Of a DNA stretch of 64,000 bases, positions 1 to 64,000 are shown in pieces (position 1 is the first letter of the stretch; each line of letters begins with the position of its first letter). Source of the stretch: Candidatus Micrarchaeota archaeon (lineage in GTDB: Archaea; Micrarchaeota; Micrarchaeia; Burarchaeales; JACRGF01). The DNA is taken from contig JACRGF010000009.1 of the NCBI GenBank assembly GCA_016212395.1, positions 28,132 through 92,131 of the forward strand, in the 5' to 3' direction. A model generated the notes under the pieces. It did no database searches and had not been told where the DNA came from. It saw nothing but the letters and a program-made list of their open reading frames with translations. The translations under genes and the position numbers were made by a program.

Positions 1-518
1 CAGATGCTTTCGGAGCAGACATTTCAGAAGAATCAGTAAAATACGCAAAGAAAAAAATTCCGAGCGCCAAGCTGTTCGTTTCAGGGGCTGAAGACCTCGG
101 CTGTTTCCAAGACTATTTTTTCGACAAGGTGGTATGCACTCACTTGATAGAACACTTGACTGCCCCGGAAAAATGCCTGCGCGAGATTCACCGCGTGCTC
201 AAGAAAGGCGGCGTTGCAGTAGTAGAAACTCCTAATTACTTGAGCATATGGCCTTTAGGCGAATTTTTGTTCGACAAGTTCATGGCTAAGCAAAACTATT
301 CGCTGAGAGACCAGCACATTTCAAAGCTGGACTATTTCTCTCTAATCCGCCTGGTTAAAAAAACCGGTTTCAAAGTGGAGCTCGCGCAAACATTTTACGA
401 GTTTTCCCTTCCTGCCTCGTTTGTTTCAACCCGCTTGGCTTACGCCTTGTTCGGCCTGGAAAAAAGAGTGTTCGGCTTTCCATTCGGCCCGTTTATTTTA
501 TTAAAACTTACAAAGTAA
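1..518 (+). CDS. Class I SAM-dependent methyltransferase (type 11-like), 5' partial
   Basis: The reading frame is open from the window start (DAFGADISEESVKYAKKK...). It carries the post-motif-I/II pattern FDKVVCTHLIEHL and VLKKGGVAVVETPN typical of small-molecule SAM methyltransferases. Confidence 0.6.
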   Translation, partial: DAFGADISEESVKYAKKKIPSAKLFVSGAEDLGCFQDYFFDKVVCTHLIEHLTAPEKCLREIHRVLKKGGVAVVETPNYLSIWPLGEFLFDKFMAKQNYSLRDQHISKLDYFSLIRLVKKTGFKVELAQTFYEFSLPASFVSTRLAYALFGLEKRVFGFPFGPFILLKLTK

Positions 519-530
519 ACAATTCAGGGT

Positions 531-1232
531 TTGGTGCTCTTGAAACAAAAAATTTCAATCGTCCTGCCGCTTCACAACGAGCGTGAAAACGCTGAGCGAA
601 TAATCAATGAAATCACCAGCATCTGCAAAAAACAACAGTGGGATTATGAAATCGTTCCTGTTGACGATTGCTCTAAAGATGAAACCCCCAATATTCTCAA
701 GAGGCTAAGCGGGCTGGACGCGCATATCCAGCCTGTTTACAGGACTGGAAATTCCGGAGTCGGCAGGGCGCTGCGCGCTGGCTTTGATTCTGCAAAAGGC
801 GAAATAATCGTTACTATGGACGGAGATTTTTCCCATGTGCCTGAACAAATCCCAGAGCTTGTCGACGGGCTTTCAGAGGCTGACATCGTAGTCGGGTCCA
901 GGTACTGCCCTGATGGCGCGATGGACTCTGATTTCACGAGAATACTAATTTCAAAGTCGTACAATACTCTCGCGAAACTGCTTTACGGCTTGAAAGTAGG
1001 GGATGTTACCACTGGGTTCAGGGCTCACAAGAAAAAAGTCTTGGATAAAATAGCATTGCGCGGCGAGGGCTTTGAAATCCATCCGGAAATTCCGATAAAA
1101 GCATTTCGGAAAGGATTCAAAATAGTTGAAAAGCCAATTCACTACGAAAAGAGAAAGGGAGGCAGTTCAAAACTGCGGTACTTAAAGGTAATGAACGGGT
1201 ATTTATCCGTGCTATTCAAAAATTTGCTATGA
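531..1232 (+). CDS. GT2 glycosyltransferase, dolichol-phosphate mannose/glucose synthase (Dpm1)-like
   Basis: ISIVLPLHNERENAERII...VPVDDCSKDET...TMDGDFSH is a GT-A fold with DxD and a short soluble form. Confidence 0.7.
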   Translation: MVLLKQKISIVLPLHNERENAERIINEITSICKKQQWDYEIVPVDDCSKDETPNILKRLSGLDAHIQPVYRTGNSGVGRALRAGFDSAKGEIIVTMDGDFSHVPEQIPELVDGLSEADIVVGSRYCPDGAMDSDFTRILISKSYNTLAKLLYGLKVGDVTTGFRAHKKKVLDKIALRGEGFEIHPEIPIKAFRKGFKIVEKPIHYEKRKGGSSKLRYLKVMNGYLSVLFKNLL

Positions 1233-1264
1233 TTATCAATGCATGCGTCCAGCAGTTGATTTTT

Positions 1265-2299
1265 ATGAAAGTGCTTGTCACCGGCGGTGCTGGCTTTATA
1301 GGAAGCCATGTCGCAGAATTCTACGCGCAGAAAGGCGCCGAAGTAATAGTCTTTGATAATTTAAGCAGGGGCGAACTTCTCGGAAAACCGCTTAAAAACG
1401 CAAAGTACAACTGGGACTTTCTCTCAAAGAACCGCAATGTTGCTTTGGTTAAAGGCGACGTTCGAAACTCAAGTGAACTCGAGAAAGCTGCGAAAAACGC
1501 GAATGTCATTGTACACACTGCTGCACAAACCGCTGTAACTTCATCCGTTTCAAATCCCGCGGTTGATTTTGAAGTCAATGCCCGCGGAACTTTCAACGTT
1601 CTTGAAGCTGCTAGAAAATCCGGTGCAGGAGACGTTAGCGTCGTGTATTGCTCTACAAACAAGGTTTACGGAAACAACGTGAACAACGTCGAAATCCGCG
1701 AGAAAGAAAAAAAGTACGAGTTTGCCGGAGTTGAAGGAATCAACGAACAATTCAGCGTTGATTTATGCGAGCATACGCCTTACGGCTGCTCAAAATTGTC
1801 CGGAGACTTATACGCACAAGACTACGCTCATCTTCACGGCTTGAAGACTGGCGTTTTCAGGATGAGCTGCATTTACGGAACTCGCCAGTTCGGCTTGGAA
1901 GACCAAGGCTGGGTTGCTTGGTTTGCTATCGCCGCAATCACTGGAACGCCGGTGACTATTTTCGGAGACGGGAAGCAAGTCCGAGACGTTTTATTCGTAA
2001 GCGATTTAGTCGAGTTGTTCAACTCGTTCGTTTCTTCAAGCGTGAAGAACGGAGTTTACAATGCCGGAGGCGGACCTGAAAACACGCTTTCTCTGCTTGA
2101 ACTGCTAAGCATTTTAGAGAATGAAACAGGAGTCAAGTTAAGCCCTTCTTTTGCAGGCTGGCGGCCAAGCGACCAGAAAGTCTATATTTCAGACATTTCA
2201 AAAGCAAGCAAAGAATTAAACTGGAAGCCGAAAATTTCCCCTCTTGCCGGAGTGGAAAAACTCGCAGGCTGGGTCGAAGAAAATAAAAATCTTTTTTGA
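1265..2299 (+). CDS. NAD-dependent sugar-nucleotide epimerase/dehydratase (SDR family)
   Basis: MKVLVTGGAGFIGSH Rossmann motif and the Y..K region (YGCSKLSGDLY). Start chosen at the internal ATG of ORF 1229-2299. Confidence 0.75.
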   Translation: MKVLVTGGAGFIGSHVAEFYAQKGAEVIVFDNLSRGELLGKPLKNAKYNWDFLSKNRNVALVKGDVRNSSELEKAAKNANVIVHTAAQTAVTSSVSNPAVDFEVNARGTFNVLEAARKSGAGDVSVVYCSTNKVYGNNVNNVEIREKEKKYEFAGVEGINEQFSVDLCEHTPYGCSKLSGDLYAQDYAHLHGLKTGVFRMSCIYGTRQFGLEDQGWVAWFAIAAITGTPVTIFGDGKQVRDVLFVSDLVELFNSFVSSSVKNGVYNAGGGPENTLSLLELLSILENETGVKLSPSFAGWRPSDQKVYISDISKASKELNWKPKISPLAGVEKLAGWVEENKNLF

Positions 2300-2312
2300 C
2301 GCGTAATCAAAT

Positions 2313-3035
2313 TCAAGGCGGAGGCAGTATCCCTTCCAGCATCCTGTTCGCCTTTCTGTAAGCGTCCATCGTCCCAACATCAAGCCAGTGCTTGGGATGG
2401 TAGACGAAGCCGGCGAGCTCGCCTTCCTCGGCAAGTTTCGGGAAAATAGTATTTTCTATCTTGATTTTTTTTGCAGGAATCATTTCAAGCACTTCTGGCT
2501 CGAGAATGAAATAACCTGCGTTCGCGAGGTTTGAAGGCGCGTCTTTTTTTTCAGGCTTTTCAACGAACCGAGTTATCCCGTTTCCTTTCACTTCAGCCAC
2601 TCCGAACCTCGGCACGTCTTCCCACGGGACTTTGAACAACGCGACTGTCGCAAGCTTTCCCTGCTTTTTGTGGAATGCGTGCATCTCCTCCATGTCAATG
2701 TTCGTCACATTGTCCCCGTAAGCAACAACAAGCGTTTCGTTCAAGTCCTTTTCGATTGCTATTGCTTTCAAGTCGCCTCCAGTCTCCCACCCGAGCGTTG
2801 CTATTGTCTCAAAATGCACGTGGTCGTGCGGAGTGTGCCTAATATACTCTTCAATCACTTCCCTCATGTGCGACACTGCAATAAACACGTGTGTTACATC
2901 CTTGCACGTCAAAATGTTTTCGCGCACGTAGTCTATCACAGGCTTTCCGCCCACTGGAAGCAAAGGCTTTGGAATAGCGTAAGTAAGCGGCCTCAACCTC
3001 GTTCCCTTTCCTGCAGCTAGAATTACTGCTTTCAT
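2313..3035 (-). CDS. Sugar-1-phosphate nucleotidyltransferase (NTP-transferase family)
   Basis: MKAVILAAGKGTRLRPLTYAIPKPLLPVGGKPVIDY is the canonical G-x-G-T-R-L nucleotidyltransferase signature. Start at the internal Met. Confidence 0.75.
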   Translation of the reverse strand: MKAVILAAGKGTRLRPLTYAIPKPLLPVGGKPVIDYVRENILTCKDVTHVFIAVSHMREVIEEYIRHTPHDHVHFETIATLGWETGGDLKAIAIEKDLNETLVVAYGDNVTNIDMEEMHAFHKKQGKLATVALFKVPWEDVPRFGVAEVKGNGITRFVEKPEKKDAPSNLANAGYFILEPEVLEMIPAKKIKIENTIFPKLAEEGELAGFVYHPKHWLDVGTMDAYRKANRMLEGILPPP

Positions 3036-3084
3036 GCAATTCATTCTGTTTGAAAAAAGATTTAAAACACTCGTCAAGCAAAGA

Positions 3085-4812
3085 ATGCGCATGGAATCGC
3101 GTGCATTGAAAGATGTTTTTGCTGACAAGCGTGTTTTGCTTTTGCTTGTTTTGCTTGCTGCCTTTCTCGCCCGCGTTTTCTACGCTGCAAACGCCGAGTT
3201 CGGAGCAGACGAAGTTAACTATTTCGCCCGTGCAATCAATTTTTTCTCCCTCCCCCACTTGTCCACCATTGACCACCCCTCTCTTTACTTCTACCTAATC
3301 GACTCTTCCTATAAATTGTTCGGGGGAGTAAACTGGCTTTCAGCGCGTTTTCCGGGAGTGCTGCTCGGAACGCTCTCCGTTCTGCTCATCTACTTGATTG
3401 GAGAAAAGCTGTTCACTCCGCGCGTCGGTCTTGCCTCCGCGTTTTTCTCAGCTTTCTCGTTTTTCCAGGCAAAATACTCTGGAATGGGCACTATAGACAC
3501 GTTTTCTGCTTTCTTCGCGTTGCTGTGCATCTACTTTTTTTCAAGGAGAAAAGAAAACTCGTCTTTTCTTGCAGCGAGCGGGCTCGCCTTAGGACTGGCA
3601 GCAATGTCCAAATACTCTGCATTATTCATCCTGCCCGCGCTCATTGCATGGGCGTTGCTTGAAGAACGCAAGATGTTCTTTGAGCGGAAAGCACTGCTCG
3701 GCGTGTTCTTCATCCTGTTGTTCCTTTCCCCTGCAGCCATCTACAACTTTCTGCTCTTCGAGAAGGAAGGCATTCTCGATTTTCAATTCACGCGCTTGTT
3801 CAAAACTTCGAATGAAAAATTCCAAAACCTCGCCGGAATAAACGAGGGGTTCGAGTTTGGAAAACTGCCGGGTGGAATCGCTTCAGTTTCAGTACTGTTC
3901 GCCTCTTTCTTTCCAATAATTTCCCTGCTCGCGCTTGCAGGAATTTTTTTCAAGCAGCATGATGCAAACCTTCGTTTCCTCGCAGCGTGCTTTTTATTTC
4001 CCTCCTTTTTCTTTGCAGGCATCGGGTTTCAATCCTTTTACTTTCAACTGGCCGTTCCCTTCCTCTTCCTGATAGCAGGAGTTGGGTTGAATGAAATTGC
4101 TGATTCGTCTTTAAAACAAAAAAATTCAACAACGCGCGCCTTGCTTCTTGTTCTTATTATTTTTGCCTGCGTTGAATTGCTTCTCGCGTCAAACGATTTT
4201 GCTGGTTTGGAAAAGAGCGCAACCCTGCAGTTGCGCGATTACGCGCGCAACATTCCTGAAAACGCGCTCGTTGTTGCAGACCACCGCATTTACTTGGGAC
4301 GAATGGCGTGGGCGCTTCACGACAAGCACTACATTTCAGTAGTAGACGACAAGTACCTGGCAATGGCTTTAGATTACCCCGGCACTCCAGAGCCAATCCG
4401 CATTTTCTTCGTAGAATGCACTAAAAAAGAATGCGGCTGGCGCAAAGGCCTGTTGAACGATTCAATCGCTCAAAGAAAGATAATGTCCATCTTCGAGTCT
4501 GCCGCAATATCCCAGCACGTTATTTTTGAAGACGGAAAGCCGGCTTACACTGTGAAAGACTTGGGCACGTTCATGTTCAAGCCAAACATTCTCGTAGCTG
4601 CGGACGCGACTCACTGGAATTACTTCTACCCCGTAGGCTGGAGGAATGAAGACGATTTTTACATTCGCGACTGCATCGACTGCTTCAAAGACCTTCAGCC
4701 TGAAAGAAAAGCGTTGCAGGACTTCGGCATGCTAATCGTTTACGCGGGAATTGCGAGTGCATTCGCATCTATCTTTTACTTGCTCGTAAAAATAGTCAAA
4801 TTTTTTGTTTAA
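3085..4812 (+). CDS. GT-C fold glycosyltransferase (PMT_2/ArnT-like, polyprenyl-phosphate-sugar dependent)
   Basis: About 11 TM segments. The N-terminal loop (EFGADEVNYFARAINFF) resembles the ArnT/PMT family. It sits in the glycosylation cluster. Confidence 0.55.
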   Translation: MRMESRALKDVFADKRVLLLLVLLAAFLARVFYAANAEFGADEVNYFARAINFFSLPHLSTIDHPSLYFYLIDSSYKLFGGVNWLSARFPGVLLGTLSVLLIYLIGEKLFTPRVGLASAFFSAFSFFQAKYSGMGTIDTFSAFFALLCIYFFSRRKENSSFLAASGLALGLAAMSKYSALFILPALIAWALLEERKMFFERKALLGVFFILLFLSPAAIYNFLLFEKEGILDFQFTRLFKTSNEKFQNLAGINEGFEFGKLPGGIASVSVLFASFFPIISLLALAGIFFKQHDANLRFLAACFLFPSFFFAGIGFQSFYFQLAVPFLFLIAGVGLNEIADSSLKQKNSTTRALLLVLIIFACVELLLASNDFAGLEKSATLQLRDYARNIPENALVVADHRIYLGRMAWALHDKHYISVVDDKYLAMALDYPGTPEPIRIFFVECTKKECGWRKGLLNDSIAQRKIMSIFESAAISQHVIFEDGKPAYTVKDLGTFMFKPNILVAADATHWNYFYPVGWRNEDDFYIRDCIDCFKDLQPERKALQDFGMLIVYAGIASAFASIFYLLVKIVKFFV

Positions 4813-5713
4813 ACCATTCTATTGTTTTCTTCAGCCCTTCGTCCAGCTCGACTTTCGGCTGCCAGCCTATTGCTTTTTTTATTTTTGTTATGTCCGGCTT
4901 TCGTTTTTTCGGGTCGTCTTGAGGCAAAGGCTTGAAAACAATTTCAGACTCTGATTTCGTCATCTGTTTTATTCTCTGCGCGAACTCGAGTATAGTGTGC
5001 TCTTCAGGATTCCCGGAGTTGAACGCTTCCCCTGAAAACTTCGAGTTCATCAGCTTCACGAGCGCTTCCACCTGGTCGCTCACAAAGCAAAAGCTTCTCG
5101 TTTGCTTTCCGTCTCCATACACTGTAATCGGTTCGCCTCGCAGCGCCTGGCCCACGAAATTCGGCACTACCCTGCCGTCATCAAGCCTCATTCTTGGGCC
5201 GTACGTGTTGAAAATCCTTGCAAGCACTACGTTCGCGAGCTTTTTAGAGTGGTAAGCGATGCACAATGCTTCAGCATACCTTTTCGCCTCGTCATAGCAC
5301 GAGCGAGGTCCTATCGGGTTCACGTTTCCAAAATACGTTTCAACCTGCGGGTGCACTTGCGGGTCCCCGTACACTTCGCTCGTTGAAGCGTGAAGCATGC
5401 GTGCGTTGTTCTTCCTCGCGCACTCTAAAACATTCTGCACTCCAACAGAACCTACTAACAGCGTTTCAACAGACAAGTTCCGGTAATCAACTGGGCTTGC
5501 AGGAGACGCGAGGTTGTACACCTGCTCGCACTTCACTTCAAATTGCTTCGTGACATCCTGCTTTACAAACTCGACGTTCGCAATCCCTTCAACGTTCTCC
5601 TTTCTTCCAGTAGAAAGATTGTCCACGCAAATTACTTTGTTCCCCTCGCCTGCAAGCCGTTCGCACAAATGAGAGCCAATAAAGCCCGCACCGCCAGTCA
5701 CTAAAATTTTCAC
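4796..5713 (-). CDS. uxs: UDP-glucuronate decarboxylase (UDP-xylose synthase, UXS-like)
   Basis: MKILVTGGAGFIGSHLCERL...VDNLSTGRKENVE...YDEAKRYAE is close to UXS1-type SDRs. It lies adjacent to ugd. Confidence 0.65.
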   Translation of the reverse strand: MKILVTGGAGFIGSHLCERLAGEGNKVICVDNLSTGRKENVEGIANVEFVKQDVTKQFEVKCEQVYNLASPASPVDYRNLSVETLLVGSVGVQNVLECARKNNARMLHASTSEVYGDPQVHPQVETYFGNVNPIGPRSCYDEAKRYAEALCIAYHSKKLANVVLARIFNTYGPRMRLDDGRVVPNFVGQALRGEPITVYGDGKQTRSFCFVSDQVEALVKLMNSKFSGEAFNSGNPEEHTILEFAQRIKQMTKSESEIVFKPLPQDDPKKRKPDITKIKKAIGWQPKVELDEGLKKTIEWFKQKI

Positions 5714-5791
5714 TCAACATCACCACACATTAAATAAACAAAAATGAACTCAGCGTGCATTTCTCATTTTTTTTTCTTCTTTCCCCTCTGC

Positions 5792-7111
5792 TTACTCGTT
5801 TTTCATTCCAACTCCGTAATACTTGAATCCGCTTGCCTTCGCTTTTTTTGCGTCTATAATTCTTCTCCCATCAACTATTACTGCCTGCTTCATCGTATTT
5901 TTTGCTTTCTGCAAGTCCATTTCTCCAAACTGCTTCCACTCTGTTACTACAAGCATTGCATCAGCGCCATTCACGCAATCGTACTCATCTTTCGCATACA
6001 CTATTCCTTTCAACGTTTTCTTTGCGTTCCCCATTGCTTCAGGGTCGAATGCAGTTACAATCGCTTTTTCTTCCAACAGCCAGTTGATTATGCGTATCGC
6101 CGGAGCTTCGCGAATGTCGTCAGTGTCAGGCTTGAACGCTATCCCAAGCACTGCAATCTTTTTCCCATTCAAATCCCCGAGCGCTTTCTTCAAGTAATCA
6201 ATCGCCTTCTTCGCCTGCTGCTTGTTCACTTTCACCACGCAGTCAAGCAGTTCAGGCTCGCAACCATTTTGTTTCGCAACATGCCTTAACGCGTCAACGT
6301 CTTTAGGAAAACACGAGCCCCCGTAACCCAACCCTGCATTAAGAAACTTCGGCCCAATTCTGCTGTCCAACCCTATTCCTTTCGCAACGTCAAGCACGTC
6401 TATCTCGAGCTTTTCGCAAACGTTCGCAATCTCGTTGATGAAACTGATTTTCGTCGCGAGGAAAGAGTTGCTTGCGTACTTAATCATTTCCGCAGTGCGC
6501 AAGTTCGTGCGCATTACTGAATGCTTTCCCTCGAAAGGCGCGTATAATTTCGCAACTATCCCAACATCCTTGTCGCTCAACCCGCCAATCACTACTCTGT
6601 CAGGCTCCATAAAATCTTTCACTGCGTTCCCTTCCCTTAAAAATTCCGGGTTCATCGCAACTCCAAAGCCCTCCCCTGCCTTTTTCCTGCTTTCCTTCTC
6701 CAAAATCGGAATAATCGACTCGCTCGTGCCAGGAGGCACAGTGCTCTTCACCACTACGACGTGGTACTCTTTTTTTCCAGCAATCGCCTTTCCTATTCCT
6801 TCAGCTGCTTTCCTAATGAACGACAAGTCGCTGCTCCCGTCTTCCTTAGGAGGAGTTCCTACACAAATAAAAGTAACTTCGCTTTCCAAAACTGCTTTCG
6901 CCAATTCAAGCGTTGCCTTCATCCTTCCAGCTCTCAAATTCTTTCCAATCAACTCTTCCAAGCCAGGCTCGAAAATAGGCGTTTTCCCAGCATTAATCGC
7001 ATCCACTTTCTCCTTCACAACATCAATGCACGTTACGCTGTTCCCGAGCTCGGCTAAGCACGTGCCAGTAACAACTCCCACATAGCCTGTTCCAATAACG
7101 CTTACCTTCAT
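5792..7111 (-). CDS. ugd: UDP-glucose 6-dehydrogenase
   Basis: MKVSVIGTGYVGVVTGTCLAELGNSVTCIDV and GGSCFPKD (catalytic Cys) are UDPGDH-family hallmarks. Confidence 0.85.
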   Translation of the reverse strand: MKVSVIGTGYVGVVTGTCLAELGNSVTCIDVVKEKVDAINAGKTPIFEPGLEELIGKNLRAGRMKATLELAKAVLESEVTFICVGTPPKEDGSSDLSFIRKAAEGIGKAIAGKKEYHVVVVKSTVPPGTSESIIPILEKESRKKAGEGFGVAMNPEFLREGNAVKDFMEPDRVVIGGLSDKDVGIVAKLYAPFEGKHSVMRTNLRTAEMIKYASNSFLATKISFINEIANVCEKLEIDVLDVAKGIGLDSRIGPKFLNAGLGYGGSCFPKDVDALRHVAKQNGCEPELLDCVVKVNKQQAKKAIDYLKKALGDLNGKKIAVLGIAFKPDTDDIREAPAIRIINWLLEEKAIVTAFDPEAMGNAKKTLKGIVYAKDEYDCVNGADAMLVVTEWKQFGEMDLQKAKNTMKQAVIVDGRRIIDAKKAKASGFKYYGVGMKNE

Positions 7112-7183
7112 GCTTCTACCTCTTCTGCTGAAAAATATACTACGACATTAATATTAATCAATTTATTTTGCCCATCAACATGC

Positions 7184-8167
7184 ATGAAAATTTCCTTCAT
7201 TATTCCAATTTTCAACGAGAAAGACATCATCCGCGAGTTTTTATCCCGCATGCTCGCGCAGTCACGCAAGCCTCTTGAACTCATTTTTGTGGACGAGTCG
7301 AAAGACGAAACCCCGAAAATAATCGAGGAATGCGCGAAAAAAAACCAGCACGTCCGCCTGTTTCACTTCGAAGAAAAAAAGGGCGTTTCTTTTTCAAAAA
7401 ATTACGGGGCAAAACAAGCGAGCGGAGACATCATAGTTTTCATGGATGCAGACATGTTTGCTGATGCAAACCTCGTTGAAGAAATAGAAAAAACGTTCAG
7501 CGACGAACGCATCCTGATGGCGAGCTGGAAGGATACAGGCGTCCAGCCGAAAACGTTCATTGCGAAATGCTATTTCGTGCGCGCGCGCTATTACGGGGAA
7601 ACGCGCAAGGACGTAAAGCAAGTTTACGCGCCACGCTGTTACCGCAAGAAAATATTCGAAAAATTCAACGGATTCGACGAGAAGCTAAAGTACTACGAAG
7701 ACGTGGAACTAGGCGAGAGAATTGCGAAAAGCGGGCTCGGATTTTCAAAAAAAGCTGCCAACGAAGAGCTTTCAAGCGGAAAAAGCGTTGCAGTAATAAA
7801 CGCTTTCGTAGCGCACGTTGACCCTGCGAGCTTCAAGGACTTTGAAAAGCAGAACGCGTGGCTCGGAGACAGCCTGAGCTTCAGGATCCTATGGGAGAAA
7901 AGAAAAGTACTGTTCAAGCCCCTCGGGCCAGCTTACTGGGCCCTGTTCTTCTCGCTCTTCGCATTAAGTTTTCTCCATTCCGCCTTCTTTTACGCTTTTC
8001 TCGCAATGCTCGCAAGCGTTTTATTCGAATTCACCCGATGCGTCGCAATAACCAAAACCATCCTTCCAAGCGCAGGCTTTATCGCTTTAAGCGCGCTGAA
8101 AGTGTTCATCACTGCATTCGCTTACGCAAAAAAACTGATTCTATTTCCATTCAAAAAGAAACAATAA
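7184..8167 (+). CDS. GT2 glycosyltransferase with C-terminal TM helices
   Basis: ISFIIPIFNEKDII...FVDESKDET...FMDADM is a GT-A fold with DxD. Hydrophobic C-terminus. Confidence 0.7.
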   Translation: MKISFIIPIFNEKDIIREFLSRMLAQSRKPLELIFVDESKDETPKIIEECAKKNQHVRLFHFEEKKGVSFSKNYGAKQASGDIIVFMDADMFADANLVEEIEKTFSDERILMASWKDTGVQPKTFIAKCYFVRARYYGETRKDVKQVYAPRCYRKKIFEKFNGFDEKLKYYEDVELGERIAKSGLGFSKKAANEELSSGKSVAVINAFVAHVDPASFKDFEKQNAWLGDSLSFRILWEKRKVLFKPLGPAYWALFFSLFALSFLHSAFFYAFLAMLASVLFEFTRCVAITKTILPSAGFIALSALKVFITAFAYAKKLILFPFKKKQ

Positions 8168-8225
8168 ATTGCGTGCGTGCACACGTTGCTTTCCACTCTT
8201 CTATTTCAAAAAAAATAATCGTCAA

Positions 8226-9704
8226 TTACTTCTTTTTTCTCACAAATCTAATAATCCTCTGCATTAATTGCTTATCCTCTTCATCAAGCAAAATCAAGTA
8301 GGCAACAGCAAACGCAAAAGGAGTTGCCGCGAGCAACACGAATGGGTTCACGTTCGCGCGCAGTTGAGACAACGCAACGGTAACCACCAGCGATATCGCG
8401 AGAGGTTTTACGACGTGCTTGCTGCTGATCTTTAGTTTAAGCAAGCAAGATGCAAGAACGAGCGACGCTATAGACACTGCTCCATACGCTACTACATACG
8501 TTATTGATGCCCCGAGAAACCCGAGTTTCGGAATGAGCGCAATGTTGAACACTATCATTAACAGCGACAGCGCGAGAGTCAGCACAGTAATTTTTTTCAC
8601 CATTGCCTTCGTGTAAAGCATGGTGGTGCTCACGTTCTGCACGAACACGAAGAATATCGCCAACGCAAAAAACTGGAGCGCCGGGACAGATTCAGCATAC
8701 CCTCTCGGGTAAATGCCCATTATTTCAGGAGCGAAGAAAACCAAGTAGAACGTGAGCGGGATGAGGAACATTGCCCCGTACTTCAGCATCCTGTCAAACA
8801 TTTTTGCCTGCACATCTCCGCGTTTTTTCGCCTCCATTTCGACAAAGAAAGAGTAGAGGAACGTTGTTGAAACAGGAATTGCCGCGAATATCGCGTTCAA
8901 AATCACTTGCGCTGCCCTGTAAAGCGCCACTTGCTCAGAGTTGCTGAAATAATTTATGAGCAAAATGTCGCTGTTCGAAAACAAGTAGCCAACGAACGCC
9001 GTGACTGCCGAATAAAACAGGAAATCGTCCACTGGCTTCGCATCCCCTTGTTTTTTCGCTTCAAGCTTTCCATTGAACAAATACAAAAATATTGCAAAAT
9101 AAACTGCAAGCGCCAGCACGAACGACAACGACACGCCAACAATCGCATTAAATGCGTTCGCTCCCATGAAATAAACCACTGCAAGCGGCACTGCCAGCTT
9201 CAATGCATTCAGGCAAAGCGACGAGAGCGAAACGAACTCGTACTTGTTCACCGCGGAAAACAAAAATCCAGCGTAATGCACGAACGTGTAAACGAACGCC
9301 GCCATTCCAATAAGCTGGAACACGAACACGAGCGACGCGTCGTGCAAAACAATTTCCGCAAGCTGGCTTGAAAAAACAAGCACGAGCGCGCAAACCACAA
9401 GCGACGCTGCAAGCTTTATTTTCAGCAGGTGCCAGAAGTAAAAACCTGCTTTTCCGTCTTTCGCGAAAAAACTCCTGCCGAAAAAACGAACGGCCGTCTG
9501 CTGAACGCCCACGTCAGACAAGTTTACTGCAAGCATAGCCAAGGCAACAAAAGTTGAAAGCAAACCGAATTCTTCCTTTGAAAGCAAGTGCGCAAACGCT
9601 ATCGTGAACGCAGCGCCGAACACTAGCACGAACGCCTGCGAGGAAACCGCGAAAAAATTCTGCTTCAAAACACGCTCAAGCATGACAAACGCTTTGCATG
9701 GCAC
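8226..9704 (-). CDS. MOP-superfamily polysaccharide/oligosaccharide flippase (Wzx-like)
   Basis: A 492-aa protein with about 12-14 TM segments throughout, in a glycan-cluster context. Confidence 0.6.
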   Translation of the reverse strand: MPCKAFVMLERVLKQNFFAVSSQAFVLVFGAAFTIAFAHLLSKEEFGLLSTFVALAMLAVNLSDVGVQQTAVRFFGRSFFAKDGKAGFYFWHLLKIKLAASLVVCALVLVFSSQLAEIVLHDASLVFVFQLIGMAAFVYTFVHYAGFLFSAVNKYEFVSLSSLCLNALKLAVPLAVVYFMGANAFNAIVGVSLSFVLALAVYFAIFLYLFNGKLEAKKQGDAKPVDDFLFYSAVTAFVGYLFSNSDILLINYFSNSEQVALYRAAQVILNAIFAAIPVSTTFLYSFFVEMEAKKRGDVQAKMFDRMLKYGAMFLIPLTFYLVFFAPEIMGIYPRGYAESVPALQFFALAIFFVFVQNVSTTMLYTKAMVKKITVLTLALSLLMIVFNIALIPKLGFLGASITYVVAYGAVSIASLVLASCLLKLKISSKHVVKPLAISLVVTVALSQLRANVNPFVLLAATPFAFAVAYLILLDEEDKQLMQRIIRFVRKKK

Positions 9705-9709
9705 TTATT

Positions 9710-10717
9710 TTATTCTTGCGTTTTCCGTTTCTTAATGAAAAGCGAGAGCAGCAAGCCTGTTCCAACCATGTACCAGAACGTGAGCAGCCTGCCGAGCAGC
9801 ACAGCGCTTACTGCAAGCTCTTTCTCTACTCCAACGCTCATCAAGAGAAAAGAGAACGAGAATTCCTGCGCGCCAGTTCCTCCGGGAAGAGTTGAAATCA
9901 AGCCCATGAGCGTTGCAAGCGAAATCGCGCCCATGCAAAACAACAACGGGTTGCTAACGCCTAACTTCGAGAGGTCTATTCCAATTGACTGGAACGCGAA
10001 AAAATAAACAAGCGCGCTGAAAAGCCAAATCAAAACAGTGAGCGCAAGAGGAAGAACAAACGCGCGCGACAATTTCAAGCCTTCAAACAATTGCGTTATC
10101 TTATCCAAATTTTTAGATGCAACACCCTCTATTCTGCCTGCTGGCTTTTTCATTTTTATTTTCTTCATCACTCCAACCGCGATTTCAATTGTTTTTCCAG
10201 CCACTTTCATGAACAGTTTCTCCATTCTCTTGCTTTGCGAGACTGCTACGAACGCTGCAACGAACAACGCGAAGAACACTACTGGCGCGTAGAAAACAGG
10301 CGAGTTCACGTACTGAAGCGAGAGGAGAGAAAACGAAACCACCACTATCATGTCGCCCAAGCGTTCGAGCATGTTTTTGCTGAACGTTTTCGTGAACGGA
10401 AAATTGTGCGTTGACTTCAAAATAAGCGCTTTCGTTGGCTCAGCAGCCCTTCCGGGAGTAACGTTCGCGAGCGCCACTCCGAACATTTGAATCGGAAGCA
10501 ACTCCAAGTAAGAAATTTTTCCAACATCAGCAAGCAACAGCTTGAAGCGAAGCACATGAATTAGAATAACGCACGTTGCAGCCGCCAACGCTAACAGCAC
10601 GTAATTTGCGTCAGCATTCTTCAAATTCTCGAGCAATTCCTGCGGGTTTGCGTACAAGACAAGCAACGCCAAAAGCCCAAAGCTGAACAGCATGACCGCA
10701 ATCTTCGTTTTATCCAA
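9710..10717 (-). CDS. Flippase-like / UPF0104 (lysyl-PG synthase TM-region-like) membrane protein
   Basis: A 335-aa polytopic membrane protein immediately downstream of the Wzx-like gene. Confidence 0.45.
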   Translation of the reverse strand: MDKTKIAVMLFSFGLLALLVLYANPQELLENLKNADANYVLLALAAATCVILIHVLRFKLLLADVGKISYLELLPIQMFGVALANVTPGRAAEPTKALILKSTHNFPFTKTFSKNMLERLGDMIVVVSFSLLSLQYVNSPVFYAPVVFFALFVAAFVAVSQSKRMEKLFMKVAGKTIEIAVGVMKKIKMKKPAGRIEGVASKNLDKITQLFEGLKLSRAFVLPLALTVLIWLFSALVYFFAFQSIGIDLSKLGVSNPLLFCMGAISLATLMGLISTLPGGTGAQEFSFSFLLMSVGVEKELAVSAVLLGRLLTFWYMVGTGLLLSLFIKKRKTQE

Positions 10718-10770
10718 TCAATCCACCGTCTAAATACATTTTTTATCTTTTGTTTTCAGAAACAATGTTT

Positions 10771-11694
10771 ATGAGCGTGCTGGTTACAGGCGGTGCAGGG
10801 TTTATTGCAAGCCACTTGGTTGACGTGCTTGTTTCGAAACAAAGCAATATTGTCGTTCTAGACGACTTGAGTTCAGGAAAAAAAGAAAACGTGAACAAGA
10901 AAGCAAAACTAATAGTGAAAGACATTGTCCGCGACGATATCGACAGCGCATTCAAAGGAGTTTCCACTGTTTTTCATTTTGCTGCAGACCCTCTAGTTAA
11001 AGAAAGTGCGGAAAACCCCGCGCACAGTTTCAACATCAACGTTTCCGGAACTTTCCGCGTGCTTGAAGCGTGCAGGAAGAACAACGTGAAGAAAATAGTT
11101 TTCGCTTCAACTTCAACTGTTTACGGCGACGCTGCAGTTATTCCAACTCCTGAAACTGCTTTGCTCGAGCCTGTAAGCAATTACGGCGCGAGCAAGCTCG
11201 CGAACGAAGCATACGTTTCCTCCTACTGCCACACTTACGGAATGCGCGGCGTTTCACTCCGCTTTGCGAATATTTTCGGCCCGCGAAGCACGCACGGAGT
11301 AATGAAAGACTTTTTCTTCAAGCTGAAAAAAAACGCGAAACAGCTTGAAATTCTCGGAGACGGAAAGCAGGACAAGAGCTACTTGTTCGTGAGCGACTGC
11401 ATTGAAGCGATTTTGCTTGCAAGCGAAAAAAGCGCGAAAGCATACTCTGCCTTCAACGTTGGAAGCTCTGACAAAATGAAAGTGCTTGAAGTTGCGAGAA
11501 TAGTTTGCGAAATAATGCGCGTTTCGCCAGACTTTTCTTTCACTGGAGGAAAGCGCGGGTGGGTTGGCGACGTTCCAGTAATGCTTCTTGACACGAAGAA
11601 AATTTGCGCGCTCGGCTGGAAGCAGAAAACAAGCTTCAAGCAAGGAGTAAAAAAATACGTCGAGTGGCTCAAGACTCTAACTGGTTTTGACTAG
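10771..11694 (+). CDS. NAD-dependent epimerase/dehydratase (UDP-sugar 4-epimerase-like)
   Basis: MSVLVTGGAGFIASHLVD...YGASKLANE matches the SDR family. Confidence 0.75.
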   Translation: MSVLVTGGAGFIASHLVDVLVSKQSNIVVLDDLSSGKKENVNKKAKLIVKDIVRDDIDSAFKGVSTVFHFAADPLVKESAENPAHSFNINVSGTFRVLEACRKNNVKKIVFASTSTVYGDAAVIPTPETALLEPVSNYGASKLANEAYVSSYCHTYGMRGVSLRFANIFGPRSTHGVMKDFFFKLKKNAKQLEILGDGKQDKSYLFVSDCIEAILLASEKSAKAYSAFNVGSSDKMKVLEVARIVCEIMRVSPDFSFTGGKRGWVGDVPVMLLDTKKICALGWKQKTSFKQGVKKYVEWLKTLTGFD

Positions 11695-11734
11695 TTTTGC
11701 TTCAAGACTATAGACTGAGGACTCAAGACTTTTT

Positions 11735-14527
11735 TCAATTTACTTGCGGCAACGGCTGCACATCCGCTGCTGTTTCGTCTTTCAGCTTGAATATTCTCAC
11801 TGCCGCGCTTGGGCCTTGCTGGTTGTAATTCGGGTAGACTTGCTCGAAGCCAGGAATTTCACCGAGGAAAAAGCCTTGGTAGAACATCGATTCGTAGTAC
11901 TCGCTTTTCGCGTCTTCCAACGCGTTGCTTCCGTCAATCCACTCTTTCGGGTACCACAATATATACTGGTCGAACGGCCTGCCCTCCAGCTCTTGCTCCC
12001 CGTACTTGAACATTGCAGCGCGGTTCACAGTCCCGTCTTGGTTGTACAACAGCATAATCGTGCCTCCAGTTGAATCCGTCGCTGCCCTCACGCAGTAATT
12101 CGTCCACGGAGGCGAGTAGCCGACAATTCCTTTCCCTCCGTCTTCAGTTTCGCAAAAGTCGTTCAACTGCGGAGTTTTTGGAATGAACACGCGCTCGTAC
12201 ATGTATTTTACAGTATCGCACTCGTCTTTCCCAGGCCCTATTTCGCATTTCGTCTCGTTGTTGCGGTAGCACGAGAGGTAAGTGAGCGCGCCCCATTTTC
12301 CAATCAAATCATAATCAAGAAGCAGGTACTTTGCTTTCGTCTGGCGCATAAACTTTGCCATTCCTTCCGGCGTGTTTGCAACCATCTTGTCCGCAACTTC
12401 CAAATCCATGTCCATGTGCGCGTGGTCGTTCCTCGTCACAGTCTTTTTTCTCCCGAAAAAGTTCGTCCAGTGGCCGTAATCCCACCAGTGAAGCACGCGC
12501 GCGTCATCCTCAACATTCTGCTCAATCCACTCCATTGGCTCGCTCCAGTAAGGCGGAATGCGGTTGCAGTAAATCTGGCGCGCCATCCCCTCAGTAGTCC
12601 CGCAGAACGTCATCAACTCGCCCCAATTGCTTCCATTCACGGAATTGTAATTTACTGCTGCAGAAAATATCGGAAGCATCAACGAAGACTGCAAAAGCAA
12701 GAAAACAAATGCAACCCCGGCAATAGAAACGAACGCAGACGTTTTGTCCTTTCTCACCACTGAATCAACTGCGAAAGCGCAAGCAGCCAGCGCGAGAATG
12801 CCTGTCGCAACTGCCAACGCAACATCAACACTCCACGAAACTCTCCCAGCAATATACAGCAACGCGAGCGCAAGCATTCCAACTGCCGCGTAGACAGCGT
12901 ACTGCTTCTCTTCGTTTTTCTTCGGATTTTCAAAGTATTCTTTCGCAAGCTGTTGTATTCCGCCAATGAAGGAAGCGAACGCGAGCACGAGCATGAACCC
13001 GAAGTGCACCAAGTATTTTATTTTGTTTATTCCAACGTACGAAATCGGGATTATCGCCACTGCGTACAATACTCCCACGCGCGAACCGTTCTTGATCGCG
13101 TACGCTAATGACGCGAGGCCTCCGAACAAGAACAAGTACAACGAGTTCACGCCCAACTCATTGATTGGAACGCTCAAGTAAACGAACGCGTTGTAAGTAA
13201 ACCCTGCAAGCCAGCCTCCTCCAGTCGCGCCTTCCTCTGCTACAGTCTGCGCCAGCCCGCAGTCAGGCTTCGCGTAGCCAACAGCCCTGCTCAATTGTTC
13301 TGCAAGCGTGCTTCCAACTGACGGAATAGGCCCAATCGCCGGCATTAAAAGGAACACGAGCCCGACAACTGCGAGCGCGATAAAGTAATTCAGTTTCTCT
13401 TCAAGTTTTTTCGTCTTTTCTGAAATCAAGTAAAGCGCGCAAGCTCCAGCGAGCGCGCCAGCCATTGGAAACAATTCTGTGGGAATAGTAAACTGAATTC
13501 CTGACGGCGAGTACGCCATCAACCCGTACTCTCCGACAATCGCTCCGAACAGCACTATCGCGTTCACTTCAATAAACTGTTTCGACATTTTCCCGTTGAA
13601 ATAATCAATTACTGCCTGCACTCCAACATAACCTGCGAACACGAGGTACGCGAGAATTTGCGCCTTCGAGCCCAAGCTTACTGACGCGAGCGCTACTGCA
13701 GCAAGCACTGCAAACCTCCTGCTCTCGTGCTTTACAGCATGCGCGTACGCAGCGTAGAAAAAGAACGCGGCGAAAATGCCCCAAGGCAATTGTTCTGAAA
13801 CTCCAGCGAGAAACTTTTCCATCAACTGCGGAGTGAAAGCCACCAACCCCGCAGCGATCAAGCCTATCTCGCGCCTGTACTCAAGCGCCACCAATTCAAA
13901 CATCAGAAAACACAAAAGCGCGCCAACAAGCGGCGGGTAAGCTGCAGCCACTGTTGACAACAGCATGTGATCGTACGCGCCGCCCTGCGCGTAAATCGAA
14001 TACCATTGGCTCGTCAAGTACGCTATTAAAGGCGGGTTCCTGTGCGAGTCCCGGTGAGGATACCACGCCAAATCGTCGTACCTCAATACTTCCCCCTTCG
14101 TCAGAATCTGCTCTTGCATCACGTCATAATAATACGGGTCGAACTCGTAGTAAGTAGCGCTCAAGCTCTGAATGCGAATGAAAAACGCGAGCGCCATTAT
14201 AACTGTAAGCACAATCCAAACCCCGTCGCGCTTCAACTCGAACGAAGGCTTCACTTCCACTTTTTCTTTCGCGCTCAAAGCAATTCCCGCAAGCGTCAAA
14301 GCGAGCGAAACTCCAATCGCCACGTCAAAAGAATATTTTACTCCGAAGAAGGACAGAAACCACAACGCGAGCGGAGGAATAATCAACCCAAGCATGAACC
14401 CGTAGCAAATTATTTGGAAGAACGAGAGGTTGGTTCTCTTCAGCAACGGAAGCGCGAGCGCCAAGCCAGGAACGAGCGTAAACAAAAATATGGGCACGCC
14501 TGCAGCAACAAAATCAATGAAAGCCAC
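11735..14527 (-). CDS. aglB: Archaeal oligosaccharyltransferase AglB (STT3)
   Basis: A 930-aa multi-TM N-terminal half with the WWDYGHW catalytic motif and a large C-terminal soluble domain. Confidence 0.9.
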   Translation of the reverse strand: MAFIDFVAAGVPIFLFTLVPGLALALPLLKRTNLSFFQIICYGFMLGLIIPPLALWFLSFFGVKYSFDVAIGVSLALTLAGIALSAKEKVEVKPSFELKRDGVWIVLTVIMALAFFIRIQSLSATYYEFDPYYYDVMQEQILTKGEVLRYDDLAWYPHRDSHRNPPLIAYLTSQWYSIYAQGGAYDHMLLSTVAAAYPPLVGALLCFLMFELVALEYRREIGLIAAGLVAFTPQLMEKFLAGVSEQLPWGIFAAFFFYAAYAHAVKHESRRFAVLAAVALASVSLGSKAQILAYLVFAGYVGVQAVIDYFNGKMSKQFIEVNAIVLFGAIVGEYGLMAYSPSGIQFTIPTELFPMAGALAGACALYLISEKTKKLEEKLNYFIALAVVGLVFLLMPAIGPIPSVGSTLAEQLSRAVGYAKPDCGLAQTVAEEGATGGGWLAGFTYNAFVYLSVPINELGVNSLYLFLFGGLASLAYAIKNGSRVGVLYAVAIIPISYVGINKIKYLVHFGFMLVLAFASFIGGIQQLAKEYFENPKKNEEKQYAVYAAVGMLALALLYIAGRVSWSVDVALAVATGILALAACAFAVDSVVRKDKTSAFVSIAGVAFVFLLLQSSLMLPIFSAAVNYNSVNGSNWGELMTFCGTTEGMARQIYCNRIPPYWSEPMEWIEQNVEDDARVLHWWDYGHWTNFFGRKKTVTRNDHAHMDMDLEVADKMVANTPEGMAKFMRQTKAKYLLLDYDLIGKWGALTYLSCYRNNETKCEIGPGKDECDTVKYMYERVFIPKTPQLNDFCETEDGGKGIVGYSPPWTNYCVRAATDSTGGTIMLLYNQDGTVNRAAMFKYGEQELEGRPFDQYILWYPKEWIDGSNALEDAKSEYYESMFYQGFFLGEIPGFEQVYPNYNQQGPSAAVRIFKLKDETAADVQPLPQVN

Positions 14528-14603
14528 GAAATCACTCCCTTCTTCATTTTTCAGTGTGAAACATATAAATACCTGTTTTCACTGAATCAACCCAACGAGT
14601 TTT

Positions 14604-15716
14604 ATGCTAGACCTAATTATTTCCGGCGCAGGCCCTGCAGGCTGCCTTGCAGCCAAAACAGCATGCGAGCAAGGCGCAAGCGCTAGCATTTTCGAAGAAC
14701 ACGCGCGAATAGGCGTGCCCACCCAATGCTCAGGCTTAGTTTCAAAAACCGGGCTTGACGCGCTCGGCATCGATTATTCGAGTGCAGTGGTAAACGAATT
14801 GAACGGAGCAAACGTCTACTGCCTGGACAATTGCCTGCACGTGAAAGCAAAAGAAACCAAAGCAATTCTCTTGGACAGGAAAAAATTCGACGAAATTTGC
14901 GCGCAAGAAGCCGAGAAAGCAGGAGCGAAAATAAAGTTGGGAAAAAGACTGAAGAAAAACGACTTGATTTCATCCGCACGCAACTCGACAATCATCGGGG
15001 CAGACGGCGCTTACTCCAGTGTTGCTGGCGCGTTCAATTTCCCAAAAATAAACTCATGGGCCTCGTGCTTCCAGTCTTTCTTCGAGCGCGCGCAAATCGA
15101 AGACAAGAAAAGCGTTTCAATCGTTTTTTCAAGCGAACTATTCCCCGGCTTCTTTGGGTGGGTGATTCCTGAAAACGAGGAATCCTGCAGAGTAGGGTTC
15201 GGGGCAAACCCTAAACAAAACAAGTGCGACATGAAAACAACCTTCCGCGCTTTCCTTGAAACAAAGCGCGTGAAAGAAATAATCCCAAAAGCAAAAATGG
15301 TTTCTTTCCACGGCGGGGTCATCCCTCTTGAAACGCGAAAGCAAACAGTGAAAAAAAACGTTTTGCTCGCAGGCGACGCTGCAGGCCAAGTGAAAGCAAC
15401 TACCGGCGGAGGCATTTTCTTCGGATGTTCGTGCGCAAAAATTGCAGGCGAACTCGCTGCAACAGGCAAGGCAAGCGAGTACGAACACGCATGGAGAAAA
15501 CAATTCGAAAAAGACTTGAAAACACACGCGAACATCCGGAAATTCCTCAACTCTTCAAGCGACAACGCGCTCGCAAACTACTTCAAGCTCGCGAAAATGT
15601 TCGGAGCGGAAAAGTTTCTCAGCGACCACGGAGAAATGGACTTGCTTGGAGGAATGCTTGAAAAAATGCGCGCCAGCCCTTTCAGCGCCCTAACCAAAAC
15701 ATTTAACGTCTTTTAA
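14604..15716 (+). CDS. Geranylgeranyl reductase family FAD-dependent oxidoreductase (digeranylgeranylglycerophospholipid reductase-like)
   Basis: MLDLIISGAGPAGCLAAKTA GxGxxG FAD motif. A 370-aa protein of the GGR family. Confidence 0.75.
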   Translation: MLDLIISGAGPAGCLAAKTACEQGASASIFEEHARIGVPTQCSGLVSKTGLDALGIDYSSAVVNELNGANVYCLDNCLHVKAKETKAILLDRKKFDEICAQEAEKAGAKIKLGKRLKKNDLISSARNSTIIGADGAYSSVAGAFNFPKINSWASCFQSFFERAQIEDKKSVSIVFSSELFPGFFGWVIPENEESCRVGFGANPKQNKCDMKTTFRAFLETKRVKEIIPKAKMVSFHGGVIPLETRKQTVKKNVLLAGDAAGQVKATTGGGIFFGCSCAKIAGELAATGKASEYEHAWRKQFEKDLKTHANIRKFLNSSSDNALANYFKLAKMFGAEKFLSDHGEMDLLGGMLEKMRASPFSALTKTFNVF

Positions 15717-15849
15717 GCAAACATTACTTCAGATGGTTTGAATGGTTCCAAAACACATTCTAATAACGCCTGACGGAATCTATATTCGCTGGTAATCCGC
15801 GTCTATAACCTTAAACAGGCGGTGGGCCAAGCTTAACGGCAAGACTGCC

Positions 15850-16470
15850 TTGGAAGGTCACGCCATAGGCATTGAGAAAATAAAAGAGGTAGTCGGCTGG
15901 TGCCGTGACGCCGGCGTGCGCGAGCTTTCTTTGTGGGGCTTTTCCACCGAGAACTTCGACCGCGACCCTGCAGAAGTAATCGGCTTGATGAAACTATTCG
16001 AAACTAAATTGAGCGAGCTTCTCTCAAGCGAAGAACTGAAAAAGCACGAAGTGCGCGTCCGCTTTTTCGGAGACTTGGAACGCATTCCCCCGCCAGTTCG
16101 AGCGTACTTGAAGAAAGTGGAAGACGCTACAAAATCAAACGGAGAATACAATCTCAACATTCTCTTGAGCTACGGAGGCAGGCCCGAGCTCATCTCAGCA
16201 TGCAACAAAATTCTCGACGCTGCAAAGCGCGGAGAAGTAAAAAAAATAGACGAAAGCAACTTCCAAACGTTCTTGTGGACAAGCGAATTGAGCGAGCCTG
16301 ACTTGGTAGTCCGCACTTCAGGAGAGCAGAGAACGTCCGGAGTGCTTCCATGGCAGGCTGCCTACGCTGAACTATACTTCTGCGAAAAACTGTGGCCAGA
16401 CTTTTCAAAAGAAGACTTTGAAAAAATACTGAAAGAATTCGACAGGCGCGAAAGGCGGTTCGGAAAATGA
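15850..16470 (+). CDS. uppS: Di-trans,poly-cis polyprenyl diphosphate synthase (UppS/cis-prenyltransferase), C-terminal major segment
   Basis: The ORF has a TTG start and lacks the conserved N-terminal segment, which is encoded upstream (see finding). GHAIG...LWGFSTENFDR...RTSGEQRTSG are cis-IPPS hallmarks. Confidence 0.8.
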   Translation: MEGHAIGIEKIKEVVGWCRDAGVRELSLWGFSTENFDRDPAEVIGLMKLFETKLSELLSSEELKKHEVRVRFFGDLERIPPPVRAYLKKVEDATKSNGEYNLNILLSYGGRPELISACNKILDAAKRGEVKKIDESNFQTFLWTSELSEPDLVVRTSGEQRTSGVLPWQAAYAELYFCEKLWPDFSKEDFEKILKEFDRRERRFGK

Positions 16471-16793
16471 AAAAAACAAAACTCCATGATTTTGAATTGT
16501 GCGACAGCCCTTCCTCGCGAATGCGCGGGTTGATGTTCAGAAAAAAATTCAAAAAACCACTCTTGTTCAAATTCGATTTTCCAGCAAAGCACGCAATCCA
16601 CTCTTTCTTCGTGCTCTTCGAATTCGACGCTGTTTTTTTGAATGATGAAAAAAAAGTAGTTGACGTGTTCAAGCGAATAAAGCCATTCACTCCTCTAATT
16701 GTTCCGAAAAAGAACGCGCTTTTTTTGATAGAATTTCCAGCTGGAGTTGCTGAAAAGAAAGGCATAAAAACCGGCGATGCTATTGTTTGGTAA
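16467..16793 (+). CDS. DUF192-family protein
   Basis: A 108-aa protein with an ATGA overlap onto uppS. It has a DUF192-like pattern (FDLDAVFLN-like core). Confidence 0.4.
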   Translation: MKKTKLHDFELCDSPSSRMRGLMFRKKFKKPLLFKFDFPAKHAIHSFFVLFEFDAVFLNDEKKVVDVFKRIKPFTPLIVPKKNALFLIEFPAGVAEKKGIKTGDAIVW

Positions 16794-16869
16794 CGTGGGA
16801 GACAGTGACTGCATCAGAATTGTTTGCAAGCGCGCGAGTCGCAGTATTTGCGATTTTTTGCAGGTGTAA

Positions 16870-18600
16870 ATGATGGCTGTCAACTCGTTAGAATGGAGCG
16901 AAAAAGCCTGTGTCGACTGCAATTCATGCCTGAAAGCCTGCCCGAAGAACGTGAAGGACGACAAGATTTTCAACTGCACTCACTGCCCGCCAGAGCTTGC
17001 AGAATGCAAATCCTCGTGCCGAAAAGGCGCCATTAAGGAAGCGAACGGCTTCCTGTTCGTTGACGAAAACATCTGCAACGGGTGCTTCGAGTGCAAGTGC
17101 CAGAAAAGCGCGCTCGTTTTCCGCGACGGAAAAATCACCAAGTGCGACTACTGCTTTGGAAAGCCGGCGTGCGCGAGCGCGTGCCCCGAGAACGCGTTGC
17201 GCGCTTCAAGCGATGTGAAGCACGCCGGCAGCTTGCTCGGTTGGACTGTTGAAAAAACTGCCGACTACTTCGCTCCAGTCCCGCGCCTGAGTACAGACGA
17301 AGAACGCGTGCTCTCCGCGTGCATTGACGAGTTCAAGGAAGTCTCTAAAAGCGCTGAGCTGGGCGACCGCGCGCAGGCAAGCGAACTCCTCCACGCAATA
17401 CTCAAAGACTATTTCCACGAGAACGGTTTTTACGCAGACGAAAAACAGCTCAACTACCTGCGCGACGTTGCAGTAATGAGCGTATGCGGGTTCGGAGTGC
17501 TCGACTGCCTCTTGAAAGACGACGAGCTCGAGGAAATCTCCGTCTGCGGTTTGGGCGAGCGCGTGCGCGTCTTCCACCGCGCGAAAGGCTGGCTTGACAC
17601 GAACGTGCGCATTTCAAGCGAAGAATTCTTCCTCAACTCTGTAAACAAAATGGCGCGCGTGCTCGGCAGGAGAATAACGCTTCAAACCCCGCGCTTGAAC
17701 GCCGTGCTTCCCGACGGCTCGCGCTTGCACGCTTCAATCCCGCCTCTTTCCAATTTCGAGCTCACCATCAGGAAATTCCGCGCCCAGCCGATTTCAATTC
17801 CAGACTTGATCCGCTTCAACACTCTCTCAAGCCACGCGCTCGCGTTCCTGTGGCTCGCAATGCAAAGCGACGCCTCTATTCTCATAAGCGGAAACACTGC
17901 GAGCGGAAAAACGTCCACACTCAACGCGTTGTTTTCTTTCGTCCCGCTCTCCGAACGCATCGTCATCACTGAAGAAACTCCTGAAATAAACGTTCCTCAC
18001 GAGCACAAAGTGCGCATGGTTGCAAACGAAGAGCTCGGCATCCGCTTGACTGATTTGGTTGGAGACTGCCTGCGCATGAGGCCAGACCGCGTCATTGTCG
18101 CCGAAGTACGCACGAGCGACGAAGCAAAAGCGCTCGTTGAAACCATCCTAAGCGGGCAGGCGAAAGGCAGTTACGCAACGTTCCACGCTTCAACTGCTTC
18201 AGAAACCCTCCAGCGCCTGCGCTCGCTCGGAGTTTTGGAAATGGACTTGGCAAGCCTTGACCTGGCAGTAGTCCAGCGCAGAATAACAAAATACGACGCG
18301 AAAACAAAACAATCAAAAGAAATACGGCGCGTCACTGAAATAAGTGAAATCATTCCGTCCGCATCATCACTCCCAAAACAAAACACTCTATTCACCTACA
18401 ACCCAAAGACAGACTCTCTTGAACGCACTTCGTCAAGCTCGTTCTTCCTCGAGCGCATTGCCCCTGAACTCGGGTTGAGCAAGCAAGAACTCGAGCGCGA
18501 ACTCCTCGAACGCAAAAAATTCTTAGACAAGCTGGCGGCAGGCAAGAAAACTTCCTTCCTCGAATCAGTGAAACTCATCCAAAAACACTCGTTCGCATAA
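16870..18600 (+). CDS. Type II/IV secretion-system-family ATPase (FlaI/VirB11/TadA-like) with N-terminal 2x[4Fe-4S] ferredoxin domain
   Basis: N-terminal CVDCNSCLKACP and CDYCFGKPACASACP are CxxCxxCxxxCP-type motifs. The C-terminal half has Walker A GNTASGKTST, RLHASIPPLS and ITEETPEI typical of PilT/FlaI-class hexameric ATPases. Confidence 0.7.
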   Translation: MMAVNSLEWSEKACVDCNSCLKACPKNVKDDKIFNCTHCPPELAECKSSCRKGAIKEANGFLFVDENICNGCFECKCQKSALVFRDGKITKCDYCFGKPACASACPENALRASSDVKHAGSLLGWTVEKTADYFAPVPRLSTDEERVLSACIDEFKEVSKSAELGDRAQASELLHAILKDYFHENGFYADEKQLNYLRDVAVMSVCGFGVLDCLLKDDELEEISVCGLGERVRVFHRAKGWLDTNVRISSEEFFLNSVNKMARVLGRRITLQTPRLNAVLPDGSRLHASIPPLSNFELTIRKFRAQPISIPDLIRFNTLSSHALAFLWLAMQSDASILISGNTASGKTSTLNALFSFVPLSERIVITEETPEINVPHEHKVRMVANEELGIRLTDLVGDCLRMRPDRVIVAEVRTSDEAKALVETILSGQAKGSYATFHASTASETLQRLRSLGVLEMDLASLDLAVVQRRITKYDAKTKQSKEIRRVTEISEIIPSASSLPKQNTLFTYNPKTDSLERTSSSSFFLERIAPELGLSKQELERELLERKKFLDKLAAGKKTSFLESVKLIQKHSFA

Positions 18601-18731
18601 ACAAACAACTATTTTAAAAACAACAACAAACAATTCATTGTTTCGACTGGGTGGTTTTGTAGTTTAGAAGTTTTGTTGTTTTGCTTGCGTGGTTTTGTTT
18701 CTGGGGTTTTGTAGTTTAATGGTGTTTTTGC

Positions 18732-19925
18732 ATGTTTTACGATTATCCTGACAAGAACGGAAAATTCGGAGTATTCGGAGGCAAGTTCGTTCCCGAAGTG
18801 ATCACTCCCTTGCTTGAAGAGCTCGAGCAAGCGTACAATAATGCGAAGAAAGACGAGCAGTTCCAGCTTCAGTTAAATGATTTGCTCAAGCACTTTGCAG
18901 GCAGGCCCACTCCAATTTACTTTGCAGAAAACCTGTCCAAGCGTGTTGGCGGAGCAAGAATTTTCCTGAAGCGCGAAGACCTCGCCCACCTCGGCGCGCA
19001 CAAGATAAACAACGCGCTCGGGCAAGCTTTGCTCGCGAAATTCATGGGCAAAAAACGCGTCATCGCCGAGACAGGTGCAGGACAGCACGGAGTTGCAACT
19101 GCAAGCGCTTGCGCAAAACTCGGCTTGAAATGCCGCGTCTACATGGGCTCTGTCGACGTCGAGAGGCAGGCGCTTAATGTTTTTCGCATGAAGCTAATGG
19201 GTGCTGAAGTCACTCCCGTAGAAAGCGGTTCGAAAACGCTCAAAGATGCTATCAACGAAGCGTTCCGCGATTGGATTGCAAACGTCCACGACACTCACTA
19301 CTTGATTGGCTCTGTAGTCGGTCCGCACCCTTACCCCTTAATAGTGCGCGATTTTCAAAGCATCATTGGAAAAGAAGCGAAAAAACAAGCGAGCGATACG
19401 ATTGGAAAGTTGCCTGATTGCATTGTTGCCTGCGTTGGAGGCGGAAGCAATGCTGCAGGCATTTTCAGCGAATTCGTTTCAGACGAGAAAGTCAAGTTAA
19501 TCGGCGTGGAGGCAGGCGGCAAAAGCAAAAAATCAGGCGAACACGCAGCGTCCATCTGCCTTGGCACTAAAGGCGTTCTTCACGGAAGCCTCGGATTTGT
19601 TTTGCAAGACGAGTTCGGGCAAATAATCGAAACGCACTCCGTCTCCGCAGGCTTGGACTACCCCGGAGTTGGGCCAGAGCACTGCCTCCTGCACGAGCTC
19701 AAGCGAGCGGAATACGTTTCAGCCACTGACGAGGAAGCGCTTGAAGCGTTCAAAACCCTCTCGGAATGCGAAGGCATAATGCCTGCTCTTGAAAGCGCGC
19801 ACGCATTGGCGCACGCAGTAAAACTCGCGAAAAAAATGAAGAAAGAAGAAAGCATTCTCGTATGCCTGTCAGGAAGAGGCGACAAAGACGTTGAAATAAT
19901 CAAGAAAAACACTTCATTGCTGTGA
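18732..19925 (+). CDS. trpB: Tryptophan synthase beta chain
   Basis: [13 protein letters not shown]...[18 protein letters not shown] (PLP Lys) and GGGSNAAG. Confidence 0.9.
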
Positions 19926-20723
19926 GTGAATGCCATGAATTCAATTGAAAACAGTTTGTCCGCGAAACTGCGCGAATTGAAAGAAAAAAAACAAGCAGCG
20001 CTAGTTTCCTTTTTTCCCCTCGGCTTTCCGAACATGAACACTTCGATTGATGTGTGCGCGCAATTGCTTTGCGGAGGCACTGACATTCTCGAAGTAGGCA
20101 TTCCGTTTTCAGACCCGATTGCAGACGGCCCCACCATTCAAGCAGCTTCACAGCAAGCGCTCGCGAACGGCGCGAACCCCAAGAAATGCTTTGAAGCAGT
20201 ACGCAAACTCAACGCAAGCGTTCCAGTAATGATTCTTACTTACTACAACCTGCTCTACAAAATGGGAGTTGAAAATTTCGTGAGTGAAGCGAAGAAGGCT
20301 GGAGTTTCAGCAATTCTCGCTGCAGACTTGCCAATAGAAGAAGCAAGCGAGTTCGAGAAAGCATGCGCGAAGCACAACGTCGCAACAGTCTTCATCATTG
20401 CTCCAAACACTTCAAGCGAGCGCGTCAAGAAAATCGCTCTCCACACTACTGGCTTTCTCTACTTAATGGCGCACTTCGGAGTGACAGGCGAGAAAGACAA
20501 CGTGGAAGACTTGACTATTCAAGCAGTAAAACGCGTGAAAAAAGCCACTAACACTCCAGTGTGCGTTGGCTTCGGCATTTCAAAAGAAGAACACGCGCGA
20601 AAACTCGCTGAAGCAGGAGCAGACGGCGTGATAGTAGGAAGCGCGTTCGTGAAAGCATCCCGCGCAGGCGAAAGCATTGAAGCGCTCGCAAGAAAACTCA
20701 AGCACGCCACGCTGAAGAAGTAG
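19926..20723 (+). CDS. trpA: Tryptophan synthase alpha chain
   Basis: GTDILEVGIPFSDPIADGPTIQ and GFGIS motifs. Its start overlaps the trpB stop. Confidence 0.85.
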   Translation: MNAMNSIENSLSAKLRELKEKKQAALVSFFPLGFPNMNTSIDVCAQLLCGGTDILEVGIPFSDPIADGPTIQAASQQALANGANPKKCFEAVRKLNASVPVMILTYYNLLYKMGVENFVSEAKKAGVSAILAADLPIEEASEFEKACAKHNVATVFIIAPNTSSERVKKIALHTTGFLYLMAHFGVTGEKDNVEDLTIQAVKRVKKATNTPVCVGFGISKEEHARKLAEAGADGVIVGSAFVKASRAGESIEALARKLKHATLKK

Positions 20724-20852
20724 AAAAGAAAGAAGAAAAGAAAACAAACCCTGCGACAACAATAAAAAACAGAAAAAAGCAAACAGAAAACTAACTGGCA
20801 GCACGCACCAAATAAAGCTAAAAGAAAAATAAAAAAGAAGGAATGCTTTTTT

Positions 20853-21221
20853 TCAGCCTACGAGCTTTTCAGCAAAGTCTCCGATTATAGGCAGTTTCAT
20901 TTTCATGTTTTTCTCGCTGTAAGCATTGTAGCCGACGTACATTCCAGCAACCCAGAATACTAATCCTACAATCCAAATGAATGGCAGGCACAACGCAGCT
21001 AGCGGAACTGCTATGCTTATTGCTCCAATAACTATGCTCGCTGGCAACATCAGCACCATTGACACTACGCTTAGGATGATAGATTGTATCCCGTGAAACT
21101 TTACTGTCTTGTCGTTCCCGGCAAGTATAATCGCTACCACTCCACTAAGCCATCCAAGCACGTACGCCAAAAGCGAGTACAGCTTCGTGTGCTCGTCTCC
21201 AGCTTTCTTCACGTCAGGCAT
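20853..21221 (-). CDS. Small integral membrane protein (DUF4870-like)
   Basis: YSLLAYVLGWLSGVVAIIL followed by 2-3 further TM helices. Confidence 0.4.
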   Translation of the reverse strand: MPDVKKAGDEHTKLYSLLAYVLGWLSGVVAIILAGNDKTVKFHGIQSIILSVVSMVLMLPASIVIGAISIAVPLAALCLPFIWIVGLVFWVAGMYVGYNAYSEKNMKMKLPIIGDFAEKLVG

Positions 21222-21376
21222 TAAATACCACCTCTTCAAAAATTCATTCGGAGGAGTAGTTTAAAAACTTATTTTTTCTCGTAGTTTACACGAACGAGCG
21301 CCAGACGCTTCGTAATAATCCACTCCCTAGAAACTATTTTTATAACGAGGCAGTCCAACTCCAATCGCAAAACTCC

Positions 21377-22540
21377 TTACTTTCCAGCCACTATTTTTAT
21401 CACATCATTCGGCTTGAGCTCGTAGTCTTTGCCCACTCGCATTTTCGTTTTCGCGTTCAAGGCGCACACAAAGTTTTTCGCCAAGTCAGTGTGAATAACT
21501 CCAGTCAAATCCAATGCGTTCGAACCCTTCCTCACTAGAAAAGCGTCTGGAAGCACTTGCCCGAAGTTATTGCAGTACTTGCTCTCGTCCTCCACTGGAT
21601 ACACTGGAATCAACCCGAGCACGTTGAACGCAGCCTCGTTGATTAACTGCTGCACTCCAGTGCCGTTTATTTTCTTCATCGTCTCCCTGATTTTCTCAAG
21701 CGCTTTCCGTTGTTGCTCGCTCGCGCTCACTATTTGAAAATCAGCGTCCCCAGGCACGTACTTCACCAACCCCTTCTCGCTTGCTTTCCTCAACGCGAGC
21801 TCTCCGTCTGCATAGCAGGGGTAAACAGTTTTTTCAGGAAACTCTTCCTTCAACCTCAAATAGTTTTCGAAAGCTCCAGGCGCGTCTATTTTGTTCGCTG
21901 CAATAATTATCGGCTTTGACAACTTTCTTATTCTCCGCGCGAACTCGTTCACTTGCCCTTCGTTCCAGTTTATTTTCTCTTTCGGCAATTTCAATTCTTC
22001 AATAGTCTGCTCCACTTGCCTCGGCGTAATCTTCAACCCCGTCAAGATGTTTGCGACTTCCACCCAATTTTTTCCTTTTATCTTACTCCACGCTCTTGAA
22101 AGAATTCCAGCAATCCAGTAATCCAACTCTTTCTCAAGAAAACGCACTTCCTCGCAAGGGTCAAAATGCTCGCACTTTTTCCCTTCAGCATCTGTTTTCC
22201 CGCTCGCGTCAACAATCTGCACGAGCGCGTCAGCATAACGCAAATCATCCAAAAACTTGTTGCCCAAACCCTTTCCCTCGTGCGCGCCAGGCACCAACCC
22301 CGCCACGTCTATCAACGCTGTTGGAATGAGGCGCACGCCGTTCACACACTTTGAATTCTTCGGGTTGCACTGCACCTTCAACTCAATGTGCGGGCAAACA
22401 GCCCGCACGTAAGTAACCCCCTTGTTAGCCTCAATGGTAGTAAAAGGATAATCAGCAATCGCAACATCAACAAGCGTTGCAGCAGAAAAAAACGTGCTCT
22501 TCCCGCTGCTCGGCTTCCCGCACAACCCAATAGACAACAT
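21377..22540 (-). CDS. Obg-family GTPase/ATPase (YchF/OLA1-like, TGS-type C-terminus)
   Basis: P-loop [24 protein letters not shown] (switch I) and a 387-aa length. Confidence 0.6.
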
Positions 22541-22688
22541 GAAAAAAAGTTAGTTGCCTCAAGAATATAAATACATTCAACAAATCCTCGTCGCAAAACA
22601 ACGTGCTCGTGCAAACCCATTCATTCTATTTTCTTCGTCAATCGTCGTTTGTAAACGTTTTTAATTTCGAATTGCTTAACTTTTTTTC

Positions 22689-23621
22689 ATGAATGTTGAT
22701 GTTCTCGTTGTCGGTGCAGGGCCTGCTGGCTTGACTGCCGGCATTTACTGCGTGCGCAGAGGCTTGTCCGCTTTAGTTTGCGAAGGGAAAATTCCAGGCG
22801 GCACGGTTGCGATTACTCCTTGGGTTGAAAACTATCCTGGCTTCAAGCGAATTTCCGGCGTGGAATTGGCGCAAAAGATTGAAGAGCACGCGCGCGAGCA
22901 GAAAGTAGAGTTGAAGCAGGATGCTGTCGTGAGCGTTGAAAAGAAAGGCGTTTTGTTTGAAGCAACGCTTGCTGGGGGAGAAAAAGTTTCCTCGAAGGCG
23001 GTTATTCTCGCGATGGGTGCAATGCACAAGAGCTTGGGAGTGAAAGGCGAGAAAGAATTGTCAGGAAGAGGCGTGAGCTACTGCGCCACGTGCGACGCTC
23101 CATTATTCAAGAAAAAACGCGTTGCAGTCATCGGCGGCGGAAACACTGCGTTGAGTTCAGCTTTGCTTCTCTTAAGCTTAGCTTCCAAAACTTTCCTTGT
23201 TCACAGGCGCGAAGAATTCAGGGGAGAAGAAGCAATGCTGAAGCAAGCAGAGCAAGCGGGAGTAGAGAAAATAGTTCCGTTCATTCCTCTTGAAATACTT
23301 GGGAAAAGCAAAGTTTCAGGCTTGAAAGTACAGCACGCGAAAACGCTGGAAGAAAAAACGCTTGAATTGGACGGCGTGTTCATTTGCGTAGGCGAAGTGC
23401 CTGCAAGCGAACTCGCTAAAAAAATCGGCGTAACCATCGACAAGGACGGCTACATCCAAGTAGACAAAGAATGCAGGACGAGCGTTGAAGGAGTTTACGC
23501 TGCAGGAGACATTACAGGCTGGCTCAAGCAAATAGTCACCGCGGAATACATGGGCGCGCAAGCAGCCATTTCAGCATTCGAATTCATAAAAAAAGAAAAA
23601 GTAAAAGGCATTATTCATTGA
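22689..23621 (+). CDS. trxB: Thioredoxin-disulfide reductase
   Basis: VLVVGAGPAGLTAGIY, the redox CATCDA motif and AAGDITG. Confidence 0.85.
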   Translation: MNVDVLVVGAGPAGLTAGIYCVRRGLSALVCEGKIPGGTVAITPWVENYPGFKRISGVELAQKIEEHAREQKVELKQDAVVSVEKKGVLFEATLAGGEKVSSKAVILAMGAMHKSLGVKGEKELSGRGVSYCATCDAPLFKKKRVAVIGGGNTALSSALLLLSLASKTFLVHRREEFRGEEAMLKQAEQAGVEKIVPFIPLEILGKSKVSGLKVQHAKTLEEKTLELDGVFICVGEVPASELAKKIGVTIDKDGYIQVDKECRTSVEGVYAAGDITGWLKQIVTAEYMGAQAAISAFEFIKKEKVKGIIH

Positions 23622-23707
23622 CGAACAACGCGCAGAAAAGAAAAAGCAAAGTGAATAATTCACTGTTTAACAACACGCACAAAAAGCAAAACAAGCAATA
23701 CTCCCAT

Positions 23708-24103
23708 TCATTGAACTCTTATTTTTACTTCTTGTTTCTCGTTCGCTATAATCAAGCTCGTTGTTCCGTTCAAGCTGATTGTTTTCTGCTCGAGCGCGCA
23801 CCGCGTTTGCTCCTCGAAAGAAAACTGTTGCGCTGAAATTATTGCGAGCGAGTTGTTGTAAGCTGAAAGCACGGCATCAGGCGTGCTTACTTCTATTGTT
23901 TTCTCGTTGTTGTTTCCAAGCGTGCACAACGCGTCCGCAGTGTTTTTCACGCCCGCAAGCGCGAGCTGAAGCTGCTTCGCGTGAAAAGCTGCTTGAATGG
24001 TTTCAATCAAGCTCATTTGAGCAGGCACTACGAGCACGAGGGCAGCTAGGAACGCTACGAAAACAAGCAAAAACTCTAGTGAAACTTGCGCCCGAGTCCA
24101 CAT
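23708..24103 (-). CDS. Archaeal type IV pilin-like protein with class III signal peptide
   Basis: MWTRA|QVSLEFLLVFVAFLAALVLVV has a basic residue followed by A|Q and a hydrophobic helix. Start taken at the internal Met of ORF 23708-24190. Confidence 0.55.
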   Translation of the reverse strand: MWTRAQVSLEFLLVFVAFLAALVLVVPAQMSLIETIQAAFHAKQLQLALAGVKNTADALCTLGNNNEKTIEVSTPDAVLSAYNNSLAIISAQQFSFEEQTRCALEQKTISLNGTTSLIIANEKQEVKIRVQ

Positions 24104-24119
24104 GTTCAACACGATAAAA

Positions 24120-24410
24120 CTAAATGCACGTGTTGTAAGAACACTGCAGCGTGCTCTTGCAGTCTGAATCGTCGTTGCACGCGTCGCCAATATCGCCTTT
24201 CGGAGCAGTTGCAGTCGGAGTCAATTTCGTGCCGTCTATCGCAGCCATTATTTTCTTCGACTCTTCAGCAGTCTTCGTGCCTGCCTCTTTGGCGGTCTTC
24301 TGCATTTGGACGACGAGAATCAACGCGACTGCGAGCACCGCGGCAATGACGATAATCATTTCAATGGACACTTGGCCTTTGCGTGCAGAAGCTGGAAACC
24401 TCCTCATCAA
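24120..24410 (-). CDS. Small archaeal pilin-like protein with class III signal peptide, Cys-rich C-terminus
   Basis: ARKG|QVSIEMIIVIAAVLAVALILVV is a prepilin-peptidase-type signal. The mature region has 4 Cys. Confidence 0.6.
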   Translation of the reverse strand: MMRRFPASARKGQVSIEMIIVIAAVLAVALILVVQMQKTAKEAGTKTAEESKKIMAAIDGTKLTPTATAPKGDIGDACNDDSDCKSTLQCSYNTCI

Positions 24411-24648
24411 TCCAAGACAACGAATTCGTTATATAAAAAACTATTGTTTAGCACTCTTTTTGCCGTTCATGCAAACGTTTTAGAACAACTTTGCACTAAA
24501 CACTTTTACAGGTGGTATGCGTGGGGAGAACTGCAAGCACTGCTCGACTGCGACAAGCGCCGAGGATTGACGCGGACAACGTTCACGCTGTAGGCTCTAT
24601 TCTTCAAAGAGCGCGAGAGAATTCAGGGCAACAGCTTTCGCTTGAAGC

Positions 24649-25026
24649 ATGCAAAGCGTTCGCGCGCCTCCACTTTCTCGCAGGAGAAAATGTTGGGCGA
24701 AATTTTCAGCGCGCGAAGCCGCTTTAAGCAGAAACGATACTGCGAAGTTAAACAGGCTTTCACTCAACTTGCTGGTGGAAAGCATTGCCAGTGGAATGCG
24801 TCATCAAACAGACAAGCGCGCTGAAGCGAGAGCGCGCCAAGCGTTCGCGAAACTAACTATAATAATTGGCGAACTCCACGGCTTCGGCTTTGAAACCACT
24901 CGCGCAGAAAAAACAGCGCAGAAAGCATTGCGCGAAAACGACGAAGACACGCTGGAACAACTAACAATCCAACTCGGCTTTGCGCTCAAGCAACACAAAG
25001 CAAGCCTGCGAGAAGCGCGCGCGTAA
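24649..25026 (+). CDS. Hypothetical small alpha-helical protein
   Basis: It has codon-like composition and a charged helical sequence (EARARQAFAKLTIIIGELHGFGF...). No family recognised and the start is uncertain. Confidence 0.3.
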   Translation: MQSVRAPPLSRRRKCWAKFSAREAALSRNDTAKLNRLSLNLLVESIASGMRHQTDKRAEARARQAFAKLTIIIGELHGFGFETTRAEKTAQKALRENDEDTLEQLTIQLGFALKQHKASLREARA

Positions 25027-25153
25027 AAAATCAACTCCTCACGATAATTCAAGTTGCTCGAATATTCCTGATCCTCGCGAGTCCTGCTTCAGCTTTTTTT
25101 TTCTTCGTGCAGCGTAATTCGACTTTTTTCTTCTTTCACGTTCCCCCTGCTTT

Positions 25154-25693
25154 TCATCTTCCATGCAAGTGCTCGAGTTGCTTGAATGCTTCCCTTATTT
25201 TCGCCAGGCTCACTTCCGTCTTCCTCTTGTAGACGTGCTCGAAGCTTGCTGCAACGTCTTTCTTTTCAGCAAAAGGAGCTACTGCGAAATGGTATTTTCC
25301 CTTGTTGCGCTCGAGCAACCCCGCATTCTGCAGTTGAAGCAAGTGGTAGCGAATAGCCTTTTCCTTCTCGCGGTACTTCGCGTCTATTCCAGCCATTTTC
25401 TCCATCACTTCAGGCACTTCAGGGTCCACTCCGTCCCGCACTTGCAGTTCAAGCATTGCTTCAAGCAAGTCGATTAATGTTTTTCTGCTTTCCTTGGGTG
25501 AAATCAACCCGCACGCGAGCGCAAGCCACCTCACCAAAGATTTCTTGGCAAGCTTCACTTCACGCGTCAACTGCAAGTCTCTCAACGTAATCTCGCTTAA
25601 AATCAATTCAGCTTCAGGAATACTCAACTTCAAACACCCCGCAAAAACTATTTCTAAAACTGTTTTAGCGCAAACTTTATTAAGTGCTTTCAC
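25154..25693 (-). CDS. Hypothetical winged-helix protein
   Basis: C-terminal AIRYHLLQLQNAGLLERNKGKYHF resembles a wHTH recognition helix plus wing. Confidence 0.4.
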   Translation of the reverse strand: MKALNKVCAKTVLEIVFAGCLKLSIPEAELILSEITLRDLQLTREVKLAKKSLVRWLALACGLISPKESRKTLIDLLEAMLELQVRDGVDPEVPEVMEKMAGIDAKYREKEKAIRYHLLQLQNAGLLERNKGKYHFAVAPFAEKKDVAASFEHVYKRKTEVSLAKIREAFKQLEHLHGR

Positions 25694-25721
25694 GTTAGAC
25701 TAATCGGGAGTTGAGCGTTCA

Positions 25722-26090
25722 ATGCCGTTATTTCAAATACGCCCTCGTTTTTACCCGATTAAACTCAACGCTTACTCGAAAAGCGAAGTCGAACTCACCA
25801 TCGACGTTGAAAACTTGTCGAACGACGCGTGCTGGAGCGAGTGCGACGTAATACTCCCGCCTGAAATTTCTCTTTCGCACGACGCGTCGCTCACTAAAGG
25901 GCGACTGCGCGTAGGCATAATAGACGCGAAGGGAAGCAGGAGCGGAAAATGCAAAATCTACTCCACTCTCGGCGCATACCCCGGCGTTTACACTGTAAGC
26001 TTGATAGTGTACGCTTACGGAAAAGACGGCGCTATTGCCGGAAGAGAAGAAAAAAAAACAGACATCAGATGCGAAGGAATACGAAAGTAA
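25722..26090 (+). CDS. Hypothetical protein
   Basis: A 122-aa ORF with an ATG start, divergent from the wH gene. It looks beta-rich and matches no known family. Confidence 0.3.
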   Translation: MPLFQIRPRFYPIKLNAYSKSEVELTIDVENLSNDACWSECDVILPPEISLSHDASLTKGRLRVGIIDAKGSRSGKCKIYSTLGAYPGVYTVSLIVYAYGKDGAIAGREEKKTDIRCEGIRK

Positions 26091-26109
26091 TTTCCAGCAG
26101 AAATTCTTT

Positions 26110-26394
26110 CTACCCGTGCTTTATTTTGAGGTACAGCAAGGCGATTACTGTTGCGAGCGTGAGCGCGTTCGCAATTATTATTGGCACATCGTTTTTCATC
26201 AGCCCGTAAGCAAGCCAAAACACTACGCCTATTCCGAGCACTATCACCATTTCAAGCGAAACGTCGCGCGTTGACTTTGTCTTGAATGCTTTCCACACTT
26301 GCGGAAGCAAAGCTGCAGTAGTGAACGCTCCAGCAACTAACCCTATTTCTTCAACCACCATAAAACAAGCCTTTTTTACTTCTTCAAAGCCCAC
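26110..26394 (-). CDS. SemiSWEET (PQ-loop/MtN3 single-repeat sugar transporter)
   Basis: A 94-aa protein with 3 TM helices and a PQ motif in TM1 (ALLPQVWKAF). Confidence 0.65.
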   Translation of the reverse strand: MGFEEVKKACFMVVEEIGLVAGAFTTAALLPQVWKAFKTKSTRDVSLEMVIVLGIGVVFWLAYGLMKNDVPIIIANALTLATVIALLYLKIKHG

Positions 26395-27047
26395 GCGAGC
26401 GAGCGCCCCAGCAACTTCGAGTACTCGAACGCTCCAGAAACAATGCCTGTCTTTGAACTCGATTTCTCCTTAATATCATAATTAACAGTCACTGGTGCTT
26501 GCGCTACTACCAATCCTTTCTCCACAGCGTTGAAAATCATTTCAACATCAGCAATAAAACCCTTATGCTCAAAATCCAGCTTGCTTTTCCTGAACGCGCG
26601 GAACCCGCACAAAGGATCGTTCACTTTCGTCTTTGCTTTCAACACAGAGCGAATCAAGTTGTTCGCAACGCTCCTGTGCACAGGCAGTTTCACAGACTTT
26701 GCAAACCTGTCGCCCACAACCAAGTCTGCTTTATCCAAAGCTTTCACCAACGCGTAAACTTCTTCAGCGTCATGCTGGTTGTCAGCATCCATCAAAACTA
26801 TCTTGTCTGTTTCCGAAGCAGCCACTCCGCTCTTCATAGCTGCGCCTTTCCCTTTGTTCACTAAATGCCTTACTACTTTAAAGCCAAAGCGCTTTGCTAT
26901 TTTTCCAGTCCTGTCCGTAGAACCGTCGTCAACAACAACAACGCGCGCGTTCATCCTCTTCAGCTTCTCGCACAACGGAGTCAAGTTCTCCGCTTCATTG
27001 TAAGCAGGAACAACTATAGTAACATCCTGAAGCAAAGCCGCGCCCAT
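26376..27047 (-). CDS. GT2 glycosyltransferase, dolichol-phosphate sugar synthase (Dpm1-like)
   Basis: VTIVVPAYNEAENL...VVVDDGSTDRT...MDADNQHD. Start set at the internal Met. The ORF extends to 27422, and that stretch includes a 155-nt out-of-frame overlap with truD that is probably not coding. Confidence 0.65.
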   Translation of the reverse strand: MGAALLQDVTIVVPAYNEAENLTPLCEKLKRMNARVVVVDDGSTDRTGKIAKRFGFKVVRHLVNKGKGAAMKSGVAASETDKIVLMDADNQHDAEEVYALVKALDKADLVVGDRFAKSVKLPVHRSVANNLIRSVLKAKTKVNDPLCGFRAFRKSKLDFEHKGFIADVEMIFNAVEKGLVVAQAPVTVNYDIKEKSSSKTGIVSGAFEYSKLLGRSLAWALKK

Positions 27048-27267
27048 CTTGCTCGTAGCTTCAGACACGTACGCGTCACCACTCGGAAGCTGAGCCTTGT
27101 TCGTCTCGTTCAACTCGCGAAAACGCTCGTCAAACAAAACATTCCCGCCAAAACACTCCTCTTCGTTATTCTCGCAAGAATGAACAACCCTCTTCCTCGC
27201 CTTCCTGTGAGTTTTAGCAACCGCCTTTCCCTTCCTCTTCTTAACCAAAACAAACCACCTGAAAACG

Positions 27268-28635
27268 CTATACTGTTGTTCGACGTTGTTTAAAACCGTT
27301 TGCCTTCTCGTCGGTAAACTCGTCCAGCAGCACGGTCGCGTAACAGCCTGCTTGAAGAGTAAAGCACAAACGAACAACGCCTGCATTATTTGCTTGTTCG
27401 CCTGCCACTCGCTCGCTTTCAAAATTTTCGAACTGCGCGAGAAGCAATCGCTCGCTTCCCTTCGAGCCTATTTCAGGGAAAGAAGGAATTTTGAACGCTT
27501 CAACTTCCACTCCCTCGCGCTCAAGCACTTTCTTCTCGCGCTCGCTCAAATTAGTCGTTTCACTGCCAATAAGCTTTCCGTAAACAAAAGAATATTCTTG
27601 CTTTTCGCTTTCAATCACGTCAACCTTATTTTCCACTCTTTCCCCTTCTTCTGCTTCTACTTTTTTCCTTCCATCTCTCTTCATTTCTTTTATTCTCTCG
27701 CTCAACAGTTCATTAAACAAGAATGACTGGTAGGCGTGCACGAACATCAAGTTCAACCCGCGGGGAAGCTTGCGCATTGCATTAACGTAATCGTTCGAAT
27801 GCTGTGCCAAGTGCGCGAGCAGAGTGCGCTCGTACTTCAAATGCATGGGGAAATAGTTGAGCGCAGCGCCGAAATCACGTTCTAACTTCAATCTTTTCCT
27901 CGCTTCAACAGCCCCCACTGTTTCCTCTTCTTCTCCTGAGTACGTTAAATAGTTTTCAACTGCTTCCTTGAAGTTTCCTTGAACTACTGCCCTTCCAACC
28001 AAGTGCGTGTTGCTCCGCATGCTCCCGAACCTCTGCTCTCCAAAGTAATTCGGGAAAAAGCCATTCAACTCTTCATTAATTTTCTTCACTTTTTCTTCCG
28101 CGTTCTCGCACACGCCCCTAACTGCAATTTTGAACCGGTTTCCCTTCAAGTCGCCTAAATCTATTTTCCGCTGCGCCTTCCAGCACCCGTTTATTTGAAT
28201 GTCCTTCACTTTTACTGAAGCAAGCCTGGCGCAGTCCAGTTTGAACGCGCTCACCAACTGCGTCGTGACAGCGCGCCTGTCCTTGCTTCCAGCGTAATTA
28301 AACCTCTTCTTCGTAACGTGCAACGCGCGCGCGACAGCGTCTATAGCCTGCAACGTGTTCCAGTTCGTCTTCTGCAACACAAAATGAACAAAATCAAAAT
28401 CTTCACTCTCACGCTCTGCAACTTGAACGTTCTCTCCACTGCTCCCGCTCGTCGTTTCCCCTACCACTTCAACTCGAGCATTCCCGCACTCGCTTTCTCC
28501 AACTTCACGCGTTATTTTCTCCCCAATCCGCAACACAGTGCCGTCCTTCATTACTTCCTCTACCTCAAAATCATCTATCCTCTCTTTTATTCTCCCGCCA
28601 ATCCCGCTCGTTTCAGACAAATACTCAAGCTGCAT
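27268..28635 (-). CDS. truD: tRNA pseudouridine synthase TruD/Pus7 family
   Basis: The conserved TruD block NYAGSKDRRAVTTQ contains the catalytic Asp. Confidence 0.75.
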   Translation of the reverse strand: MQLEYLSETSGIGGRIKERIDDFEVEEVMKDGTVLRIGEKITREVGESECGNARVEVVGETTSGSSGENVQVAERESEDFDFVHFVLQKTNWNTLQAIDAVARALHVTKKRFNYAGSKDRRAVTTQLVSAFKLDCARLASVKVKDIQINGCWKAQRKIDLGDLKGNRFKIAVRGVCENAEEKVKKINEELNGFFPNYFGEQRFGSMRSNTHLVGRAVVQGNFKEAVENYLTYSGEEEETVGAVEARKRLKLERDFGAALNYFPMHLKYERTLLAHLAQHSNDYVNAMRKLPRGLNLMFVHAYQSFLFNELLSERIKEMKRDGRKKVEAEEGERVENKVDVIESEKQEYSFVYGKLIGSETTNLSEREKKVLEREGVEVEAFKIPSFPEIGSKGSERLLLAQFENFESERVAGEQANNAGVVRLCFTLQAGCYATVLLDEFTDEKANGFKQRRTTV

Positions 28636-28825
28636 GAACTACGATTTGCAATCTCTCATTTTTATTCATGCGCATTAGATTGGTTTTGGAGTTTTGCAGT
28701 TTAGGGGTTTTGATTTGTTTCGACTTGTTTTGCTTATGTGGTTTTGAGTTTTGCGGTTTTGTTTGCGTGGTTTTGTTTCTGTTGTTGAGTTGTTTCGCGA
28801 AGTTGCCTGTTTTTTCTTTTTCTCT

Positions 28826-28852
28826 ACGCGTGCGTGCGCGTGCGCGCGCGCG
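28826..28852. promoter_or_regulatory. Alternating purine-pyrimidine (CG/TG) tract, Z-DNA-prone, in truD/topA divergent intergenic region
   Basis: acgcgtgcgtgcgcgtgcgcgcgcgcg, about 50-75 bp upstream of the topA start. Confidence 0.5.
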
Positions 28853-28902
28853 TTCGGAGAGGCTCAGGGTTTTATGCGTTTCGCGCTTAAACACCCAATC
28901 CT

Positions 28903-31296
28903 ATGCAGCTGATAATTTGCGAAAAGCCGCGTGTTGCTGAAAAGCTCGCGGAAGCGCTTGGAGAAGATGGCTTTGAAAAAAAGCGTTTAGGCAGCGTCAG
29001 CTACTTCGAGCTGAAGCGCAGAGGAGAAGACATTGTAATCGCGCCTGCAGTAGGCCACGTTTATTCCCTAAAATCTTCAGCGAAAGGAGGCGGCTACCCT
29101 GTATTCGACGTGGAGTGGGCGCCTGCTTTCGAGGTGGACGAGGGCGCGGCGTACACTAAAAACTATGTTTCTAATATTGCAAAGCTTGCGAAAAAGGCTG
29201 ACACGTTCGTGTGCGCTTGCGACTACGACTTGGAAGGAAGCCTGATAGGCTTTAACGTCATCCGCTTCGCGTGCAATTCCACCGAAGGCAAGCGCATGAA
29301 GTTCTCCACTCTTGCTCCAGACGACTTGGTTGAAGCATTCGAAACAGCAGGCCCTCTAGACTATAACAACATTTGGGCTGGGGAAACACGGCATTTCCTC
29401 GACTGGTTTTACGGAATCAATTTAAGCAGGGCGCTCATGCAGTCGATAAAACGCGCAGGCATTTTCAAAGTAATGAGCATCGGCAGAGTGCAAGGCCCAG
29501 CGCTTGAAATTCTTACTAGCCGCGAACGCGAAATCGCAATCTTCAAGCCAGAGCCCTACTGGGTTTTGTCAGCGCTCATTTCAGAAGTGAAATTCACGCA
29601 CGAGCAAGGAAGGTTCACTGAATTGGAGGATGCAGAGGAAGCGAAGAAGCGCACGAAGAAAGACGGCACTGTTGAAAAAGTAGAGCGCAGAGAATTCACC
29701 CAGCCTCCATTCCCTCCATTCGACTTGACGTCATTGCAAGTTGAGGTGTACAAGGCGTTCGGGTTCACTCCAGCGCAGACGCTTGAAATCGCGCAAACGC
29801 TTTACGAAGCAGGAATGATCAGCTACCCGCGCACTTCATCCCAAAAACTCCCCGAGAAACTCAACCTGCCGAAAATAATCACTGCGCTCGCAAAACAAGA
29901 AAAATATTCAGCGTTTGCAAAACACTTGATAGAACGCAAGCTGTTCAAGCCTCTTGAAGGAAAGAAGACTGATCCTGCGCACCCTGCAATTTACCCTACT
30001 GGAATAGTCTCTAGATTAGGCGAGCGCGAACTCAAATTATACGATTTGGTAGTAAAAAGGTTTCTCGCGTGCTTTGCAGAATGGGCGAAACGCGAAAGCA
30101 TGAAAGTCGTCGCACTTCTCGGAACAGAAAAGTTTGACGCGAGCGGAACCCGCACCGTCGAGAAAAACTGGATTGCGTTCTACGAGCCTTACTTGAAGCT
30201 TGAAGAAGTTACTCTGCCAGCGTTCGCTGAAGGCCAGAAAGTCGCTGCAGAGAAAATCAAGCTCGAAGAAAAACAGACGAAGCCTCCCTCGCGCTATTCG
30301 CCTGCATCTATCGTTGAAACTCTCGAGCGCAAAGGCTTGGGCACTAAGGCAACGCGCTCCGGCATTATTGAAACGCTCCAAAAACGCGGTTACATTGAAG
30401 GCAAAAGCATTACAGTCACGCAGTTCGGGCAAACAGTATGCGGAGCGCTCGAACACCACTGCCCGCTCATTCTCGACGAAGAGCTCACGAAGCAAATAGA
30501 AACGGAAATGGAGGAAATTCAGGACGGCAAGCTAAAGAAAGAAGAAGTTCTCGAGGAAGGCAGGCAAGTGCTTGGAAAAATCCTCCTCGAATTCAAGTCT
30601 AAAGAAGAAGAAATCGGGAAAGAACTCCTGGGCGCGCTCAAGCAAAGCGAGAACAACGCAAGCCTTCTCGGAAAATGCAACAAATGCCAGAACGACTTGC
30701 GCATCCTGCGCTCGCGCGCAGGCAAGCAATTCGTAGGGTGCGGAGGCTACCCCCAGTGCTCAAACTCCTACCCTCTCCCGCAAGGCGCGCTCGTAAAATC
30801 AACAAGCGAAACATGCGAAAAATGCAAGACGCCATTCGTGCTCGTAATACGCAAAGGAAAAAAGCCGTGGAAGCTCTGCCTGGACATGAACTGCGAAACA
30901 AAAAAAGACTGGAAGAGAAGAAGCGACGCAACGCAAGCAAGCAACGGCACTGTCACGAAGCAAAACACAACAACCGCAACTACCTCAAGCACAACAACGC
31001 AAGCAAGCGCGAAAACAGCAACGCCCAACACGACGCAAGCAACAGCAACACAAACCGCAGTAACACAACAAATAAATACGAACACTGGAAGCAACACAAT
31101 TACACCCAGCACCCCGACTGCTACACAACAAACAAGCGCGAACTCTGCAACAACACAAACAAGCACAGCAACTCAGACGCAAAATATCAATCTAGAAACT
31201 CCTTCTTCAGGCAGTGCACTTAAAAAATCAATCAAGCCAGCCAAACGCAAAACCCGCAAGAAGTCCGACGACGCGAGCATGCAAGGCGAGAATTAA
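28903..31296 (+). CDS. topA: DNA topoisomerase I (type IA) with Zn-ribbon repeats and a low-complexity Thr/Gln-rich C-terminal tail
   Basis: Toprim start MQLIICEKP...VGHVY, the active-site region SYPRTSSQ (Tyr), and C-terminal CxxC..CxxC ribbons. The last ~110 aa are T/Q/A/N-rich. Confidence 0.85.
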   Translation: MQLIICEKPRVAEKLAEALGEDGFEKKRLGSVSYFELKRRGEDIVIAPAVGHVYSLKSSAKGGGYPVFDVEWAPAFEVDEGAAYTKNYVSNIAKLAKKADTFVCACDYDLEGSLIGFNVIRFACNSTEGKRMKFSTLAPDDLVEAFETAGPLDYNNIWAGETRHFLDWFYGINLSRALMQSIKRAGIFKVMSIGRVQGPALEILTSREREIAIFKPEPYWVLSALISEVKFTHEQGRFTELEDAEEAKKRTKKDGTVEKVERREFTQPPFPPFDLTSLQVEVYKAFGFTPAQTLEIAQTLYEAGMISYPRTSSQKLPEKLNLPKIITALAKQEKYSAFAKHLIERKLFKPLEGKKTDPAHPAIYPTGIVSRLGERELKLYDLVVKRFLACFAEWAKRESMKVVALLGTEKFDASGTRTVEKNWIAFYEPYLKLEEVTLPAFAEGQKVAAEKIKLEEKQTKPPSRYSPASIVETLERKGLGTKATRSGIIETLQKRGYIEGKSITVTQFGQTVCGALEHHCPLILDEELTKQIETEMEEIQDGKLKKEEVLEEGRQVLGKILLEFKSKEEEIGKELLGALKQSENNASLLGKCNKCQNDLRILRSRAGKQFVGCGGYPQCSNSYPLPQGALVKSTSETCEKCKTPFVLVIRKGKKPWKLCLDMNCETKKDWKRRSDATQASNGTVTKQNTTTATTSSTTTQASAKTATPNTTQATATQTAVTQQINTNTGSNTITPSTPTATQQTSANSATTQTSTATQTQNINLETPSSGSALKKSIKPAKRKTRKKSDDASMQGEN

Positions 31297-31363
31297 TTTT
31301 TTGCGTGCGTGAACTTCTGCTGAAAAGTTTAATTAATATTTTTTCGTTTTCTAATTGTTTTTC

Positions 31364-32236
31364 ATGGCCGAAGCAGTTTTAGTTTCCCCTAATTGCCTTG
31401 ATTTGAAAATACCCGGCGTCGAGCTTGAAGCGCGCAAGTTTCCCGACGGAGAAAGCTACGTGCGCATTCCAATTCCAGTTGAAGGCAAGAGCGTTGCCCT
31501 AGTCCACAAGTGCTACCCGAACCAAGATGAAGGGTTAATACAGCTTTTCATCATCGTTTCCCAACTGCGGGACATGAAGGCGAAGAAAATAACGTGCGTT
31601 GTTCCCTACCTTCCTTACGCGCGCCAGGACAAGCGCGTGAAAGACGGCGAGGCAGTAAGCGCTGAAACTATCTGCAGGCTGTTGAAAGAATGCGGGTGCA
31701 GCGAACTCGTCGTGCTCGACTGCCACTTTTTGAAGAAGGAAGGCGAATTTTCTTACTCTGGCTTGAAAATACGAAACTTGAGCATGTCGAAAGAATTGAT
31801 TGCTAAAGCGAAAACAGAACTTCAAAACCCCAAAACTCAAGACCTTGTAATCACTTCTCCGGATGTTGGCGCGAGCTACATGAGCGGGGGAAAAAAGATG
31901 GACAAAAAGCGGGGCGACTACAACTCGAGCAAGAAAGGCGAAGCTGTTTACCGCGATATCGTGGAGTTGAACGCTGGCTTTGAAGCGCGCGGGAAAAACG
32001 TTGTAATCATCGACGATATGATAAGCACTGGCAACACGATGGTGAAGGCAGTGGAGACGCTGAAGAAGGCAGGCGCTTCCAAAATAGTGTGTTGCGCGAC
32101 TCACGGGTTATTCTTAAATAGCTCTCTAGACAAATTAGTTAACGCTGGGGCAAGCGTTTTTGTAAGCGACAGCATCCAGTCAAGCGTTTCAAGCGTGAGC
32201 GTTGCTGGAAAACTGCGCGCAGAGGGGATATTGTGA
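31364..32236 (+). CDS. prs: Ribose-phosphate pyrophosphokinase (PRPP synthase)
   Basis: The PRPP-binding loop VVIIDDMISTGNTM and a 290-aa archaeal-type length. Confidence 0.8.
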   Translation: MAEAVLVSPNCLDLKIPGVELEARKFPDGESYVRIPIPVEGKSVALVHKCYPNQDEGLIQLFIIVSQLRDMKAKKITCVVPYLPYARQDKRVKDGEAVSAETICRLLKECGCSELVVLDCHFLKKEGEFSYSGLKIRNLSMSKELIAKAKTELQNPKTQDLVITSPDVGASYMSGGKKMDKKRGDYNSSKKGEAVYRDIVELNAGFEARGKNVVIIDDMISTGNTMVKAVETLKKAGASKIVCCATHGLFLNSSLDKLVNAGASVFVSDSIQSSVSSVSVAGKLRAEGIL

Positions 32237-32853
32237 GCGGGGAAAACCAACTAGGACAAAATGCGGACACTATTTACATTCGAATGGAAAAGCTGGCGCA
32301 CAAGCTTTCAGAACGGTGCAGGGAAATAGACCGCAAAAGCATCGAGCAGTTCATTGAAGCAATCAGCGAAGCAAACTATATCTTCATGCTCGGCGCAGGC
32401 AGGAGCGGGCTTGCAGCACGCGCGTTCGCAATGCGCTTAATGCACTTGGGACTGCACGTTCACGTAGTAGGGGAAACAACAACGCCTGCAATCCGCAAAG
32501 GCGATTTGCTCATTGCAATTACCGGAAGCGGAAAAACAAGCGGCATAATCAACGTGCTCAAGACAGCGAAAGACAAGGGAGTGAAAATCTCTGCAATAAC
32601 CTCATTCCCAGACTCTCCGTGCGGGAAAATGGCGGATATAATAATCAGAATAAAAGGAAGGCTTCCTGAAGACGAAGCGCGAGGCGACTATACTGAACGC
32701 CAGCTTGCAGGAGAACACGAGCCCATCATCCCGCTCGGCACGCTCTTCGAATTAAGCACGCTGCTATTCCTCGACATTATCATAGAAGAACTCATGCGCA
32801 GGAAAAACTTCAGCGAAGACGAAATGAAACAACACCACACCAACTTGGAATAA
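32233..32853 (+). CDS. SIS-domain sugar-phosphate isomerase, 6-phospho-3-hexuloisomerase (PHI)-like
   Basis: IFMLGAGRSGLAARAFAMRLMHLG...IAITGSGKTSGIINVLKTAK is the SIS fold. It has a GTGA overlap with prs. Confidence 0.6.
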   Translation: MSGENQLGQNADTIYIRMEKLAHKLSERCREIDRKSIEQFIEAISEANYIFMLGAGRSGLAARAFAMRLMHLGLHVHVVGETTTPAIRKGDLLIAITGSGKTSGIINVLKTAKDKGVKISAITSFPDSPCGKMADIIIRIKGRLPEDEARGDYTERQLAGEHEPIIPLGTLFELSTLLFLDIIIEELMRRKNFSEDEMKQHHTNLE

Positions 32854-32944
32854 GTAAAAATGCAAATCAATTCTCGTGCAACAGGAAAAAATGCTCGACT
32901 AATTCCTCTGCACACTGGAAACACGCTCGCACAACAGGTAGAAA

Positions 32945-33502
32945 ATGCTCGACCACTTTCTTTCCACTTTCTTTGCAATCGGCTTAGCTGAATTAGGCGA
33001 CAAAACCCAATTTGCAGTGCTCGCGCTTTCAGCAAAATGCCACAAGAAAGCGCCAGTCATTCTTGCTGCAATCATTGCGTTCGCGCTCGCAAACGCAATA
33101 GCAGTTGTTCTCGGAAGCATCTTCTCCTTCGCACTGCCAACTAATGTGATAAAAATCGCTGCAGGCGCTTTATTCATTCTCGTAGGCCTGCACACGCTGT
33201 TCCTAAACAAGCAGGAAAAAGAAGAGGAAGTGAAAAGCGACCGCAACGTTTTCATTTCAGCATTCACAATGCTGTTCCTCATGGAAATGGGAGACAAGAC
33301 GCAGTTCGCAAACATGCTGTTCGCGACAATCTACAACCCGCTCCTCGTCATGCTCGCGGCAACCCTGGCAATGAGCCTGCTCGCGATACTCGCAGTAGTG
33401 GTTGGAAAAAAACTGTTCAAGCACTTGAACGCGAGAACGATAAAAACAATTTCAGGATTGCTGTTCATAATCGTCGGAGCAGCAGTATTATTTTTTGGGT
33501 GA
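32945..33502 (+). CDS. UPF0016 family (GDT1/TMEM165/MneA-like) cation transporter
   Basis: Two E-x-G-D-K-T-Q signatures (AELGDKTQFA and EMGDKTQFA), one in each 3-TM repeat. Confidence 0.8.
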   Translation: MLDHFLSTFFAIGLAELGDKTQFAVLALSAKCHKKAPVILAAIIAFALANAIAVVLGSIFSFALPTNVIKIAAGALFILVGLHTLFLNKQEKEEEVKSDRNVFISAFTMLFLMEMGDKTQFANMLFATIYNPLLVMLAATLAMSLLAILAVVVGKKLFKHLNARTIKTISGLLFIIVGAAVLFFG

Positions 33503-33593
33503 AACATCCCGCGTTTGTTTTTGTTTTTCGTGTTCGAAACGCGAAGCAGGAGTGCTTTTTTTAAATTCAAGCGAACGATAACAATTACTGCAG

Positions 33594-34901
33594 GTGTTTA
33601 TGTTGGACGTTGAACAAGTTGTTTCTCTTGCGTTGAAGCTCGGAGCAGACGAGGCTGAAGCTTTCCGCTCTAGCGGGAAAAGCTTTTCCTTCTCCAGCGT
33701 GAAGGATAAAATCCACTCTAAAGAGTTCGACGAGGAGACAGGCTTTGGCGTGCGCGTGCTGAAGCAGAAAGGCTTGGGCTTTTCATTCTTCTCGCGCGAG
33801 CAGGATGCTGAGAAGGCAGTGCGCAACGCGCTCGCGCTCGCGGATTACTCTGAAAAAACCTCTTTCCATTTTCCGAAAAAACAAAAAACAGTGAAAACAA
33901 ATTGTTTCGACAAGCGCGTAAGCGCATTAAGCGAAGAAGACGGAAAGAAAATGCTGCTCGAGCTCATTAACAGCGTGAAAGAAAAAGCGAATTCAATAGA
34001 ATGCAGGGTTTCCTTCAGCTCAAGCAAAGCGGAAATCGCGAACTGCGCAGGCTTGCACGCAAGCGAGCAATACTCTGACTTCAGCGCTTCAGCAGAAGCC
34101 GAGTCGAATGGAAAAACAGGCCACGAGAGCGCGGGATCTTGCTTTCTCGACTTGAACGTGCGCGAAATCGGAGCGCAGGCAGGCGCACGAGCAAAAGACG
34201 CGGGCAAGGCTGTAAAAGCAAAGCCAGGAGCGCGCGAAATAATTTTCGACGTTCAAGCAGTTTACTCTTTCATTTCCGAGTTGCTTTTTCCCTCTTTCAA
34301 CGGCAACACTGTGCGCAGGGGCAGTTCGTTCTTGTGCGGAAAGTTAGGAAAACAAATTGCTTGCAGGCAATTCAGCTTGCACGACGACCCGCTCGCGCAG
34401 GCGTTAGACATTTGCTCGTTCGACGGTGAAGGCATTGCGAGCAAGCGGAAAACTCTGGTTGAAAAAGGAGTGCTGAAAAACTTTTTGTTCGACTCTAAAA
34501 CTCTCGCTGCATCCGGAGAGTTGAAGCGCGAGTTGAACGCAAGCCCAGGAAACTGCGCTCGCGCAGGGTTTGACAGCGCTCCGGGAATAGGGCATTCCAA
34601 CCTCGTAATCGACAGTGGAAGCTCTGGGGATTTAGTGCGCGAGTGCAAGCGCGGCTTGTGCGTAACCAGTTTTTTCGGAACTCACACTGCAAACACTACT
34701 ACAGGAGATTTTACTGTTTCAGTGGACTGCGGGTACGAAATAGAAAACGGCGCGCTTTCAACTCCAGTGCTCGGCGCGATGATTTCAGGAAACGTGTTCA
34801 CTCTCCTCGAGCAAATAAGCGGAATAGAAAAAAAGCAAGAGCGTTTCTACGACTTAATCTCGCCGCGCGTTGCGTTCAAGAAAATGAGCGTAAGCGCTTA
34901 A
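33594..34901 (+). CDS. TldD/PmbA family metalloprotease
   Basis: The N-terminal [15 protein letters not shown]...GFGVRVL pattern and the C-terminal GxC..G motif region. Confidence 0.7.
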
Positions 34902-34919
34902 AAACATGCTCGCCAAGCA

Positions 34920-35000
34920 ATACGCGAAACAAGCAAAAACAGCAAAAATGCTTTTTTTTTCGCGCGAGAGATTGCTTTTGTTTTTTTCGTGCACTGCGCT
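34920..35000 (+). repeat. Upstream copy of a roughly 70-bp element flanking lonB (T-tract / TCGCGCGA palindrome / TTGTTTTTTTCGTG)
   Basis: About 80% identical to 37135-37215 over 60-70 nt. Confidence 0.5.
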
Positions 35001-35080
35001 TTTGCTTGTTTTCGCCCTGCAACGCGCGTGATAAGTATTTATTCTTGTGTTTCGAGAGAGTAACGTTTGTGGTGTTGGTT

Positions 35081-37084
35081 ATGGTTGCTTCTATTTCAAA
35101 AGAATGGCGTTCTACTGCCGACGTTCCTGTTCCTGACAAGCTCGTGGACCAGATTATCGGCCAGACGAAAGGCGTTGAAATAATCAAGAAAGCAGCGAGG
35201 CAAAAGCGCAACGTTCTTCTAATCGGCTCGCCGGGCACTGGAAAGTCCATGCTCGCGCAGGGAATGGCGGAGCTCATGGGCGTTGAAGAGTTGGAGGACG
35301 TGCTCGTCTACCAAAACCCGAATGACGAGAACACTCCTCTCGTGAAAGTAGTCAAGACTTACCCTAAGGAGGAAGCGAAGAAATGGCAGGCAGAGCACGC
35401 GAAGTGGAAAGCGTTGCGCGCGAAGGAAGCGAAAGTGAAAGGCGAAAAATTTGATGAGAAGGAATTCGAGCTTCCAGGCTTGGGAAGGCGCACTGTCCAG
35501 CAAGAGAAAATGCGCGGCAGGATAGGCGGAAGCGGAATGCCTTCAATGATGGTCCTGCTTCTAATTCCTTTAATACTATTCATCATTTTTCAAGCGCTGA
35601 GCGCTCCGGACGGGAAAGGCGAAAACATTTTCGCAGCGCTCATCCTCGGATTGCTCATAATGGGCGCAGCGTGGCTGTTCACCTCCTCGATTTCAAAAAG
35701 AATGGGCTCGTTCGGAGAAACAGGCAGCGAGCCGAAACTAATAGTGGACAACACGAGCAAGAAAAGCGCTCCGTTCGTGGACGCGACAGGCTCGAAAGCA
35801 GGCGCGCTTTTCGGGGACGTCCGCCACGATCCGTTACAGAGTGGTGGATTAGGCACTCCAGCTCACTTGCGCGTCGAGAGCGGTGCTGTGCACCGCGCTA
35901 ACAAAGGCGTTCTCTACTTGGATGAAGTCGCGCTGCTCACTCCAAAAAGCCAGCAGGACTTGCTTTCTGCAATGCAAGAGAAAAAATTCTCTATTACCGG
36001 GCAAAGCGAAATGAGCAGCGGCGCTCTCGTGCGCACAGAACCCGTTCCGTGCGACTTCGTGCTCGTAGCTGCAGGCAACTACAGCGACATTGCCAAAATG
36101 CATCCTGCGTTGAGAAGCAGAATCCGCGGTTACGGGTATGAAGTGTACGTTGAAGACTCCATGCCTGACAGCGAGGAAAACCAGCTTAAGCTCATCCAGT
36201 TCGTCGCGCAGGAAGTAAAAAAGGACGGAAAGATTCCGCACTTTTCGCGCGAGGCAGTAGAAGAAATAATTGAAGACGCAAAGCGCAAGGCAGGCAGGAA
36301 AAACAAGCTGACGCTCAAGCTCCGCGAGCTCGGAGGCTTGATACGCGCTGCCGGAGACATTGCGCGCGAAGAAAAAGCGGAACTCGTGCTGCCCGGGCAT
36401 GTCGAGCGCGCGCGGAAAGTCGCGACTACGCTCGAACACCAGCTCGCCCAGCAGTTTATTGCAACAAAGAAAGACTACAAAGTGTTCGTCACTGAAGGCT
36501 TTGAAGTCGGGAGAGTAAACGGCCTCGCTGTTCTCGGGGAAGGCGACAGCGGGCTCATGCTTCCAATCGTCGCCGAGGTAACGCCTGCAAGCTCGAAAGC
36601 AGAAGGCAAGCTTGTTGCTACTGGAAAACTAGGAAAAATTGCGAAGGAAGCAGTTCAAAACGTCTCGGCAATCATCAAGAAGCACATTGGCAAAGACGTT
36701 TCCCAGTACGACATTCACGTCCAATTCCTCCAGACTTACGAGGGAGTTGAAGGCGATTCCGCGAGCATAAGCACTGCAGTAGCAGTGTTAAGCGCAATGG
36801 AAGACATCCCAGTAGACCAATCCATCGCCATGACCGGCAGTTTAAGCGTAAGAGGCGAAGTGTTGCCAGTCGGAGGCATTACTGCGAAAATAGAAGCAGC
36901 AATAGAAGGAGGCGCTCTCTCAGTAGTAATCCCGTACGCAAACAAAGACGACGTGTACCTCGAACAACGCTCTAAAAACAAAATCAAAATAATTCCAGCA
37001 AAAACAATTGTAGACGTGCTCGAGCACGTGCTGAAAAACCACCCGAAAAAGAAAAAGCTCATAGCAGACATGAAAGGCATTTGA
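35081..37084 (+). CDS. lonB: Archaeal membrane-anchored Lon protease LonB
   Basis: Walker [12 protein letters not shown], two TM helices inserted in the AAA+ domain ([14 protein letters not shown]...[14 protein letters not shown]), and a C-terminal Lon proteolytic domain (GDSASIS... Ser-Lys dyad region). The upstream 146 codons of ORF 34643 are a non-coding extension. Confidence 0.9.
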
Positions 37085-37134
37085 ACATTCAAAAAAACTG
37101 AAAACAATCCAGCGCAGAAAAAATAAAAAAAAAC

Positions 37135-37215
37135 AGAACCAGCAAAAGCATGTTGAAAGTCGCACATCTTTTTTTTCTCGCGAGAATTTGCCTTGTTTTT
37201 TTGCGTGTTGTTGCA
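37135..37215 (+). repeat. Downstream copy of lonB-flanking element (contains perfect palindrome TCTCGCGAGA)
   Basis: cagcaaaag...cttttttttctcgcgagaatttgccttgtttttttgcgtg. It sits in the convergent lonB / DUF373 terminator region. Confidence 0.5.
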
Positions 37216-37224
37216 GTCGCTTGC

Positions 37225-38457
37225 TTATCTTTTCACTACTACTTTTTCGTCTATGCTCGCGATTTGCTCGAGTTGGTAGGAAAGTTTTTGCCCGAGCGGG
37301 GTTTGGACGAATAGCATGCTTTTCTTCTTGTCTATGCCCACTATTTTTCCGAGGTACGTTCCGAACTCGTTGAGCGCTTCCTTGTTTTCAAGCTTCATTT
37401 CAGCAGCAATGCTTGCGCGTATTCTCTTCGTTGCTTCTATGGCTACGAACGCGAGGATGATGCTGAACATTATTGTTTTCACGAAGTCGATGAAGTAAGC
37501 GTCTGCAACCACCCAGTCGCTCGCAGTCTTGAGCAAAATCCACAAGAGGAATACTGTCACCACGTACAAGCCGTGCTTGGCTATCTCGAATTTTCTTCCT
37601 TCCCTTAAAGAATCAACAGCCATTCCTGCAATGGCGAGCACTGCAGCCCACGGCAAAAGAATGAGCGTGCTTCTGATAGTATAAGCAACTATTTTCACAG
37701 AGTCTATTGCTTGCGCTGTAGCAGTGGAATACTCCTGGAACCCGAGCCACACTGAAATGAGCACGAGTGGCAACGCTGCCAGGTACACGACGAAACTAAT
37801 GTTTTCAACAGAAAACTTGAATTCAAGCAGCTTCGAGAGAATCGCTTCCTCGAAACCAAAGCCTTTCAAAAGCAAGTAAGCGCCAATCACGAACACTACT
37901 GGCTTCCAGCCGAAGCCCAGCATTTCACTAATCGCGAACGCGAGAATAACGAGCGCTGGAATGCCTAGAATAATGCGCGCGTAGTAAGGCTCTTTCAATT
38001 TTTCAAGAAGCACGAAGTAAGTTTTCTCGAGTTCCTTCGCCTGCTTCATTATCACTATTTTAGTCGAATCGACTTTCACGCGCGAATTGACAATAGGCAA
38101 TACTTCTTCATCGTCATACCCGTCTGAAACGAACACGCATGATTCTGCCTGGAATTCAGACATTATCTTGTCCAACTGCCTGCTTATTTCCTTGTCCGCA
38201 GTATAGCCGAGCTTCCGCGAGCCTGTAAGCGTTGCAACCTGCACTTCTGCATTGCGCTCGCTTTTCTTCAACTCGTCGAATTCTTTCACTGCTTCAAAAA
38301 TCGCGTTCGCGTCAGGCTCTTCAGGGTCAGCTAGCGCGAGCTTTGTCGCAGCCTCCAAGTTCGCGTCCCTTCCAATAATCGGCCCGTTCACTTTCGCTTT
38401 CTCGCGCAAGTCGTTGTCACGGTCAATGCAAAGCACGAGCACTTTCCTTTTGTTCAT
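37225..38457 (-). CDS. DUF373 family membrane protein
   Basis: N-terminal MNKRKVLVLCIDRDNDL...LADPEEPDANAIFEA plus C-terminal TM helices, as in archaeal COG2237. Confidence 0.6.
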   Translation of the reverse strand: MNKRKVLVLCIDRDNDLREKAKVNGPIIGRDANLEAATKLALADPEEPDANAIFEAVKEFDELKKSERNAEVQVATLTGSRKLGYTADKEISRQLDKIMSEFQAESCVFVSDGYDDEEVLPIVNSRVKVDSTKIVIMKQAKELEKTYFVLLEKLKEPYYARIILGIPALVILAFAISEMLGFGWKPVVFVIGAYLLLKGFGFEEAILSKLLEFKFSVENISFVVYLAALPLVLISVWLGFQEYSTATAQAIDSVKIVAYTIRSTLILLPWAAVLAIAGMAVDSLREGRKFEIAKHGLYVVTVFLLWILLKTASDWVVADAYFIDFVKTIMFSIILAFVAIEATKRIRASIAAEMKLENKEALNEFGTYLGKIVGIDKKKSMLFVQTPLGQKLSYQLEQIASIDEKVVVKR

Positions 38458-38558
38458 ACCAATCGATTTGATTTGACTGATACGTATATAAATATGTTTA
38501 AGTTATAAGAGTTGGCTACAGTAAAGCGAGTGAAAGTAAAAGCCTCGTTTTTTCAGGA

Positions 38559-39116
38559 TTGGTGTTAATTTTGGTCGTATTGCCCGGCAATAGCCTCGGA
38601 ACAGAAGAAGAATTCCTCGCAGGAACAGACACTTTCGTAGAAGGAGTGGACATTCTAGCGACACACGCAGGCGAAACGAGCATAGACGCAGACCACCGCG
38701 TGAGCATAAAAGCAGTAAAAAAGCCGGCAATGCTCACTCCCGGCATGGTGGTATTCGGCAGAGTGGACGAAATATTCGAGCCAATCGCACTCTTGCGCGT
38801 AGTGGGAATAGAGCAAAACGGCGTAAGGCCTGTAAACAACCAGTTCTACTGCGTGCTTCACGTTTCAAGAATAAAAAGCGGTTACGCGAAAAACGTGCGC
38901 GACGAAATCAAAATCGGCGACATCGTGAAAGCAGTAGTGGACGAAATAAAGAACGAGGAAGCGCACTTGAGCACGAAAGCCCCGGAATTCGGCGTAATCA
39001 AAGCATTCTGCTCAAACTGCAGGCACCCGCTTGAAAAAAAAGAACGCATGCTTGAATGCCCTGACTGCGGAAGCAAAGAAAACAGAAAGCTTGCGCCTGG
39101 GTACAGGTCAGTTTAG
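38559..39116 (+). CDS. csl4: Exosome complex RNA-binding subunit Csl4
   Basis: An N-terminal domain, an S1 domain (GDIVKAVV), and a C-terminal Zn-ribbon CSNCRHPL...CPDCG. Confidence 0.75.
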   Translation: MVLILVVLPGNSLGTEEEFLAGTDTFVEGVDILATHAGETSIDADHRVSIKAVKKPAMLTPGMVVFGRVDEIFEPIALLRVVGIEQNGVRPVNNQFYCVLHVSRIKSGYAKNVRDEIKIGDIVKAVVDEIKNEEAHLSTKAPEFGVIKAFCSNCRHPLEKKERMLECPDCGSKENRKLAPGYRSV

Positions 39117-39236
39117 AAGTTCAGAGGTTCAGAAGTTTTGAATGGTTTTGATAAAACGCGTCGTAGGAAGGGGGATGAATCCAGGGGTTTCGAGGAAACC
39201 TTTGGTTTCCCCCAAGACGCCTTGGGGTTGATTTGA

Positions 39237-39515
39237 ATGAAAGTGAATTTCTTGGTTGACGAAGACAAGCACGTTGAAGTGCTCTTGGAAGGAGAAGAAC
39301 ACAGCCTCCCTAATGTTCTGAAAGACATTCTGCTTGAAAGCGACGACGTCGAGTTCGCTGCGTACGTGATAGACCACCCGCTAGTGGGAAGCCCGAAGCT
39401 AATCATTAAAACAAAGCGCAAGAAAGCCCGCGAAACGCTGAAAAACGCGCTCGCAACGCTCCAGGAACGCTTGAAAGAATTCGAAACAGCGCTGAAGAAA
39501 GAAAAGAAAAAATAA
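39237..39515 (+). CDS. rpoL: DNA-directed RNA polymerase subunit L (Rpo11)
   Basis: A 92-aa protein. EHSLPNVLKDILLESDDVEFAAYVIDHPLVGSPKLIIKTK matches the RpoL/RPB11 fold. Confidence 0.8.
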   Translation: MKVNFLVDEDKHVEVLLEGEEHSLPNVLKDILLESDDVEFAAYVIDHPLVGSPKLIIKTKRKKARETLKNALATLQERLKEFETALKKEKKK

Positions 39516-39602
39516 AAAAAGAAAAGCAAGAAGCGAAAAAGCAGAACGAGAAAACTCGCAAAAACAAGCAAATAATACTTTTTCGCGCTAATTTTTTCTT
39601 TC

Positions 39603-40148
39603 ATGAAGCAAGGCGCTCGCATTCTCGGAATAGACGATTCGCCTTTCGACAAGCAATCAAGCGAACGCGTTCTCACAGTGGGTGTAGTGTGGCGCGCTGG
39701 AATTGTTGAAGGCGTGCTTTCCACTCGCGTCGAGCGCGATGGAAGCGATTCAACTGAAAAACTGATAGAACTAGTGGAGCGTTCGCGGTTCAAGGAAGGC
39801 CTGCGCGCAATTCTCATCAACAGCATTACCCTCGCAGGCTTCAACATCGTTGACATCAACAAGCTAAGCGAAGTGCTGGAAATTCCAGTCATAAGCATAG
39901 TGAGAAGAAAGCCTGACTTGAAGAAAGTAAAAAAAGCACTAGTGCACTCTCGCGACTATGCGAAAGCACTCTCGCTCATCGAAAAGGCAGGCGTGCCCGT
40001 CGCAGTTAATAAGTTTCACGTTCAATTTGCTGGCGCTGACTTGGAAACAGTTGAAAAAATTTTGCGCGTGAGCGGAATAGAGCCAGTGCGCCTCGCGCAC
40101 ATTATCGCCTCGGGAATAGTAAAAGGCGAGTCAAAAGGAAGAATGTGA
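39603..40148 (+). CDS. UPF0215/DUF99 family protein
   Basis: ILGIDDSPFDK...VLTVGVVWRAG is the DUF99 core. Confidence 0.6.
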   Translation: MKQGARILGIDDSPFDKQSSERVLTVGVVWRAGIVEGVLSTRVERDGSDSTEKLIELVERSRFKEGLRAILINSITLAGFNIVDINKLSEVLEIPVISIVRRKPDLKKVKKALVHSRDYAKALSLIEKAGVPVAVNKFHVQFAGADLETVEKILRVSGIEPVRLAHIIASGIVKGESKGRM

Positions 40149-40339
40149 TAAAAAGTTTTGGAGTTTTGAAGTTTTGTGGTTTCGGAATTTCAGGTTTAGG
40201 GTTTTGGAGTTTAGGCGTTTCGAGGTTTAGACGTTTTGTAGTTTTGAAGTTTTGAGGTTTCGCGGTTTTGTGGTTTTGAGTGGTTTTGACATAGTGGTTT
40301 TGCAGTAGTTTTGATTGGTTTTGTCTATGCGGTTTTGCG
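40149..40339 (+). repeat. G/T-rich degenerate (GTTTTG)n array, longest member of a dispersed intergenic family
   Basis: About 190 bp of gttttg/ggtttt units with almost no C or A, 5' of the signal peptidase gene. Similar arrays lie at about 18647-18728, 28684-28800, 39117-39170, 49050-49140, 54721-54850, 59325-59500 and 59947-59990. Confidence 0.6.
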
Positions 40340-40396
40340 GTGCGAAACTACTGCAGAACAAGCCAAAACAAGTCGAAACGTTCTGACGTGGTGTTT

Positions 40397-41362
40397 ATGG
40401 CGTTGAAGAAAGAGCGCGTTCATTCTGCAGAGTGGCGCATTGCAAAAAAGATTGTTGACTTGAAGATTCCCTACATTATAATGATTGCGACGTTCGCGTT
40501 GTTCATGCTCACAAGAATGCAAGTGTTCATTTTCACTTCAGCGCTCGTGTTCGTGCTCACCCTCATCATCGAGTCTTTCTTTTCAGCAGACAAAATCGGC
40601 TGGAAGAAGGAATTCAAGGAAACAATAATCGCTGCTTTGGCTGCTGCAGTATTATGGCTTGCTGCAAGCTATTTCCTTCAAACGAGCGCTCCGCTCAACG
40701 GAATTCTCTCATGCTCAATGCTTCCCTCCCTCGAACGCGGAGACATGGTTGTTTTAAACGGCTGGAACATCAACGCGCCTGAAGTGAACGTTACTGAAAG
40801 CGAGTGGAAGCAAATTACTAACAGTGGCGCCCTGCATTTCGCGTGCGGAGTGTGCAGGAACGAAACAGCCAACTCGCCTTGCCTCATAGACCCTCGCTCT
40901 AACACTAAAGTCGAAGGCGACTACCCTCTGGAGTTCGAGTGCGGCTCGTGCGAAAACCTCAACCCTTCAACTAAAGTGAAGCAAACAGTTGCGTGCACGA
41001 AAAGCGTTACTATTCTCGGAAAGAAAATCGAGGAAAACTTGAGCAACGATGTAGTAGTTTACACTCCGCTTCCGTCCGACGTGTTCTCGCGCAGCGGGGA
41101 CATTATCCACCGCGTGTTCGTGAAAATAAACGTTGAAGGCAAAAACTATTACTTGATTAAAGGCGACAACAACCCTGGCTTTGACGTGCAAGTAGTCACG
41201 CCAACAGGCGACTCGAATTCTCCTGTTGCGCAGGAACGCGTGATAGGAAAAGTAATGCTCCGCCTCCCGTACATCGGCTACTACAAAATATTCCTCGCAG
41301 GCATAACAAACCCTGCATTGCTCGAAACGCCGGCAGGATGCGACGCGTACTTAGTGCACTAA
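40397..41362 (+). CDS. Type I signal peptidase (archaeal Sec11/S26B-like) with Cys-rich extracytoplasmic insertion
   Basis: Box B SMLPSLERGDMVV (catalytic Ser), GDIIHRVF (His), and box E LIKGDNNPGFD. A roughly 110-aa insert between them has CGVC...C...CGSC...C. Confidence 0.7.
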   Translation: MALKKERVHSAEWRIAKKIVDLKIPYIIMIATFALFMLTRMQVFIFTSALVFVLTLIIESFFSADKIGWKKEFKETIIAALAAAVLWLAASYFLQTSAPLNGILSCSMLPSLERGDMVVLNGWNINAPEVNVTESEWKQITNSGALHFACGVCRNETANSPCLIDPRSNTKVEGDYPLEFECGSCENLNPSTKVKQTVACTKSVTILGKKIEENLSNDVVVYTPLPSDVFSRSGDIIHRVFVKINVEGKNYYLIKGDNNPGFDVQVVTPTGDSNSPVAQERVIGKVMLRLPYIGYYKIFLAGITNPALLETPAGCDAYLVH

Positions 41363-41874
41363 GCGAGTTGAGGAGAATCGCTGCAAAAGAGGGCGTGCCG
41401 CAGGCAATAGTGGAAAAAGACCTTGCGCTATCAGTTGCTTTGAAGGTGATTGCCGAATCAAATTTGGCAGAACACGTGGTTTTCAAGGGAGGCACTGCAA
41501 TAAGGAAAATCTATTTCAAGGAAGCCAGGTTTTCCGAGGACTTGGATTTTAACGCGCTGGACGCTGGCAAAACAGAATGCATGAAATTGTTGAAGGACGC
41601 GCTTGAGGATAAAACAATCGATGGCGTAATTTTCGAAAAAGCCGAGGAAGAGAAAACGCCTGCCGGCCTCAAATCCGCGGTAAAGTACGTCGGCCCGTTG
41701 GCTCACGCGCAGAGAATCAGGTTCGACTTCAACTTCCGTGAAAACCTGGTTGAAAAGCCGGAGCGCAGGCAACTGATAGACGCGTACGGCCTTGGATTTG
41801 CAGAGCTCTCTGTTCTGGGGTTGGAAGAGATTTTTGCTGAAAAGCTTCACGCGCTCGGCTGCAGGTCTAATTAG
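41338..41874 (+). CDS. AbiEii/DUF1814-family nucleotidyltransferase toxin, apparently C-terminally truncated
   Basis: VVFKGGTAIRKIYFKEARFSEDLDFN is the AbiEii signature. It is only 178 aa and ends exactly where the AT-rich R-M insert begins. Confidence 0.6.
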   Translation: MRRVLSALSELRRIAAKEGVPQAIVEKDLALSVALKVIAESNLAEHVVFKGGTAIRKIYFKEARFSEDLDFNALDAGKTECMKLLKDALEDKTIDGVIFEKAEEEKTPAGLKSAVKYVGPLAHAQRIRFDFNFRENLVEKPERRQLIDAYGLGFAELSVLGLEEIFAEKLHALGCRSN

Positions 41875-41978
41875 ATTTAAAACCTGACTTTCGCAAATTG
41901 AAAATAGCGTGCCTAACTCTTTAAAAATAATCTGGTACAAACAGAAGTATCACGTGTGCTTTTTTAAGAGGTTAAAGA

Positions 41979-43016
41979 ATGAAGACCAGACATCAAATAA
42001 TATTGGACGATGCTCGAAGAATGTCTCATCTTAAAAATGAAAGCATAGACCTAATGGTAACCTCACCCCCTTATCCCATGATACAAATGTGGGACGAAAT
42101 GTTCTCGCGGCAAAATCCTGAAATTGAAGTTGCTATCAAAGATGAAAATAGCATTAAAGCATTTGAGTTGATGCATACCGAATTAGATAACGTTTGGAGA
42201 GAGGTTTACCGTACTTTAAAAGTAGGTGGAATTGCGTGTATAAATATCGGTGATGCCACCAGAAGTATGAACAATAAATTTCAGATACATACCAATCACG
42301 CACGAGTACTTAGTTTTTGTTTAGGTCTTGGTTTTCATGCACTACCCGAAGTGTTATGGATTAAAGAAACTAACAAACCTGACAAATTCATGGGTTCAGG
42401 AATGTTGCCTGTTGGAGCATATGTAACTTTAGAGCATGAGCACATTCTAATTCTAAGAAAGGGCGAGAAAAGAGAATTCAAAACGCAAGAAGAACGAGCA
42501 AACAGGCAAAAAAGTGCTTTTTTTTGGGAAGAACGAAATGTTTGGTTTTCTGATAAATGGAAGGATATAAACGGTGTTTTTCAGAAATTAAATCATACTC
42601 AATTAAGAGAAAGAAGTGCTGCTTATCCTATTGAATTGGCCTATAGACTGATTAGTATGTTTTCTGTTCAAGGGGATACTATCTTAGATCCTTATTTAGG
42701 AACTGGAACAACAATTCTTGCAGCTCTTGCTTCTGCGCGAAACAGTGTCGGTTATGAGATTGATAAAAACTTCAACGGTATAATAAACGAGAGAATAAAA
42801 GAAATCAAACATATTGCGAATGAAAGAAATGAGCAGAGGCTGAATAAACATAAAGATTTTATCAAAACGAGGATCAATGAAGGCGAAGAAAAATACCTCA
42901 ATAAAACCTATAATTTCCCAGTTGTAACTTCTCAAGAAACTAACATTGCAATACCCAAATTAAAAGAGATTGTTCAGATAGAAGACGGGCTATTCGAGGC
43001 TGAACACTATTATTGA
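41979..43016 (+). CDS. DNA methyltransferase, beta-class amino-MTase (N4-cytosine or N6-adenine), type II R-M
   Basis: Motif IV DLMVTSPPY lies upstream of motif I ILDPYLGTGTT (order IV to I means beta class). The SPPY form is common in N4C MTases. The region is AT-rich. Confidence 0.75.
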   Translation: MKTRHQIILDDARRMSHLKNESIDLMVTSPPYPMIQMWDEMFSRQNPEIEVAIKDENSIKAFELMHTELDNVWREVYRTLKVGGIACINIGDATRSMNNKFQIHTNHARVLSFCLGLGFHALPEVLWIKETNKPDKFMGSGMLPVGAYVTLEHEHILILRKGEKREFKTQEERANRQKSAFFWEERNVWFSDKWKDINGVFQKLNHTQLRERSAAYPIELAYRLISMFSVQGDTILDPYLGTGTTILAALASARNSVGYEIDKNFNGIINERIKEIKHIANERNEQRLNKHKDFIKTRINEGEEKYLNKTYNFPVVTSQETNIAIPKLKEIVQIEDGLFEAEHYY

Positions 43017-43645
43017 GATAACCTCGTTATTTCAGACTTTATCTCATCAATAACTTCTTTATTCGCGATAATTTTTCTACCTGTGTTTTCATCTTTCACG
43101 GAAAAAATATAAAACACCTTCCCACCGTATTTTTTTGCGAATTTGTCGTGTGTTTCTTTTTGTTGAGTTCTTTCATTTATTATTTGAGGGATATACTCAT
43201 ACCCTGTAGGCTTTATTTGCAATCCAACGTATTTTTCATTTATTTTGATGAAGAAATCAACATTATACCCTCTATCCCATTCATCGGGTGCTGGTTCTAT
43301 CTTAACACCAAGGATATCCTGTAATTGACCATATACTGTTTCTTTTTCAGAGGTATAGCCATCATACGTCCTATTGATGACAAGATTTATTACAAAATTT
43401 ATACAATCTTCTTCTGAAATCTCATCTATTTCTGCTCTTATAACTTCACTAATCTTAATGTAAAGTTTCTTTCCAAGCTCTACTAAATGCGATTTCGGAT
43501 AAACATTTTTGTAATAGTAGTCTTCCCATTCGATGATGCTTCTCGGGGAACATTTTCTAATTTCTTCTGCAACTGCACCAACCTGCTTTTTCTTATTAAG
43601 ACCCCAACGCATATTGGCACTATTCAAAACCCATTCTTTCGGCAT
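43010..43645 (-). CDS. Putative type II restriction endonuclease (partner of adjacent MTase)
   Basis: It is convergent with, and overlaps, the MTase 3' end and has the same anomalously low GC. It carries a possible PD-(D/E)xK-like segment GYNVDFFIKINEKYVGLQIK. No family assigned. Confidence 0.35.
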   Translation of the reverse strand: MPKEWVLNSANMRWGLNKKKQVGAVAEEIRKCSPRSIIEWEDYYYKNVYPKSHLVELGKKLYIKISEVIRAEIDEISEEDCINFVINLVINRTYDGYTSEKETVYGQLQDILGVKIEPAPDEWDRGYNVDFFIKINEKYVGLQIKPTGYEYIPQIINERTQQKETHDKFAKKYGGKVFYIFSVKDENTGRKIIANKEVIDEIKSEITRLSQ

Positions 43646-43742
43646 TTTCGTTACCTCTTATTCCAGTTGGCAGGCAACAAGTTTAAAGATTTCTCCTGCT
43701 TGAAAATACAAAGATGGAATAAAATAATTCCAATCTTCACTT

Positions 43743-45374
43743 CTACTTCTTTTTCTTCTTTTCTTTCACTGCTTGCAGGAATGCTTGGAATAACGGCGCG
43801 GGTTTTTCGAGCCTGCTCTTAAACTCCGGGTGGGCTTGCGTTGCAATGCCGAACCCTTCAGGCCATTCTATCATTTCAACTATTTTCCCGTCAGGAGACT
43901 TTCCCGACAATACCAACCCTTTTTCCTCGAGTTTTCCAGCGAGTTCAGGGTTTACTTCAAACCTGTGCCTGTGCCTCTCGCTCACTTCCTCTTTTCCGTA
44001 CGCTTGAAACGTTTTCGTTCCTTTCTTGATTTTGCACGGGTAAGCGCCGAGCCTCATCGTCGCGCCCTTGTCTTTCACGCTCTTCTGCTCTGGCAGCAAG
44101 TCTATCACTGGGTAGTGCGTGTCCGCGTCTATTTCAGTAGAGTTCGCGCCTGTCATTCCGCACTCGTTGCGCGCCCATTCTACTACCGCCATTTGCAGTC
44201 CAAAACACAACCCGAGAAACGGAATTCCGTTCTTGCGCGCGTAGTTAATGCACTTGATTTTCCCTTCGCTTCCCCTTGCGCCGAATCCGCCTGGAACTAT
44301 TATTCCGTCGCACTCGTCGAGCGCTGAAACAAGCAGTTTCCCGTCCTCTATTTCAGTTGTTTCAACCCACTTTATCTTCACTCCAACATCACAGTGCGCG
44401 CCTGCGTGCACGAGCGCTTCCTTGATGCTCACGTACGCGTCCTTCAACGCCGTGTATTTCCCGGTAATTCCTATTGTTGCAACTTCCCCAGGATGCCGAA
44501 TGCTGTGAACGAGCTTGTTCCATTCCTTCAAGTCGCTCCCGTTAGTTTTCACTCCGAGTTTTTCGAGAATAGTTGCGCACAGCCTTTGCTTTTCAAACAA
44601 TTCAGGCACTCCATAGATAGTGTCAGTGTCCGGGTCGTCTATAATCGCGTCTTCGTCAACGTTGCAGTACAACGCGATTTTCTTTCTTGCTTCCTTCGAG
44701 AGCGGTTCGACTTCCCTGCAAATCACTACTTTCGGGTTGATGCCGAGGCTTGCGAGCAGGCGGTTCGCGTGCTGTGTAGGCTTTGTCTTCTGCTCTCCAA
44801 GCGCTTCAAGAGTCGGAACGTAAGTCAACTGCACGAACAATACTTCTTCTTCAAACGACATTTGCCTCATTGCCTCCAAGAAGTAGCCGTTCTCCAAATC
44901 GCCTACAGTGCCTCCGACTTCAACCATCACCACGTCAGCGTCAAACGAGTCGCCTACTCCCTTCACCCACTTTTTAATCTCGTTAGTCAAATGCGGGACG
45001 AACTGCACGTCATAACCCAAATACCCTCCCTTGCGCTCCTTGTCAATAACCAAGCTGAAAATTTTCCCGCCAGTCAGGCTGTTTGACTTGTTCAAATTAA
45101 CATTGAGAAAACGCTCGTAAGTGCCCAAGTCCATGTCGCACTCTGTCCCGTCGTCAAGCACGAACACTTCACCGTGCCTGTAAGGGTTCATCGTCCCGCA
45201 GTCAACGTTCAAGTACCCGTCGAACTTCAACGGAACTACTTTCAGGTTGTGGCTCTGGAGAATTTTTCCAACAGAAGAAGTGACTATTCCTTTACCGAGC
45301 CCGCTCATGAGCGAGCCGGCTACCACGACAAACTTTCTTTTTTTCCCCTTGCTTCCATCAGATTCCTTTTGCAT
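43743..45374 (-). CDS. pyrG: CTP synthase
   Basis: N-terminal KFVVVAGSLMSGLGKG, and a glutamine amidotransferase domain with GLCFGLQ (Cys nucleophile) plus HRHRFEVN. Confidence 0.9.
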   Translation of the reverse strand: MQKESDGSKGKKRKFVVVAGSLMSGLGKGIVTSSVGKILQSHNLKVVPLKFDGYLNVDCGTMNPYRHGEVFVLDDGTECDMDLGTYERFLNVNLNKSNSLTGGKIFSLVIDKERKGGYLGYDVQFVPHLTNEIKKWVKGVGDSFDADVVMVEVGGTVGDLENGYFLEAMRQMSFEEEVLFVQLTYVPTLEALGEQKTKPTQHANRLLASLGINPKVVICREVEPLSKEARKKIALYCNVDEDAIIDDPDTDTIYGVPELFEKQRLCATILEKLGVKTNGSDLKEWNKLVHSIRHPGEVATIGITGKYTALKDAYVSIKEALVHAGAHCDVGVKIKWVETTEIEDGKLLVSALDECDGIIVPGGFGARGSEGKIKCINYARKNGIPFLGLCFGLQMAVVEWARNECGMTGANSTEIDADTHYPVIDLLPEQKSVKDKGATMRLGAYPCKIKKGTKTFQAYGKEEVSERHRHRFEVNPELAGKLEEKGLVLSGKSPDGKIVEMIEWPEGFGIATQAHPEFKSRLEKPAPLFQAFLQAVKEKKKKK

Positions 45375-45409
45375 ATATCTTTTAATTATAAACAGGTTTA
45401 AATCCCTAT

Positions 45410-46120
45410 ATGGTTCGAGTAATCCTTTTCGTTTGCTCGTCGAAAAAAAAGCCTTCCTTCAACTCCAAGAAATACCCTCACATCCGCCTCTCACGCTCCA
45501 CGCTAGTTTTTCCAGAGTGCGCCGAGGAAGAATTGAAGAACTCGTGCAAAAAATGCAGGATAGTATGCGCTGACTTCGACGAGGGGGAATTGAATGCCGT
45601 GAACAGCGAGTGGCTTTACTCAAAGCGCTTGACTGTAAAACTGCGCGGGGAAACGCACACTTCCACGTTCCTGCGCGAGCTTGAAACTCTCGAGAAATGG
45701 GCGCGCTTCGGAGTGCGCGAGGAAGACGAGAGCGAGTTCAAGCACCGCAAGAAAAACGCTGAAGCATTCGTGAAAGAACTTCAATTCAAATTGTTCGGAG
45801 GCAAAATCGTTAACGCGATTACTGAACGCCTGCTCGCGCTCGACGACGCGAAAACAGCAGAAGCGGTTTTTCCAGAAAAAAACGCTTTCCTCGTGAAGAC
45901 CGTTTCTGAAAAATTCGACTGGTTCAAGCAAGAACTCTCCACCCTCCTGCGCACTCCGAAAGAAATAAGCGAAATAGCGCGCGCCACTGAAGTGGACAAG
46001 TCAAGCGCGCGCAAGTGGCTGCACCGCATGGCGCGCGCAGGCATAATCACGAAAACACGAAAACGAAAAGGCATAGGCAGGCCGAAAGACATCTACTACC
46101 TCTCGCACAGGCTTGAATAA
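45410..46120 (+). CDS. Hypothetical protein with C-terminal winged-helix DNA-binding domain
   Basis: C-terminal ISEIARATEVDKSSARKWLHRMARAGIITKTRKRKGIGRPKDIYYL. Confidence 0.4.
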   Translation: MVRVILFVCSSKKKPSFNSKKYPHIRLSRSTLVFPECAEEELKNSCKKCRIVCADFDEGELNAVNSEWLYSKRLTVKLRGETHTSTFLRELETLEKWARFGVREEDESEFKHRKKNAEAFVKELQFKLFGGKIVNAITERLLALDDAKTAEAVFPEKNAFLVKTVSEKFDWFKQELSTLLRTPKEISEIARATEVDKSSARKWLHRMARAGIITKTRKRKGIGRPKDIYYLSHRLE

Positions 46121-46211
46121 AGAAAAAAGCATTCCCGCACGCTCGAAAACGCTGCACACTAAACGAAAGCACTTTCGCGCAATAAGAAAACAAAAAGCCA
46201 TCAGCCATTCG

Positions 46212-46330
46212 TCTATTTTTCACGCATAACGCCATTTTTCTCAGCGCCGAAAACGCTTTTTCCGCGTTTTTAAGGGTTTTATCGCTCTCCCGTGCCCCTT
46301 TTTTTCGTTTCAGAGCGTTGTTTTGCTCGT
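46212..46330 (+). terminator. Array of five T5-T7 tracts spaced about 18-20 nt (archaeal oligo-T terminator cluster)
   Basis: ctattttt / ccattttt / cgcttttt / gcgttttt / cccttttttt, downstream of CDS 45410-46120 and upstream of the histone gene. Confidence 0.45.
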
Positions 46331-46428
46331 TTTGCCGTTTTCTTGCGTTGCGAGCGTTAGTTTTTTAAATGTGTGAGCGGACAGTAGTAACACTCGTTGT
46401 GTTTGGTTTGCATTTGGGGGTTGTTATC

Positions 46429-46626
46429 ATGGCTGAGTTGCCTCTCGCGCCCATTGAGCGTTTGATTAGAAAAGCAGGAGCGGATAGAGTGAGCGAAGAC
46501 GCGGCTTCCGCGCTCGCGCAGATTCTCGAAGACGCTGCTTCAGTCATTGCAGTGAAAGCAGTAAAGCTCGCAAAGCACGCGGGCAGAAAGACGGTTACTG
46601 CAGACGACGTGAAGCTCGCGAAGTAA
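46429..46626 (+). CDS. Archaeal histone (HMf-like histone fold)
   Basis: [34 protein letters not shown]...[21 protein letters not shown], 66 aa. The ATG is internal to ORF 46369. Confidence 0.85.
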
Positions 46627-46647
46627 GCTATAGCGGGTTGATGCAAA

Positions 46648-47424
46648 ATGGAGTTCAAGAACGCCGTCACAGGCTTTATTCTCGCCTTCTTCATTCCCCT
46701 GTTCCTCAACTACTTTCTAGCATCAAGCCATTTTTACTTCACGGCATCGTTTCCTTTCCTCACTTTCCTTTTTCAAGTCGCGTCGCTCTTGCTCGCGATA
46801 GGCGTTTTCTATTACTACGCTGTTGAAAAATACTGGATTACGGACAGCAAGACGATAATGCTTTCAAGCATCGGCTTTCTCCTAATGGGCATTTCAACAG
46901 TTCCGTACGGGCTGAAATACTTGGGGCTTTTCTCGTACGACTTGAATATTGCAGGCCACTACTACCTGCTCACAACACTCGTTGCAAGCATTCTCATCGT
47001 CTCATGCGCTTTCTTCAAGGACGGAGTTTCAAAACGCGCTAAGGAACGCATGCTCGCAACTTTCGTGATGCTCGCAATCGCTTACCTCGTCCTGCTCACT
47101 GTAGCAATAATATTTTTCAGCAGCATGCTTCCCCCAGTGTTCGGGCCGAACGAGGAAAACCTTCCATTCAGGGCATACTTATCGCAAGCGATAATCCTCT
47201 TCCTCGCCTTCACTTCAGTCTACTTCGCACGCGTTTTCACTGAAAGCAAAAACGAAGTAATGTTCTGGTTTTCCGTCGGACTAGCGCTCTTGATAATGTC
47301 TGAAATAACATGGTCAGTATTCAAGCTCCAAGCAGACGACGTGTTCACGTGGCTCGGGTGCGTGTACCGGCTTGCAGCATTCGTCGCACTGCTCATTGGA
47401 ATGAAGCAAGTGTACATAGAATAA
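46648..47424 (+). CDS. Polytopic membrane protein of unknown function (about 7 TM)
   Basis: A hydrophobic 258-aa ORF directly after the histone gene. Confidence 0.4.
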   Translation: MEFKNAVTGFILAFFIPLFLNYFLASSHFYFTASFPFLTFLFQVASLLLAIGVFYYYAVEKYWITDSKTIMLSSIGFLLMGISTVPYGLKYLGLFSYDLNIAGHYYLLTTLVASILIVSCAFFKDGVSKRAKERMLATFVMLAIAYLVLLTVAIIFFSSMLPPVFGPNEENLPFRAYLSQAIILFLAFTSVYFARVFTESKNEVMFWFSVGLALLIMSEITWSVFKLQADDVFTWLGCVYRLAAFVALLIGMKQVYIE

Positions 47425-47429
47425 TCTCA

Positions 47430-48446
47430 TCATCCTACTTTAATTTCCGCCCCGTTCCCGCTTGCTTTTGCTATAAAACAATTTTCAAACTCTTCTTTTA
47501 TTTTTCTCGCAATTTTGTTTTTGTCAGTAAAACCGAACACTAAAGGCCCGAACGAACTCAAGCCCGCGCCCAAGCATTTTCTCTTCAACAATTCAAACGC
47601 TTCCTGCATTTCTTTGCTTTGGTATTCCCACTCAATTTTCTTGAAACCGCTTTCCTGAAGCGCGTTCAAGCATTCACCAAAAGAAACAGCGTCCTTCTCG
47701 CGCACGCTTTCAATTAATTCTTCATACACTATCTTCTTCGTCTTCTCCACTTCGCTTTTTGGAATAGGGCATTTTTCCTGGAAAATGTTTTTTTCTTTCT
47801 CTCCATAAATCATTGTTTCTCTTTTCCCAGGCAACACGCACGCGAACAGCCACTCTTTCGGCAGTTGAGAGTGGAAAACTATTTCAGGAGGCGGAGCGCT
47901 CGCAGCAGATGAAGGCAAAAACGCTTCCTTCTCATTTCCCTTCCCAAACGAGTGCCCTGCATCAACAATAAAGCCACCGCTTTCGAACGCCTTCACTCCA
48001 ACTCCACTCGTCCCGCCTCTTCCCACCAAGCAGGCAAGCTCTCTAATGCTTTTCTTTCCTCCATTCAACTCTTCGCACGCTTTCGCTACTGCAAGCAACA
48101 GTTGAGTAGTGCTCCCCAGTCCAACGTGCGAAGGAATTTCCTCTTCCACTTCAACGCGAAAATTCCCGTTAAAAAAATTTAGAACGTGTTCTATTTGCTT
48201 TCTTCTTTGTTCATTCGTTCCAATTACTTCGTTTTCGTTGCCTGCTTGTTTCTTGCTCGTTCGTGTTGTTTGTTCATTTGCTTGCTTTTCTCCTCTTGCT
48301 TCTATTTTCTCCAAAGTTATTTTCGCGTTAGGCTTTTCGAGCGCGACTCCAGCCCCACCGTCCACGCGCCCGCTTTCACCGTTCAAGTCCACTAGCGCGA
48401 AGTGCAGCCTGCTCGGAGTTTTCACTGAAACTCGCTTAATGCTCAT
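47430..48446 (-). CDS. GHMP-kinase-fold protein, beta-ribofuranosylaminobenzene 5'-phosphate synthase (MptG)-like
   Basis: N-terminal VKTPSRLHFALVDLNGESGRVDGGAGVAL resembles the beta-RFAP synthase family. It has a GHMP Gly-rich loop and a low-complexity insert. Confidence 0.5.
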   Translation of the reverse strand: MSIKRVSVKTPSRLHFALVDLNGESGRVDGGAGVALEKPNAKITLEKIEARGEKQANEQTTRTSKKQAGNENEVIGTNEQRRKQIEHVLNFFNGNFRVEVEEEIPSHVGLGSTTQLLLAVAKACEELNGGKKSIRELACLVGRGGTSGVGVKAFESGGFIVDAGHSFGKGNEKEAFLPSSAASAPPPEIVFHSQLPKEWLFACVLPGKRETMIYGEKEKNIFQEKCPIPKSEVEKTKKIVYEELIESVREKDAVSFGECLNALQESGFKKIEWEYQSKEMQEAFELLKRKCLGAGLSSFGPLVFGFTDKNKIARKIKEEFENCFIAKASGNGAEIKVG

Positions 48447-48500
48447 AAATTAAAATGTGCACTAACAAATTATTATTGTTTTTTTCCTGCGTGTCTGGAG

Positions 48501-49046
48501 GTGTTTGAATTGCATGTCGCTTGGTGCATTACTGGTTCAGGCCACTTGCTGGAAGAAACAGTGAAACAATTCGAGGGAACGAAAAACGTTTCAGTCTTCC
48601 TCTCGCGCGCCGGGGAAGAAGTACTGCGCGCTTACAACCTGCGTGAAGACGTCGAAAAAATAAGCTCAAGCATTTTCCGCGAGAGCGCGATGGGCTCGAG
48701 CTTTCCAGTTGCAGGAGAATTCATGCTCAAAAAATTCGATTTAGTGATTGTTGCTCCAGCAACTGCGAATACAGTTGCGAAAATCAATTTCGGAATTGCA
48801 GACAGCCTTGTTTCGAACGTTGTCGCGCAGGCGCTCAAAGCAGACGCGCGCGTCGCAGTCCTTCCGACAGACGCGCAGGAATTCATTGAGACAACGCTTC
48901 CCTACAACTCGAAAGACGCGAAGGCAAAGCGAAAAACAGCGCGAGTGCACTGCAGGAAAATAGATTTGGAAAACGCGCTGGAATTGAAAAAGCAGGGAAT
49001 AATCGTGCTGAAGCACTCGAAAGAATTGAAAGAATTGTTGAAATAA
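48501..49046 (+). CDS. Flavoprotein (PF02441-type; AfpA/DmrX-like archaeoflavoprotein)
   Basis: WCITGSGHLLE...DLVIVAPATANTVAKINFGIADSL is a flavoprotein-family core. Confidence 0.5.
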   Translation: MFELHVAWCITGSGHLLEETVKQFEGTKNVSVFLSRAGEEVLRAYNLREDVEKISSSIFRESAMGSSFPVAGEFMLKKFDLVIVAPATANTVAKINFGIADSLVSNVVAQALKADARVAVLPTDAQEFIETTLPYNSKDAKAKRKTARVHCRKIDLENALELKKQGIIVLKHSKELKELLK

Positions 49047-49140
49047 TTTGAAATTGCTTTGAATGGCCTAAATCCGTTTTGTAGCGTTTCGAGCAGTGCT
49101 GAATTGTTGATTTTTTTTGTTTGGTTGAGGATTGGTTTAG

Positions 49141-50637
49141 TTGAATTTGAAGAAAGGAGAGAAAGTGTTAGTTGTTACGGTTGAAGAGCCGTCCAAGCTC
49201 GTTCCAAAACTTCCCTACTTGAAGGTTCTCGTGTGCAGCGAGCAGGTGGCAGCGCTTCTCTCAATTAAGAAGATAATCGTGGAGTTGAAGCGCGCGGACT
49301 TGCGCGGCATCGCGCTCGTAGTCGTCCCAGGAAGCGTGCGCGGGGACGTGAAGGAAGTTGAAGATGCTGTGGGCATTCCAGTGCGCAAAGGCCCGCTTCA
49401 CATTGCTGACTTGAAGGCAGCGCTCGAGTCAGAAGTGCAGCTTTCAGCAATCCTGCCTGCTGATGATTTGATGCAGGAAGAAAAAAAGAAATCCATAGCG
49501 CGCGAACTCGAACTCTCTCGTGCTGAAGAAAAAAAGCTGGGAAGCATTCCGTTCGGAGGCCCTGCTAAAATAATTGCTGAAATAGTCGACGCTCCAAAAA
49601 TGAAGGAACGCGAGCTTGCCAAGCGCGCAAGCTATTATTCCACGTGCGGTGCGTGCGTCATTGACTTGGGAATGGTTGCAGGCGAAGACAACAGCAGGAA
49701 AGTGAGTGAAGTCGCTGGTGCAGTACGCTCTGCTGTTTCGCTTCCGCTCAGCATTGACTCGCTTGAAGAAAAGGAATTGGTTGCAGGAGTTGACGCTGGA
49801 GTGGATTTACTTTTGAGCTTGAGCTGGGACTCGCGAGAGTTGGTAAACTCAATTAAAAGCACGCCTGCAGTGATAATTCCGCGCGAAAACAACAAGACTC
49901 CGAAAAATTATTCTCAGAAAATAAAACTGCTAGAAAAAACGTTCGATTACTTTACAGAACGCGGCTTTCGAAACATTGTCGCAGACCCTATTCTCGAGCC
50001 TATTAATTTCGGGTTCAGCGAGTCGCTTGCAGCTTACTACCACTTCCGCGCATTGCATCCGCAAATTCCCATGCTGTTCGGAGTGGGCAACGTAAGCGAA
50101 TTGCTTGACGCAGACTCGCCCGGAGTGCACGCGCTCTTGGCAGCGTTCGCAAGCGAGCTTGGAATGGAGTTCATCCTCACCCCGGAGCATTCCAACAAGG
50201 CAAAGGGAAGCGTGCGTGAACTCGCATCAGCATCCAACCTCATGTTCCTCTCGAAGAAAAAGAAAACATTTCCAAAAAACATTGGCACTGACTTGCTGTT
50301 TTTGAAAGAAAAAAGAAAAAAGGAGGAAGTCGAGCTCAAGGCAAATAAAGAATTCAAGGCGCAACGCAAGCCAATCGCGTACGATAAAGGCAATTTCAAA
50401 ATTTTTGTTTTGCGCGATTTTGTGAAAGCAGTTTATGAGGATGGAAGCGAGCGCATTGCTTTCACTGGCAACAACGCGAGCGACTTGTGCAACACTATAG
50501 TTGAAAAGCTCGGCTCGCGCTTGAGCGGCTCGCACAAAGCGTACTTAGGAAGAGAGTTGATGAAGGCAGAAACATGCCTCGCGCTCGGAAAAAATTATGT
50601 TCAAGACGAGCAGTTATTCAAGGGGTTTCAGAAATGA
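49141..50637 (+). CDS. Dihydropteroate-synthase-like pterin-binding protein (MptH/MJ0107-like) with extra N-terminal domain
   Basis: The central region YYSTCGACVIDLGMVAGEDNSRKV...LSIDS looks like a DHPS TIM-barrel pterin site. It is 498 aa. Confidence 0.45.
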   Translation: MNLKKGEKVLVVTVEEPSKLVPKLPYLKVLVCSEQVAALLSIKKIIVELKRADLRGIALVVVPGSVRGDVKEVEDAVGIPVRKGPLHIADLKAALESEVQLSAILPADDLMQEEKKKSIARELELSRAEEKKLGSIPFGGPAKIIAEIVDAPKMKERELAKRASYYSTCGACVIDLGMVAGEDNSRKVSEVAGAVRSAVSLPLSIDSLEEKELVAGVDAGVDLLLSLSWDSRELVNSIKSTPAVIIPRENNKTPKNYSQKIKLLEKTFDYFTERGFRNIVADPILEPINFGFSESLAAYYHFRALHPQIPMLFGVGNVSELLDADSPGVHALLAAFASELGMEFILTPEHSNKAKGSVRELASASNLMFLSKKKKTFPKNIGTDLLFLKEKRKKEEVELKANKEFKAQRKPIAYDKGNFKIFVLRDFVKAVYEDGSERIAFTGNNASDLCNTIVEKLGSRLSGSHKAYLGRELMKAETCLALGKNYVQDEQLFKGFQK

Positions 50638-51314
50638 ATTACGAAGAATGGCGTAAACTGTACGCTGAACTAAAGAGAGAGCTTGCCCAGCTAGGGCTGC
50701 ATTTCGACAGGGACGAAGAGGCTCGCGATGTTTTGAACAGCCTGCTGAAGCAAGACGTTTTAAAAGAATTAAATTCGCTTGAAGGAAAAAACGTTGTTGT
50801 TTTTGCTGCTGGCGAAAGCTCGCGCTTGCTCCTGCTCGACGAAAAGTTTTTGCGCGTTGCAAGAAAAGCAATAGTTATCGCAACAGACGGAATACTGGAT
50901 GCGCTTTTCAATGCAGGTTTGAACCCTCGCATCGTATGCACTGACTTGGACAGTGATTTTGAATTTATTTCAAAAGCAAGCAGCAAAGGCGCAGTCATCA
51001 TAGTGCACGCGCATGGGGACAATATCCCTCAATTGAAGGAATTCGTGCCGAAGTTGAAGGGAAAAATAGTCGGAACGACTCAAGTTGAACCGAAAGGCGC
51101 TGTCCACAATTTCGGCGGTTTCATAGACGGCGACAGGGCGGTTTTTCTCGCGCTTCACTTCAACGCGAAAGCAGTTGGGTTTGCCGGCTTTAATGCAAAA
51201 AAGAAAAAGCATGAGGCAGGCATAAAACTCGTTGAACAACTGAAAAAAAATAACAAAAACATCTTCAACTTAAGCAATCAAAAAGAACTAAACGCGTTCG
51301 TCAAACTGGTGTAA
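50634..51314 (+). CDS. DUF115-type protein, 6-hydroxymethyl-7,8-dihydropterin pyrophosphokinase (MptE)-like
   Basis: ATGA overlap with the preceding gene. NVVVFAAGESSRLL...IATDG...HAHGDN match DUF115/MptE-like architecture. Confidence 0.4.
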   Translation: MNYEEWRKLYAELKRELAQLGLHFDRDEEARDVLNSLLKQDVLKELNSLEGKNVVVFAAGESSRLLLLDEKFLRVARKAIVIATDGILDALFNAGLNPRIVCTDLDSDFEFISKASSKGAVIIVHAHGDNIPQLKEFVPKLKGKIVGTTQVEPKGAVHNFGGFIDGDRAVFLALHFNAKAVGFAGFNAKKKKHEAGIKLVEQLKKNNKNIFNLSNQKELNAFVKLV

Positions 51315-51317
51315 CAA

Positions 51318-52658
51318 ATGGATTTGGAAGGCTTTGCACGCAGGGGCTTGAAGAGGAAAAGGAAAGCGTCAGCAGTAGCGAGCGACTTGTCTGAACTTAT
51401 TCTCGAAGTGAAGCCTCATCTTTCAAAAAAGCAGGCTGTTGCTTTTGCCAATGCAGTTGTAGAAGAAGTGGAGAAATCAAGTGTTCCTGCTCGCGATGAA
51501 ATAGTTTCAGATGTTTTGCGCATCCCGCTTGCAGGAGTTTCAATGGGTGAAATAGGCGTCGGGTGCAGGGGGCAAGGCGATTTTTTCGTTCACCGCGAAA
51601 TCGCTCGCATTGGCGGGCTGAAGCCTGCCTTGGGCCCTTCAGACCAGGATGACGCGGGCGGAGTTGTGCTTGCGAACAAGGAAGTTATTCTAGTGAGCGT
51701 TGACGGCACGCACAGCAGGCTGAGCGAGTGGCCTTTCCTCGCAGGCTTTCATGTTGCGCGAGCTGCGTTGCGCGATGTTCTAGTAAAAGGCGGGAGGCCT
51801 CTCGGCTTGTTTGTCGACGTTCACTTGGCTGACGACGGGGATGTTGGAAAGCTGCTTGATTTTTCTGCTGGAGTGAACGCAGTAAGCGAGCTTGTCGGAG
51901 CTCCAGTGCTTGCAGGAAGCACTCTGCGCGTTGGAGGCGACATGGTTGCAGGCGACCGCATGGTGAGCTGCGCAGGCGCTGTTGGAATGACGCTTGAAGC
52001 GAACGTAGCGTCCCGCAGCCGCGTAAAGCAAGGCGATTATATTTTAATGACGCGCGGTGCAGGCGGAGGGACAATTTGCACTGCAGCAATTTTTTCAGGC
52101 AACCACGAAGTAGTGAAGGAAACGCTTAATGTCGACTTTTACCGCGCGTGCACTGCTGTTTTCAACGTTCTCGACTGCGTGAGCGCAATGGCTGATGTTA
52201 CGAACGGCGGAATCCGCGGGGACGCGCACGAAATCTCGAAAAGCGCTAACGTTGGAATGAAGCTCGAGTGCGAAAAAATAATTTCTCTCGTAAACCCGCG
52301 CGTGCTCGCGTTGCTTGAAACGCAGAAGATAGACCCGCTCGGAGTTTCGCTTGACTCGCTCCTCGTGTTCACCAAACATCCTGAAAAAGCGATGCGCGAG
52401 ATAAGGCGCGCTGGCGTGCAAGTTGAAATTATTGGAAGAGTTGAAGGCAGAGAATGCGTGCTCGTGAAAAACAAGAAGGAAGAACCGTTCACGCCTTTGT
52501 TCCGCGAGAGCGCTTACACGAAGATAAAAAAACTCGTCGGAGAGAGCACTCCGAAAAACTTTAACGAGTTGCTTGAGCGCGTTAAGCAGGCAACGCAACA
52601 GGCAATTGAAAAAAAGAACAAAATAGTGGAATTCGTGCGGAAGAAAAAAGGTGAATGA
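51318..52658 (+). CDS. PurM-like (AIR-synthase-related) ATP-binding protein
   Basis: VDGTHSRLSEWPFLAGFHVARAALRDVLVKGGRPLGL...GDMVAGD is the PurM/HypE/ThiL superfamily pattern. Confidence 0.5.
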   Translation: MDLEGFARRGLKRKRKASAVASDLSELILEVKPHLSKKQAVAFANAVVEEVEKSSVPARDEIVSDVLRIPLAGVSMGEIGVGCRGQGDFFVHREIARIGGLKPALGPSDQDDAGGVVLANKEVILVSVDGTHSRLSEWPFLAGFHVARAALRDVLVKGGRPLGLFVDVHLADDGDVGKLLDFSAGVNAVSELVGAPVLAGSTLRVGGDMVAGDRMVSCAGAVGMTLEANVASRSRVKQGDYILMTRGAGGGTICTAAIFSGNHEVVKETLNVDFYRACTAVFNVLDCVSAMADVTNGGIRGDAHEISKSANVGMKLECEKIISLVNPRVLALLETQKIDPLGVSLDSLLVFTKHPEKAMREIRRAGVQVEIIGRVEGRECVLVKNKKEEPFTPLFRESAYTKIKKLVGESTPKNFNELLERVKQATQQAIEKKNKIVEFVRKKKGE

Positions 52659-53227
52659 AAATGAACTTGCGTGCTATGGGCTTCAAAAAAAACTGGGTTT
52701 ACGAAGGAATAGCTTCAACTGAAAGCAAAGACTGCTCGCAGAACAACGCGCCAATGGGCTTTCTCTCAACAGGCTTGAAGGCAATAACCCTCCGGCCTTA
52801 CCGCAACACGCGCACTTACGAAAACATTCAGCGAACGAAAAAATGCGTTCTCCACTCTCTAGAGCTAAGTGAAGAAAACGTTTCCTCTTTCCACGACTTC
52901 ATTTGGAGCGAGAAAGCGAAAAAAGCGAAGAAAGTAAATTCAACAGGCTTCCTTGTTTTGAAAGCAGAAAAAATAAAAGAAGACAAGGCAAATGCAGGCA
53001 GAAGCATTGTTGTTTGCTCTGTTGTGAAAGCAGAAGGAAAATTCTTTTTGTTCTCGCGTGCTCCTTCCCTCGCGTTCGAGTGCGTGGTGAAGGCAAGCAA
53101 GCTCGGCTTGAGGTTGGAAGACGACGCGCTCCTGCGCGCCATAATAAAAAACAATCTGGAAACAATTCAACGGATAGCTCCGAATTCGGAATGCGAAAAG
53201 ATTGCTGTAAAATGCAGTAGTTTATAG
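52655..53227 (+). CDS. Hypothetical protein (DUF447-like, possible FMN-binding split barrel)
   Basis: A 190-aa protein with a GTGA overlap onto the PurM-like gene. Weak family recollection only. Confidence 0.3.
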   Translation: MKMNLRAMGFKKNWVYEGIASTESKDCSQNNAPMGFLSTGLKAITLRPYRNTRTYENIQRTKKCVLHSLELSEENVSSFHDFIWSEKAKKAKKVNSTGFLVLKAEKIKEDKANAGRSIVVCSVVKAEGKFFLFSRAPSLAFECVVKASKLGLRLEDDALLRAIIKNNLETIQRIAPNSECEKIAVKCSSL

Positions 53228-53536
53228 CTTCTTTCCGGTTTGAGCTATCAATTTTTTTCCTTCCTTCAAAGTCTTCCTTCCTTTTCCAGTAAGCGCGTAG
53301 TATTTTCTCCTTCCCTCGAATTTCGACGTGATCAGCCTTTCATTTTCCAGCCTGTAGAGCACCACGTAATTCAAAATCAATCCCGGCTTCCACCCGAACT
53401 TTTTCTCTATCTTGTCCTGCATGGTGTAAGCATACTCGTTGTTCTTCTTCAGCAGGCTCAACACGTAGAGCCACAAGTTTCCTTGAGTAAGCGTCCGTTC
53501 CAGCCTTCTCACGGGGCTCGTCTTCTCTTCAGCCAT
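53222..53536 (-). CDS. PadR-family transcriptional regulator
   Basis: LWLYVLSLLKKNNEYAYTMQDKI...PGLILNYVVLYRLENERLI is a PadR winged helix. Confidence 0.7.
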   Translation of the reverse strand: MAEEKTSPVRRLERTLTQGNLWLYVLSLLKKNNEYAYTMQDKIEKKFGWKPGLILNYVVLYRLENERLITSKFEGRRKYYALTGKGRKTLKEGKKLIAQTGKKL

Positions 53537-53560
53537 GCTTTTCCTATTGTTTGCGCGGGA

Positions 53561-53621
53561 TTTAAATAGTTTTTTGTCTATAAAATATTTTACAACTGTA
53601 AAACAGTTTTCGACTGTAAAA
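53561..53621. promoter_or_regulatory. Divergent padR/MIPS promoter region with TATA-like boxes and direct repeat ACTGTAAAA x2
   Basis: tttaaatag and ctataaaatatttt; ACTGTAAAA at about 53595 and 53613, centres 18 bp apart. Confidence 0.4.
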
Positions 53622-53631
53622 GAGTGAGAAC

Positions 53632-54717
53632 ATGGGTAAAATAAAAATCGCTATTGCTGGTGTTGGGAATTGCTCGAGCTCGCTCGTCCAGGGCTTGACT
53701 TACTACAAAAACGTGAAGGCTACGGACGAATTGATTCCCGGATTGATGCACAATTCCATCGGCGGCTATCTGTTGAGCGACATCAAGGTTGTCGCTGCTT
53801 TTGACATTGACAAGCGCAAGGTCGGCACGGACGTGAGCGAAGCTATTTTTTCTCCTCCCAATTGCACTATCAAGTTTTCAAGCGTTCCAAAGCTTGGCGT
53901 TGAAGTGAAGAAAGGCCCTGTGCTTGACGGGGTTGCAGAGACTACGAAGCACATGTTTCTTGTTGACGCTGGCCAGAAGCCTTGCGACGTGAAGAAAGAG
54001 CTTGAGGACTCTGGCGCTGAAGTGCTTGTTAATTACATGCCTGTTGGCAGCGAGCAGGCTGCGAGGTTTTACGCGCGTGCTGCGCTTGACGCCGGCTGCG
54101 GCTTAGTGAACTGCATGCCCGTGTTCATCGCGAGCGAGAAAGAATGGTCAAGCAAATTCGAGGAGAGAAAACTGCCTGTGATTGGCGACGACATCAAGTC
54201 CCAGGTTGGCGCGACTATCCTGCACCGCGTTCTCGCGCGCTTGTTTCTCGAGCGCGGGGTGAAAGTAGAGCGCACTTACCAGCTGAACGTTGGCGGAAAC
54301 ACTGATTTCGCTAATATGCTTGAGCGTTCGCGCTTGATTTCAAAAAAGATTTCAAAGACAGAAGCTGTGCAAAGCCAGTTCCCAGTGCGCTTGAGCGACG
54401 ACAACATCACCATCGGGCCAAGTGATTACGTGCCTTGGATGAAGGACAAGAAGGTTGCTTTCGTGCGCGTTGAAGGCAGAAAGTTCGGAGACGTGCCGAT
54501 TGTTTTGGACTGCAGGCTCGACGTGGAGGACTCGCCGAATTCCGCTGGAATAGTTGTTGACGCGGTAAGGTGCTGCAAGCTCGCGCTCGACAGGAAAATC
54601 GGAGGCGCGCTCACTTCCGCTTCAAGCTACTTGTTCAAGCACCCGCCTATTCAATTTACTGATGTAGAAGCGCGCAGGCAGCTTGAAGAATTCATTACTG
54701 GCACGAGAGAAAAATAA
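53632..54717 (+). CDS. myo-Inositol-1-phosphate synthase (archaeal type)
   Basis: MGKIKIAIAGVGNCSSSLVQGLTYYKN...NYMPVGSEQAARFYA. Confidence 0.85.
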   Translation: MGKIKIAIAGVGNCSSSLVQGLTYYKNVKATDELIPGLMHNSIGGYLLSDIKVVAAFDIDKRKVGTDVSEAIFSPPNCTIKFSSVPKLGVEVKKGPVLDGVAETTKHMFLVDAGQKPCDVKKELEDSGAEVLVNYMPVGSEQAARFYARAALDAGCGLVNCMPVFIASEKEWSSKFEERKLPVIGDDIKSQVGATILHRVLARLFLERGVKVERTYQLNVGGNTDFANMLERSRLISKKISKTEAVQSQFPVRLSDDNITIGPSDYVPWMKDKKVAFVRVEGRKFGDVPIVLDCRLDVEDSPNSAGIVVDAVRCCKLALDRKIGGALTSASSYLFKHPPIQFTDVEARRQLEEFITGTREK

Positions 54718-54855
54718 GAATGGTTTTGCAGTTGAGTCGACTGCTCGACAACGCTTTGCATTGTCGATAGTTTTGAGTAGTTTCGAGTTGTTTTGGCTTG
54801 TTTCGATTCTTTGATTGTGCAGTTGTTTTGCGTTGTTTCGATTGGGTGGTCGTGA

Positions 54856-55476
54856 ATGTTGAAAACAAATTTTTCTGATTTTGCTGAAAGCATTTCAATA
54901 CGAATAGGAATGCTTTTCTCGAGAATTCCGCTTACTCCCAACCAGTGGACTGTATTGTCCATCCTTCCTGCGATTATCGGTTTTTATTTTCTTTTTGAAA
55001 AGCAAATGGCTGCAGCCATTGTTTTATTCGCGTTTTCCACTCTCATTGACGGCATTGACGGAGGCGTCGCGCGCGTTACCGGCGCTGTCTCGAGCTTGGG
55101 CGCTTACTTGGACGGAATAGTGGACAGGATTGTCGAAGCATTGTTGTTGTTCGGGCTGATGTTCTCAGGCTTCGTCTCTGATTACTATAATATTCCAAGC
55201 TATGCCTGGCTTGCGTTGCTGTTGTTTGCAGGAACGGTTTTCACTTCCTACGCGCGCGCTTACGCTGACCACCGCAAGGCGCTCACTGACGAGAAAAAAC
55301 TGAAGAAAATGGGCGGGTTGCTCGAGCGGCCGGAACGCCTAATTCTGGTTTTCGCAGGAATGGCCGCGTGGTTCTACCAGCCTGAATATTTAACGTACGC
55401 AATAGTTGCTGCTGCATTGCTTTCGTGTGTTACTGTGCTCCAGCGCGTTTTGTTCGTAGTGCGGAATGCAGAATGA
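54856..55476 (+). CDS. CDP-alcohol phosphatidyltransferase, archaetidylinositol-phosphate synthase-like
   Basis: DGIDGGVARVTGAVSSLGAYLDGIVDR is the CDP-OH PT motif D-G-x2-A-R-x8-G-x3-D-x3-D. It is adjacent to MIPS. Confidence 0.8.
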   Translation: MLKTNFSDFAESISIRIGMLFSRIPLTPNQWTVLSILPAIIGFYFLFEKQMAAAIVLFAFSTLIDGIDGGVARVTGAVSSLGAYLDGIVDRIVEALLLFGLMFSGFVSDYYNIPSYAWLALLLFAGTVFTSYARAYADHRKALTDEKKLKKMGGLLERPERLILVFAGMAAWFYQPEYLTYAIVAAALLSCVTVLQRVLFVVRNAE

Positions 55477-55552
55477 GCGAGTGTTTGCGCGCGCGTTTTT
55501 TTGCGAGTGCTGTCCGTAGTCAAAAACGCGGAATAAAACAGATTAATATTTT

Positions 55553-56257
55553 TTGCTTGCGTTCGTGTTCCTTGTGTTTGAAGGTTTCGCGCGTGCGTTA
55601 AAGGAGTTTCACGGCATTCTCTTTGATTTAGATTCAACGCTTGCGCGCTTGAGGCGAGAAGCTGATTTTTTCGAGGCTTTCAAGAAGCTTTCCTTTGCTG
55701 TCCTCATTCAACTGCTTTTCTTCTTCGTGTTTCTAGTTAGTTTCGGCGCGCTCGTGTTCTTCTGCGGCTTGACCGGCTTTGATAAGTACGCTGGTTTTCT
55801 AAAATCAATTTCCCCGATTGTTTACGCGAGCCTGCTCGTAGTCTTCTTCAAATACCCTGTTTACTTCGGCGTGTGGCTGTTCTCGCTTGTTTCTTCTTTT
55901 TCGCTCGCCCGCTTTCTCGGAGGCAGGCAGTCTTTCAAGCAAGCGTTCGCGCACTGGTGCTACTTTTACTACTTCGGCTTTATAGTCTATTTCCTCATCG
56001 CTTTTTTTCACGAAGGATTCGTAACCCCAATCGCTTCCACTGCAAGCTATTACCTGTTCGTCCTCACTTTGCTGTTGTTCGTGCCTTTCCTCGTTTACCT
56101 CACTTCCTATTCAGTGCGCATTAACAACAATTTCAGCCACAAGAAGGCTTTCGCAATACAGCTCGTGGTAATAGTTTTGGCTGTGGCGCTCGCGTTCCTC
56201 GCGTTTTACGCGTGGTTCAGCGAGCCGTTGAACGAACTCGTCCTGCGCTTGCAGTAG
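55553..56257 (+). CDS. Yip1-domain-like polytopic membrane protein
   Basis: A 234-aa protein with 5 TM helices after a short cytosolic N-terminus. Confidence 0.35.
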   Translation: MLAFVFLVFEGFARALKEFHGILFDLDSTLARLRREADFFEAFKKLSFAVLIQLLFFFVFLVSFGALVFFCGLTGFDKYAGFLKSISPIVYASLLVVFFKYPVYFGVWLFSLVSSFSLARFLGGRQSFKQAFAHWCYFYYFGFIVYFLIAFFHEGFVTPIASTASYYLFVLTLLLFVPFLVYLTSYSVRINNNFSHKKAFAIQLVVIVLAVALAFLAFYAWFSEPLNELVLRLQ

Positions 56258-56264
56258 TTTCTTC

Positions 56265-57248
56265 CTATCCAGACGTAATTTTTACTATTTTCAGCTGGTA
56301 CGCAAGCGTTTTTCCCGCGAGCGGGTGATTATAATCAAGCACTATGCTCGTCTCATTCGACGAGTACAGCCTCGCCTCTACAATTACTCCGTTCGCGTCC
56401 TGCTTGTAGTACCTTGTCGCTTCAAGCGCTTCCAGCCTGTACTTCATCTCGTTCTCGCTCACTTCAGTAATCGTCCCGGCTAATGGCGTCACGAACAATT
56501 TCTCGTCGCTCACGTAATCCCCGTACGATATTTTCACGCCCATTGCCGCTGACGGTATTGAAAAATTCTGGCCAAGCTCGGGATTGTTTTTTATTTTCAC
56601 GCTTGAATTCGTTTTCTCAAGCACTGTTGCCTGCCACCCGCTAAGCGTTACGTTCGCGCCTTCAATCATGCCACTCTCCGGAATTCCAGCCATTTCAACA
56701 AGCGTGCTCACTTCGTAAGTTTGAACGCGCGAAATAGTTGATTCGCGCGGTATCGTAACAAGGCGCGTGCCTTTCCACTCCCCGTACGCTTCCCCTGGAG
56801 AAAGCGTAACGTTCTTCTCCTCGCCTTCACGCATTCCAACTAACGCTTTTTCAACGCCTTTCACGAGCCCGCTCGCATCAAGCTGAAGCATCGCCTGCGC
56901 TGGAACATACGTCTTGCCTTCAACAAACACTCCAGCGTCAACAGCTACTTGCTTTATGCTCGTGTCTATCACTTTCCCCCCAGCATCCCTTGCAACGTAA
57001 TCAAACAACACTCCATCCCCGTACTTCGCAACATTCTCAACAACCACTGGCGGAGTTGGCTTTTGCGAGTCCATGAACAAAACTATTCCCGCGACTGCCA
57101 CGAGCGCAACAAGCATCAATCCAAAATACACGTATATCTTCGGAAAACCTTGCTCTTGCTTTTCAGTTTTCTGAACAGCATCTTCACGCTGTTTTGTTTG
57201 CGCGTGCTGTGCATGCACGTGTTTTTTCACTTCGCTCATTCTCACCAA
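56265..57248 (-). CDS. Membrane-anchored FKBP-type peptidyl-prolyl cis-trans isomerase
   Basis: An N-terminal TM helix, the FKBP core GVLFDYVARDAGGKVIDTS, and a second FKBP-like end NHPLAGKTLAYQLKIV. Confidence 0.65.
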   Translation of the reverse strand: MVRMSEVKKHVHAQHAQTKQREDAVQKTEKQEQGFPKIYVYFGLMLVALVAVAGIVLFMDSQKPTPPVVVENVAKYGDGVLFDYVARDAGGKVIDTSIKQVAVDAGVFVEGKTYVPAQAMLQLDASGLVKGVEKALVGMREGEEKNVTLSPGEAYGEWKGTRLVTIPRESTISRVQTYEVSTLVEMAGIPESGMIEGANVTLSGWQATVLEKTNSSVKIKNNPELGQNFSIPSAAMGVKISYGDYVSDEKLFVTPLAGTITEVSENEMKYRLEALEATRYYKQDANGVIVEARLYSSNETSIVLDYNHPLAGKTLAYQLKIVKITSG

Positions 57249-57271
57249 CTCCTAACGCTACTAAAACAAAT

Positions 57272-58246
57272 TCAGCAAATAAACTCTAAAACACTTCCCC
57301 TGCTTTCCTTCAGCTTCATATTTCCAACAAGCGCCTGCATTCTCCCGCCAGCCAACCCGTCCGCAACGAGTGCTGCGCCTACTGCAGCAGCCTTGACATT
57401 TTTTTTCTCAAGCTTCAACTCCTCAAATTCAAACTCGCTTCCGCGCAACTCCAACTCTTTTTTCAACTCGCCAGCGTTTCTCCCGCTCAAAACCACTCGC
57501 CTGCAGTCCAAGCTCACCCTCAACGCGTTCAAGTCCTTTGAAATCCCTTCCAGAAACGCTTCACGTGCTCCCTCACATTTTTTTTCAGCATCCTCCAAGC
57601 CACCGCTGAAAACATTTGCCTTTTCTTGCATCAAATACGCCAACTCCGCATCAACTCTGCCTCTCGCTTTTTTTCCCATGCTCGCGCAGCTCCCGCCAAT
57701 CCCATCCACGATTTTTCCACAGTCAACAGCGAGAAAAGCGTTGAACGCGCTCCCGATTTCAGCGAACAGGAAAGAAGCTTCAGCATACTCCCTCTTCTCT
57801 TTCACGCAGTAATCTTCTATTGCCGCGGCGCACGCGCATACTTTGTCCGGAGTGCCCAAATCAATCTTGTTTATCTTCCTGTAGTCCGGGACAGTCTGCA
57901 AGTGCTTCACTCCCGGAAGCACGAACGCGTTCATTCCACTTGCTTTCATTTCGCGCAGAACGCGCTCCAATCCAACGATTGCTTTCCTCTCGTTTTTCTT
58001 CAACAACAGCAATTCAAAGTCCTGCTCGTTCAACTCGCTTGTTTTTTTCAAAGGCAACCCGTAGCCTGAAGGCGCTGCGATTGCATCGAACTCGCCAAAA
58101 GAATTTACTGCATCAATTATTTTTCGCGGGCTTTCCACTGCTTCTTTCGTGTCAATCTCGGCGTAACCGTCGAGTTTTCCGTCTGTTGTTGTTGCTATCG
58201 CCCAAGTTTTCGTTCCAGGGTCTATCCCGCAGGCTTTCACGCGCAT
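57272..58246 (-). CDS. ASKHA-fold (acetate/sugar kinase-Hsp70-actin) protein, DUF1464-like
   Basis: N-terminal phosphate-1 loop ACGIDPGTKTWAIA and later glycine loops typical of BadF/BcrAD/butyrate-kinase-like ATPases. Confidence 0.45.
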   Translation of the reverse strand: MRVKACGIDPGTKTWAIATTTDGKLDGYAEIDTKEAVESPRKIIDAVNSFGEFDAIAAPSGYGLPLKKTSELNEQDFELLLLKKNERKAIVGLERVLREMKASGMNAFVLPGVKHLQTVPDYRKINKIDLGTPDKVCACAAAIEDYCVKEKREYAEASFLFAEIGSAFNAFLAVDCGKIVDGIGGSCASMGKKARGRVDAELAYLMQEKANVFSGGLEDAEKKCEGAREAFLEGISKDLNALRVSLDCRRVVLSGRNAGELKKELELRGSEFEFEELKLEKKNVKAAAVGAALVADGLAGGRMQALVGNMKLKESRGSVLEFIC

Positions 58247-58287
58247 ATTTAACCTTTTTCGCGCGAAAACTTTTATTGTTGGTGGGC

Positions 58288-59319
58288 ATGGAAGAATCCG
58301 AGTTGTTTGACGTGCACGAGTCTGTTCCAGGCTTTAAGGTGAGCTTGAGCCGCGTTGGAGTCACAGGCATAAGCAAGCGCGTCATCCAGGAAAGCGAGTC
58401 AGGCGAACGCACTGTACTCCACGCGGTGTTCGACGCGTTCGTGGACTTGGATTCTGAACGCAAAGGCAGCCACTTGAGCAGGCACAACGAAGTAATCAAC
58501 GAGGCTATAGAACGCGCGATAGACTTGAAGGCAGACGACACTGAAATACTGTGCTCTATCGCAGTGCGCGGATTGCTTGAAAAACACGAGCACGCTTCAC
58601 GCGCTGAAGTGCGTATGACTGCCCAGCACGTGAAAGTAAAATCCACTCCATCCACGAACACTCCAGTGCAAGAAAATTACGTTCTTCTCGCAAGCGCAGT
58701 CGCTTCCCGTGATTCAAGCGGAAGAATTTCAGTCCGCAAGTCAATAGGCGCGCAGGCTCACGGCATTACAGTCTGCCCGTGCAGCATGGAACTCTCCCGC
58801 GAGTACGCCAGAAAAAAACTGTCGAAGCAAGGCTTCACTGAAAAACAGGCAGACTCTATTCTCGAAATCGTCCCGCTTGCCGCGCACAACCAGCGTTCGC
58901 TTGGAATGCTTGCAATTGAAACAAGCGAAGGCGAGCGCGTTGACGCGGACGACTTGATTGACGTTGTTGAAGAAAGCATGAGCTCGAGCGTGTACGAAAT
59001 TTTAAAGCGCCCTGACGAACAAAAAATCGTTTTAGACGCGCACGCCAACCCCGTCTTCGTCGAAGACTGCGTGCGCAGGATGCTCGAGCGCGTCCTGAAA
59101 AAATTCGATTACCTGCCGGACGACTCCATCATCACCGCGCGCCAGACGAATTTCGAAAGCGTGCACTCGCACAACGCGTTCGCAGAAAAAACGATCACGC
59201 TCGGAGAACTCCGCAACGAAGCAGACAAAAACGAGCTTTCACTAGAATACGCTGAGTCGCGGAAAGAAAAGCATTCGAGCGACGTTGGCTTGGACGACTT
59301 GATTGACGGAATAAGATAA
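58288..59319 (+). CDS. mptA: GTP cyclohydrolase MptA/FolE2 (GCYH-IB) family
   Basis: VPGFKVSLSRVGVTGISKRV...GSHLSRH...GITVCPCSMELSRE are FolE2/MptA-type motifs. Start at the internal ATG of ORF 57820. Confidence 0.65.
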   Translation: MEESELFDVHESVPGFKVSLSRVGVTGISKRVIQESESGERTVLHAVFDAFVDLDSERKGSHLSRHNEVINEAIERAIDLKADDTEILCSIAVRGLLEKHEHASRAEVRMTAQHVKVKSTPSTNTPVQENYVLLASAVASRDSSGRISVRKSIGAQAHGITVCPCSMELSREYARKKLSKQGFTEKQADSILEIVPLAAHNQRSLGMLAIETSEGERVDADDLIDVVEESMSSSVYEILKRPDEQKIVLDAHANPVFVEDCVRRMLERVLKKFDYLPDDSIITARQTNFESVHSHNAFAEKTITLGELRNEADKNELSLEYAESRKEKHSSDVGLDDLIDGIR

Positions 59320-59494
59320 CACTGTTTTGTTTGGATGGTTTTGGGGTTTAGAAGTTTCGGAGTTTTGTTTTGAGTTGTTTTGATTGGTTTTGCGGTTGTT
59401 TTGAATTGTTTTGATGCAGTGGTTTTGGTTGGTTTGTTTACGGGTTTTGAGTTTTGGAGTTTTGAAGTTTCGGGTTTTTGTTCGGGGTGTTGTT

Positions 59495-59944
59495 TTGAAG
59501 TCATGCGTGCGTGGAAAAGGATTTTCTTCAGCCCACTTTGTAGTCCTAAGTGGAAAATGCGAGAGGCTTCACGGCCACAACTATGCAGTAGAATGCGAAA
59601 TCGAAGGAAAACAGGATGCTGAAGGAGTAGTGTTCGACTTCATCGAACTAAAGAAGCAGCTCAACAAAACCACCGAGCAGCTCGACCACAAAATCCTGCT
59701 GCCTGCAAACTCCAGCGACATTAAAACAACGAAAACAAAAACAGGAAAACAGCAGTCAGTGGAAGCGCGCGTAAACGAAAAGTTTTACTCGTTCCCACTC
59801 GAAGACGTATTCTTTCTCCCAGCAAAAACAGTGACTGCTGAAGAGTTGGCTAAGTTCATCCACTCCAAAACCCGCATGCCATCAGGAAAAACATTGCTCG
59901 TGCGAGTTTTCGAAACAAAAACAAGCTGGGCTGAATACCCTTAG
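59495..59944 (+). CDS. 6-pyruvoyl-tetrahydropterin synthase (PTPS/QueD) family
   Basis: FSSAHFVV...GKCERLHGHNYAVECEIEGK is the PTPS Zn-site motif (C..HGH). The start is uncertain (TTG/GTG candidates). Confidence 0.65.
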   Translation: MKSCVRGKGFSSAHFVVLSGKCERLHGHNYAVECEIEGKQDAEGVVFDFIELKKQLNKTTEQLDHKILLPANSSDIKTTKTKTGKQQSVEARVNEKFYSFPLEDVFFLPAKTVTAEELAKFIHSKTRMPSGKTLLVRVFETKTSWAEYP

Positions 59945-59989
59945 CGCAGTTTACAGTTTTGAGTTTTCAGTTTTGCGTTTTTTGTTCAT

Positions 59990-60313
59990 TCATTCTCTTA
60001 TCCTGTAAATTTGCAAGTGCGGAATTCCTTGGATTGTTTTAACGTTTTCTTGTCCTGCAATTATTTTTGCTTTCACTGCAGTTGCGACAGATTTTTTTCC
60101 AACTAGATTAGCGCTCGTGCAGTTTTTCAATTCCTTTTCCGCCCTGCTTGCATTCACTTTCTCTCCTTCATAAAACGAGCGGAAACTCTGCAAGTCCAGA
60201 GTTGCTTCTCCTTCGCGCAGTATTTTTCCAAGCAGTTCCGCATCGCACAACGCAAGCACTCTTTCTTTCTTGCTTTCGTGAATTTTGCAATACAACGTCA
60301 ACCCCTCCTGCAT
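59990..60313 (-). CDS. Hypothetical small protein (possibly DUF424-like)
   Basis: A 107-aa ORF with an ATG start. No confident family. Confidence 0.3.
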   Translation of the reverse strand: MQEGLTLYCKIHESKKERVLALCDAELLGKILREGEATLDLQSFRSFYEGEKVNASRAEKELKNCTSANLVGKKSVATAVKAKIIAGQENVKTIQGIPHLQIYRIRE

Positions 60314-60347
60314 TCTTTTATTGAAATTGCAATGGTTATAAGTTTAT

Positions 60348-60435
60348 AGTAAATCGCATATATTTTTGAATTTACAACGTGCGATTTACTGCTAGCAAAT
60401 AAGCACGAAATGTTCGGGTATCTGGCTTATTTGCT
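60348..60435. promoter_or_regulatory. Two adjacent perfect inverted repeats (10-bp and 11-bp stems, about 20-nt loops)
   Basis: GTAAATCGCA...TGCGATTTAC and AGCAAATAAGC...GCTTATTTGCT, in the divergent region upstream of CDS 60457. Confidence 0.45.
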
Positions 60436-60456
60436 ATTATTTCAACACCAATTTTC

Positions 60457-62391
60457 TTGAAAGGAAGTGCCTCCATGAGTTTGTTCCGCAAGCTTTCTTT
60501 GCTGCTCGTTGCAAGCTTCATCGCATACGTTTTTTTACTGTCAAGCATGCCTCTTGCTTTCTTCGAACAACAACCATCCACGGAAATCTATCTTCTCCCC
60601 TCAAGCAACAACACTGCAAACGTTTACTCCTCTGCTTTACTCTCGTGCGTTTTCTGCGGCACTCCAGTTTCGCTCTCGAAAGGAACAAACGCGCTTGACG
60701 CTTTCTCATGCAGCGAACAAGCAATCCTTTCTTGCGGAAGCCTTTCCCTCAACTTTTCACTCTCTTCAGCAAGCAAATCCATTCTCTCCAATCCTCCAGC
60801 GCCTGTTACTCCAAGGCAATACGATTTTTCGTTTTTGGCAGTGCTCATACTCGCGCTTTCAATCGCGTTTTTGCTCTTCAACTCTAATTCAATGAGCGAG
60901 TTATTCCTTTCATTTCTCGGCGCTGTTTCAGCTTCTTTCATAGCATTTTTTCACGCTCACTCGCTTGGAGTTGGCTTCATAGTTCCAATCATCCTCATTT
61001 GCCTCTTGCTCTATCTCCTTAATGCGAGAAAAAAACATTCAATTCCAAAGCCGAAACAGACGCATGATTTTGTTCTTCTCGGAGTTTCGCTGAGCGTCTT
61101 CCTTGTTTTGTACGTTCTCGCGCTCAATTTTTTCGTGAGCGACGCGAACATTTGGGGCTCTTATTACTACCGGCACGTTGAAGAAACGCTTTCAAAAGGC
61201 ACGACGCTCTACTACGACAGTTTAAGCTATTTGGGCAGGCAGTTCACTTACCCTCCAGCGTTTTTCGAGTGGGCTGCTTCCTTCAGCGAGTTGTTCGGCT
61301 CGCAAACTTTCGAGCAGTTAAGGCTTCCTCTGCACGCGCTCGCTGTCTTCTGGTGGGGCATTTCAACTTGGCTGTTGTTCAAAAAATTCAACGCGCGCTC
61401 CCGCGTTATCGCGTGGTTTGTGATGCTCGCCACTACTTTCGTGTTGACTACTCTCACTGGCGTTACGCTTCACGTTCTCGCTTACGCTTTGTTCAACACT
61501 GCACTCGTATTCTTCGAGTCAAGCTTTGTTTTCTCAATCGCGTTATTCACTCTATCTTTTGCAACTCACCCGTCAGTGCTCGCGTTGCTTCCTTTCTATT
61601 TGTATGCTTCAAACAAGCTTGAAGTAAAGCGCGAGTGGGTGTTGAAAGGAATCGCGCTCGCGATTGCCGGCGTGCTTCTCTCCCTTCTCTTCTATGCTCC
61701 AATATTTTCCCGCGCAGGCTTGCCTTACGAAATAGTTCCTTCCCAGTGGGGCTACCTGCTCAACTACGGCTTGCAGGGCTTTGCGAGCGAGTGGGGCTTG
61801 CTCCTCCCGCTTGCAGCGCTCGCGTTCGCACTCGCGTGGAGAAAGCCTGTCGCGTGGCTCGTGCTCTTCCTCTCGCTCGCCAACATTTTCATTAGCTTCA
61901 GGGCAAACCTGCTGCTTGGAGTAATCCTCGCTGCGTTCATTCCCCTTGTTTTTTCAAGCGAGCTGAAGCACAAGCGCTTCCTCGCGTTGCTGTTGCTATT
62001 CCCGCTTGCCAACATGCTATTGTTCCCAGCAGTATTTCCTGGAGGAAAAGACTGGTGCACGTGGAGCACTGCGCTCCCAGTCTGCATCTCTCCGTTCAAG
62101 TACGTTGAACGCTACACTTCAAGCGACTCTATAGTTGTAACAAACCCGTTGTTCGGCCACAACGAAGCCTATTACGGAAAGCGCAGAGTTCTCGCAGACT
62201 TGTACGTTGAATACGCGGACGAAGCAAAGTACGCTGCAGAAGCAGAAGCATACTGGAACGCCAACTTCACCAAATCCGAACAATACAACGTGAGCGTGTG
62301 GGTGATGGACAACATGTACGGAAAAAACCGTTCAGCTCCAGGAGATAAAGTGTACGACAACAGCGCGTTCAGCGTGTTCGTAAAAAAATAA
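60457..62391 (+). CDS. Large polytopic membrane protein, putative GT-C-fold glycosyltransferase
   Basis: A 644-aa protein with more than 12 TM helices and a soluble C-terminal domain, adjacent to a processive GT2. Confidence 0.35.
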   Translation: MKGSASMSLFRKLSLLLVASFIAYVFLLSSMPLAFFEQQPSTEIYLLPSSNNTANVYSSALLSCVFCGTPVSLSKGTNALDAFSCSEQAILSCGSLSLNFSLSSASKSILSNPPAPVTPRQYDFSFLAVLILALSIAFLLFNSNSMSELFLSFLGAVSASFIAFFHAHSLGVGFIVPIILICLLLYLLNARKKHSIPKPKQTHDFVLLGVSLSVFLVLYVLALNFFVSDANIWGSYYYRHVEETLSKGTTLYYDSLSYLGRQFTYPPAFFEWAASFSELFGSQTFEQLRLPLHALAVFWWGISTWLLFKKFNARSRVIAWFVMLATTFVLTTLTGVTLHVLAYALFNTALVFFESSFVFSIALFTLSFATHPSVLALLPFYLYASNKLEVKREWVLKGIALAIAGVLLSLLFYAPIFSRAGLPYEIVPSQWGYLLNYGLQGFASEWGLLLPLAALAFALAWRKPVAWLVLFLSLANIFISFRANLLLGVILAAFIPLVFSSELKHKRFLALLLLFPLANMLLFPAVFPGGKDWCTWSTALPVCISPFKYVERYTSSDSIVVTNPLFGHNEAYYGKRRVLADLYVEYADEAKYAAEAEAYWNANFTKSEQYNVSVWVMDNMYGKNRSAPGDKVYDNSAFSVFVKK

Positions 62392-62486
62392 ACCAAACAA
62401 CAGTAACAGAAGAATATGCAAATATTTTTTTTTCTTTTTTCTCGCGTATTATTTTTTGCCTATTGTTTTCGCTTCTTCTTTTCCTT

Positions 62487-63998
62487 TCACCCGCACTTGT
62501 AGGTGAACACGAAACTCGTCGAGAACAATACTCCGTACCACGTGAGCCAGAATGCTGCTGCAATGTCTGCTTTCGCGAACGCGAGCACTCCAACGCACAA
62601 GAATAACGCTGCAAAGCTTGTTTCAACAACGCTCACGCGCAGCGCTTCAAGCACTCCGTACTTTCTTCCAGCTTGTTTCTTCAGCACTTTAAAGCTCGCA
62701 TGCTCGTGCAGCAACGCCGAAACCGCAGCACGCGCCCTCACGAACGCAATGCCGAAATTCATGAAGTAAATGATAAACCCGTGCTTGAACGAGTTGAAGT
62801 ACACTTTGCTTATAATGAGCGCTGAAAGAAAAGTCGCGAGAATAGACACTATCGTGGCGGTTTCCACTTGCACTTTCAAAGAAAGCTGGGGCGCGAGCGC
62901 GTTCGCAAGTGCCTGCGTAGCGATCCTGTACTCGCTGAACGTTATAAACAAAGTAATCAACCCGAACAAAATAAGTATTACCGAGAGGTAGTGAAGCCCG
63001 AAAATGTGCGCTATATAATGAACGTGCTTCTTGAGCGGAATGCCTGCAAGCATTTGAACGTACTGGTAAAACAATTTCGTGTTGCCGAAGTTATACCTCC
63101 ACTGCTGCGCTCCGAAAGCAGTAAAGCTTTCAATAGGCTTTCCAAGCGCGTACACTTTCGGAACGTACACTCCATTATACCCCGAAGCGTCAGCCAACAG
63201 CGAGTACGCAACGTCTTCAGTAACCGACGCAGGAAACCCTCCGAGTTTCCTGAGCACAGACGCGCGCAGCACTCCACAGCTCCCGCAGAACATTGAAAAC
63301 CCCGCGGCGCTCCTCACAGGCTGGACGAAGTTGAAGAAAAACGAGTAAGAAACGTCTATAGCGTTCGCAAACCCAGAGCCTTCAGCAAACTTTTTAATCG
63401 TTTGAACGTAAGCCAATTTTTCATCCTCGCCGAAATACCCGAGCGTTTCCTTGAGGAACGACGCGTCCACCAACTGCTCGTCAGCGTCGAAAACAGCGAG
63501 AAACTCTTCCTTCATGCCATTCACAAACTCGTTCAACGCGCCTCCCTTGAAGTCCTTGCGGTTCTCGCGGTGAACGTAATCCCACCCGTTGCTCCTGCAG
63601 TAAGCAGACAATTCCCTTACTACTTCCTTGTCCGTCGAGTCATCCACCAAGTAAAACCCGAGCTTGTCCTTCGGGTAATCCATTCCCTTCAAGCTTTCAA
63701 GCGTCTTCTTCACCATTTCAGGCTCTTCATTAAAACTCGCGACAGCAAGCGCAACGCTTGGAAAACTCTTCAATTCAGACGGCTTCACCTTCAAGTTGTA
63801 CGCCTTCAAAAAATAGTAAGCGCCCAGAGTGTTAAAATAAAGCGACACGAGCGTTAACAGCACGAGGCTGGCTGCAAGCAGTTGAGTAACAAGCGACGGG
63901 CTCTGGAAAAACACGAGCACTGTAAACCCTAGCGCTACGAGAGACAAGAACAATATCGCGAAAAACGTGGCATGCCTTTTCAGCAAATCTTTTTCCAT
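62487..63998 (-). CDS. Processive GT2 glycosyltransferase (cellulose/chitin-synthase-like, integral membrane)
   Basis: LVDDSTD...FDADE...GAQQWRYNFG (QxxRW) with flanking TM helices. Confidence 0.7.
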   Translation of the reverse strand: MEKDLLKRHATFFAILFLSLVALGFTVLVFFQSPSLVTQLLAASLVLLTLVSLYFNTLGAYYFLKAYNLKVKPSELKSFPSVALAVASFNEEPEMVKKTLESLKGMDYPKDKLGFYLVDDSTDKEVVRELSAYCRSNGWDYVHRENRKDFKGGALNEFVNGMKEEFLAVFDADEQLVDASFLKETLGYFGEDEKLAYVQTIKKFAEGSGFANAIDVSYSFFFNFVQPVRSAAGFSMFCGSCGVLRASVLRKLGGFPASVTEDVAYSLLADASGYNGVYVPKVYALGKPIESFTAFGAQQWRYNFGNTKLFYQYVQMLAGIPLKKHVHYIAHIFGLHYLSVILILFGLITLFITFSEYRIATQALANALAPQLSLKVQVETATIVSILATFLSALIISKVYFNSFKHGFIIYFMNFGIAFVRARAAVSALLHEHASFKVLKKQAGRKYGVLEALRVSVVETSFAALFLCVGVLAFAKADIAAAFWLTWYGVLFSTSFVFTYKCG

Positions 63999-64000
63999 AA

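Follow-up and report, generated by a model that had tools for sequence, protein, structure and literature searches.

A probable bulge-helix-bulge intron in the catalytic motif of a micrarchaeal cis-prenyltransferase gene

The locus described here belongs to an archaeon of the Micrarchaeota (DPANN) and lies in a 64-kb stretch of DNA, which as a whole is referred to as the window. It contains uppS, encoding the cis-prenyltransferase that synthesizes the dolichol/polyprenyl-phosphate carrier. The start codon of uppS (ATG, 15742-15744) is found 25 nt past the ORF for geranylgeranyl reductase (GGR), whose stop codon ends at 15716; a preliminary description of this DNA had given the distance as about 27 nt. 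Translation from the ATG to 15777 gives M V P K H I L I T P D G (MVPKHILITPDG). These residues are followed at 15778-15813 by 12 in-frame codons (ATC TAT ATT CGC TGG TAA TCC GCG TCT ATA ACC TTA), after which the frame resumes with AAC AGG CGG TGG GCC (NRRWAKLNGKTALEGHAIG..., NRRWAK…) and remains open until the stop codon at 16468-16470. The preliminary description had reported a stop-containing insert of about 36 nt inside the DGNRRW motif, with some doubt as to whether the indexing concealed a frameshift. Our analysis bears out the interruption, sets the insert at exactly 36 nt in frame, and settles the doubt in favor of an in-frame stop without a frameshift. Because A residues recur at both borders, the 36-nt deletion can be placed at 15777-15812, 15778-15813 or 15779-15814, with an identical product in all three cases. 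In Table 1, the end of exon 1 follows the canonical bulge-helix-bulge (BHB) 5' cut after A15778.

Table 1. Observed and predicted features of the uppS locus (coordinates in the window).
Feature	Position	Strand	Remark
uppS exon 1 (predicted)	15742..15778	+	From ATG, 12 codons and one base: MVPKHILITPDG plus first A of Asn codon
Outer exon-exon helix h, 5' strand CGCCUG	15767..15772	+	Pairs with 15816-15821; present in MFE structure
Central 4-position helix, 5' strand, exon ACGG	15773..15776	+	Pairs with intron 15809-15812 (CCUU)
5' three-nucleotide bulge AAU	15777..15779	+	Predicted cleavage between A15778 and U15779
Putative 36-nt BHB intron	15779..15814	+	Removal restores DGNRRW; same-junction inserts in 24 loci
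Inner intron hairpin h'	15780..15808	+	UAUA/UAUA, CGC/GCG, GG/CC, loop UAAU; -7.0 kcal/mol alone
In-frame TAA within putative intron	15793..15795	+	Ends translation of unspliced mRNA after 17 codons
Central helix, 3' strand	15809..15812	+	Final four intron bases before 3' bulge
3' three-nucleotide bulge AAA	15813..15815	+	Predicted cleavage between A15814 and A15815
uppS exon 2 (predicted)	15815..16470	+	AC of Asn codon through stop codon, 218 codons
Outer helix h, 3' strand CAGGCG	15816..15821	+	Formed by Asn/Arg/Arg codons
TTG, false start chosen by gene callers	15850..15852	+	Public annotation P0001, 206 aa

As anticipated in the preliminary description, removal of the segment restores DGNRRW. 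The resulting 230-aa protein matches the Pfam Prenyltransf profile (PF01255) at positions 3-219 of 219 (E = 2.3e-73) and aligns to solved UPPS structures (PDB) with no gap through DGN. A second assembly (L001, Logan SRR12113395) contains the identical 36 nt. Since L001 possibly derives from the same biological sample, this demonstrates independence from the assembler and not necessarily from the sample; however, homologous inserts are borne by 22 other loci in NCBI, ENA, JGI and Logan data. That the 36 nt were introduced by sequencing or assembly has nothing specific in its favor beyond the fact that chimeric junctions can occur in MAG assemblies, and we regard such an artefact as practically ruled out by these further occurrences.

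The complementary arms cgcctg and caggcg pointed out earlier are real and constitute the two strands of a 6-bp exon-exon helix h, which together with the intron hairpin h' appears in the minimum free energy (MFE) structure. The central helix consists of A-U, a C.U mismatch, G-C and G-C, i.e. three of four positions paired. With one 3-nt bulge on each strand and the central helix between them, the structure satisfies the definition of a BHB in its relaxed form, and the flanking exon-exon and intron-intron helices satisfy that of a BHB intron. The canonical cut sites would remove 15779-15814 and restore DGNRRW, giving CTAATAACGCCTGACGGAAACAGGCGGTGGGC as the predicted 32-mer at the spliced junction. 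The junction proposed in the preliminary description, between GACGGA and AACAGG, holds as a sequence, although the cut itself moves one base to the right (between GACGGAA and ACAGG) with the same product.

The motif in the window is among the weaker variants: besides the C.U mismatch in its central helix, it has a C.A where the inner helix begins. With a predicted energy of -15.3 kcal/mol, the BHB conformer lies 2.4 kcal/mol higher than the MFE structure (-17.7), in which the central region stays unpaired as an open 8x8 loop, and the fold z-score of the region is only -1.05. We did not count these single-sequence thermodynamics as evidence. At thresholds relaxed enough to admit the uppS motif, approximately 1,450 BHB-like geometries occur per 64 kb on both strands and shuffled sequence is equally rich, so that the motif alone is not significant. 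The case for an intron therefore rests on the coincidence of the motif with borders defined by the protein, and on comparative data. A geometry scan for further BHB introns in the window left 146 ORF-fusing candidates, mostly ordinary gene boundaries; because real and shuffled hit numbers are equal at relaxed thresholds, such a scan is uninformative without protein homology.

Comparison across databases yielded 14 distinct inserts exactly at the junction between DG and N, distributed over 24 loci, with lengths of 20, 20, 20, 20, 21, 23, 30, 32, 33, 36, 37, 37, 40 and 41 nt. Their interiors share no sequence relationship. Ten of the 14 lengths are indivisible by three, and each of the four inserts that keep the frame carries at least one stop codon. 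The observation that would have refuted an intron according to the preliminary description, i.e. relatives carrying the same codons as ordinary stop-free coding sequence, is not met: relatives have either no insert or a different one that contains a stop or shifts the frame. A blastn-short search of five intron sequences against all collected sequences found no other copies, and therefore no link to tRNA introns or repeats.

A single BHB register, drawn by hand and then checked by script, fits all 14 variants. The central helix is fully paired (4/4) in eight variants, paired at 3/4 in three, the window included, and at 2/4 in the remaining three. Most variants were found by DNA patterns fixing CCTG...AAACAGG, so those rows of the alignment are biased; the pattern-independent rows (the window, L005 and L108-L116) agree with the same register, and none of 91 chance hits of these patterns showed 4/4 central pairing. 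Pairing holds for 83.5% of the cells in the 14-variant alignment, as against 33-46% when the partners are slid, and the covariation score is 0.288 versus 0.140 after shuffling (0/500). Both the outer h and inner h' helices covary across the variants. One outer-helix pair is U-A in 11 variants and G-C in three with zero mismatch, and one central-helix pair is C-G in 10 and U-A in three, by way of synonymous Pro, Asp and Arg codons.

The register also makes a prediction about the product. A cut after the second bulge nucleotide gives PDGNRRW in 14 of 14 variants, and conceptual splicing always leads to a full-length enzyme of 228-239 aa (the start codon is unclear in one). The 23-nt insert of L115 is particularly informative, since its three possible deletion placements differ in their products: only the canonical cut yields the invariant Asn, while the other two would give Asp or Ile. 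As far as sequence data can establish them, the insert, its BHB geometry and its conservation with covariation at one junction across lineages are secure, and the cut sites predicted by the register are confirmed by an invariant residue.

These features are difficult to reconcile with programmed translational bypassing, which the preliminary description had offered, along with TTG initiation, as a second reading. In bypassing as in phage T4 gene 60, the skipped gap is bordered by take-off and landing codons that match each other. The ribosome would here leave at the Gly codon, skip 36 nt and land before AAC, and a stop codon shortly after the take-off region as well as a hairpin within the gap would suit such an event. 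In L005, a hop is even formally possible, with Gly before the gap (GGU) and as the last gap codon (GGA). L005 is, however, the only matching case: the codons are GGA and UUA in the window, and GGA and GUA in the 20-nt class. Moreover, a frameshift results from ten of the 14 homologous inserts, and the conserved element is a BHB, with 3-nt bulges and a central helix covarying through the Asp codon, and not a take-off/landing pair. The correct amino acid in L115 also arises only from the BHB cut positions. Bypassing thus seems to us very improbable.

The preliminary description had further considered a recent inactivating lesion. An in-frame TAA inside the catalytic motif would be expected of a pseudogene, and the public annotation indeed consists of the N-truncated 206-aa protein P0001, initiated at TTG 15850 and devoid of the catalytic motif, as if uppS were broken or only this fragment were produced. 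Such a product, however, would lack P-D-G-N-R-R, which is invariant in 118 of 118 uninterrupted homologs. The segment upstream of the TTG shows coding conservation: L002 (80% identity) and L003 (75%), the closest relatives, which have the same gene order and uninterrupted uppS genes of exactly 230 aa, retain the exon-1 peptide (MVPKHILIIPDG, MVLKHVLIIPDG). Interruption of the junction affects at least 14 lineages, yet in the interrupted genes both exon 1 (12 codons) and the downstream ORF (213-218 codons) remain intact. Judged by their substitution pattern, these genes are under purifying selection, with dN/dS values of 0.037-0.079 at dS of 0.36-2.5, no different from the intron-less pair (0.057); ratios of 0.04-0.08 are not those of a recently inactivated gene.

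A precise intron-minus allele bears on the same point. L107 and L079 are 95% identical over 1.5 kb of nucleotide sequence, L107 lacks exactly the 20-nt insert, and the proteins encoded by L107 and by spliced L079 are identical over 228 aa. By this comparison, L107 is a natural intron-minus allele from a near-conspecific of L079. The DNA at the insertion site of intron-less uppS (L107 or L002) lies around ATCATCCCTGATGGAAACAGGCGTTGG. An exact look-up of eight spliced proteins in a collection of 15 billion proteins matched only P0121, which corresponds to a genomic intron-minus allele and not to a transcript. We consider a broken or merely truncated gene to have very little chance of being the explanation, comparable to that of bypassing.

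Taken together, we interpret 15779-15814 as an archaeal BHB intron in the uppS coding sequence that is spliced from the mRNA, with a probability of roughly 87%; splicing is inferred, as RNA evidence is lacking. This was the first of three readings that the preliminary description had left unranked, and it is the one favored by the comparative evidence. In the pre-mRNA, exon positions 15767-15772 would pair with exon positions 15816-15821, and 15773-15776 with the four intron bases preceding the 3' bulge, 15809-15812, while the intron interior would fold as a hairpin. The resulting bulges, AAU at 15777-15779 and AAA at 15813-15815, would each be cut after the second base by the tRNA-splicing endonuclease EndA, whose type in the host genome is unverified. 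An RtcB-type ligase would then join GAC GGA to AAC AGG (...PDGNRRW...), producing the active 230-aa enzyme, and the intron would be released, probably as a small circle. Owing to the TAA in the intron, unspliced mRNA would give only a 17-residue peptide. Cutting by EndA and joining by a ligase are inferences, as is our view that the intron is merely tolerated and otherwise without function, or that it may shield the site from a homing endonuclease.

It is conceivable that an unknown ribozyme or protein removes the insert, or that the insert excises as a mobile element at the DNA level, in which case the BHB-like fold would be incidental. The imperfect central helix in six of the 14 variants and the proximal outer helix of L114, just 3 bp long, leave some room for this. 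At 20-41 nt, however, the inserts fall well below the size of group I or II introns; Rfam gives no hit in the window, and the variants share neither target-site duplications nor terminal repeats. What is conserved are precisely the hallmarks of EndA substrates, and the product follows from the canonical cut rule. We therefore regard removal other than by EndA as unlikely, though somewhat less so than bypassing or a pseudogene. A group I or group II self-splicing intron was rejected because the 36-nt insert compares with a ribozyme core of hundreds of nucleotides and Rfam returned no family for the window at the gathering threshold. An intein was likewise dismissed, since the inserts (20-41 nt) either carry stops or cause a frameshift, and position +1 is occupied by Asn instead of Cys, Ser or Thr.

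A Pfam scan of all the roughly 58 ORFs in the window revealed neither EndA or RtcB genes nor a second split gene. A methyltransferase fragment at 129-518 is a gene cut by the edge of the window, not a split gene. ARAGORN detected no intron-containing tRNA in the window and 13 loci, and hence those contigs lend no support for splicing activity.

The uppS intron most likely represents a further case of a known but very rare kind, with cbf5 as the only coding-sequence precedent found in the literature searched. In PMC7714728 (2020) and the reference list of PMC12397907 (2025), cbf5 is likewise the only such case named. No earlier description of a BHB intron in a DPANN protein gene was contained in the literature searched, which leaves out most subscription journals. 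The pre-mRNA of crenarchaeal cbf5 (aCBF5 pseudouridine synthase) carries a short BHB intron (Watanabe et al. 2002; Yoshinari et al. 2006; Yokobori et al. 2009, PMC2738675). Both introns are short, lie in protein-coding sequence with the BHB at the exon-intron borders, are patchily distributed with gain and loss among relatives, and occur in hosts with a broad-specificity endonuclease, inferred for the uppS host from what is known of Micrarchaeota. Removal by the tRNA-splicing endonuclease has been shown experimentally for cbf5, whereas it is inferred for uppS. The uppS case further differs in gene and lineage (DPANN Micrarchaeota), in presumably involving an epsilon2 rather than an (alpha-beta)2 enzyme, in its position 12 codons from the start within the diphosphate-binding catalytic motif, and in the free-standing LAGLIDADG gene adjacent to it in some relatives.

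In Ca. Micrarchaeum acidiphilum (ARMAN-2), the splicing endonuclease is an epsilon2 EndA able to cut strict as well as relaxed BHB motifs (Fujishima et al. 2011, PMC3239211). In this organism 56% of tRNA genes are disrupted (PMC3239211), and its non-canonical tRNA introns, 13-25 nt in the tested substrates, are of strict hBHBh' or relaxed form at many positions (PMC3239211; PMC12397907). These introns are also short and belong to the same lineage as the uppS host; their substrates are tRNAs with mature-domain context, whereas the uppS substrate would be an mRNA. An mRNA substrate of the archaeal splicing endonuclease has been confirmed in vitro for HVO_1309 of Haloferax volcanii (Schwarz et al. 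2020, PMC7714728), although that intron lies in the 5' UTR of a euryarchaeal gene and interrupts no frame. The unconventional HAC1/XBP1 splicing of eukaryotes, with IRE1 cleavage and RtcB/Trl1 ligation (mentioned in PMC13149111), is similar in that a protein endonuclease recognizes a small RNA structure in a coding mRNA and a tRNA ligase rejoins it, changing the frame or product. It differs in its nuclease (IRE1), twin stem-loops and stress regulation; for uppS there is no evidence of regulation.

In all five relatives examined for the LAGLIDADG family, a free-standing endonuclease gene lies directly upstream of the intron-bearing uppS. The association emerged only from the protein-family search: when the L005 endonuclease was compared by tblastn with the first 15 uppS loci, nothing outside L005 matched. 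The neighboring endonuclease gene expected of a homing-associated mobile intron is thus found in relatives and not in the window, where only 25 nt separate the GGR gene and uppS and the L005 endonuclease has no tblastn match. We tentatively raise the possibility, which remains doubtful without assay data on cleavage, that the mini-intron and the upstream endonuclease form an archaeal collaborative homing pair. The endonuclease would recognize the conserved DNA encoding IIPDGNRRW in intron-less genomes, and the BHB mini-intron would split this target and render its carrier immune. Intron and endonuclease may have spread jointly or each on its own through Micrarchaeota, and into at least one genome that bears the label Aenigmatarchaeota, and the intron in the window would have lost, or never had, its partner. 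To judge from the secondary account in PMC6083498, a comparable arrangement exists in cyanophage psbA, where the free-standing endonuclease F-CphI lies beside an ORF-less group I intron (Zeng et al. 2009). On that account, both cases combine a homing-endonuclease gene (in five uppS relatives, not in the window) with a neighboring gene split by an ORF-less intron in its most conserved segment, but uppS would involve a BHB intron, a LAGLIDADG endonuclease and archaeal cells instead of a group I intron and phages.

A second coding-sequence BHB intron, if true, would imply that mRNA splicing by the tRNA machinery is not just a crenarchaeal curiosity, as the uppS host belongs to another phylum with an endonuclease of different architecture, and here an essential enzyme is split in its catalytic motif. 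The 14 natural variants of 20-41 nt could serve as a ready-made mutational series for the epsilon2 endonuclease and offer a compact, testable substrate. The neighboring LAGLIDADG gene and the presence/absence polymorphism between 95% identical genomes would make archaeal intron movement, a long-standing question, directly testable. The comparison also exposes a systematic annotation error: public calls of 206, 190, 184 and 179 aa are N-truncated and lack the active-site motif, and would make DPANN genomes seem deficient in dolichol/polyprenyl-phosphate synthesis.

The uppS gene, encoding a cis-prenyltransferase (UppS), lies directly 3' of a geranylgeranyl-reductase-like gene (GGR, 14604-15716), with a divergently oriented gene for the 930-aa oligosaccharyltransferase AglB/STT3 also upstream; protein searches identify the host as Candidatus Micrarchaeota (DPANN). 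From ATG 15742 the frame encodes MVPKHILITPDG, followed by 12 extra in-frame codons (15778-15813), with TAA in sixth place (15793-15795), and then reads NRRWAKLNGKTALEGHAIG..., open to the stop at 16470. The preliminary description had noted a stop-containing insert of about 36 nt in the UppS motif, leaving undecided whether it was an in-frame stop or a frameshift. Since the insert is exactly 36 nt long and in frame, the doubt is settled in favor of the in-frame stop, and the frameshift is ruled out. As also proposed there, removal of the insert restores the UppS motif; the product is 230 aa that match Pfam Prenyltransf over 3-219/219 (E = 2.3e-73) and align with solved UPPS structures without a gap at DG|N. 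The public annotation is protein P0001, which starts at TTG 15850 and is named di-trans,poly-cis-decaprenylcistransferase by NCBI. Gene callers systematically annotate intron-bearing uppS as N-truncated, without the DGNRRW catalytic motif.

The identical 36 nt are found in a second assembly, L001 (Logan SRR12113395), which may share the sample of the window. In the closest relatives, with protein identities of 80% (L002) and 75% (L003/L004), uppS is uninterrupted, encodes 230 aa and has the motif regions ...CCTGATGGAAACCGG... and ...CCAGACGGAAATCGT..., respectively; they share with the window the gene order AglB, GGR, UppS, DUF192, secretion ATPase, PALP. The more distant L005 (60%) carries a different insert of 30 nt at exactly the same site, likewise with an in-frame TAA. 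Two collections were scanned for P-D-G codons, a gap of 20-50 nt and N-R-R-W codons. Of 29 loci from the metagenome scan, three are real uppS (L024; L027 = L029); the genome scan gave 72 loci, including seven labelled Micrarchaeota (L036, L039, L046, L052, L079, L081 and L083) that are all real interrupted uppS. Further loci were added independently of the pattern, L108-L110 as truncated members of a protein cluster and L111, L112/L113, L114 and L115/L116 as neighbors of an endonuclease family.

Altogether, 14 distinct inserts were obtained (20, 20, 20, 20, 21, 23, 30, 32, 33, 36, 37, 37, 40 and 41 nt), whose interiors show no sequence relationship. An assembly or sequencing artefact is rejected on their recurrence across data sources. 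Because the length is not divisible by three in 10 of the 14 and the four in-frame inserts all contain a stop codon, a translated-insert or readthrough model is excluded for the family. Conceptual removal gives a full-length enzyme each time (228-239 aa, C-terminus ...RR(F/Y)GK), although the start codon of L115 is unclear: for its exon 1, ~55 open codons upstream contain no canonical start. In this uppS homolog (L115 3420-3520), from a genome carrying the label Aenigmatarchaeota, the motif is DGNRRYA, and identity to the others reaches only 35-39%.

The insert and its borders can be drawn as a bulge-helix-bulge (BHB) on tRNA-like geometry (see table), in which the complementary arms noticed earlier, CGCCTG (15767-72) and CAGGCG (15816-21), do pair. 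Cutting past nucleotide 2 of both bulges would release 15779-15814 and leave the junction GGA A|AC AGG. The register of the window fits all 14 variants: all four central-helix positions pair in eight of them, three pair in the window, L005 and L115, and two in L024, L111 and L114. As a negative control, 91 non-uppS chance matches of the same DNA patterns, on which the outer helix is equally imposed, have 0, 1, 2, 3 and 4 central pairs in 16, 39, 25, 11 and 0 cases. In the 14-row alignment, standard pairs occupy 83.5% of cells, versus 33-46% after shifting the 3' partners by 1-3 columns, and the covariation score is 0.288 versus 0.140 after shuffling (0/500). The outer helix alternates between CCU...AGG (U-A, 11 rows) and CCG...CGG (G-C, three rows, all pattern-independent loci) with zero mismatches, and the central helix between GAC (C-G, 10) and GAU (U-A, 3). 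Both compensatory changes stand out as clean, since only synonymous codons are exchanged.

In most variants there is, in addition, a distal exon-exon helix, CCAUC/GAUGG, formed by Ala-Ile codons and AGA-UGG; the window lacks it and has two additional G-C pairs in the proximal helix. The second Arg codon is AGA in most intron-bearing alleles, completing the distal helix (alignment columns 4-8 with 69-73; e.g. L036, L111). It is CGT in the intron-minus L107 (652-720) and, among intron-less genes, CGT in L002 and CGC in L003, suggesting that the splicing structure constrains synonymous codon choice here.

Owing to repeated A residues, several deletion placements are equivalent in most variants. 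They are not in L115 (23 nt, 3' bulge AGA), where the products would be PDGD..., PDGD..., PDGN... and PDGI..., and only cutting at the canonical BHB positions, UA|U and AG|A, gives Asn. This Asn is invariant in 118/118 uninterrupted homologs, and at the level of the predicted product L115 is an independent validation of the canonical cut sites. Translational bypass, in which ribosomes would skip the insert, fails in that take-off and landing codons do not match (GGA/UUA in the window) and the conserved feature is the BHB. An intein is ruled out by size and stops, and a group I/II intron by size, stops and Rfam, whose search of the window matched no family at gathering threshold.

The preliminary description had also considered an inactivated gene or initiation at TTG giving a truncated enzyme. 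Between interrupted genes, dN/dS is 0.037-0.079 (dS 0.36 to saturation), indistinguishable from the 0.057 of the intron-less pair L002/L003. In exon 1, which is only 12-22 codons long, the start codon and the (K/R)H(I/V)AIIPDG peptide are retained, and most differences are synonymous. Both readings fail on this purifying selection and conservation, and a truncated product would moreover lose the invariant motif. As judged from sequence, the interrupted genes keep their function.

The metagenomic scaffold L107 is 95% identical to L079 over 1.5 kb that take in the two flanking genes. The 20-nt insert is precisely absent from it and the encoded 228-aa protein is identical, so that near-conspecific genomes differ in presence or absence of the insert at the predicted junction. 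In a neighbor-joining tree, the genes with inserts of 20-21 nt group in a single clade (69-91% identity), consistent with vertical inheritance. The nearest neighbors of the window, L005, L024, L027 and L083 are intron-less at 70-80% identity, and therefore gain or loss of the intron has happened more than once.

In L005, the reductase gene and uppS are separated by a 323-aa LAGLIDADG_3/Hom_end ORF. Only 15 proteins among 5.8 billion belong to its family at E <= 1e-5, and every member with an examined contig is encoded immediately upstream of an interrupted uppS, in five distinct contexts with otherwise differing neighbors. The ORF is in frame with uppS exon 1 and reads through it in L111 and L114, stopping within the mini-intron in the former (1140-1193) and past it in the latter (2054-2227). 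The frames differ in L005, L112 and L115, where the ORF overlaps exon 1 or abuts it; L115 has a second LAGLIDADG-like ORF (1-622). Identity between Micrarchaeota and the divergent host of L115 is 35-38% for UppS and 49-53% for the endonuclease, a hint that the latter may have moved laterally. A free-standing endonuclease gene adjoining an intron-split gene resembles 'collaborative homing' in cyanophage psbA, in which such an endonuclease is paired with an intron that has no ORF of its own (PMC6083498). No such LAGLIDADG gene occurs in the window, so this link concerns where the intron came from and not its splicing.

In the searchable literature, only one BHB intron is named within an archaeal coding sequence, that of crenarchaeal cbf5 (Watanabe 2002; Yokobori 2009, PMC2738675), restated as the only such case in 2020 (PMC7714728), which describes a 5'-UTR BHB intron in Haloferax, and the only one cited in 2025 (PMC12397907). 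No report of BHB introns in DPANN protein genes was found in the searchable literature, whose coverage is incomplete. The uppS intron is thus an addition to a known, very rare class.

Relaxed BHB geometry as in the window is not rare (~1,450 occurrences both in the window and in shuffles; ~8e-5 per specified position pair); what is improbable is its exact fall on borders independently defined by protein alignment, recurring in 14 lineages. Single-sequence thermodynamics is unhelpful (fold z-score -1.05; BHB conformer 2.4 kcal/mol above the MFE). Splicing is inferred, without RNA evidence, and the window contains no EndA or RtcB gene. The EndA-type enzymology rests on published work on Ca. Micrarchaeum (ARMAN-2), whose epsilon2 endonuclease cleaves strict and relaxed BHB motifs and 56% of whose tRNA genes are interrupted (PMC3239211). 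It would take an enzyme assay to exclude removal by some unknown mechanism other than EndA, but no observation calls for such a mechanism.

Coordinates of BHB elements, truncated gene calls, endonuclease genes and a defence locus
Feature	Location	Remarks
Outer exon-exon helix	C15767-G15772 / C15816-G15821	6 bp
Central helix	A15773-U15812, C15774.U15811, G15775-C15810, G15776-C15809	C15774.U15811 mismatched
5' bulge	A15777-A15778-U15779	
3' bulge	A15813-A15815	
Inner hairpin	15780-15808	
N-truncated uppS calls P0001, P0004, P0105, P0122-P0124	P0001: window ORF 15850-16470	206, 184, 184, 190, 179, 179 aa
Free-standing LAGLIDADG_3 homing-endonuclease genes	L005 1586-2557; L111 159-1193; L112 2501-3457; L114 1142-2227; L115 2501-3475	L112 = L113; L115 = L116 1934-2908
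AbiEii-like nucleotidyltransferase toxin fragment	within 41338-43645	profile positions 3-149 of 238 only
N6/N4 DNA methylase	41979-43016	adjoins AbiEii-like fragment
MjaI-type restriction endonuclease	43010-43645	convergent

A dense glycosylation cluster surrounds uppS (1-14527, 26376-27422, 62487-63998), with GT2 glycosyltransferases, sugar epimerases/dehydratases, UDP-glucose dehydrogenase, a PMT_2 family protein, a flippase-like Polysacc_synt protein and the 930-aa AglB, consistent with a need for uppS to supply the lipid carrier. In one strain of the L079-type species, L108, uppS and the DUF192 gene are separated by an inserted IS605 OrfB/Cas12f-like (TnpB) gene (2554-3780), which the otherwise collinear L109 and L110 lack. 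The AbiEii-like fragment, methylase and MjaI-type endonuclease of the window (41338-43645) form a small DPANN defence island. An 813-aa LonB-type protease (34643-37084) has ~150 residues (about 218-375) without a Pfam match between its AAA+ motifs, presumably the membrane-anchor insertion of archaeal LonB.

What the first reader, a model, noticed from the sequence alone, without database searches (positions are those of the whole stretch)
41875..43742. AT-rich type II restriction-modification cassette inserted next to a truncated AbiEii toxin gene
The composition drops sharply at about 41876 and recovers at about 43742. Inside are a beta-class amino-methyltransferase (SPPY motif IV before FxGxG motif I) and a convergent, 3'-overlapping 211-aa ORF of equally low GC. 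That ORF is the natural candidate for the cognate endonuclease, but it matches no family I recognise. The insert abuts the 3' end of an AbiEii-like gene that is only 178 aa, suggesting the insertion truncated it. Together with AbiEii this forms a small defense islet between the signal peptidase and pyrG.
Basis: partly seen in the sequence, partly recalled or inferred. Interest (0 to 1): 0.55.

Follow-up and report, generated by a model that had tools for sequence, protein, structure and literature searches.

The report
Acquired MjaI-type restriction-modification cassette
A small archaeon (Micrarchaeota) picked up an ordinary two-gene restriction-modification system of the known MjaI/MthZI type (probably cutting CTAG) in the gap between two housekeeping genes, next to a dead fragment of an AbiE toxin gene; this is a clear example of gene transfer but not a new kind of system.

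Summary
Window 41868-43742 has 34.6% GC against 48.0 ± 1.6% elsewhere (z = -8.1) and is the strongest tetranucleotide outlier in the window. It holds a beta-class amino-methyltransferase (41979-43016, +) and a convergent 211-aa ORF (43010-43645, -) overlapping it by 7 nt.

It is an MjaI-family restriction endonuclease (Pfam PF09568, E = 8.6e-43), and NCBI already gives the identical protein that name. The methyltransferase is 51% identical over its full length to the one on plasmid pFZ1, home of the CTAG system MthZI. pFZ1 has the same convergent, overlapping gene pair.

Two close relatives (L096, L097) keep the same gene order, but their signal peptidase and pyrG genes are only 19 and 169 nt apart. 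So about 2.38 kb here is lineage-specific. The nearest cassette relatives sit in unrelated neighbourhoods on contigs of 30-34% GC.

The AbiEii gene is a remnant, codons 4-173 of 252. It has no native start codon, no AbiEi antitoxin and no motif IV, so it is probably non-toxic.

Verdict: an ordinary, horizontally acquired type II R-M cassette, a new member of a known family, of low interest. Whether it truncated abiEii in this genome or arrived already joined to the fragment is unresolved.

The parts
40397..41362 (+). Signal-peptidase-like host gene on the left flank. Its C-terminus is native (...CDAYLVH*), and its stop codon TAA at 41360-41362 sits on the junction with abiEii-derived DNA.
   Evidence: 79% nt identity to L096 up to window 41361, and the C-termini align with L096 and L097. 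Homologues are named 'signal peptidase I' by JGI. No Pfam hit at E <= 0.01.
41359..41867 (+). abiEii remnant: codons ~4-173 of a 252-codon AbiEii (DUF1814) nucleotidyltransferase toxin gene. GC is 0.50. Motifs I-III are kept and motif IV (RDLYD) is lost. There is no native start codon and no abiEi antitoxin gene.
   Evidence: 88% nt identity to intact abiEii on L084 over window 41360-41867; tblastn finds only residues 1-173 and no AbiEi anywhere in the window. PF08843 E = 9.4e-24, covering profile positions 3-149 of 238. Relatives are 252 aa and preceded by AbiEi_4. Junction sequences.
41338..41874 (+). Its ATG and first codons lie inside the signal peptidase gene in another frame, its body is the abiEii remnant, and its last codon and TAG stop come from the AT-rich block.
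   Evidence: ORF list. The native ATG position reads CTT at 41350. Homology ends at 41867.
41868..41961 (+). Left AT-rich spacer (GC 0.32) with no homology to other cassettes. It contains a TATA-like TTTAAAAATA near 41921; a GAGGT Shine-Dalgarno-like motif lies just beyond it (~41968-41972), ahead of the methyltransferase ATG. Promoter roles are inferred, not tested.
   Evidence: Sequence, composition, and homology to L089/L090 beginning only at 41962.
41979..43016 (+). Beta-class amino-methyltransferase, 345 aa, a relative of M.MthZI/M.MjaI. Predicted to make m4C in CTAG.
   Evidence: PF01555 E = 1.4e-36. PADLOC MTase_II PDLC03283 E = 2.6e-152 over the full length. 51% identity over 341 aa to the pFZ1 methyltransferase, E = 1e-131. 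PDB: 2zie E = 1.5e-31, plus N4-cytosine methyltransferases 8s9m/8s9n. dN/dS 0.06-0.08 against L089/L091.
43010..43645 (-). MjaI-family type II restriction endonuclease, 211 aa, with an N-terminal helical domain and a C-terminal PD-(D/E)XK-like core (D130 ... Q143-I-K145).
   Evidence: PF09568 RE_MjaI E = 8.6e-43, profile 1-164 of 164. PADLOC REase_II E = 1.3e-27. The identical protein is named 'MjaI family restriction endonuclease' by NCBI. All 69 invariant columns of a 27-sequence alignment are kept. AF2 model pLDDT 87. Best PDB fold matches are Hjc and cap-snatching endonucleases, but weak. dN/dS 0.03 against L089.
41962..43658 (.). The conserved two-gene R-M module, defined as the extent of DNA homology to the same module in other genomes.
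   Evidence: 80% nt identity to L089/L090 over 41962-43658, 78% to L091/L092 over 41978-43648, and 73% to L093-L095. Those copies lie in three unrelated neighbourhoods on contigs of 30-34% GC.
43659..43742 (-). Right AT-rich spacer (GC 0.32) between the REase start and the pyrG stop codon. On the minus strand it has a TATA-like CTTTAAAC; an AGAGGT Shine-Dalgarno-like motif lies just beyond it (~43652-43657), ahead of the REase ATG (inferred).
   Evidence: Sequence, composition, and host homology resuming at 43746/43747.
43743..45374 (-). pyrG (CTP synthase), the host gene on the right flank. Its last two Lys codons and stop codon differ from L096, so the junction lies within about 43743-43752.
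   Evidence: PF06418 and PF00117. 86% nt identity to L096 from window 43747. C-terminus and junction alignment.

Best explanation
Window 41868-43742 is a horizontally acquired two-gene type IIP restriction-modification cassette of the MjaI/MthZI kind.

Proposed mechanism: the methyltransferase (beta-class, SPPY catalytic motif) methylates the host's own target sites, most likely making N4-methylcytosine in CTAG. There are 44 CTAG sites in this window alone. The MjaI-family endonuclease, which has a PD-(D/E)XK-like core, cuts unmethylated incoming DNA at the same sites.

Origin: the cassette came from a low-GC organism, most likely another DPANN archaeon. It landed by illegitimate recombination, without transposase, integrase, target duplication or terminal repeats, in the very short spacer between the convergent signal peptidase and pyrG genes of a Micrarchaeota archaeon.

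Beside it lies a dead remnant of an abiEii toxin gene. The remnant's 3' break coincides to the base with the start of the cassette DNA. It lacks motif IV and its antitoxin gene.

Shown: the family assignments, the foreign composition, the empty site in relatives, the exact junctions, and the intactness of both R-M genes. Inferred: CTAG/m4C specificity, current activity, promoter use, and the order of events.
For: - Composition: GC 0.346 against 0.480, z = -8.1, and GC3 0.30 against 0.60.
- REase: PF09568 RE_MjaI, E = 8.6e-43 over the full profile; the identical protein carries that name at NCBI; 4472 homologues at E <= 1e-5.
- MTase: PF01555 and PADLOC MTase_II E = 2.6e-152; 51% identical over its full length to the pFZ1 methyltransferase.
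- Architecture: pFZ1 carries the same convergent, overlapping MTase plus 'MjaI family restriction endonuclease' pair.
- Specificity of the family: M.MjaI and M.MthZI are beta-class m4C CTAG enzymes, and MthZI cuts C/TAG (PMC11033074 and PMC5867850).
- Empty sites: L096 (signal peptidase 86% aa) has 19 nt and L097 (71%) has 169 nt between the signal peptidase and pyrG stop codons, with the same flanking gene order.
- Mobility: the same module occurs in three unrelated neighbourhoods on contigs of 30-34% GC, and an 87%-identical REase is from an Aenigmatarchaeota MAG.
- Intactness: no internal stops, all family-invariant residues kept, and dN/dS 0.03-0.08.
- Fold: confident model (pLDDT 87) whose best PDB matches are all PD-(D/E)XK nucleases.
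- abiEii remnant: homology to the intact gene ends at 41867, codon 173 of 252, three residues before motif IV 'RDLYD'. A motif IV mutation (D192A) abolishes GTP binding and toxicity (PMC3985639).
Against: - Specificity is not measured. The REase is only 25% identical to the pFZ1 MjaI-family REase, and 51% methyltransferase identity does not guarantee the same target.
- CTAG depletion (O/E 0.51) is equally present in relatives that lack the cassette, so it says nothing about specificity.
- The fold matches are weak (E 2e-3 to 1e-1, query-normalised TM <= 0.32).
- There are no expression or methylome data.
- No mobility genes or repeats explain the integration.
- The direct donor is not identified. 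Synonymous sites are saturated against the nearest cassette relatives.
- No relatives were found on phage or viral contigs, and only three distant ones on plasmids.
Confidence: 0.85

Rival explanations
1. Sequential events in this genome. A complete abiEi-abiEii operon first inserted into the signal peptidase|pyrG spacer. The R-M cassette then arrived and replaced the 3' third of abiEii, inactivating the toxin. With the toxin dead, the antitoxin gene abiEi became dispensable and was deleted back to the signal peptidase stop codon.
For: The homology break in abiEii coincides to the base with the GC break at 41867|41868. The remnant has host-like GC (0.50) while the cassette has 0.35, so they have different histories. 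The remnant is still an open frame, and dN/dS on its branch is only mildly raised (about 0.21 against 0.10-0.12), as expected for a recent inactivation. Losing motif IV explains why losing the antitoxin is tolerated.
Against: It needs three events. The abiEi deletion would have to end within 0-3 nt of the signal peptidase stop codon, although selection against longer deletions makes that less of a coincidence. No intermediate state (signal peptidase-abiEi-abiEii-pyrG) was found in any relative. The dN/dS counts are small.
Confidence: 0.4
2. A single capture of a pre-assembled fragment. The abiEii fragment and the R-M cassette were already joined in a donor, such as a defence island of another Micrarchaeon or a plasmid. 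One piece running from abiEii codon 4 to the REase upstream spacer was then captured during repair of a break in the 19-nt spacer.
For: Only one event and two junctions are needed, and both junctions sit exactly at the stop codons of the flanking essential genes. The abiEii fragment lacks both its ends, as expected for a random fragment. There is 2-3 nt of microhomology (TA/TAA) at the left junction. abiEii relatives at 81-88% identity lie in unrelated contexts, so this gene is itself mobile.
Against: The junction sequence was not found elsewhere, with no exact match in JGI metagenomes. The two parts differ by 15 points of GC, so even in a donor the cassette must have been a recent arrival. 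There is no direct evidence for such a donor.
Confidence: 0.4
3. The cassette is present but no longer restricts. Either the methyltransferase acts as an orphan, or both genes are silent passengers.
For: There are no expression data. Orphan CTAG methyltransferases of this family exist in archaea, for example HVO_0794 of Haloferax (PMC5867850). Convergent overlapping transcription could limit REase expression.
Against: The REase is full length with every family-invariant residue, including D130 and Q143-I-K145. dN/dS is 0.03 against the nearest relative. The unameliorated composition implies recent arrival with little time to decay. The sequence is identical in two independent samples.
Confidence: 0.12
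4. It is an MjaI-family R-M system with a specificity other than CTAG.
For: The REase is only 25% identical to the pFZ1 family member. Type II REase families can contain more than one specificity (general knowledge).
Against: The characterised systems cited here (MjaI, MthZI/MthFI) recognise CTAG. The methyltransferase aligns end to end with M.MthZI at 51% identity, including the central target-recognition region.
Confidence: 0.2
5. The low-GC block is native DNA with unusual composition rather than a horizontal acquisition.
For: None beyond the absence of mobility genes and repeats.
Against: The two closest relatives have the signal peptidase and pyrG adjacent. GC3 is 0.30 against 0.60. The same module occurs at 73-80% nt identity in unrelated low-GC genomes.
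Confidence: 0.01

Closest known systems
MthZI restriction-modification system of Methanothermobacter plasmid pFZ1 (NC_001337.1)
   Same: Identical architecture: a ~350-aa beta-class methyltransferase and a ~200-aa MjaI-family endonuclease, convergent with overlapping 3' ends. The methyltransferase is 51% identical over its full length. Both are carried on mobile DNA. M.MthZI makes m4C in CTAG and MthZI cuts C/TAG.
   Different: The REase is only 25% identical. Here the pair is chromosomal in a DPANN archaeon rather than on a methanogen plasmid. The specificity of the present pair is untested.
MjaI / M.MjaI of Methanocaldococcus jannaschii (CTAG, m4C), type member of Pfam PF09568
   Same: The REase matches the RE_MjaI profile end to end at E = 8.6e-43, against a cut-off of 22.7 bits. 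M.MjaI is listed as a type II beta-class m4C CTAG methyltransferase.
   Different: The host is a hyperthermophilic methanogen.
AbiE (AbiEi/AbiEii) type IV toxin-antitoxin abortive-infection system
   Same: The remnant is 87% identical in protein to the first 173 residues of an intact 252-aa AbiEii and keeps NTase motifs I-III.
   Different: There is no abiEi antitoxin gene, no native start codon and no motif IV (+DxxD), and 79 C-terminal residues are missing. It is a gene fragment, not a system.
Orphan CTAG m4C methyltransferases of haloarchaea (HVO_0794, M.HsaR1I)
   Same: Same methyltransferase family. Haloarchaeal plasmid homologues are 48% identical to the window methyltransferase, and the family is described in PMC5867850.
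   Different: Those enzymes lack a partner REase. Here an intact partner overlaps the methyltransferase gene.

Membership tests
MjaI/MthZI-type type IIP R-M system | Endonuclease matches the RE_MjaI family profile above the curated cut-off | tested here: met
   PF09568: 146.4 bits against a cut-off of 22.7, E = 8.6e-43, profile 1-164 of 164. NCBI names the identical protein an MjaI family restriction endonuclease.
MjaI/MthZI-type type IIP R-M system | Partner is a beta-class N4/N6 amino-methyltransferase (motif IV before motif I) homologous to M.MthZI/M.MjaI | tested here: met
   PF01555 E = 1.4e-36. SPPY at residues 29-32 and LGTG at 240-243. 51% identity over 341 aa to the 355-aa pFZ1 methyltransferase. 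That this pFZ1 gene is mthZIM rests on the literature, not on the record's annotation.
MjaI/MthZI-type type IIP R-M system | Adjacent R and M genes, convergent with overlapping 3' ends | tested here: met
   7-nt overlap at 43010-43016. The same arrangement is seen in pFZ1 and in L089-L095.
MjaI/MthZI-type type IIP R-M system | Recognition of CTAG with cleavage C/TAG | not testable with these tools
   Inferred from family membership only. CTAG depletion is uninformative because it is the same in relatives without the cassette.
MjaI/MthZI-type type IIP R-M system | N4-methylcytosine product | not testable with these tools
   The SPPY catalytic motif and hits to solved N4-cytosine methyltransferases (8s9m/8s9n, E ~ 1e-9, C-terminal region only) are consistent but not decisive.
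PD-(D/E)XK nuclease superfamily | alpha-beta-beta-beta-alpha-beta core carrying D ... (D/E/Q)xK catalytic residues | tested here: inconclusive
   AF2 model with pLDDT 87, strands at 116-118, 131-135, 138-146 and 174-184. Invariant D130 and Q143-I-K145. The best PDB matches are all PD-(D/E)XK enzymes (Hjc at probability 0.97-0.99), but E is only 2e-3 to 1e-1 and TM is low. No family member has a solved structure.
AbiE type IV toxin-antitoxin / abortive infection system | Full-length DUF1814 AbiEii toxin with NTase motifs I-IV | tested here: not met
   Only profile positions 3-149 of 238 (Pfam) or 5-175 of 260 (PADLOC) are covered. The gene ends at codon 173 of 252, before motif IV 'RDLYD'.
AbiE type IV toxin-antitoxin / abortive infection system | Upstream, overlapping abiEi antitoxin gene forming a bicistronic operon | tested here: not met
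   tblastn with the AbiEi of L084 finds nothing in the 64-kb window (best E = 2.2). Intact relatives all have AbiEi_4 immediately upstream.
Transposon / IS / integrative element | Terminal inverted repeats, target-site duplication, or a transposase/integrase gene | tested here: not met
   There are no flanking direct or inverted repeats beyond chance matches. The only ORFs with family support in the block are the R and M genes.

The most novel reading that the evidence does not exclude
The abiEii fragment may not be inert debris. It keeps NTase motifs I-III and an open frame that has gained a new start inside the signal peptidase gene and a new stop from the cassette, and it shows only mildly relaxed constraint. 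It could be expressed as a non-toxic, antitoxin-independent nucleotidyltransferase, or as a leader that drives and couples methyltransferase expression. More broadly, the locus may record a one-step capture of a composite defence fragment during break repair in a DPANN archaeon, which would be a route to building defence islands without mobility genes.
Probability: 0.06. Interest if true: 0.4.

Novelty: new member of a known kind. Interest (0 to 1): 0.15.

Why it matters
As biology this is routine. MjaI-family R-M pairs are widespread, with more than 4,400 homologues in CPR bacteria, DPANN archaea and others, and this exact protein is already named in NCBI.

Its value is as a well-documented case. 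The empty site, all three junctions and the composition are resolved to the base. Together they show that a reduced-genome Micrarchaeon gained a defence cassette from a low-GC neighbour in the only permissive spot between two essential convergent genes, and that one defence module (R-M) lies where another (AbiE) decayed.

It also gives a testable prediction for this uncultured lineage: m4CTAG methylation.

Tried and rejected
- Target-site duplications and terminal repeats at the borders: only short chance matches.
- Synteny in 80 species-representative genomes through pyrG: too distant. Only L044 kept histone-HTH-pyrG, and L030/L032/L050 have the signal peptidase 4.6-5.6 kb upstream of pyrG, which reads in the same direction as it there rather than converging on it.
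- JGI metagenome scan with the signal peptidase: no relatives.
- Exact search for the abiEii|cassette junction in JGI metagenomes: no match, so the 'pre-assembled fragment' scenario could not be tested.
- Vectors: no REase relatives in INPHARED phages or IMG/VR viral contigs. Only three distant Bacillales megaplasmid hits at 24-27% identity.
- CTAG avoidance as evidence of specificity: rejected. O/E of about 0.5 is also seen in relatives lacking the cassette.
- dN/dS on the abiEii remnant: the window branch is about 0.21 against 0.10-0.12, which is suggestive only because counts are small.
- NCBIfam gave no equivalog for either R-M protein.
Full report
**1. The observation**

The compositional trough is real. 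In 300-nt windows, GC falls from 0.47-0.51 to 0.32-0.37 between about 41850 and 43800, then returns to 0.51. The block 41869-43742 has GC 0.346. The rest of the window averages 0.480, with SD 0.016 over 1168 equal-sized windows and a lowest value of 0.427, so z = -8.1. Third-codon-position GC is 0.30 in both enclosed genes, against 0.59-0.61 in the flanking genes. The largest tetranucleotide distance in the 64 kb starts at 41801.

- a 178-aa ORF at 41338-41874 (+);
- a 345-aa ORF at 41979-43016 (+);
- a convergent 211-aa ORF at 43010-43645 (-) that overlaps it by 7 nt.

**2. What the genes are**

The 345-aa protein is a DNA amino-methyltransferase (PF01555, E = 1.4e-36; PADLOC MTase_II PDLC03283, E = 2.6e-152 over its full length).

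The identical sequence is already in NCBI as 'MjaI family restriction endonuclease [Candidatus Micrarchaeota archaeon]' on a 112,653-bp contig. The family has at least 4472 members at E <= 1e-5, spread over Patescibacteria, DPANN archaea, Atribacteria and others.

The 178-aa ORF is an AbiEii (DUF1814) fragment (PF08843, E = 9.4e-24, profile positions 3-149 of 238).

**3. Comparison with the characterised systems**

The methyltransferase is 51% identical over 341 residues (E = 1e-131) to the 355-aa methyltransferase of Methanothermobacter plasmid pFZ1, NC_001337.1. In pFZ1 that gene is followed by a convergent, 3'-overlapping gene annotated 'MjaI family restriction endonuclease', which is the same architecture as here.

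The literature held in the library says the following:
- MthZI of strain Z-245 cuts C/TAG.
- M.MthZI is an experimentally characterised m4C CTAG methyltransferase.
- M.MjaI is a type II beta-class m4C CTAG enzyme (PMC11033074, PMC5867850).

The two REases are only 25% identical (E = 6e-9), as is usual for restriction enzymes.

No member of the family has a solved structure. An AlphaFold model built from 27 homologues is confident (pLDDT 87.2). It shows an N-terminal helical domain and a C-terminal alpha/beta core. Its best PDB matches are all PD-(D/E)XK nucleases: archaeal Hjc resolvases at probability 0.97-0.99, and bunyaviral cap-snatching endonucleases. The E-values are weak, at 2e-3 to 1e-1. 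Family-invariant D130 and Q143-I-K145 lie on the predicted strands. I treat the fold assignment as likely but not proven.

**4. It is foreign DNA: the empty site**

The host is a Micrarchaeota (DPANN) archaeon; the best pyrG matches, at 64-71%, are Micrarchaeota MAGs. Synteny is lost in the 80 species representatives. Two closer relatives were found through the signal-peptidase-like protein:
- L096 (86% aa identity) has RpoL-EndoDU-signal peptidase, then 19 nt, then convergent pyrG.
- L097 (71%) has the same layout with a 169-nt spacer, followed by HTH, histone, MASE3, GHMP kinase and flavoprotein genes, exactly as in the window.

Host homology runs up to window 41361 and resumes at 43746/43747. 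About 2.38 kb between the two stop codons is therefore specific to this lineage.

The same M/R module occurs at 73-80% nt identity (window 41962-43658) in three unrelated neighbourhoods: beside hicA and small ORFs, between LSM and ribosomal protein S8e genes, and between a HAD hydrolase gene and an HFX_2341_N-like gene. All are on contigs of 30-34% GC. An 87%-identical REase is from an Aenigmatarchaeota MAG. The cassette's composition thus matches the genomes where its relatives live, not this 48%-GC host.

There is no transposase or integrase, no target duplication and no terminal repeats. No relatives were found in phage or viral collections.

**5. The abiEii remnant**

All close relatives of the 178-aa ORF, up to 88% identical, are 252-257 aa long and are preceded by an overlapping AbiEi_4 antitoxin gene. 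DNA homology to the intact gene on L084 (88%) runs from window 41359/41360 to 41867 and stops at codon 173 of 252. No AbiEi-like sequence exists anywhere in the window, and the missing 79 codons are not on the far side of the cassette.

- Left junction. Window ...GTGCAC|TAAGCGAGTTG... is host up to the signal peptidase stop codon and abiEii from codon 4 onward, with 2-3 nt of microhomology. The native ATG position reads CTT. The ATG of the called ORF lies inside the signal peptidase gene in another frame.
- Right junction. Window ...GGCTGCAGGTC|TAATTAGATTT... against L084 ...GGCTGCAGGTC|GGCACCAAGAGACTTGTATGAC....

The break falls between motif III (KLxAxxxR, kept as KLHALGCR) and motif IV (+DxxD, RDLYD, lost). 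In S. agalactiae AbiEii, the motif IV mutation D192A abolished GTP binding and toxicity (PMC3985639). The remnant is therefore most likely non-toxic, which explains why the absence of the antitoxin is tolerated.

dN/dS on the window branch is about 0.21, against 0.10-0.12 on the others, and the frame is still open. This is compatible with a recent inactivation, but the counts are small.

**6. How it most likely works**

Shown: an intact methyltransferase and an intact REase. Neither has internal stops, the REase keeps every residue that is invariant across its homologues, and dN/dS is 0.03-0.08 against the nearest cassettes. They sit in a recently acquired, unameliorated block.

Inferred:
- The methyltransferase makes m4C in CTAG on host DNA; there are 44 sites in this window.
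- The REase cuts unmethylated CTAG in incoming DNA.
- Each gene has an AT-rich upstream spacer with a TATA-like box and an AGAGGT-type ribosome-binding site (sequence).
- Each gene also lies co-directionally downstream of a host gene (signal peptidase > remnant > M; pyrG > R), so read-through is possible.

CTAG depletion (O/E 0.51) cannot be used as support, because relatives without the cassette show the same value.

**7. Order of events**

This is unresolved. One possibility is that an abiE operon inserted first, the cassette then replaced its 3' end, and abiEi was later deleted. The other is that a pre-joined fragment (abiEii codons 4-173 plus the cassette) was captured in one step. Both junctions with host DNA sit exactly at the stop codons of the flanking genes, and the ancestral 19-nt spacer is gone. 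The last two Lys codons and the stop codon of pyrG were even reshaped. An exact search for the abiEii|cassette junction in JGI metagenomes found nothing. I give the two scenarios roughly equal weight.

**8. Verdict**

The one open point it raised, the identity of the 211-aa ORF, is settled in favour of a restriction endonuclease of a known family.

The system is a new, uncharacterised member of the MjaI/MthZI kind, with the archetypal gene arrangement, and it is already named by NCBI's annotation. It is an ordinary finding with a well-resolved history of horizontal acquisition. Interest is 0.15.

Noticed in passing
whole window outside 41869-43742; also L096, L005, L019: GATC is strongly depleted: 16 observed against 77 expected (O/E 0.21), more than any other 4-nt palindrome. 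Depletion is similar or stronger in some relatives (0.05-0.11) but absent in L097 (0.85). This suggests GATC-directed restriction pressure in parts of this lineage.
   Followed up: partly
window 43743-43752: pyrG ends ...KEKKKKK* here against ...KEKKK* in L096. The ancestral stop position is now a Lys codon and the stop lies 6 nt further out, so the insertion event reshaped the last codons of an essential gene.
   Followed up: partly
window 40340/40397-41362: The signal-peptidase-like protein carries an SCSMLPSLERGD motif and JGI names its homologues 'signal peptidase I', yet it has no Pfam hit at E <= 0.01. It appears to be a divergent Micrarchaeota-specific family, with 343 homologues at E <= 1e-10.
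   Followed up: no
L089 1-7100 (ERZ27284378 k139_379176): The closest cassette relative (80% nt) lies beside a HicA toxin gene and a run of small unannotated ORFs on a 33.5%-GC contig. This may be a plasmid or virus that carries the cassette.
   Followed up: no
L093 6001-12633 (GCA_964396475.1 CAYNFE010000001.1): Another cassette copy is followed by an HFX_2341_N/Csa3_N-like gene, with a serine resolvase gene about 5 kb away, which hints at a larger mobile or defence region.
   Followed up: no
window 36900-37350 and 47400-47700: There are two smaller GC dips (0.39-0.40) elsewhere in the profiled stretch, far weaker than the cassette trough. I did not examine them.
   Followed up: no
L084 3045-4594; L085 377-1926: Intact abiEi-abiEii operons 81-88% identical to the remnant lie in unrelated contexts, for example next to hypA/hypC on a 57%-GC contig. 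The AbiE module is therefore itself moving among these organisms.
   Followed up: partly
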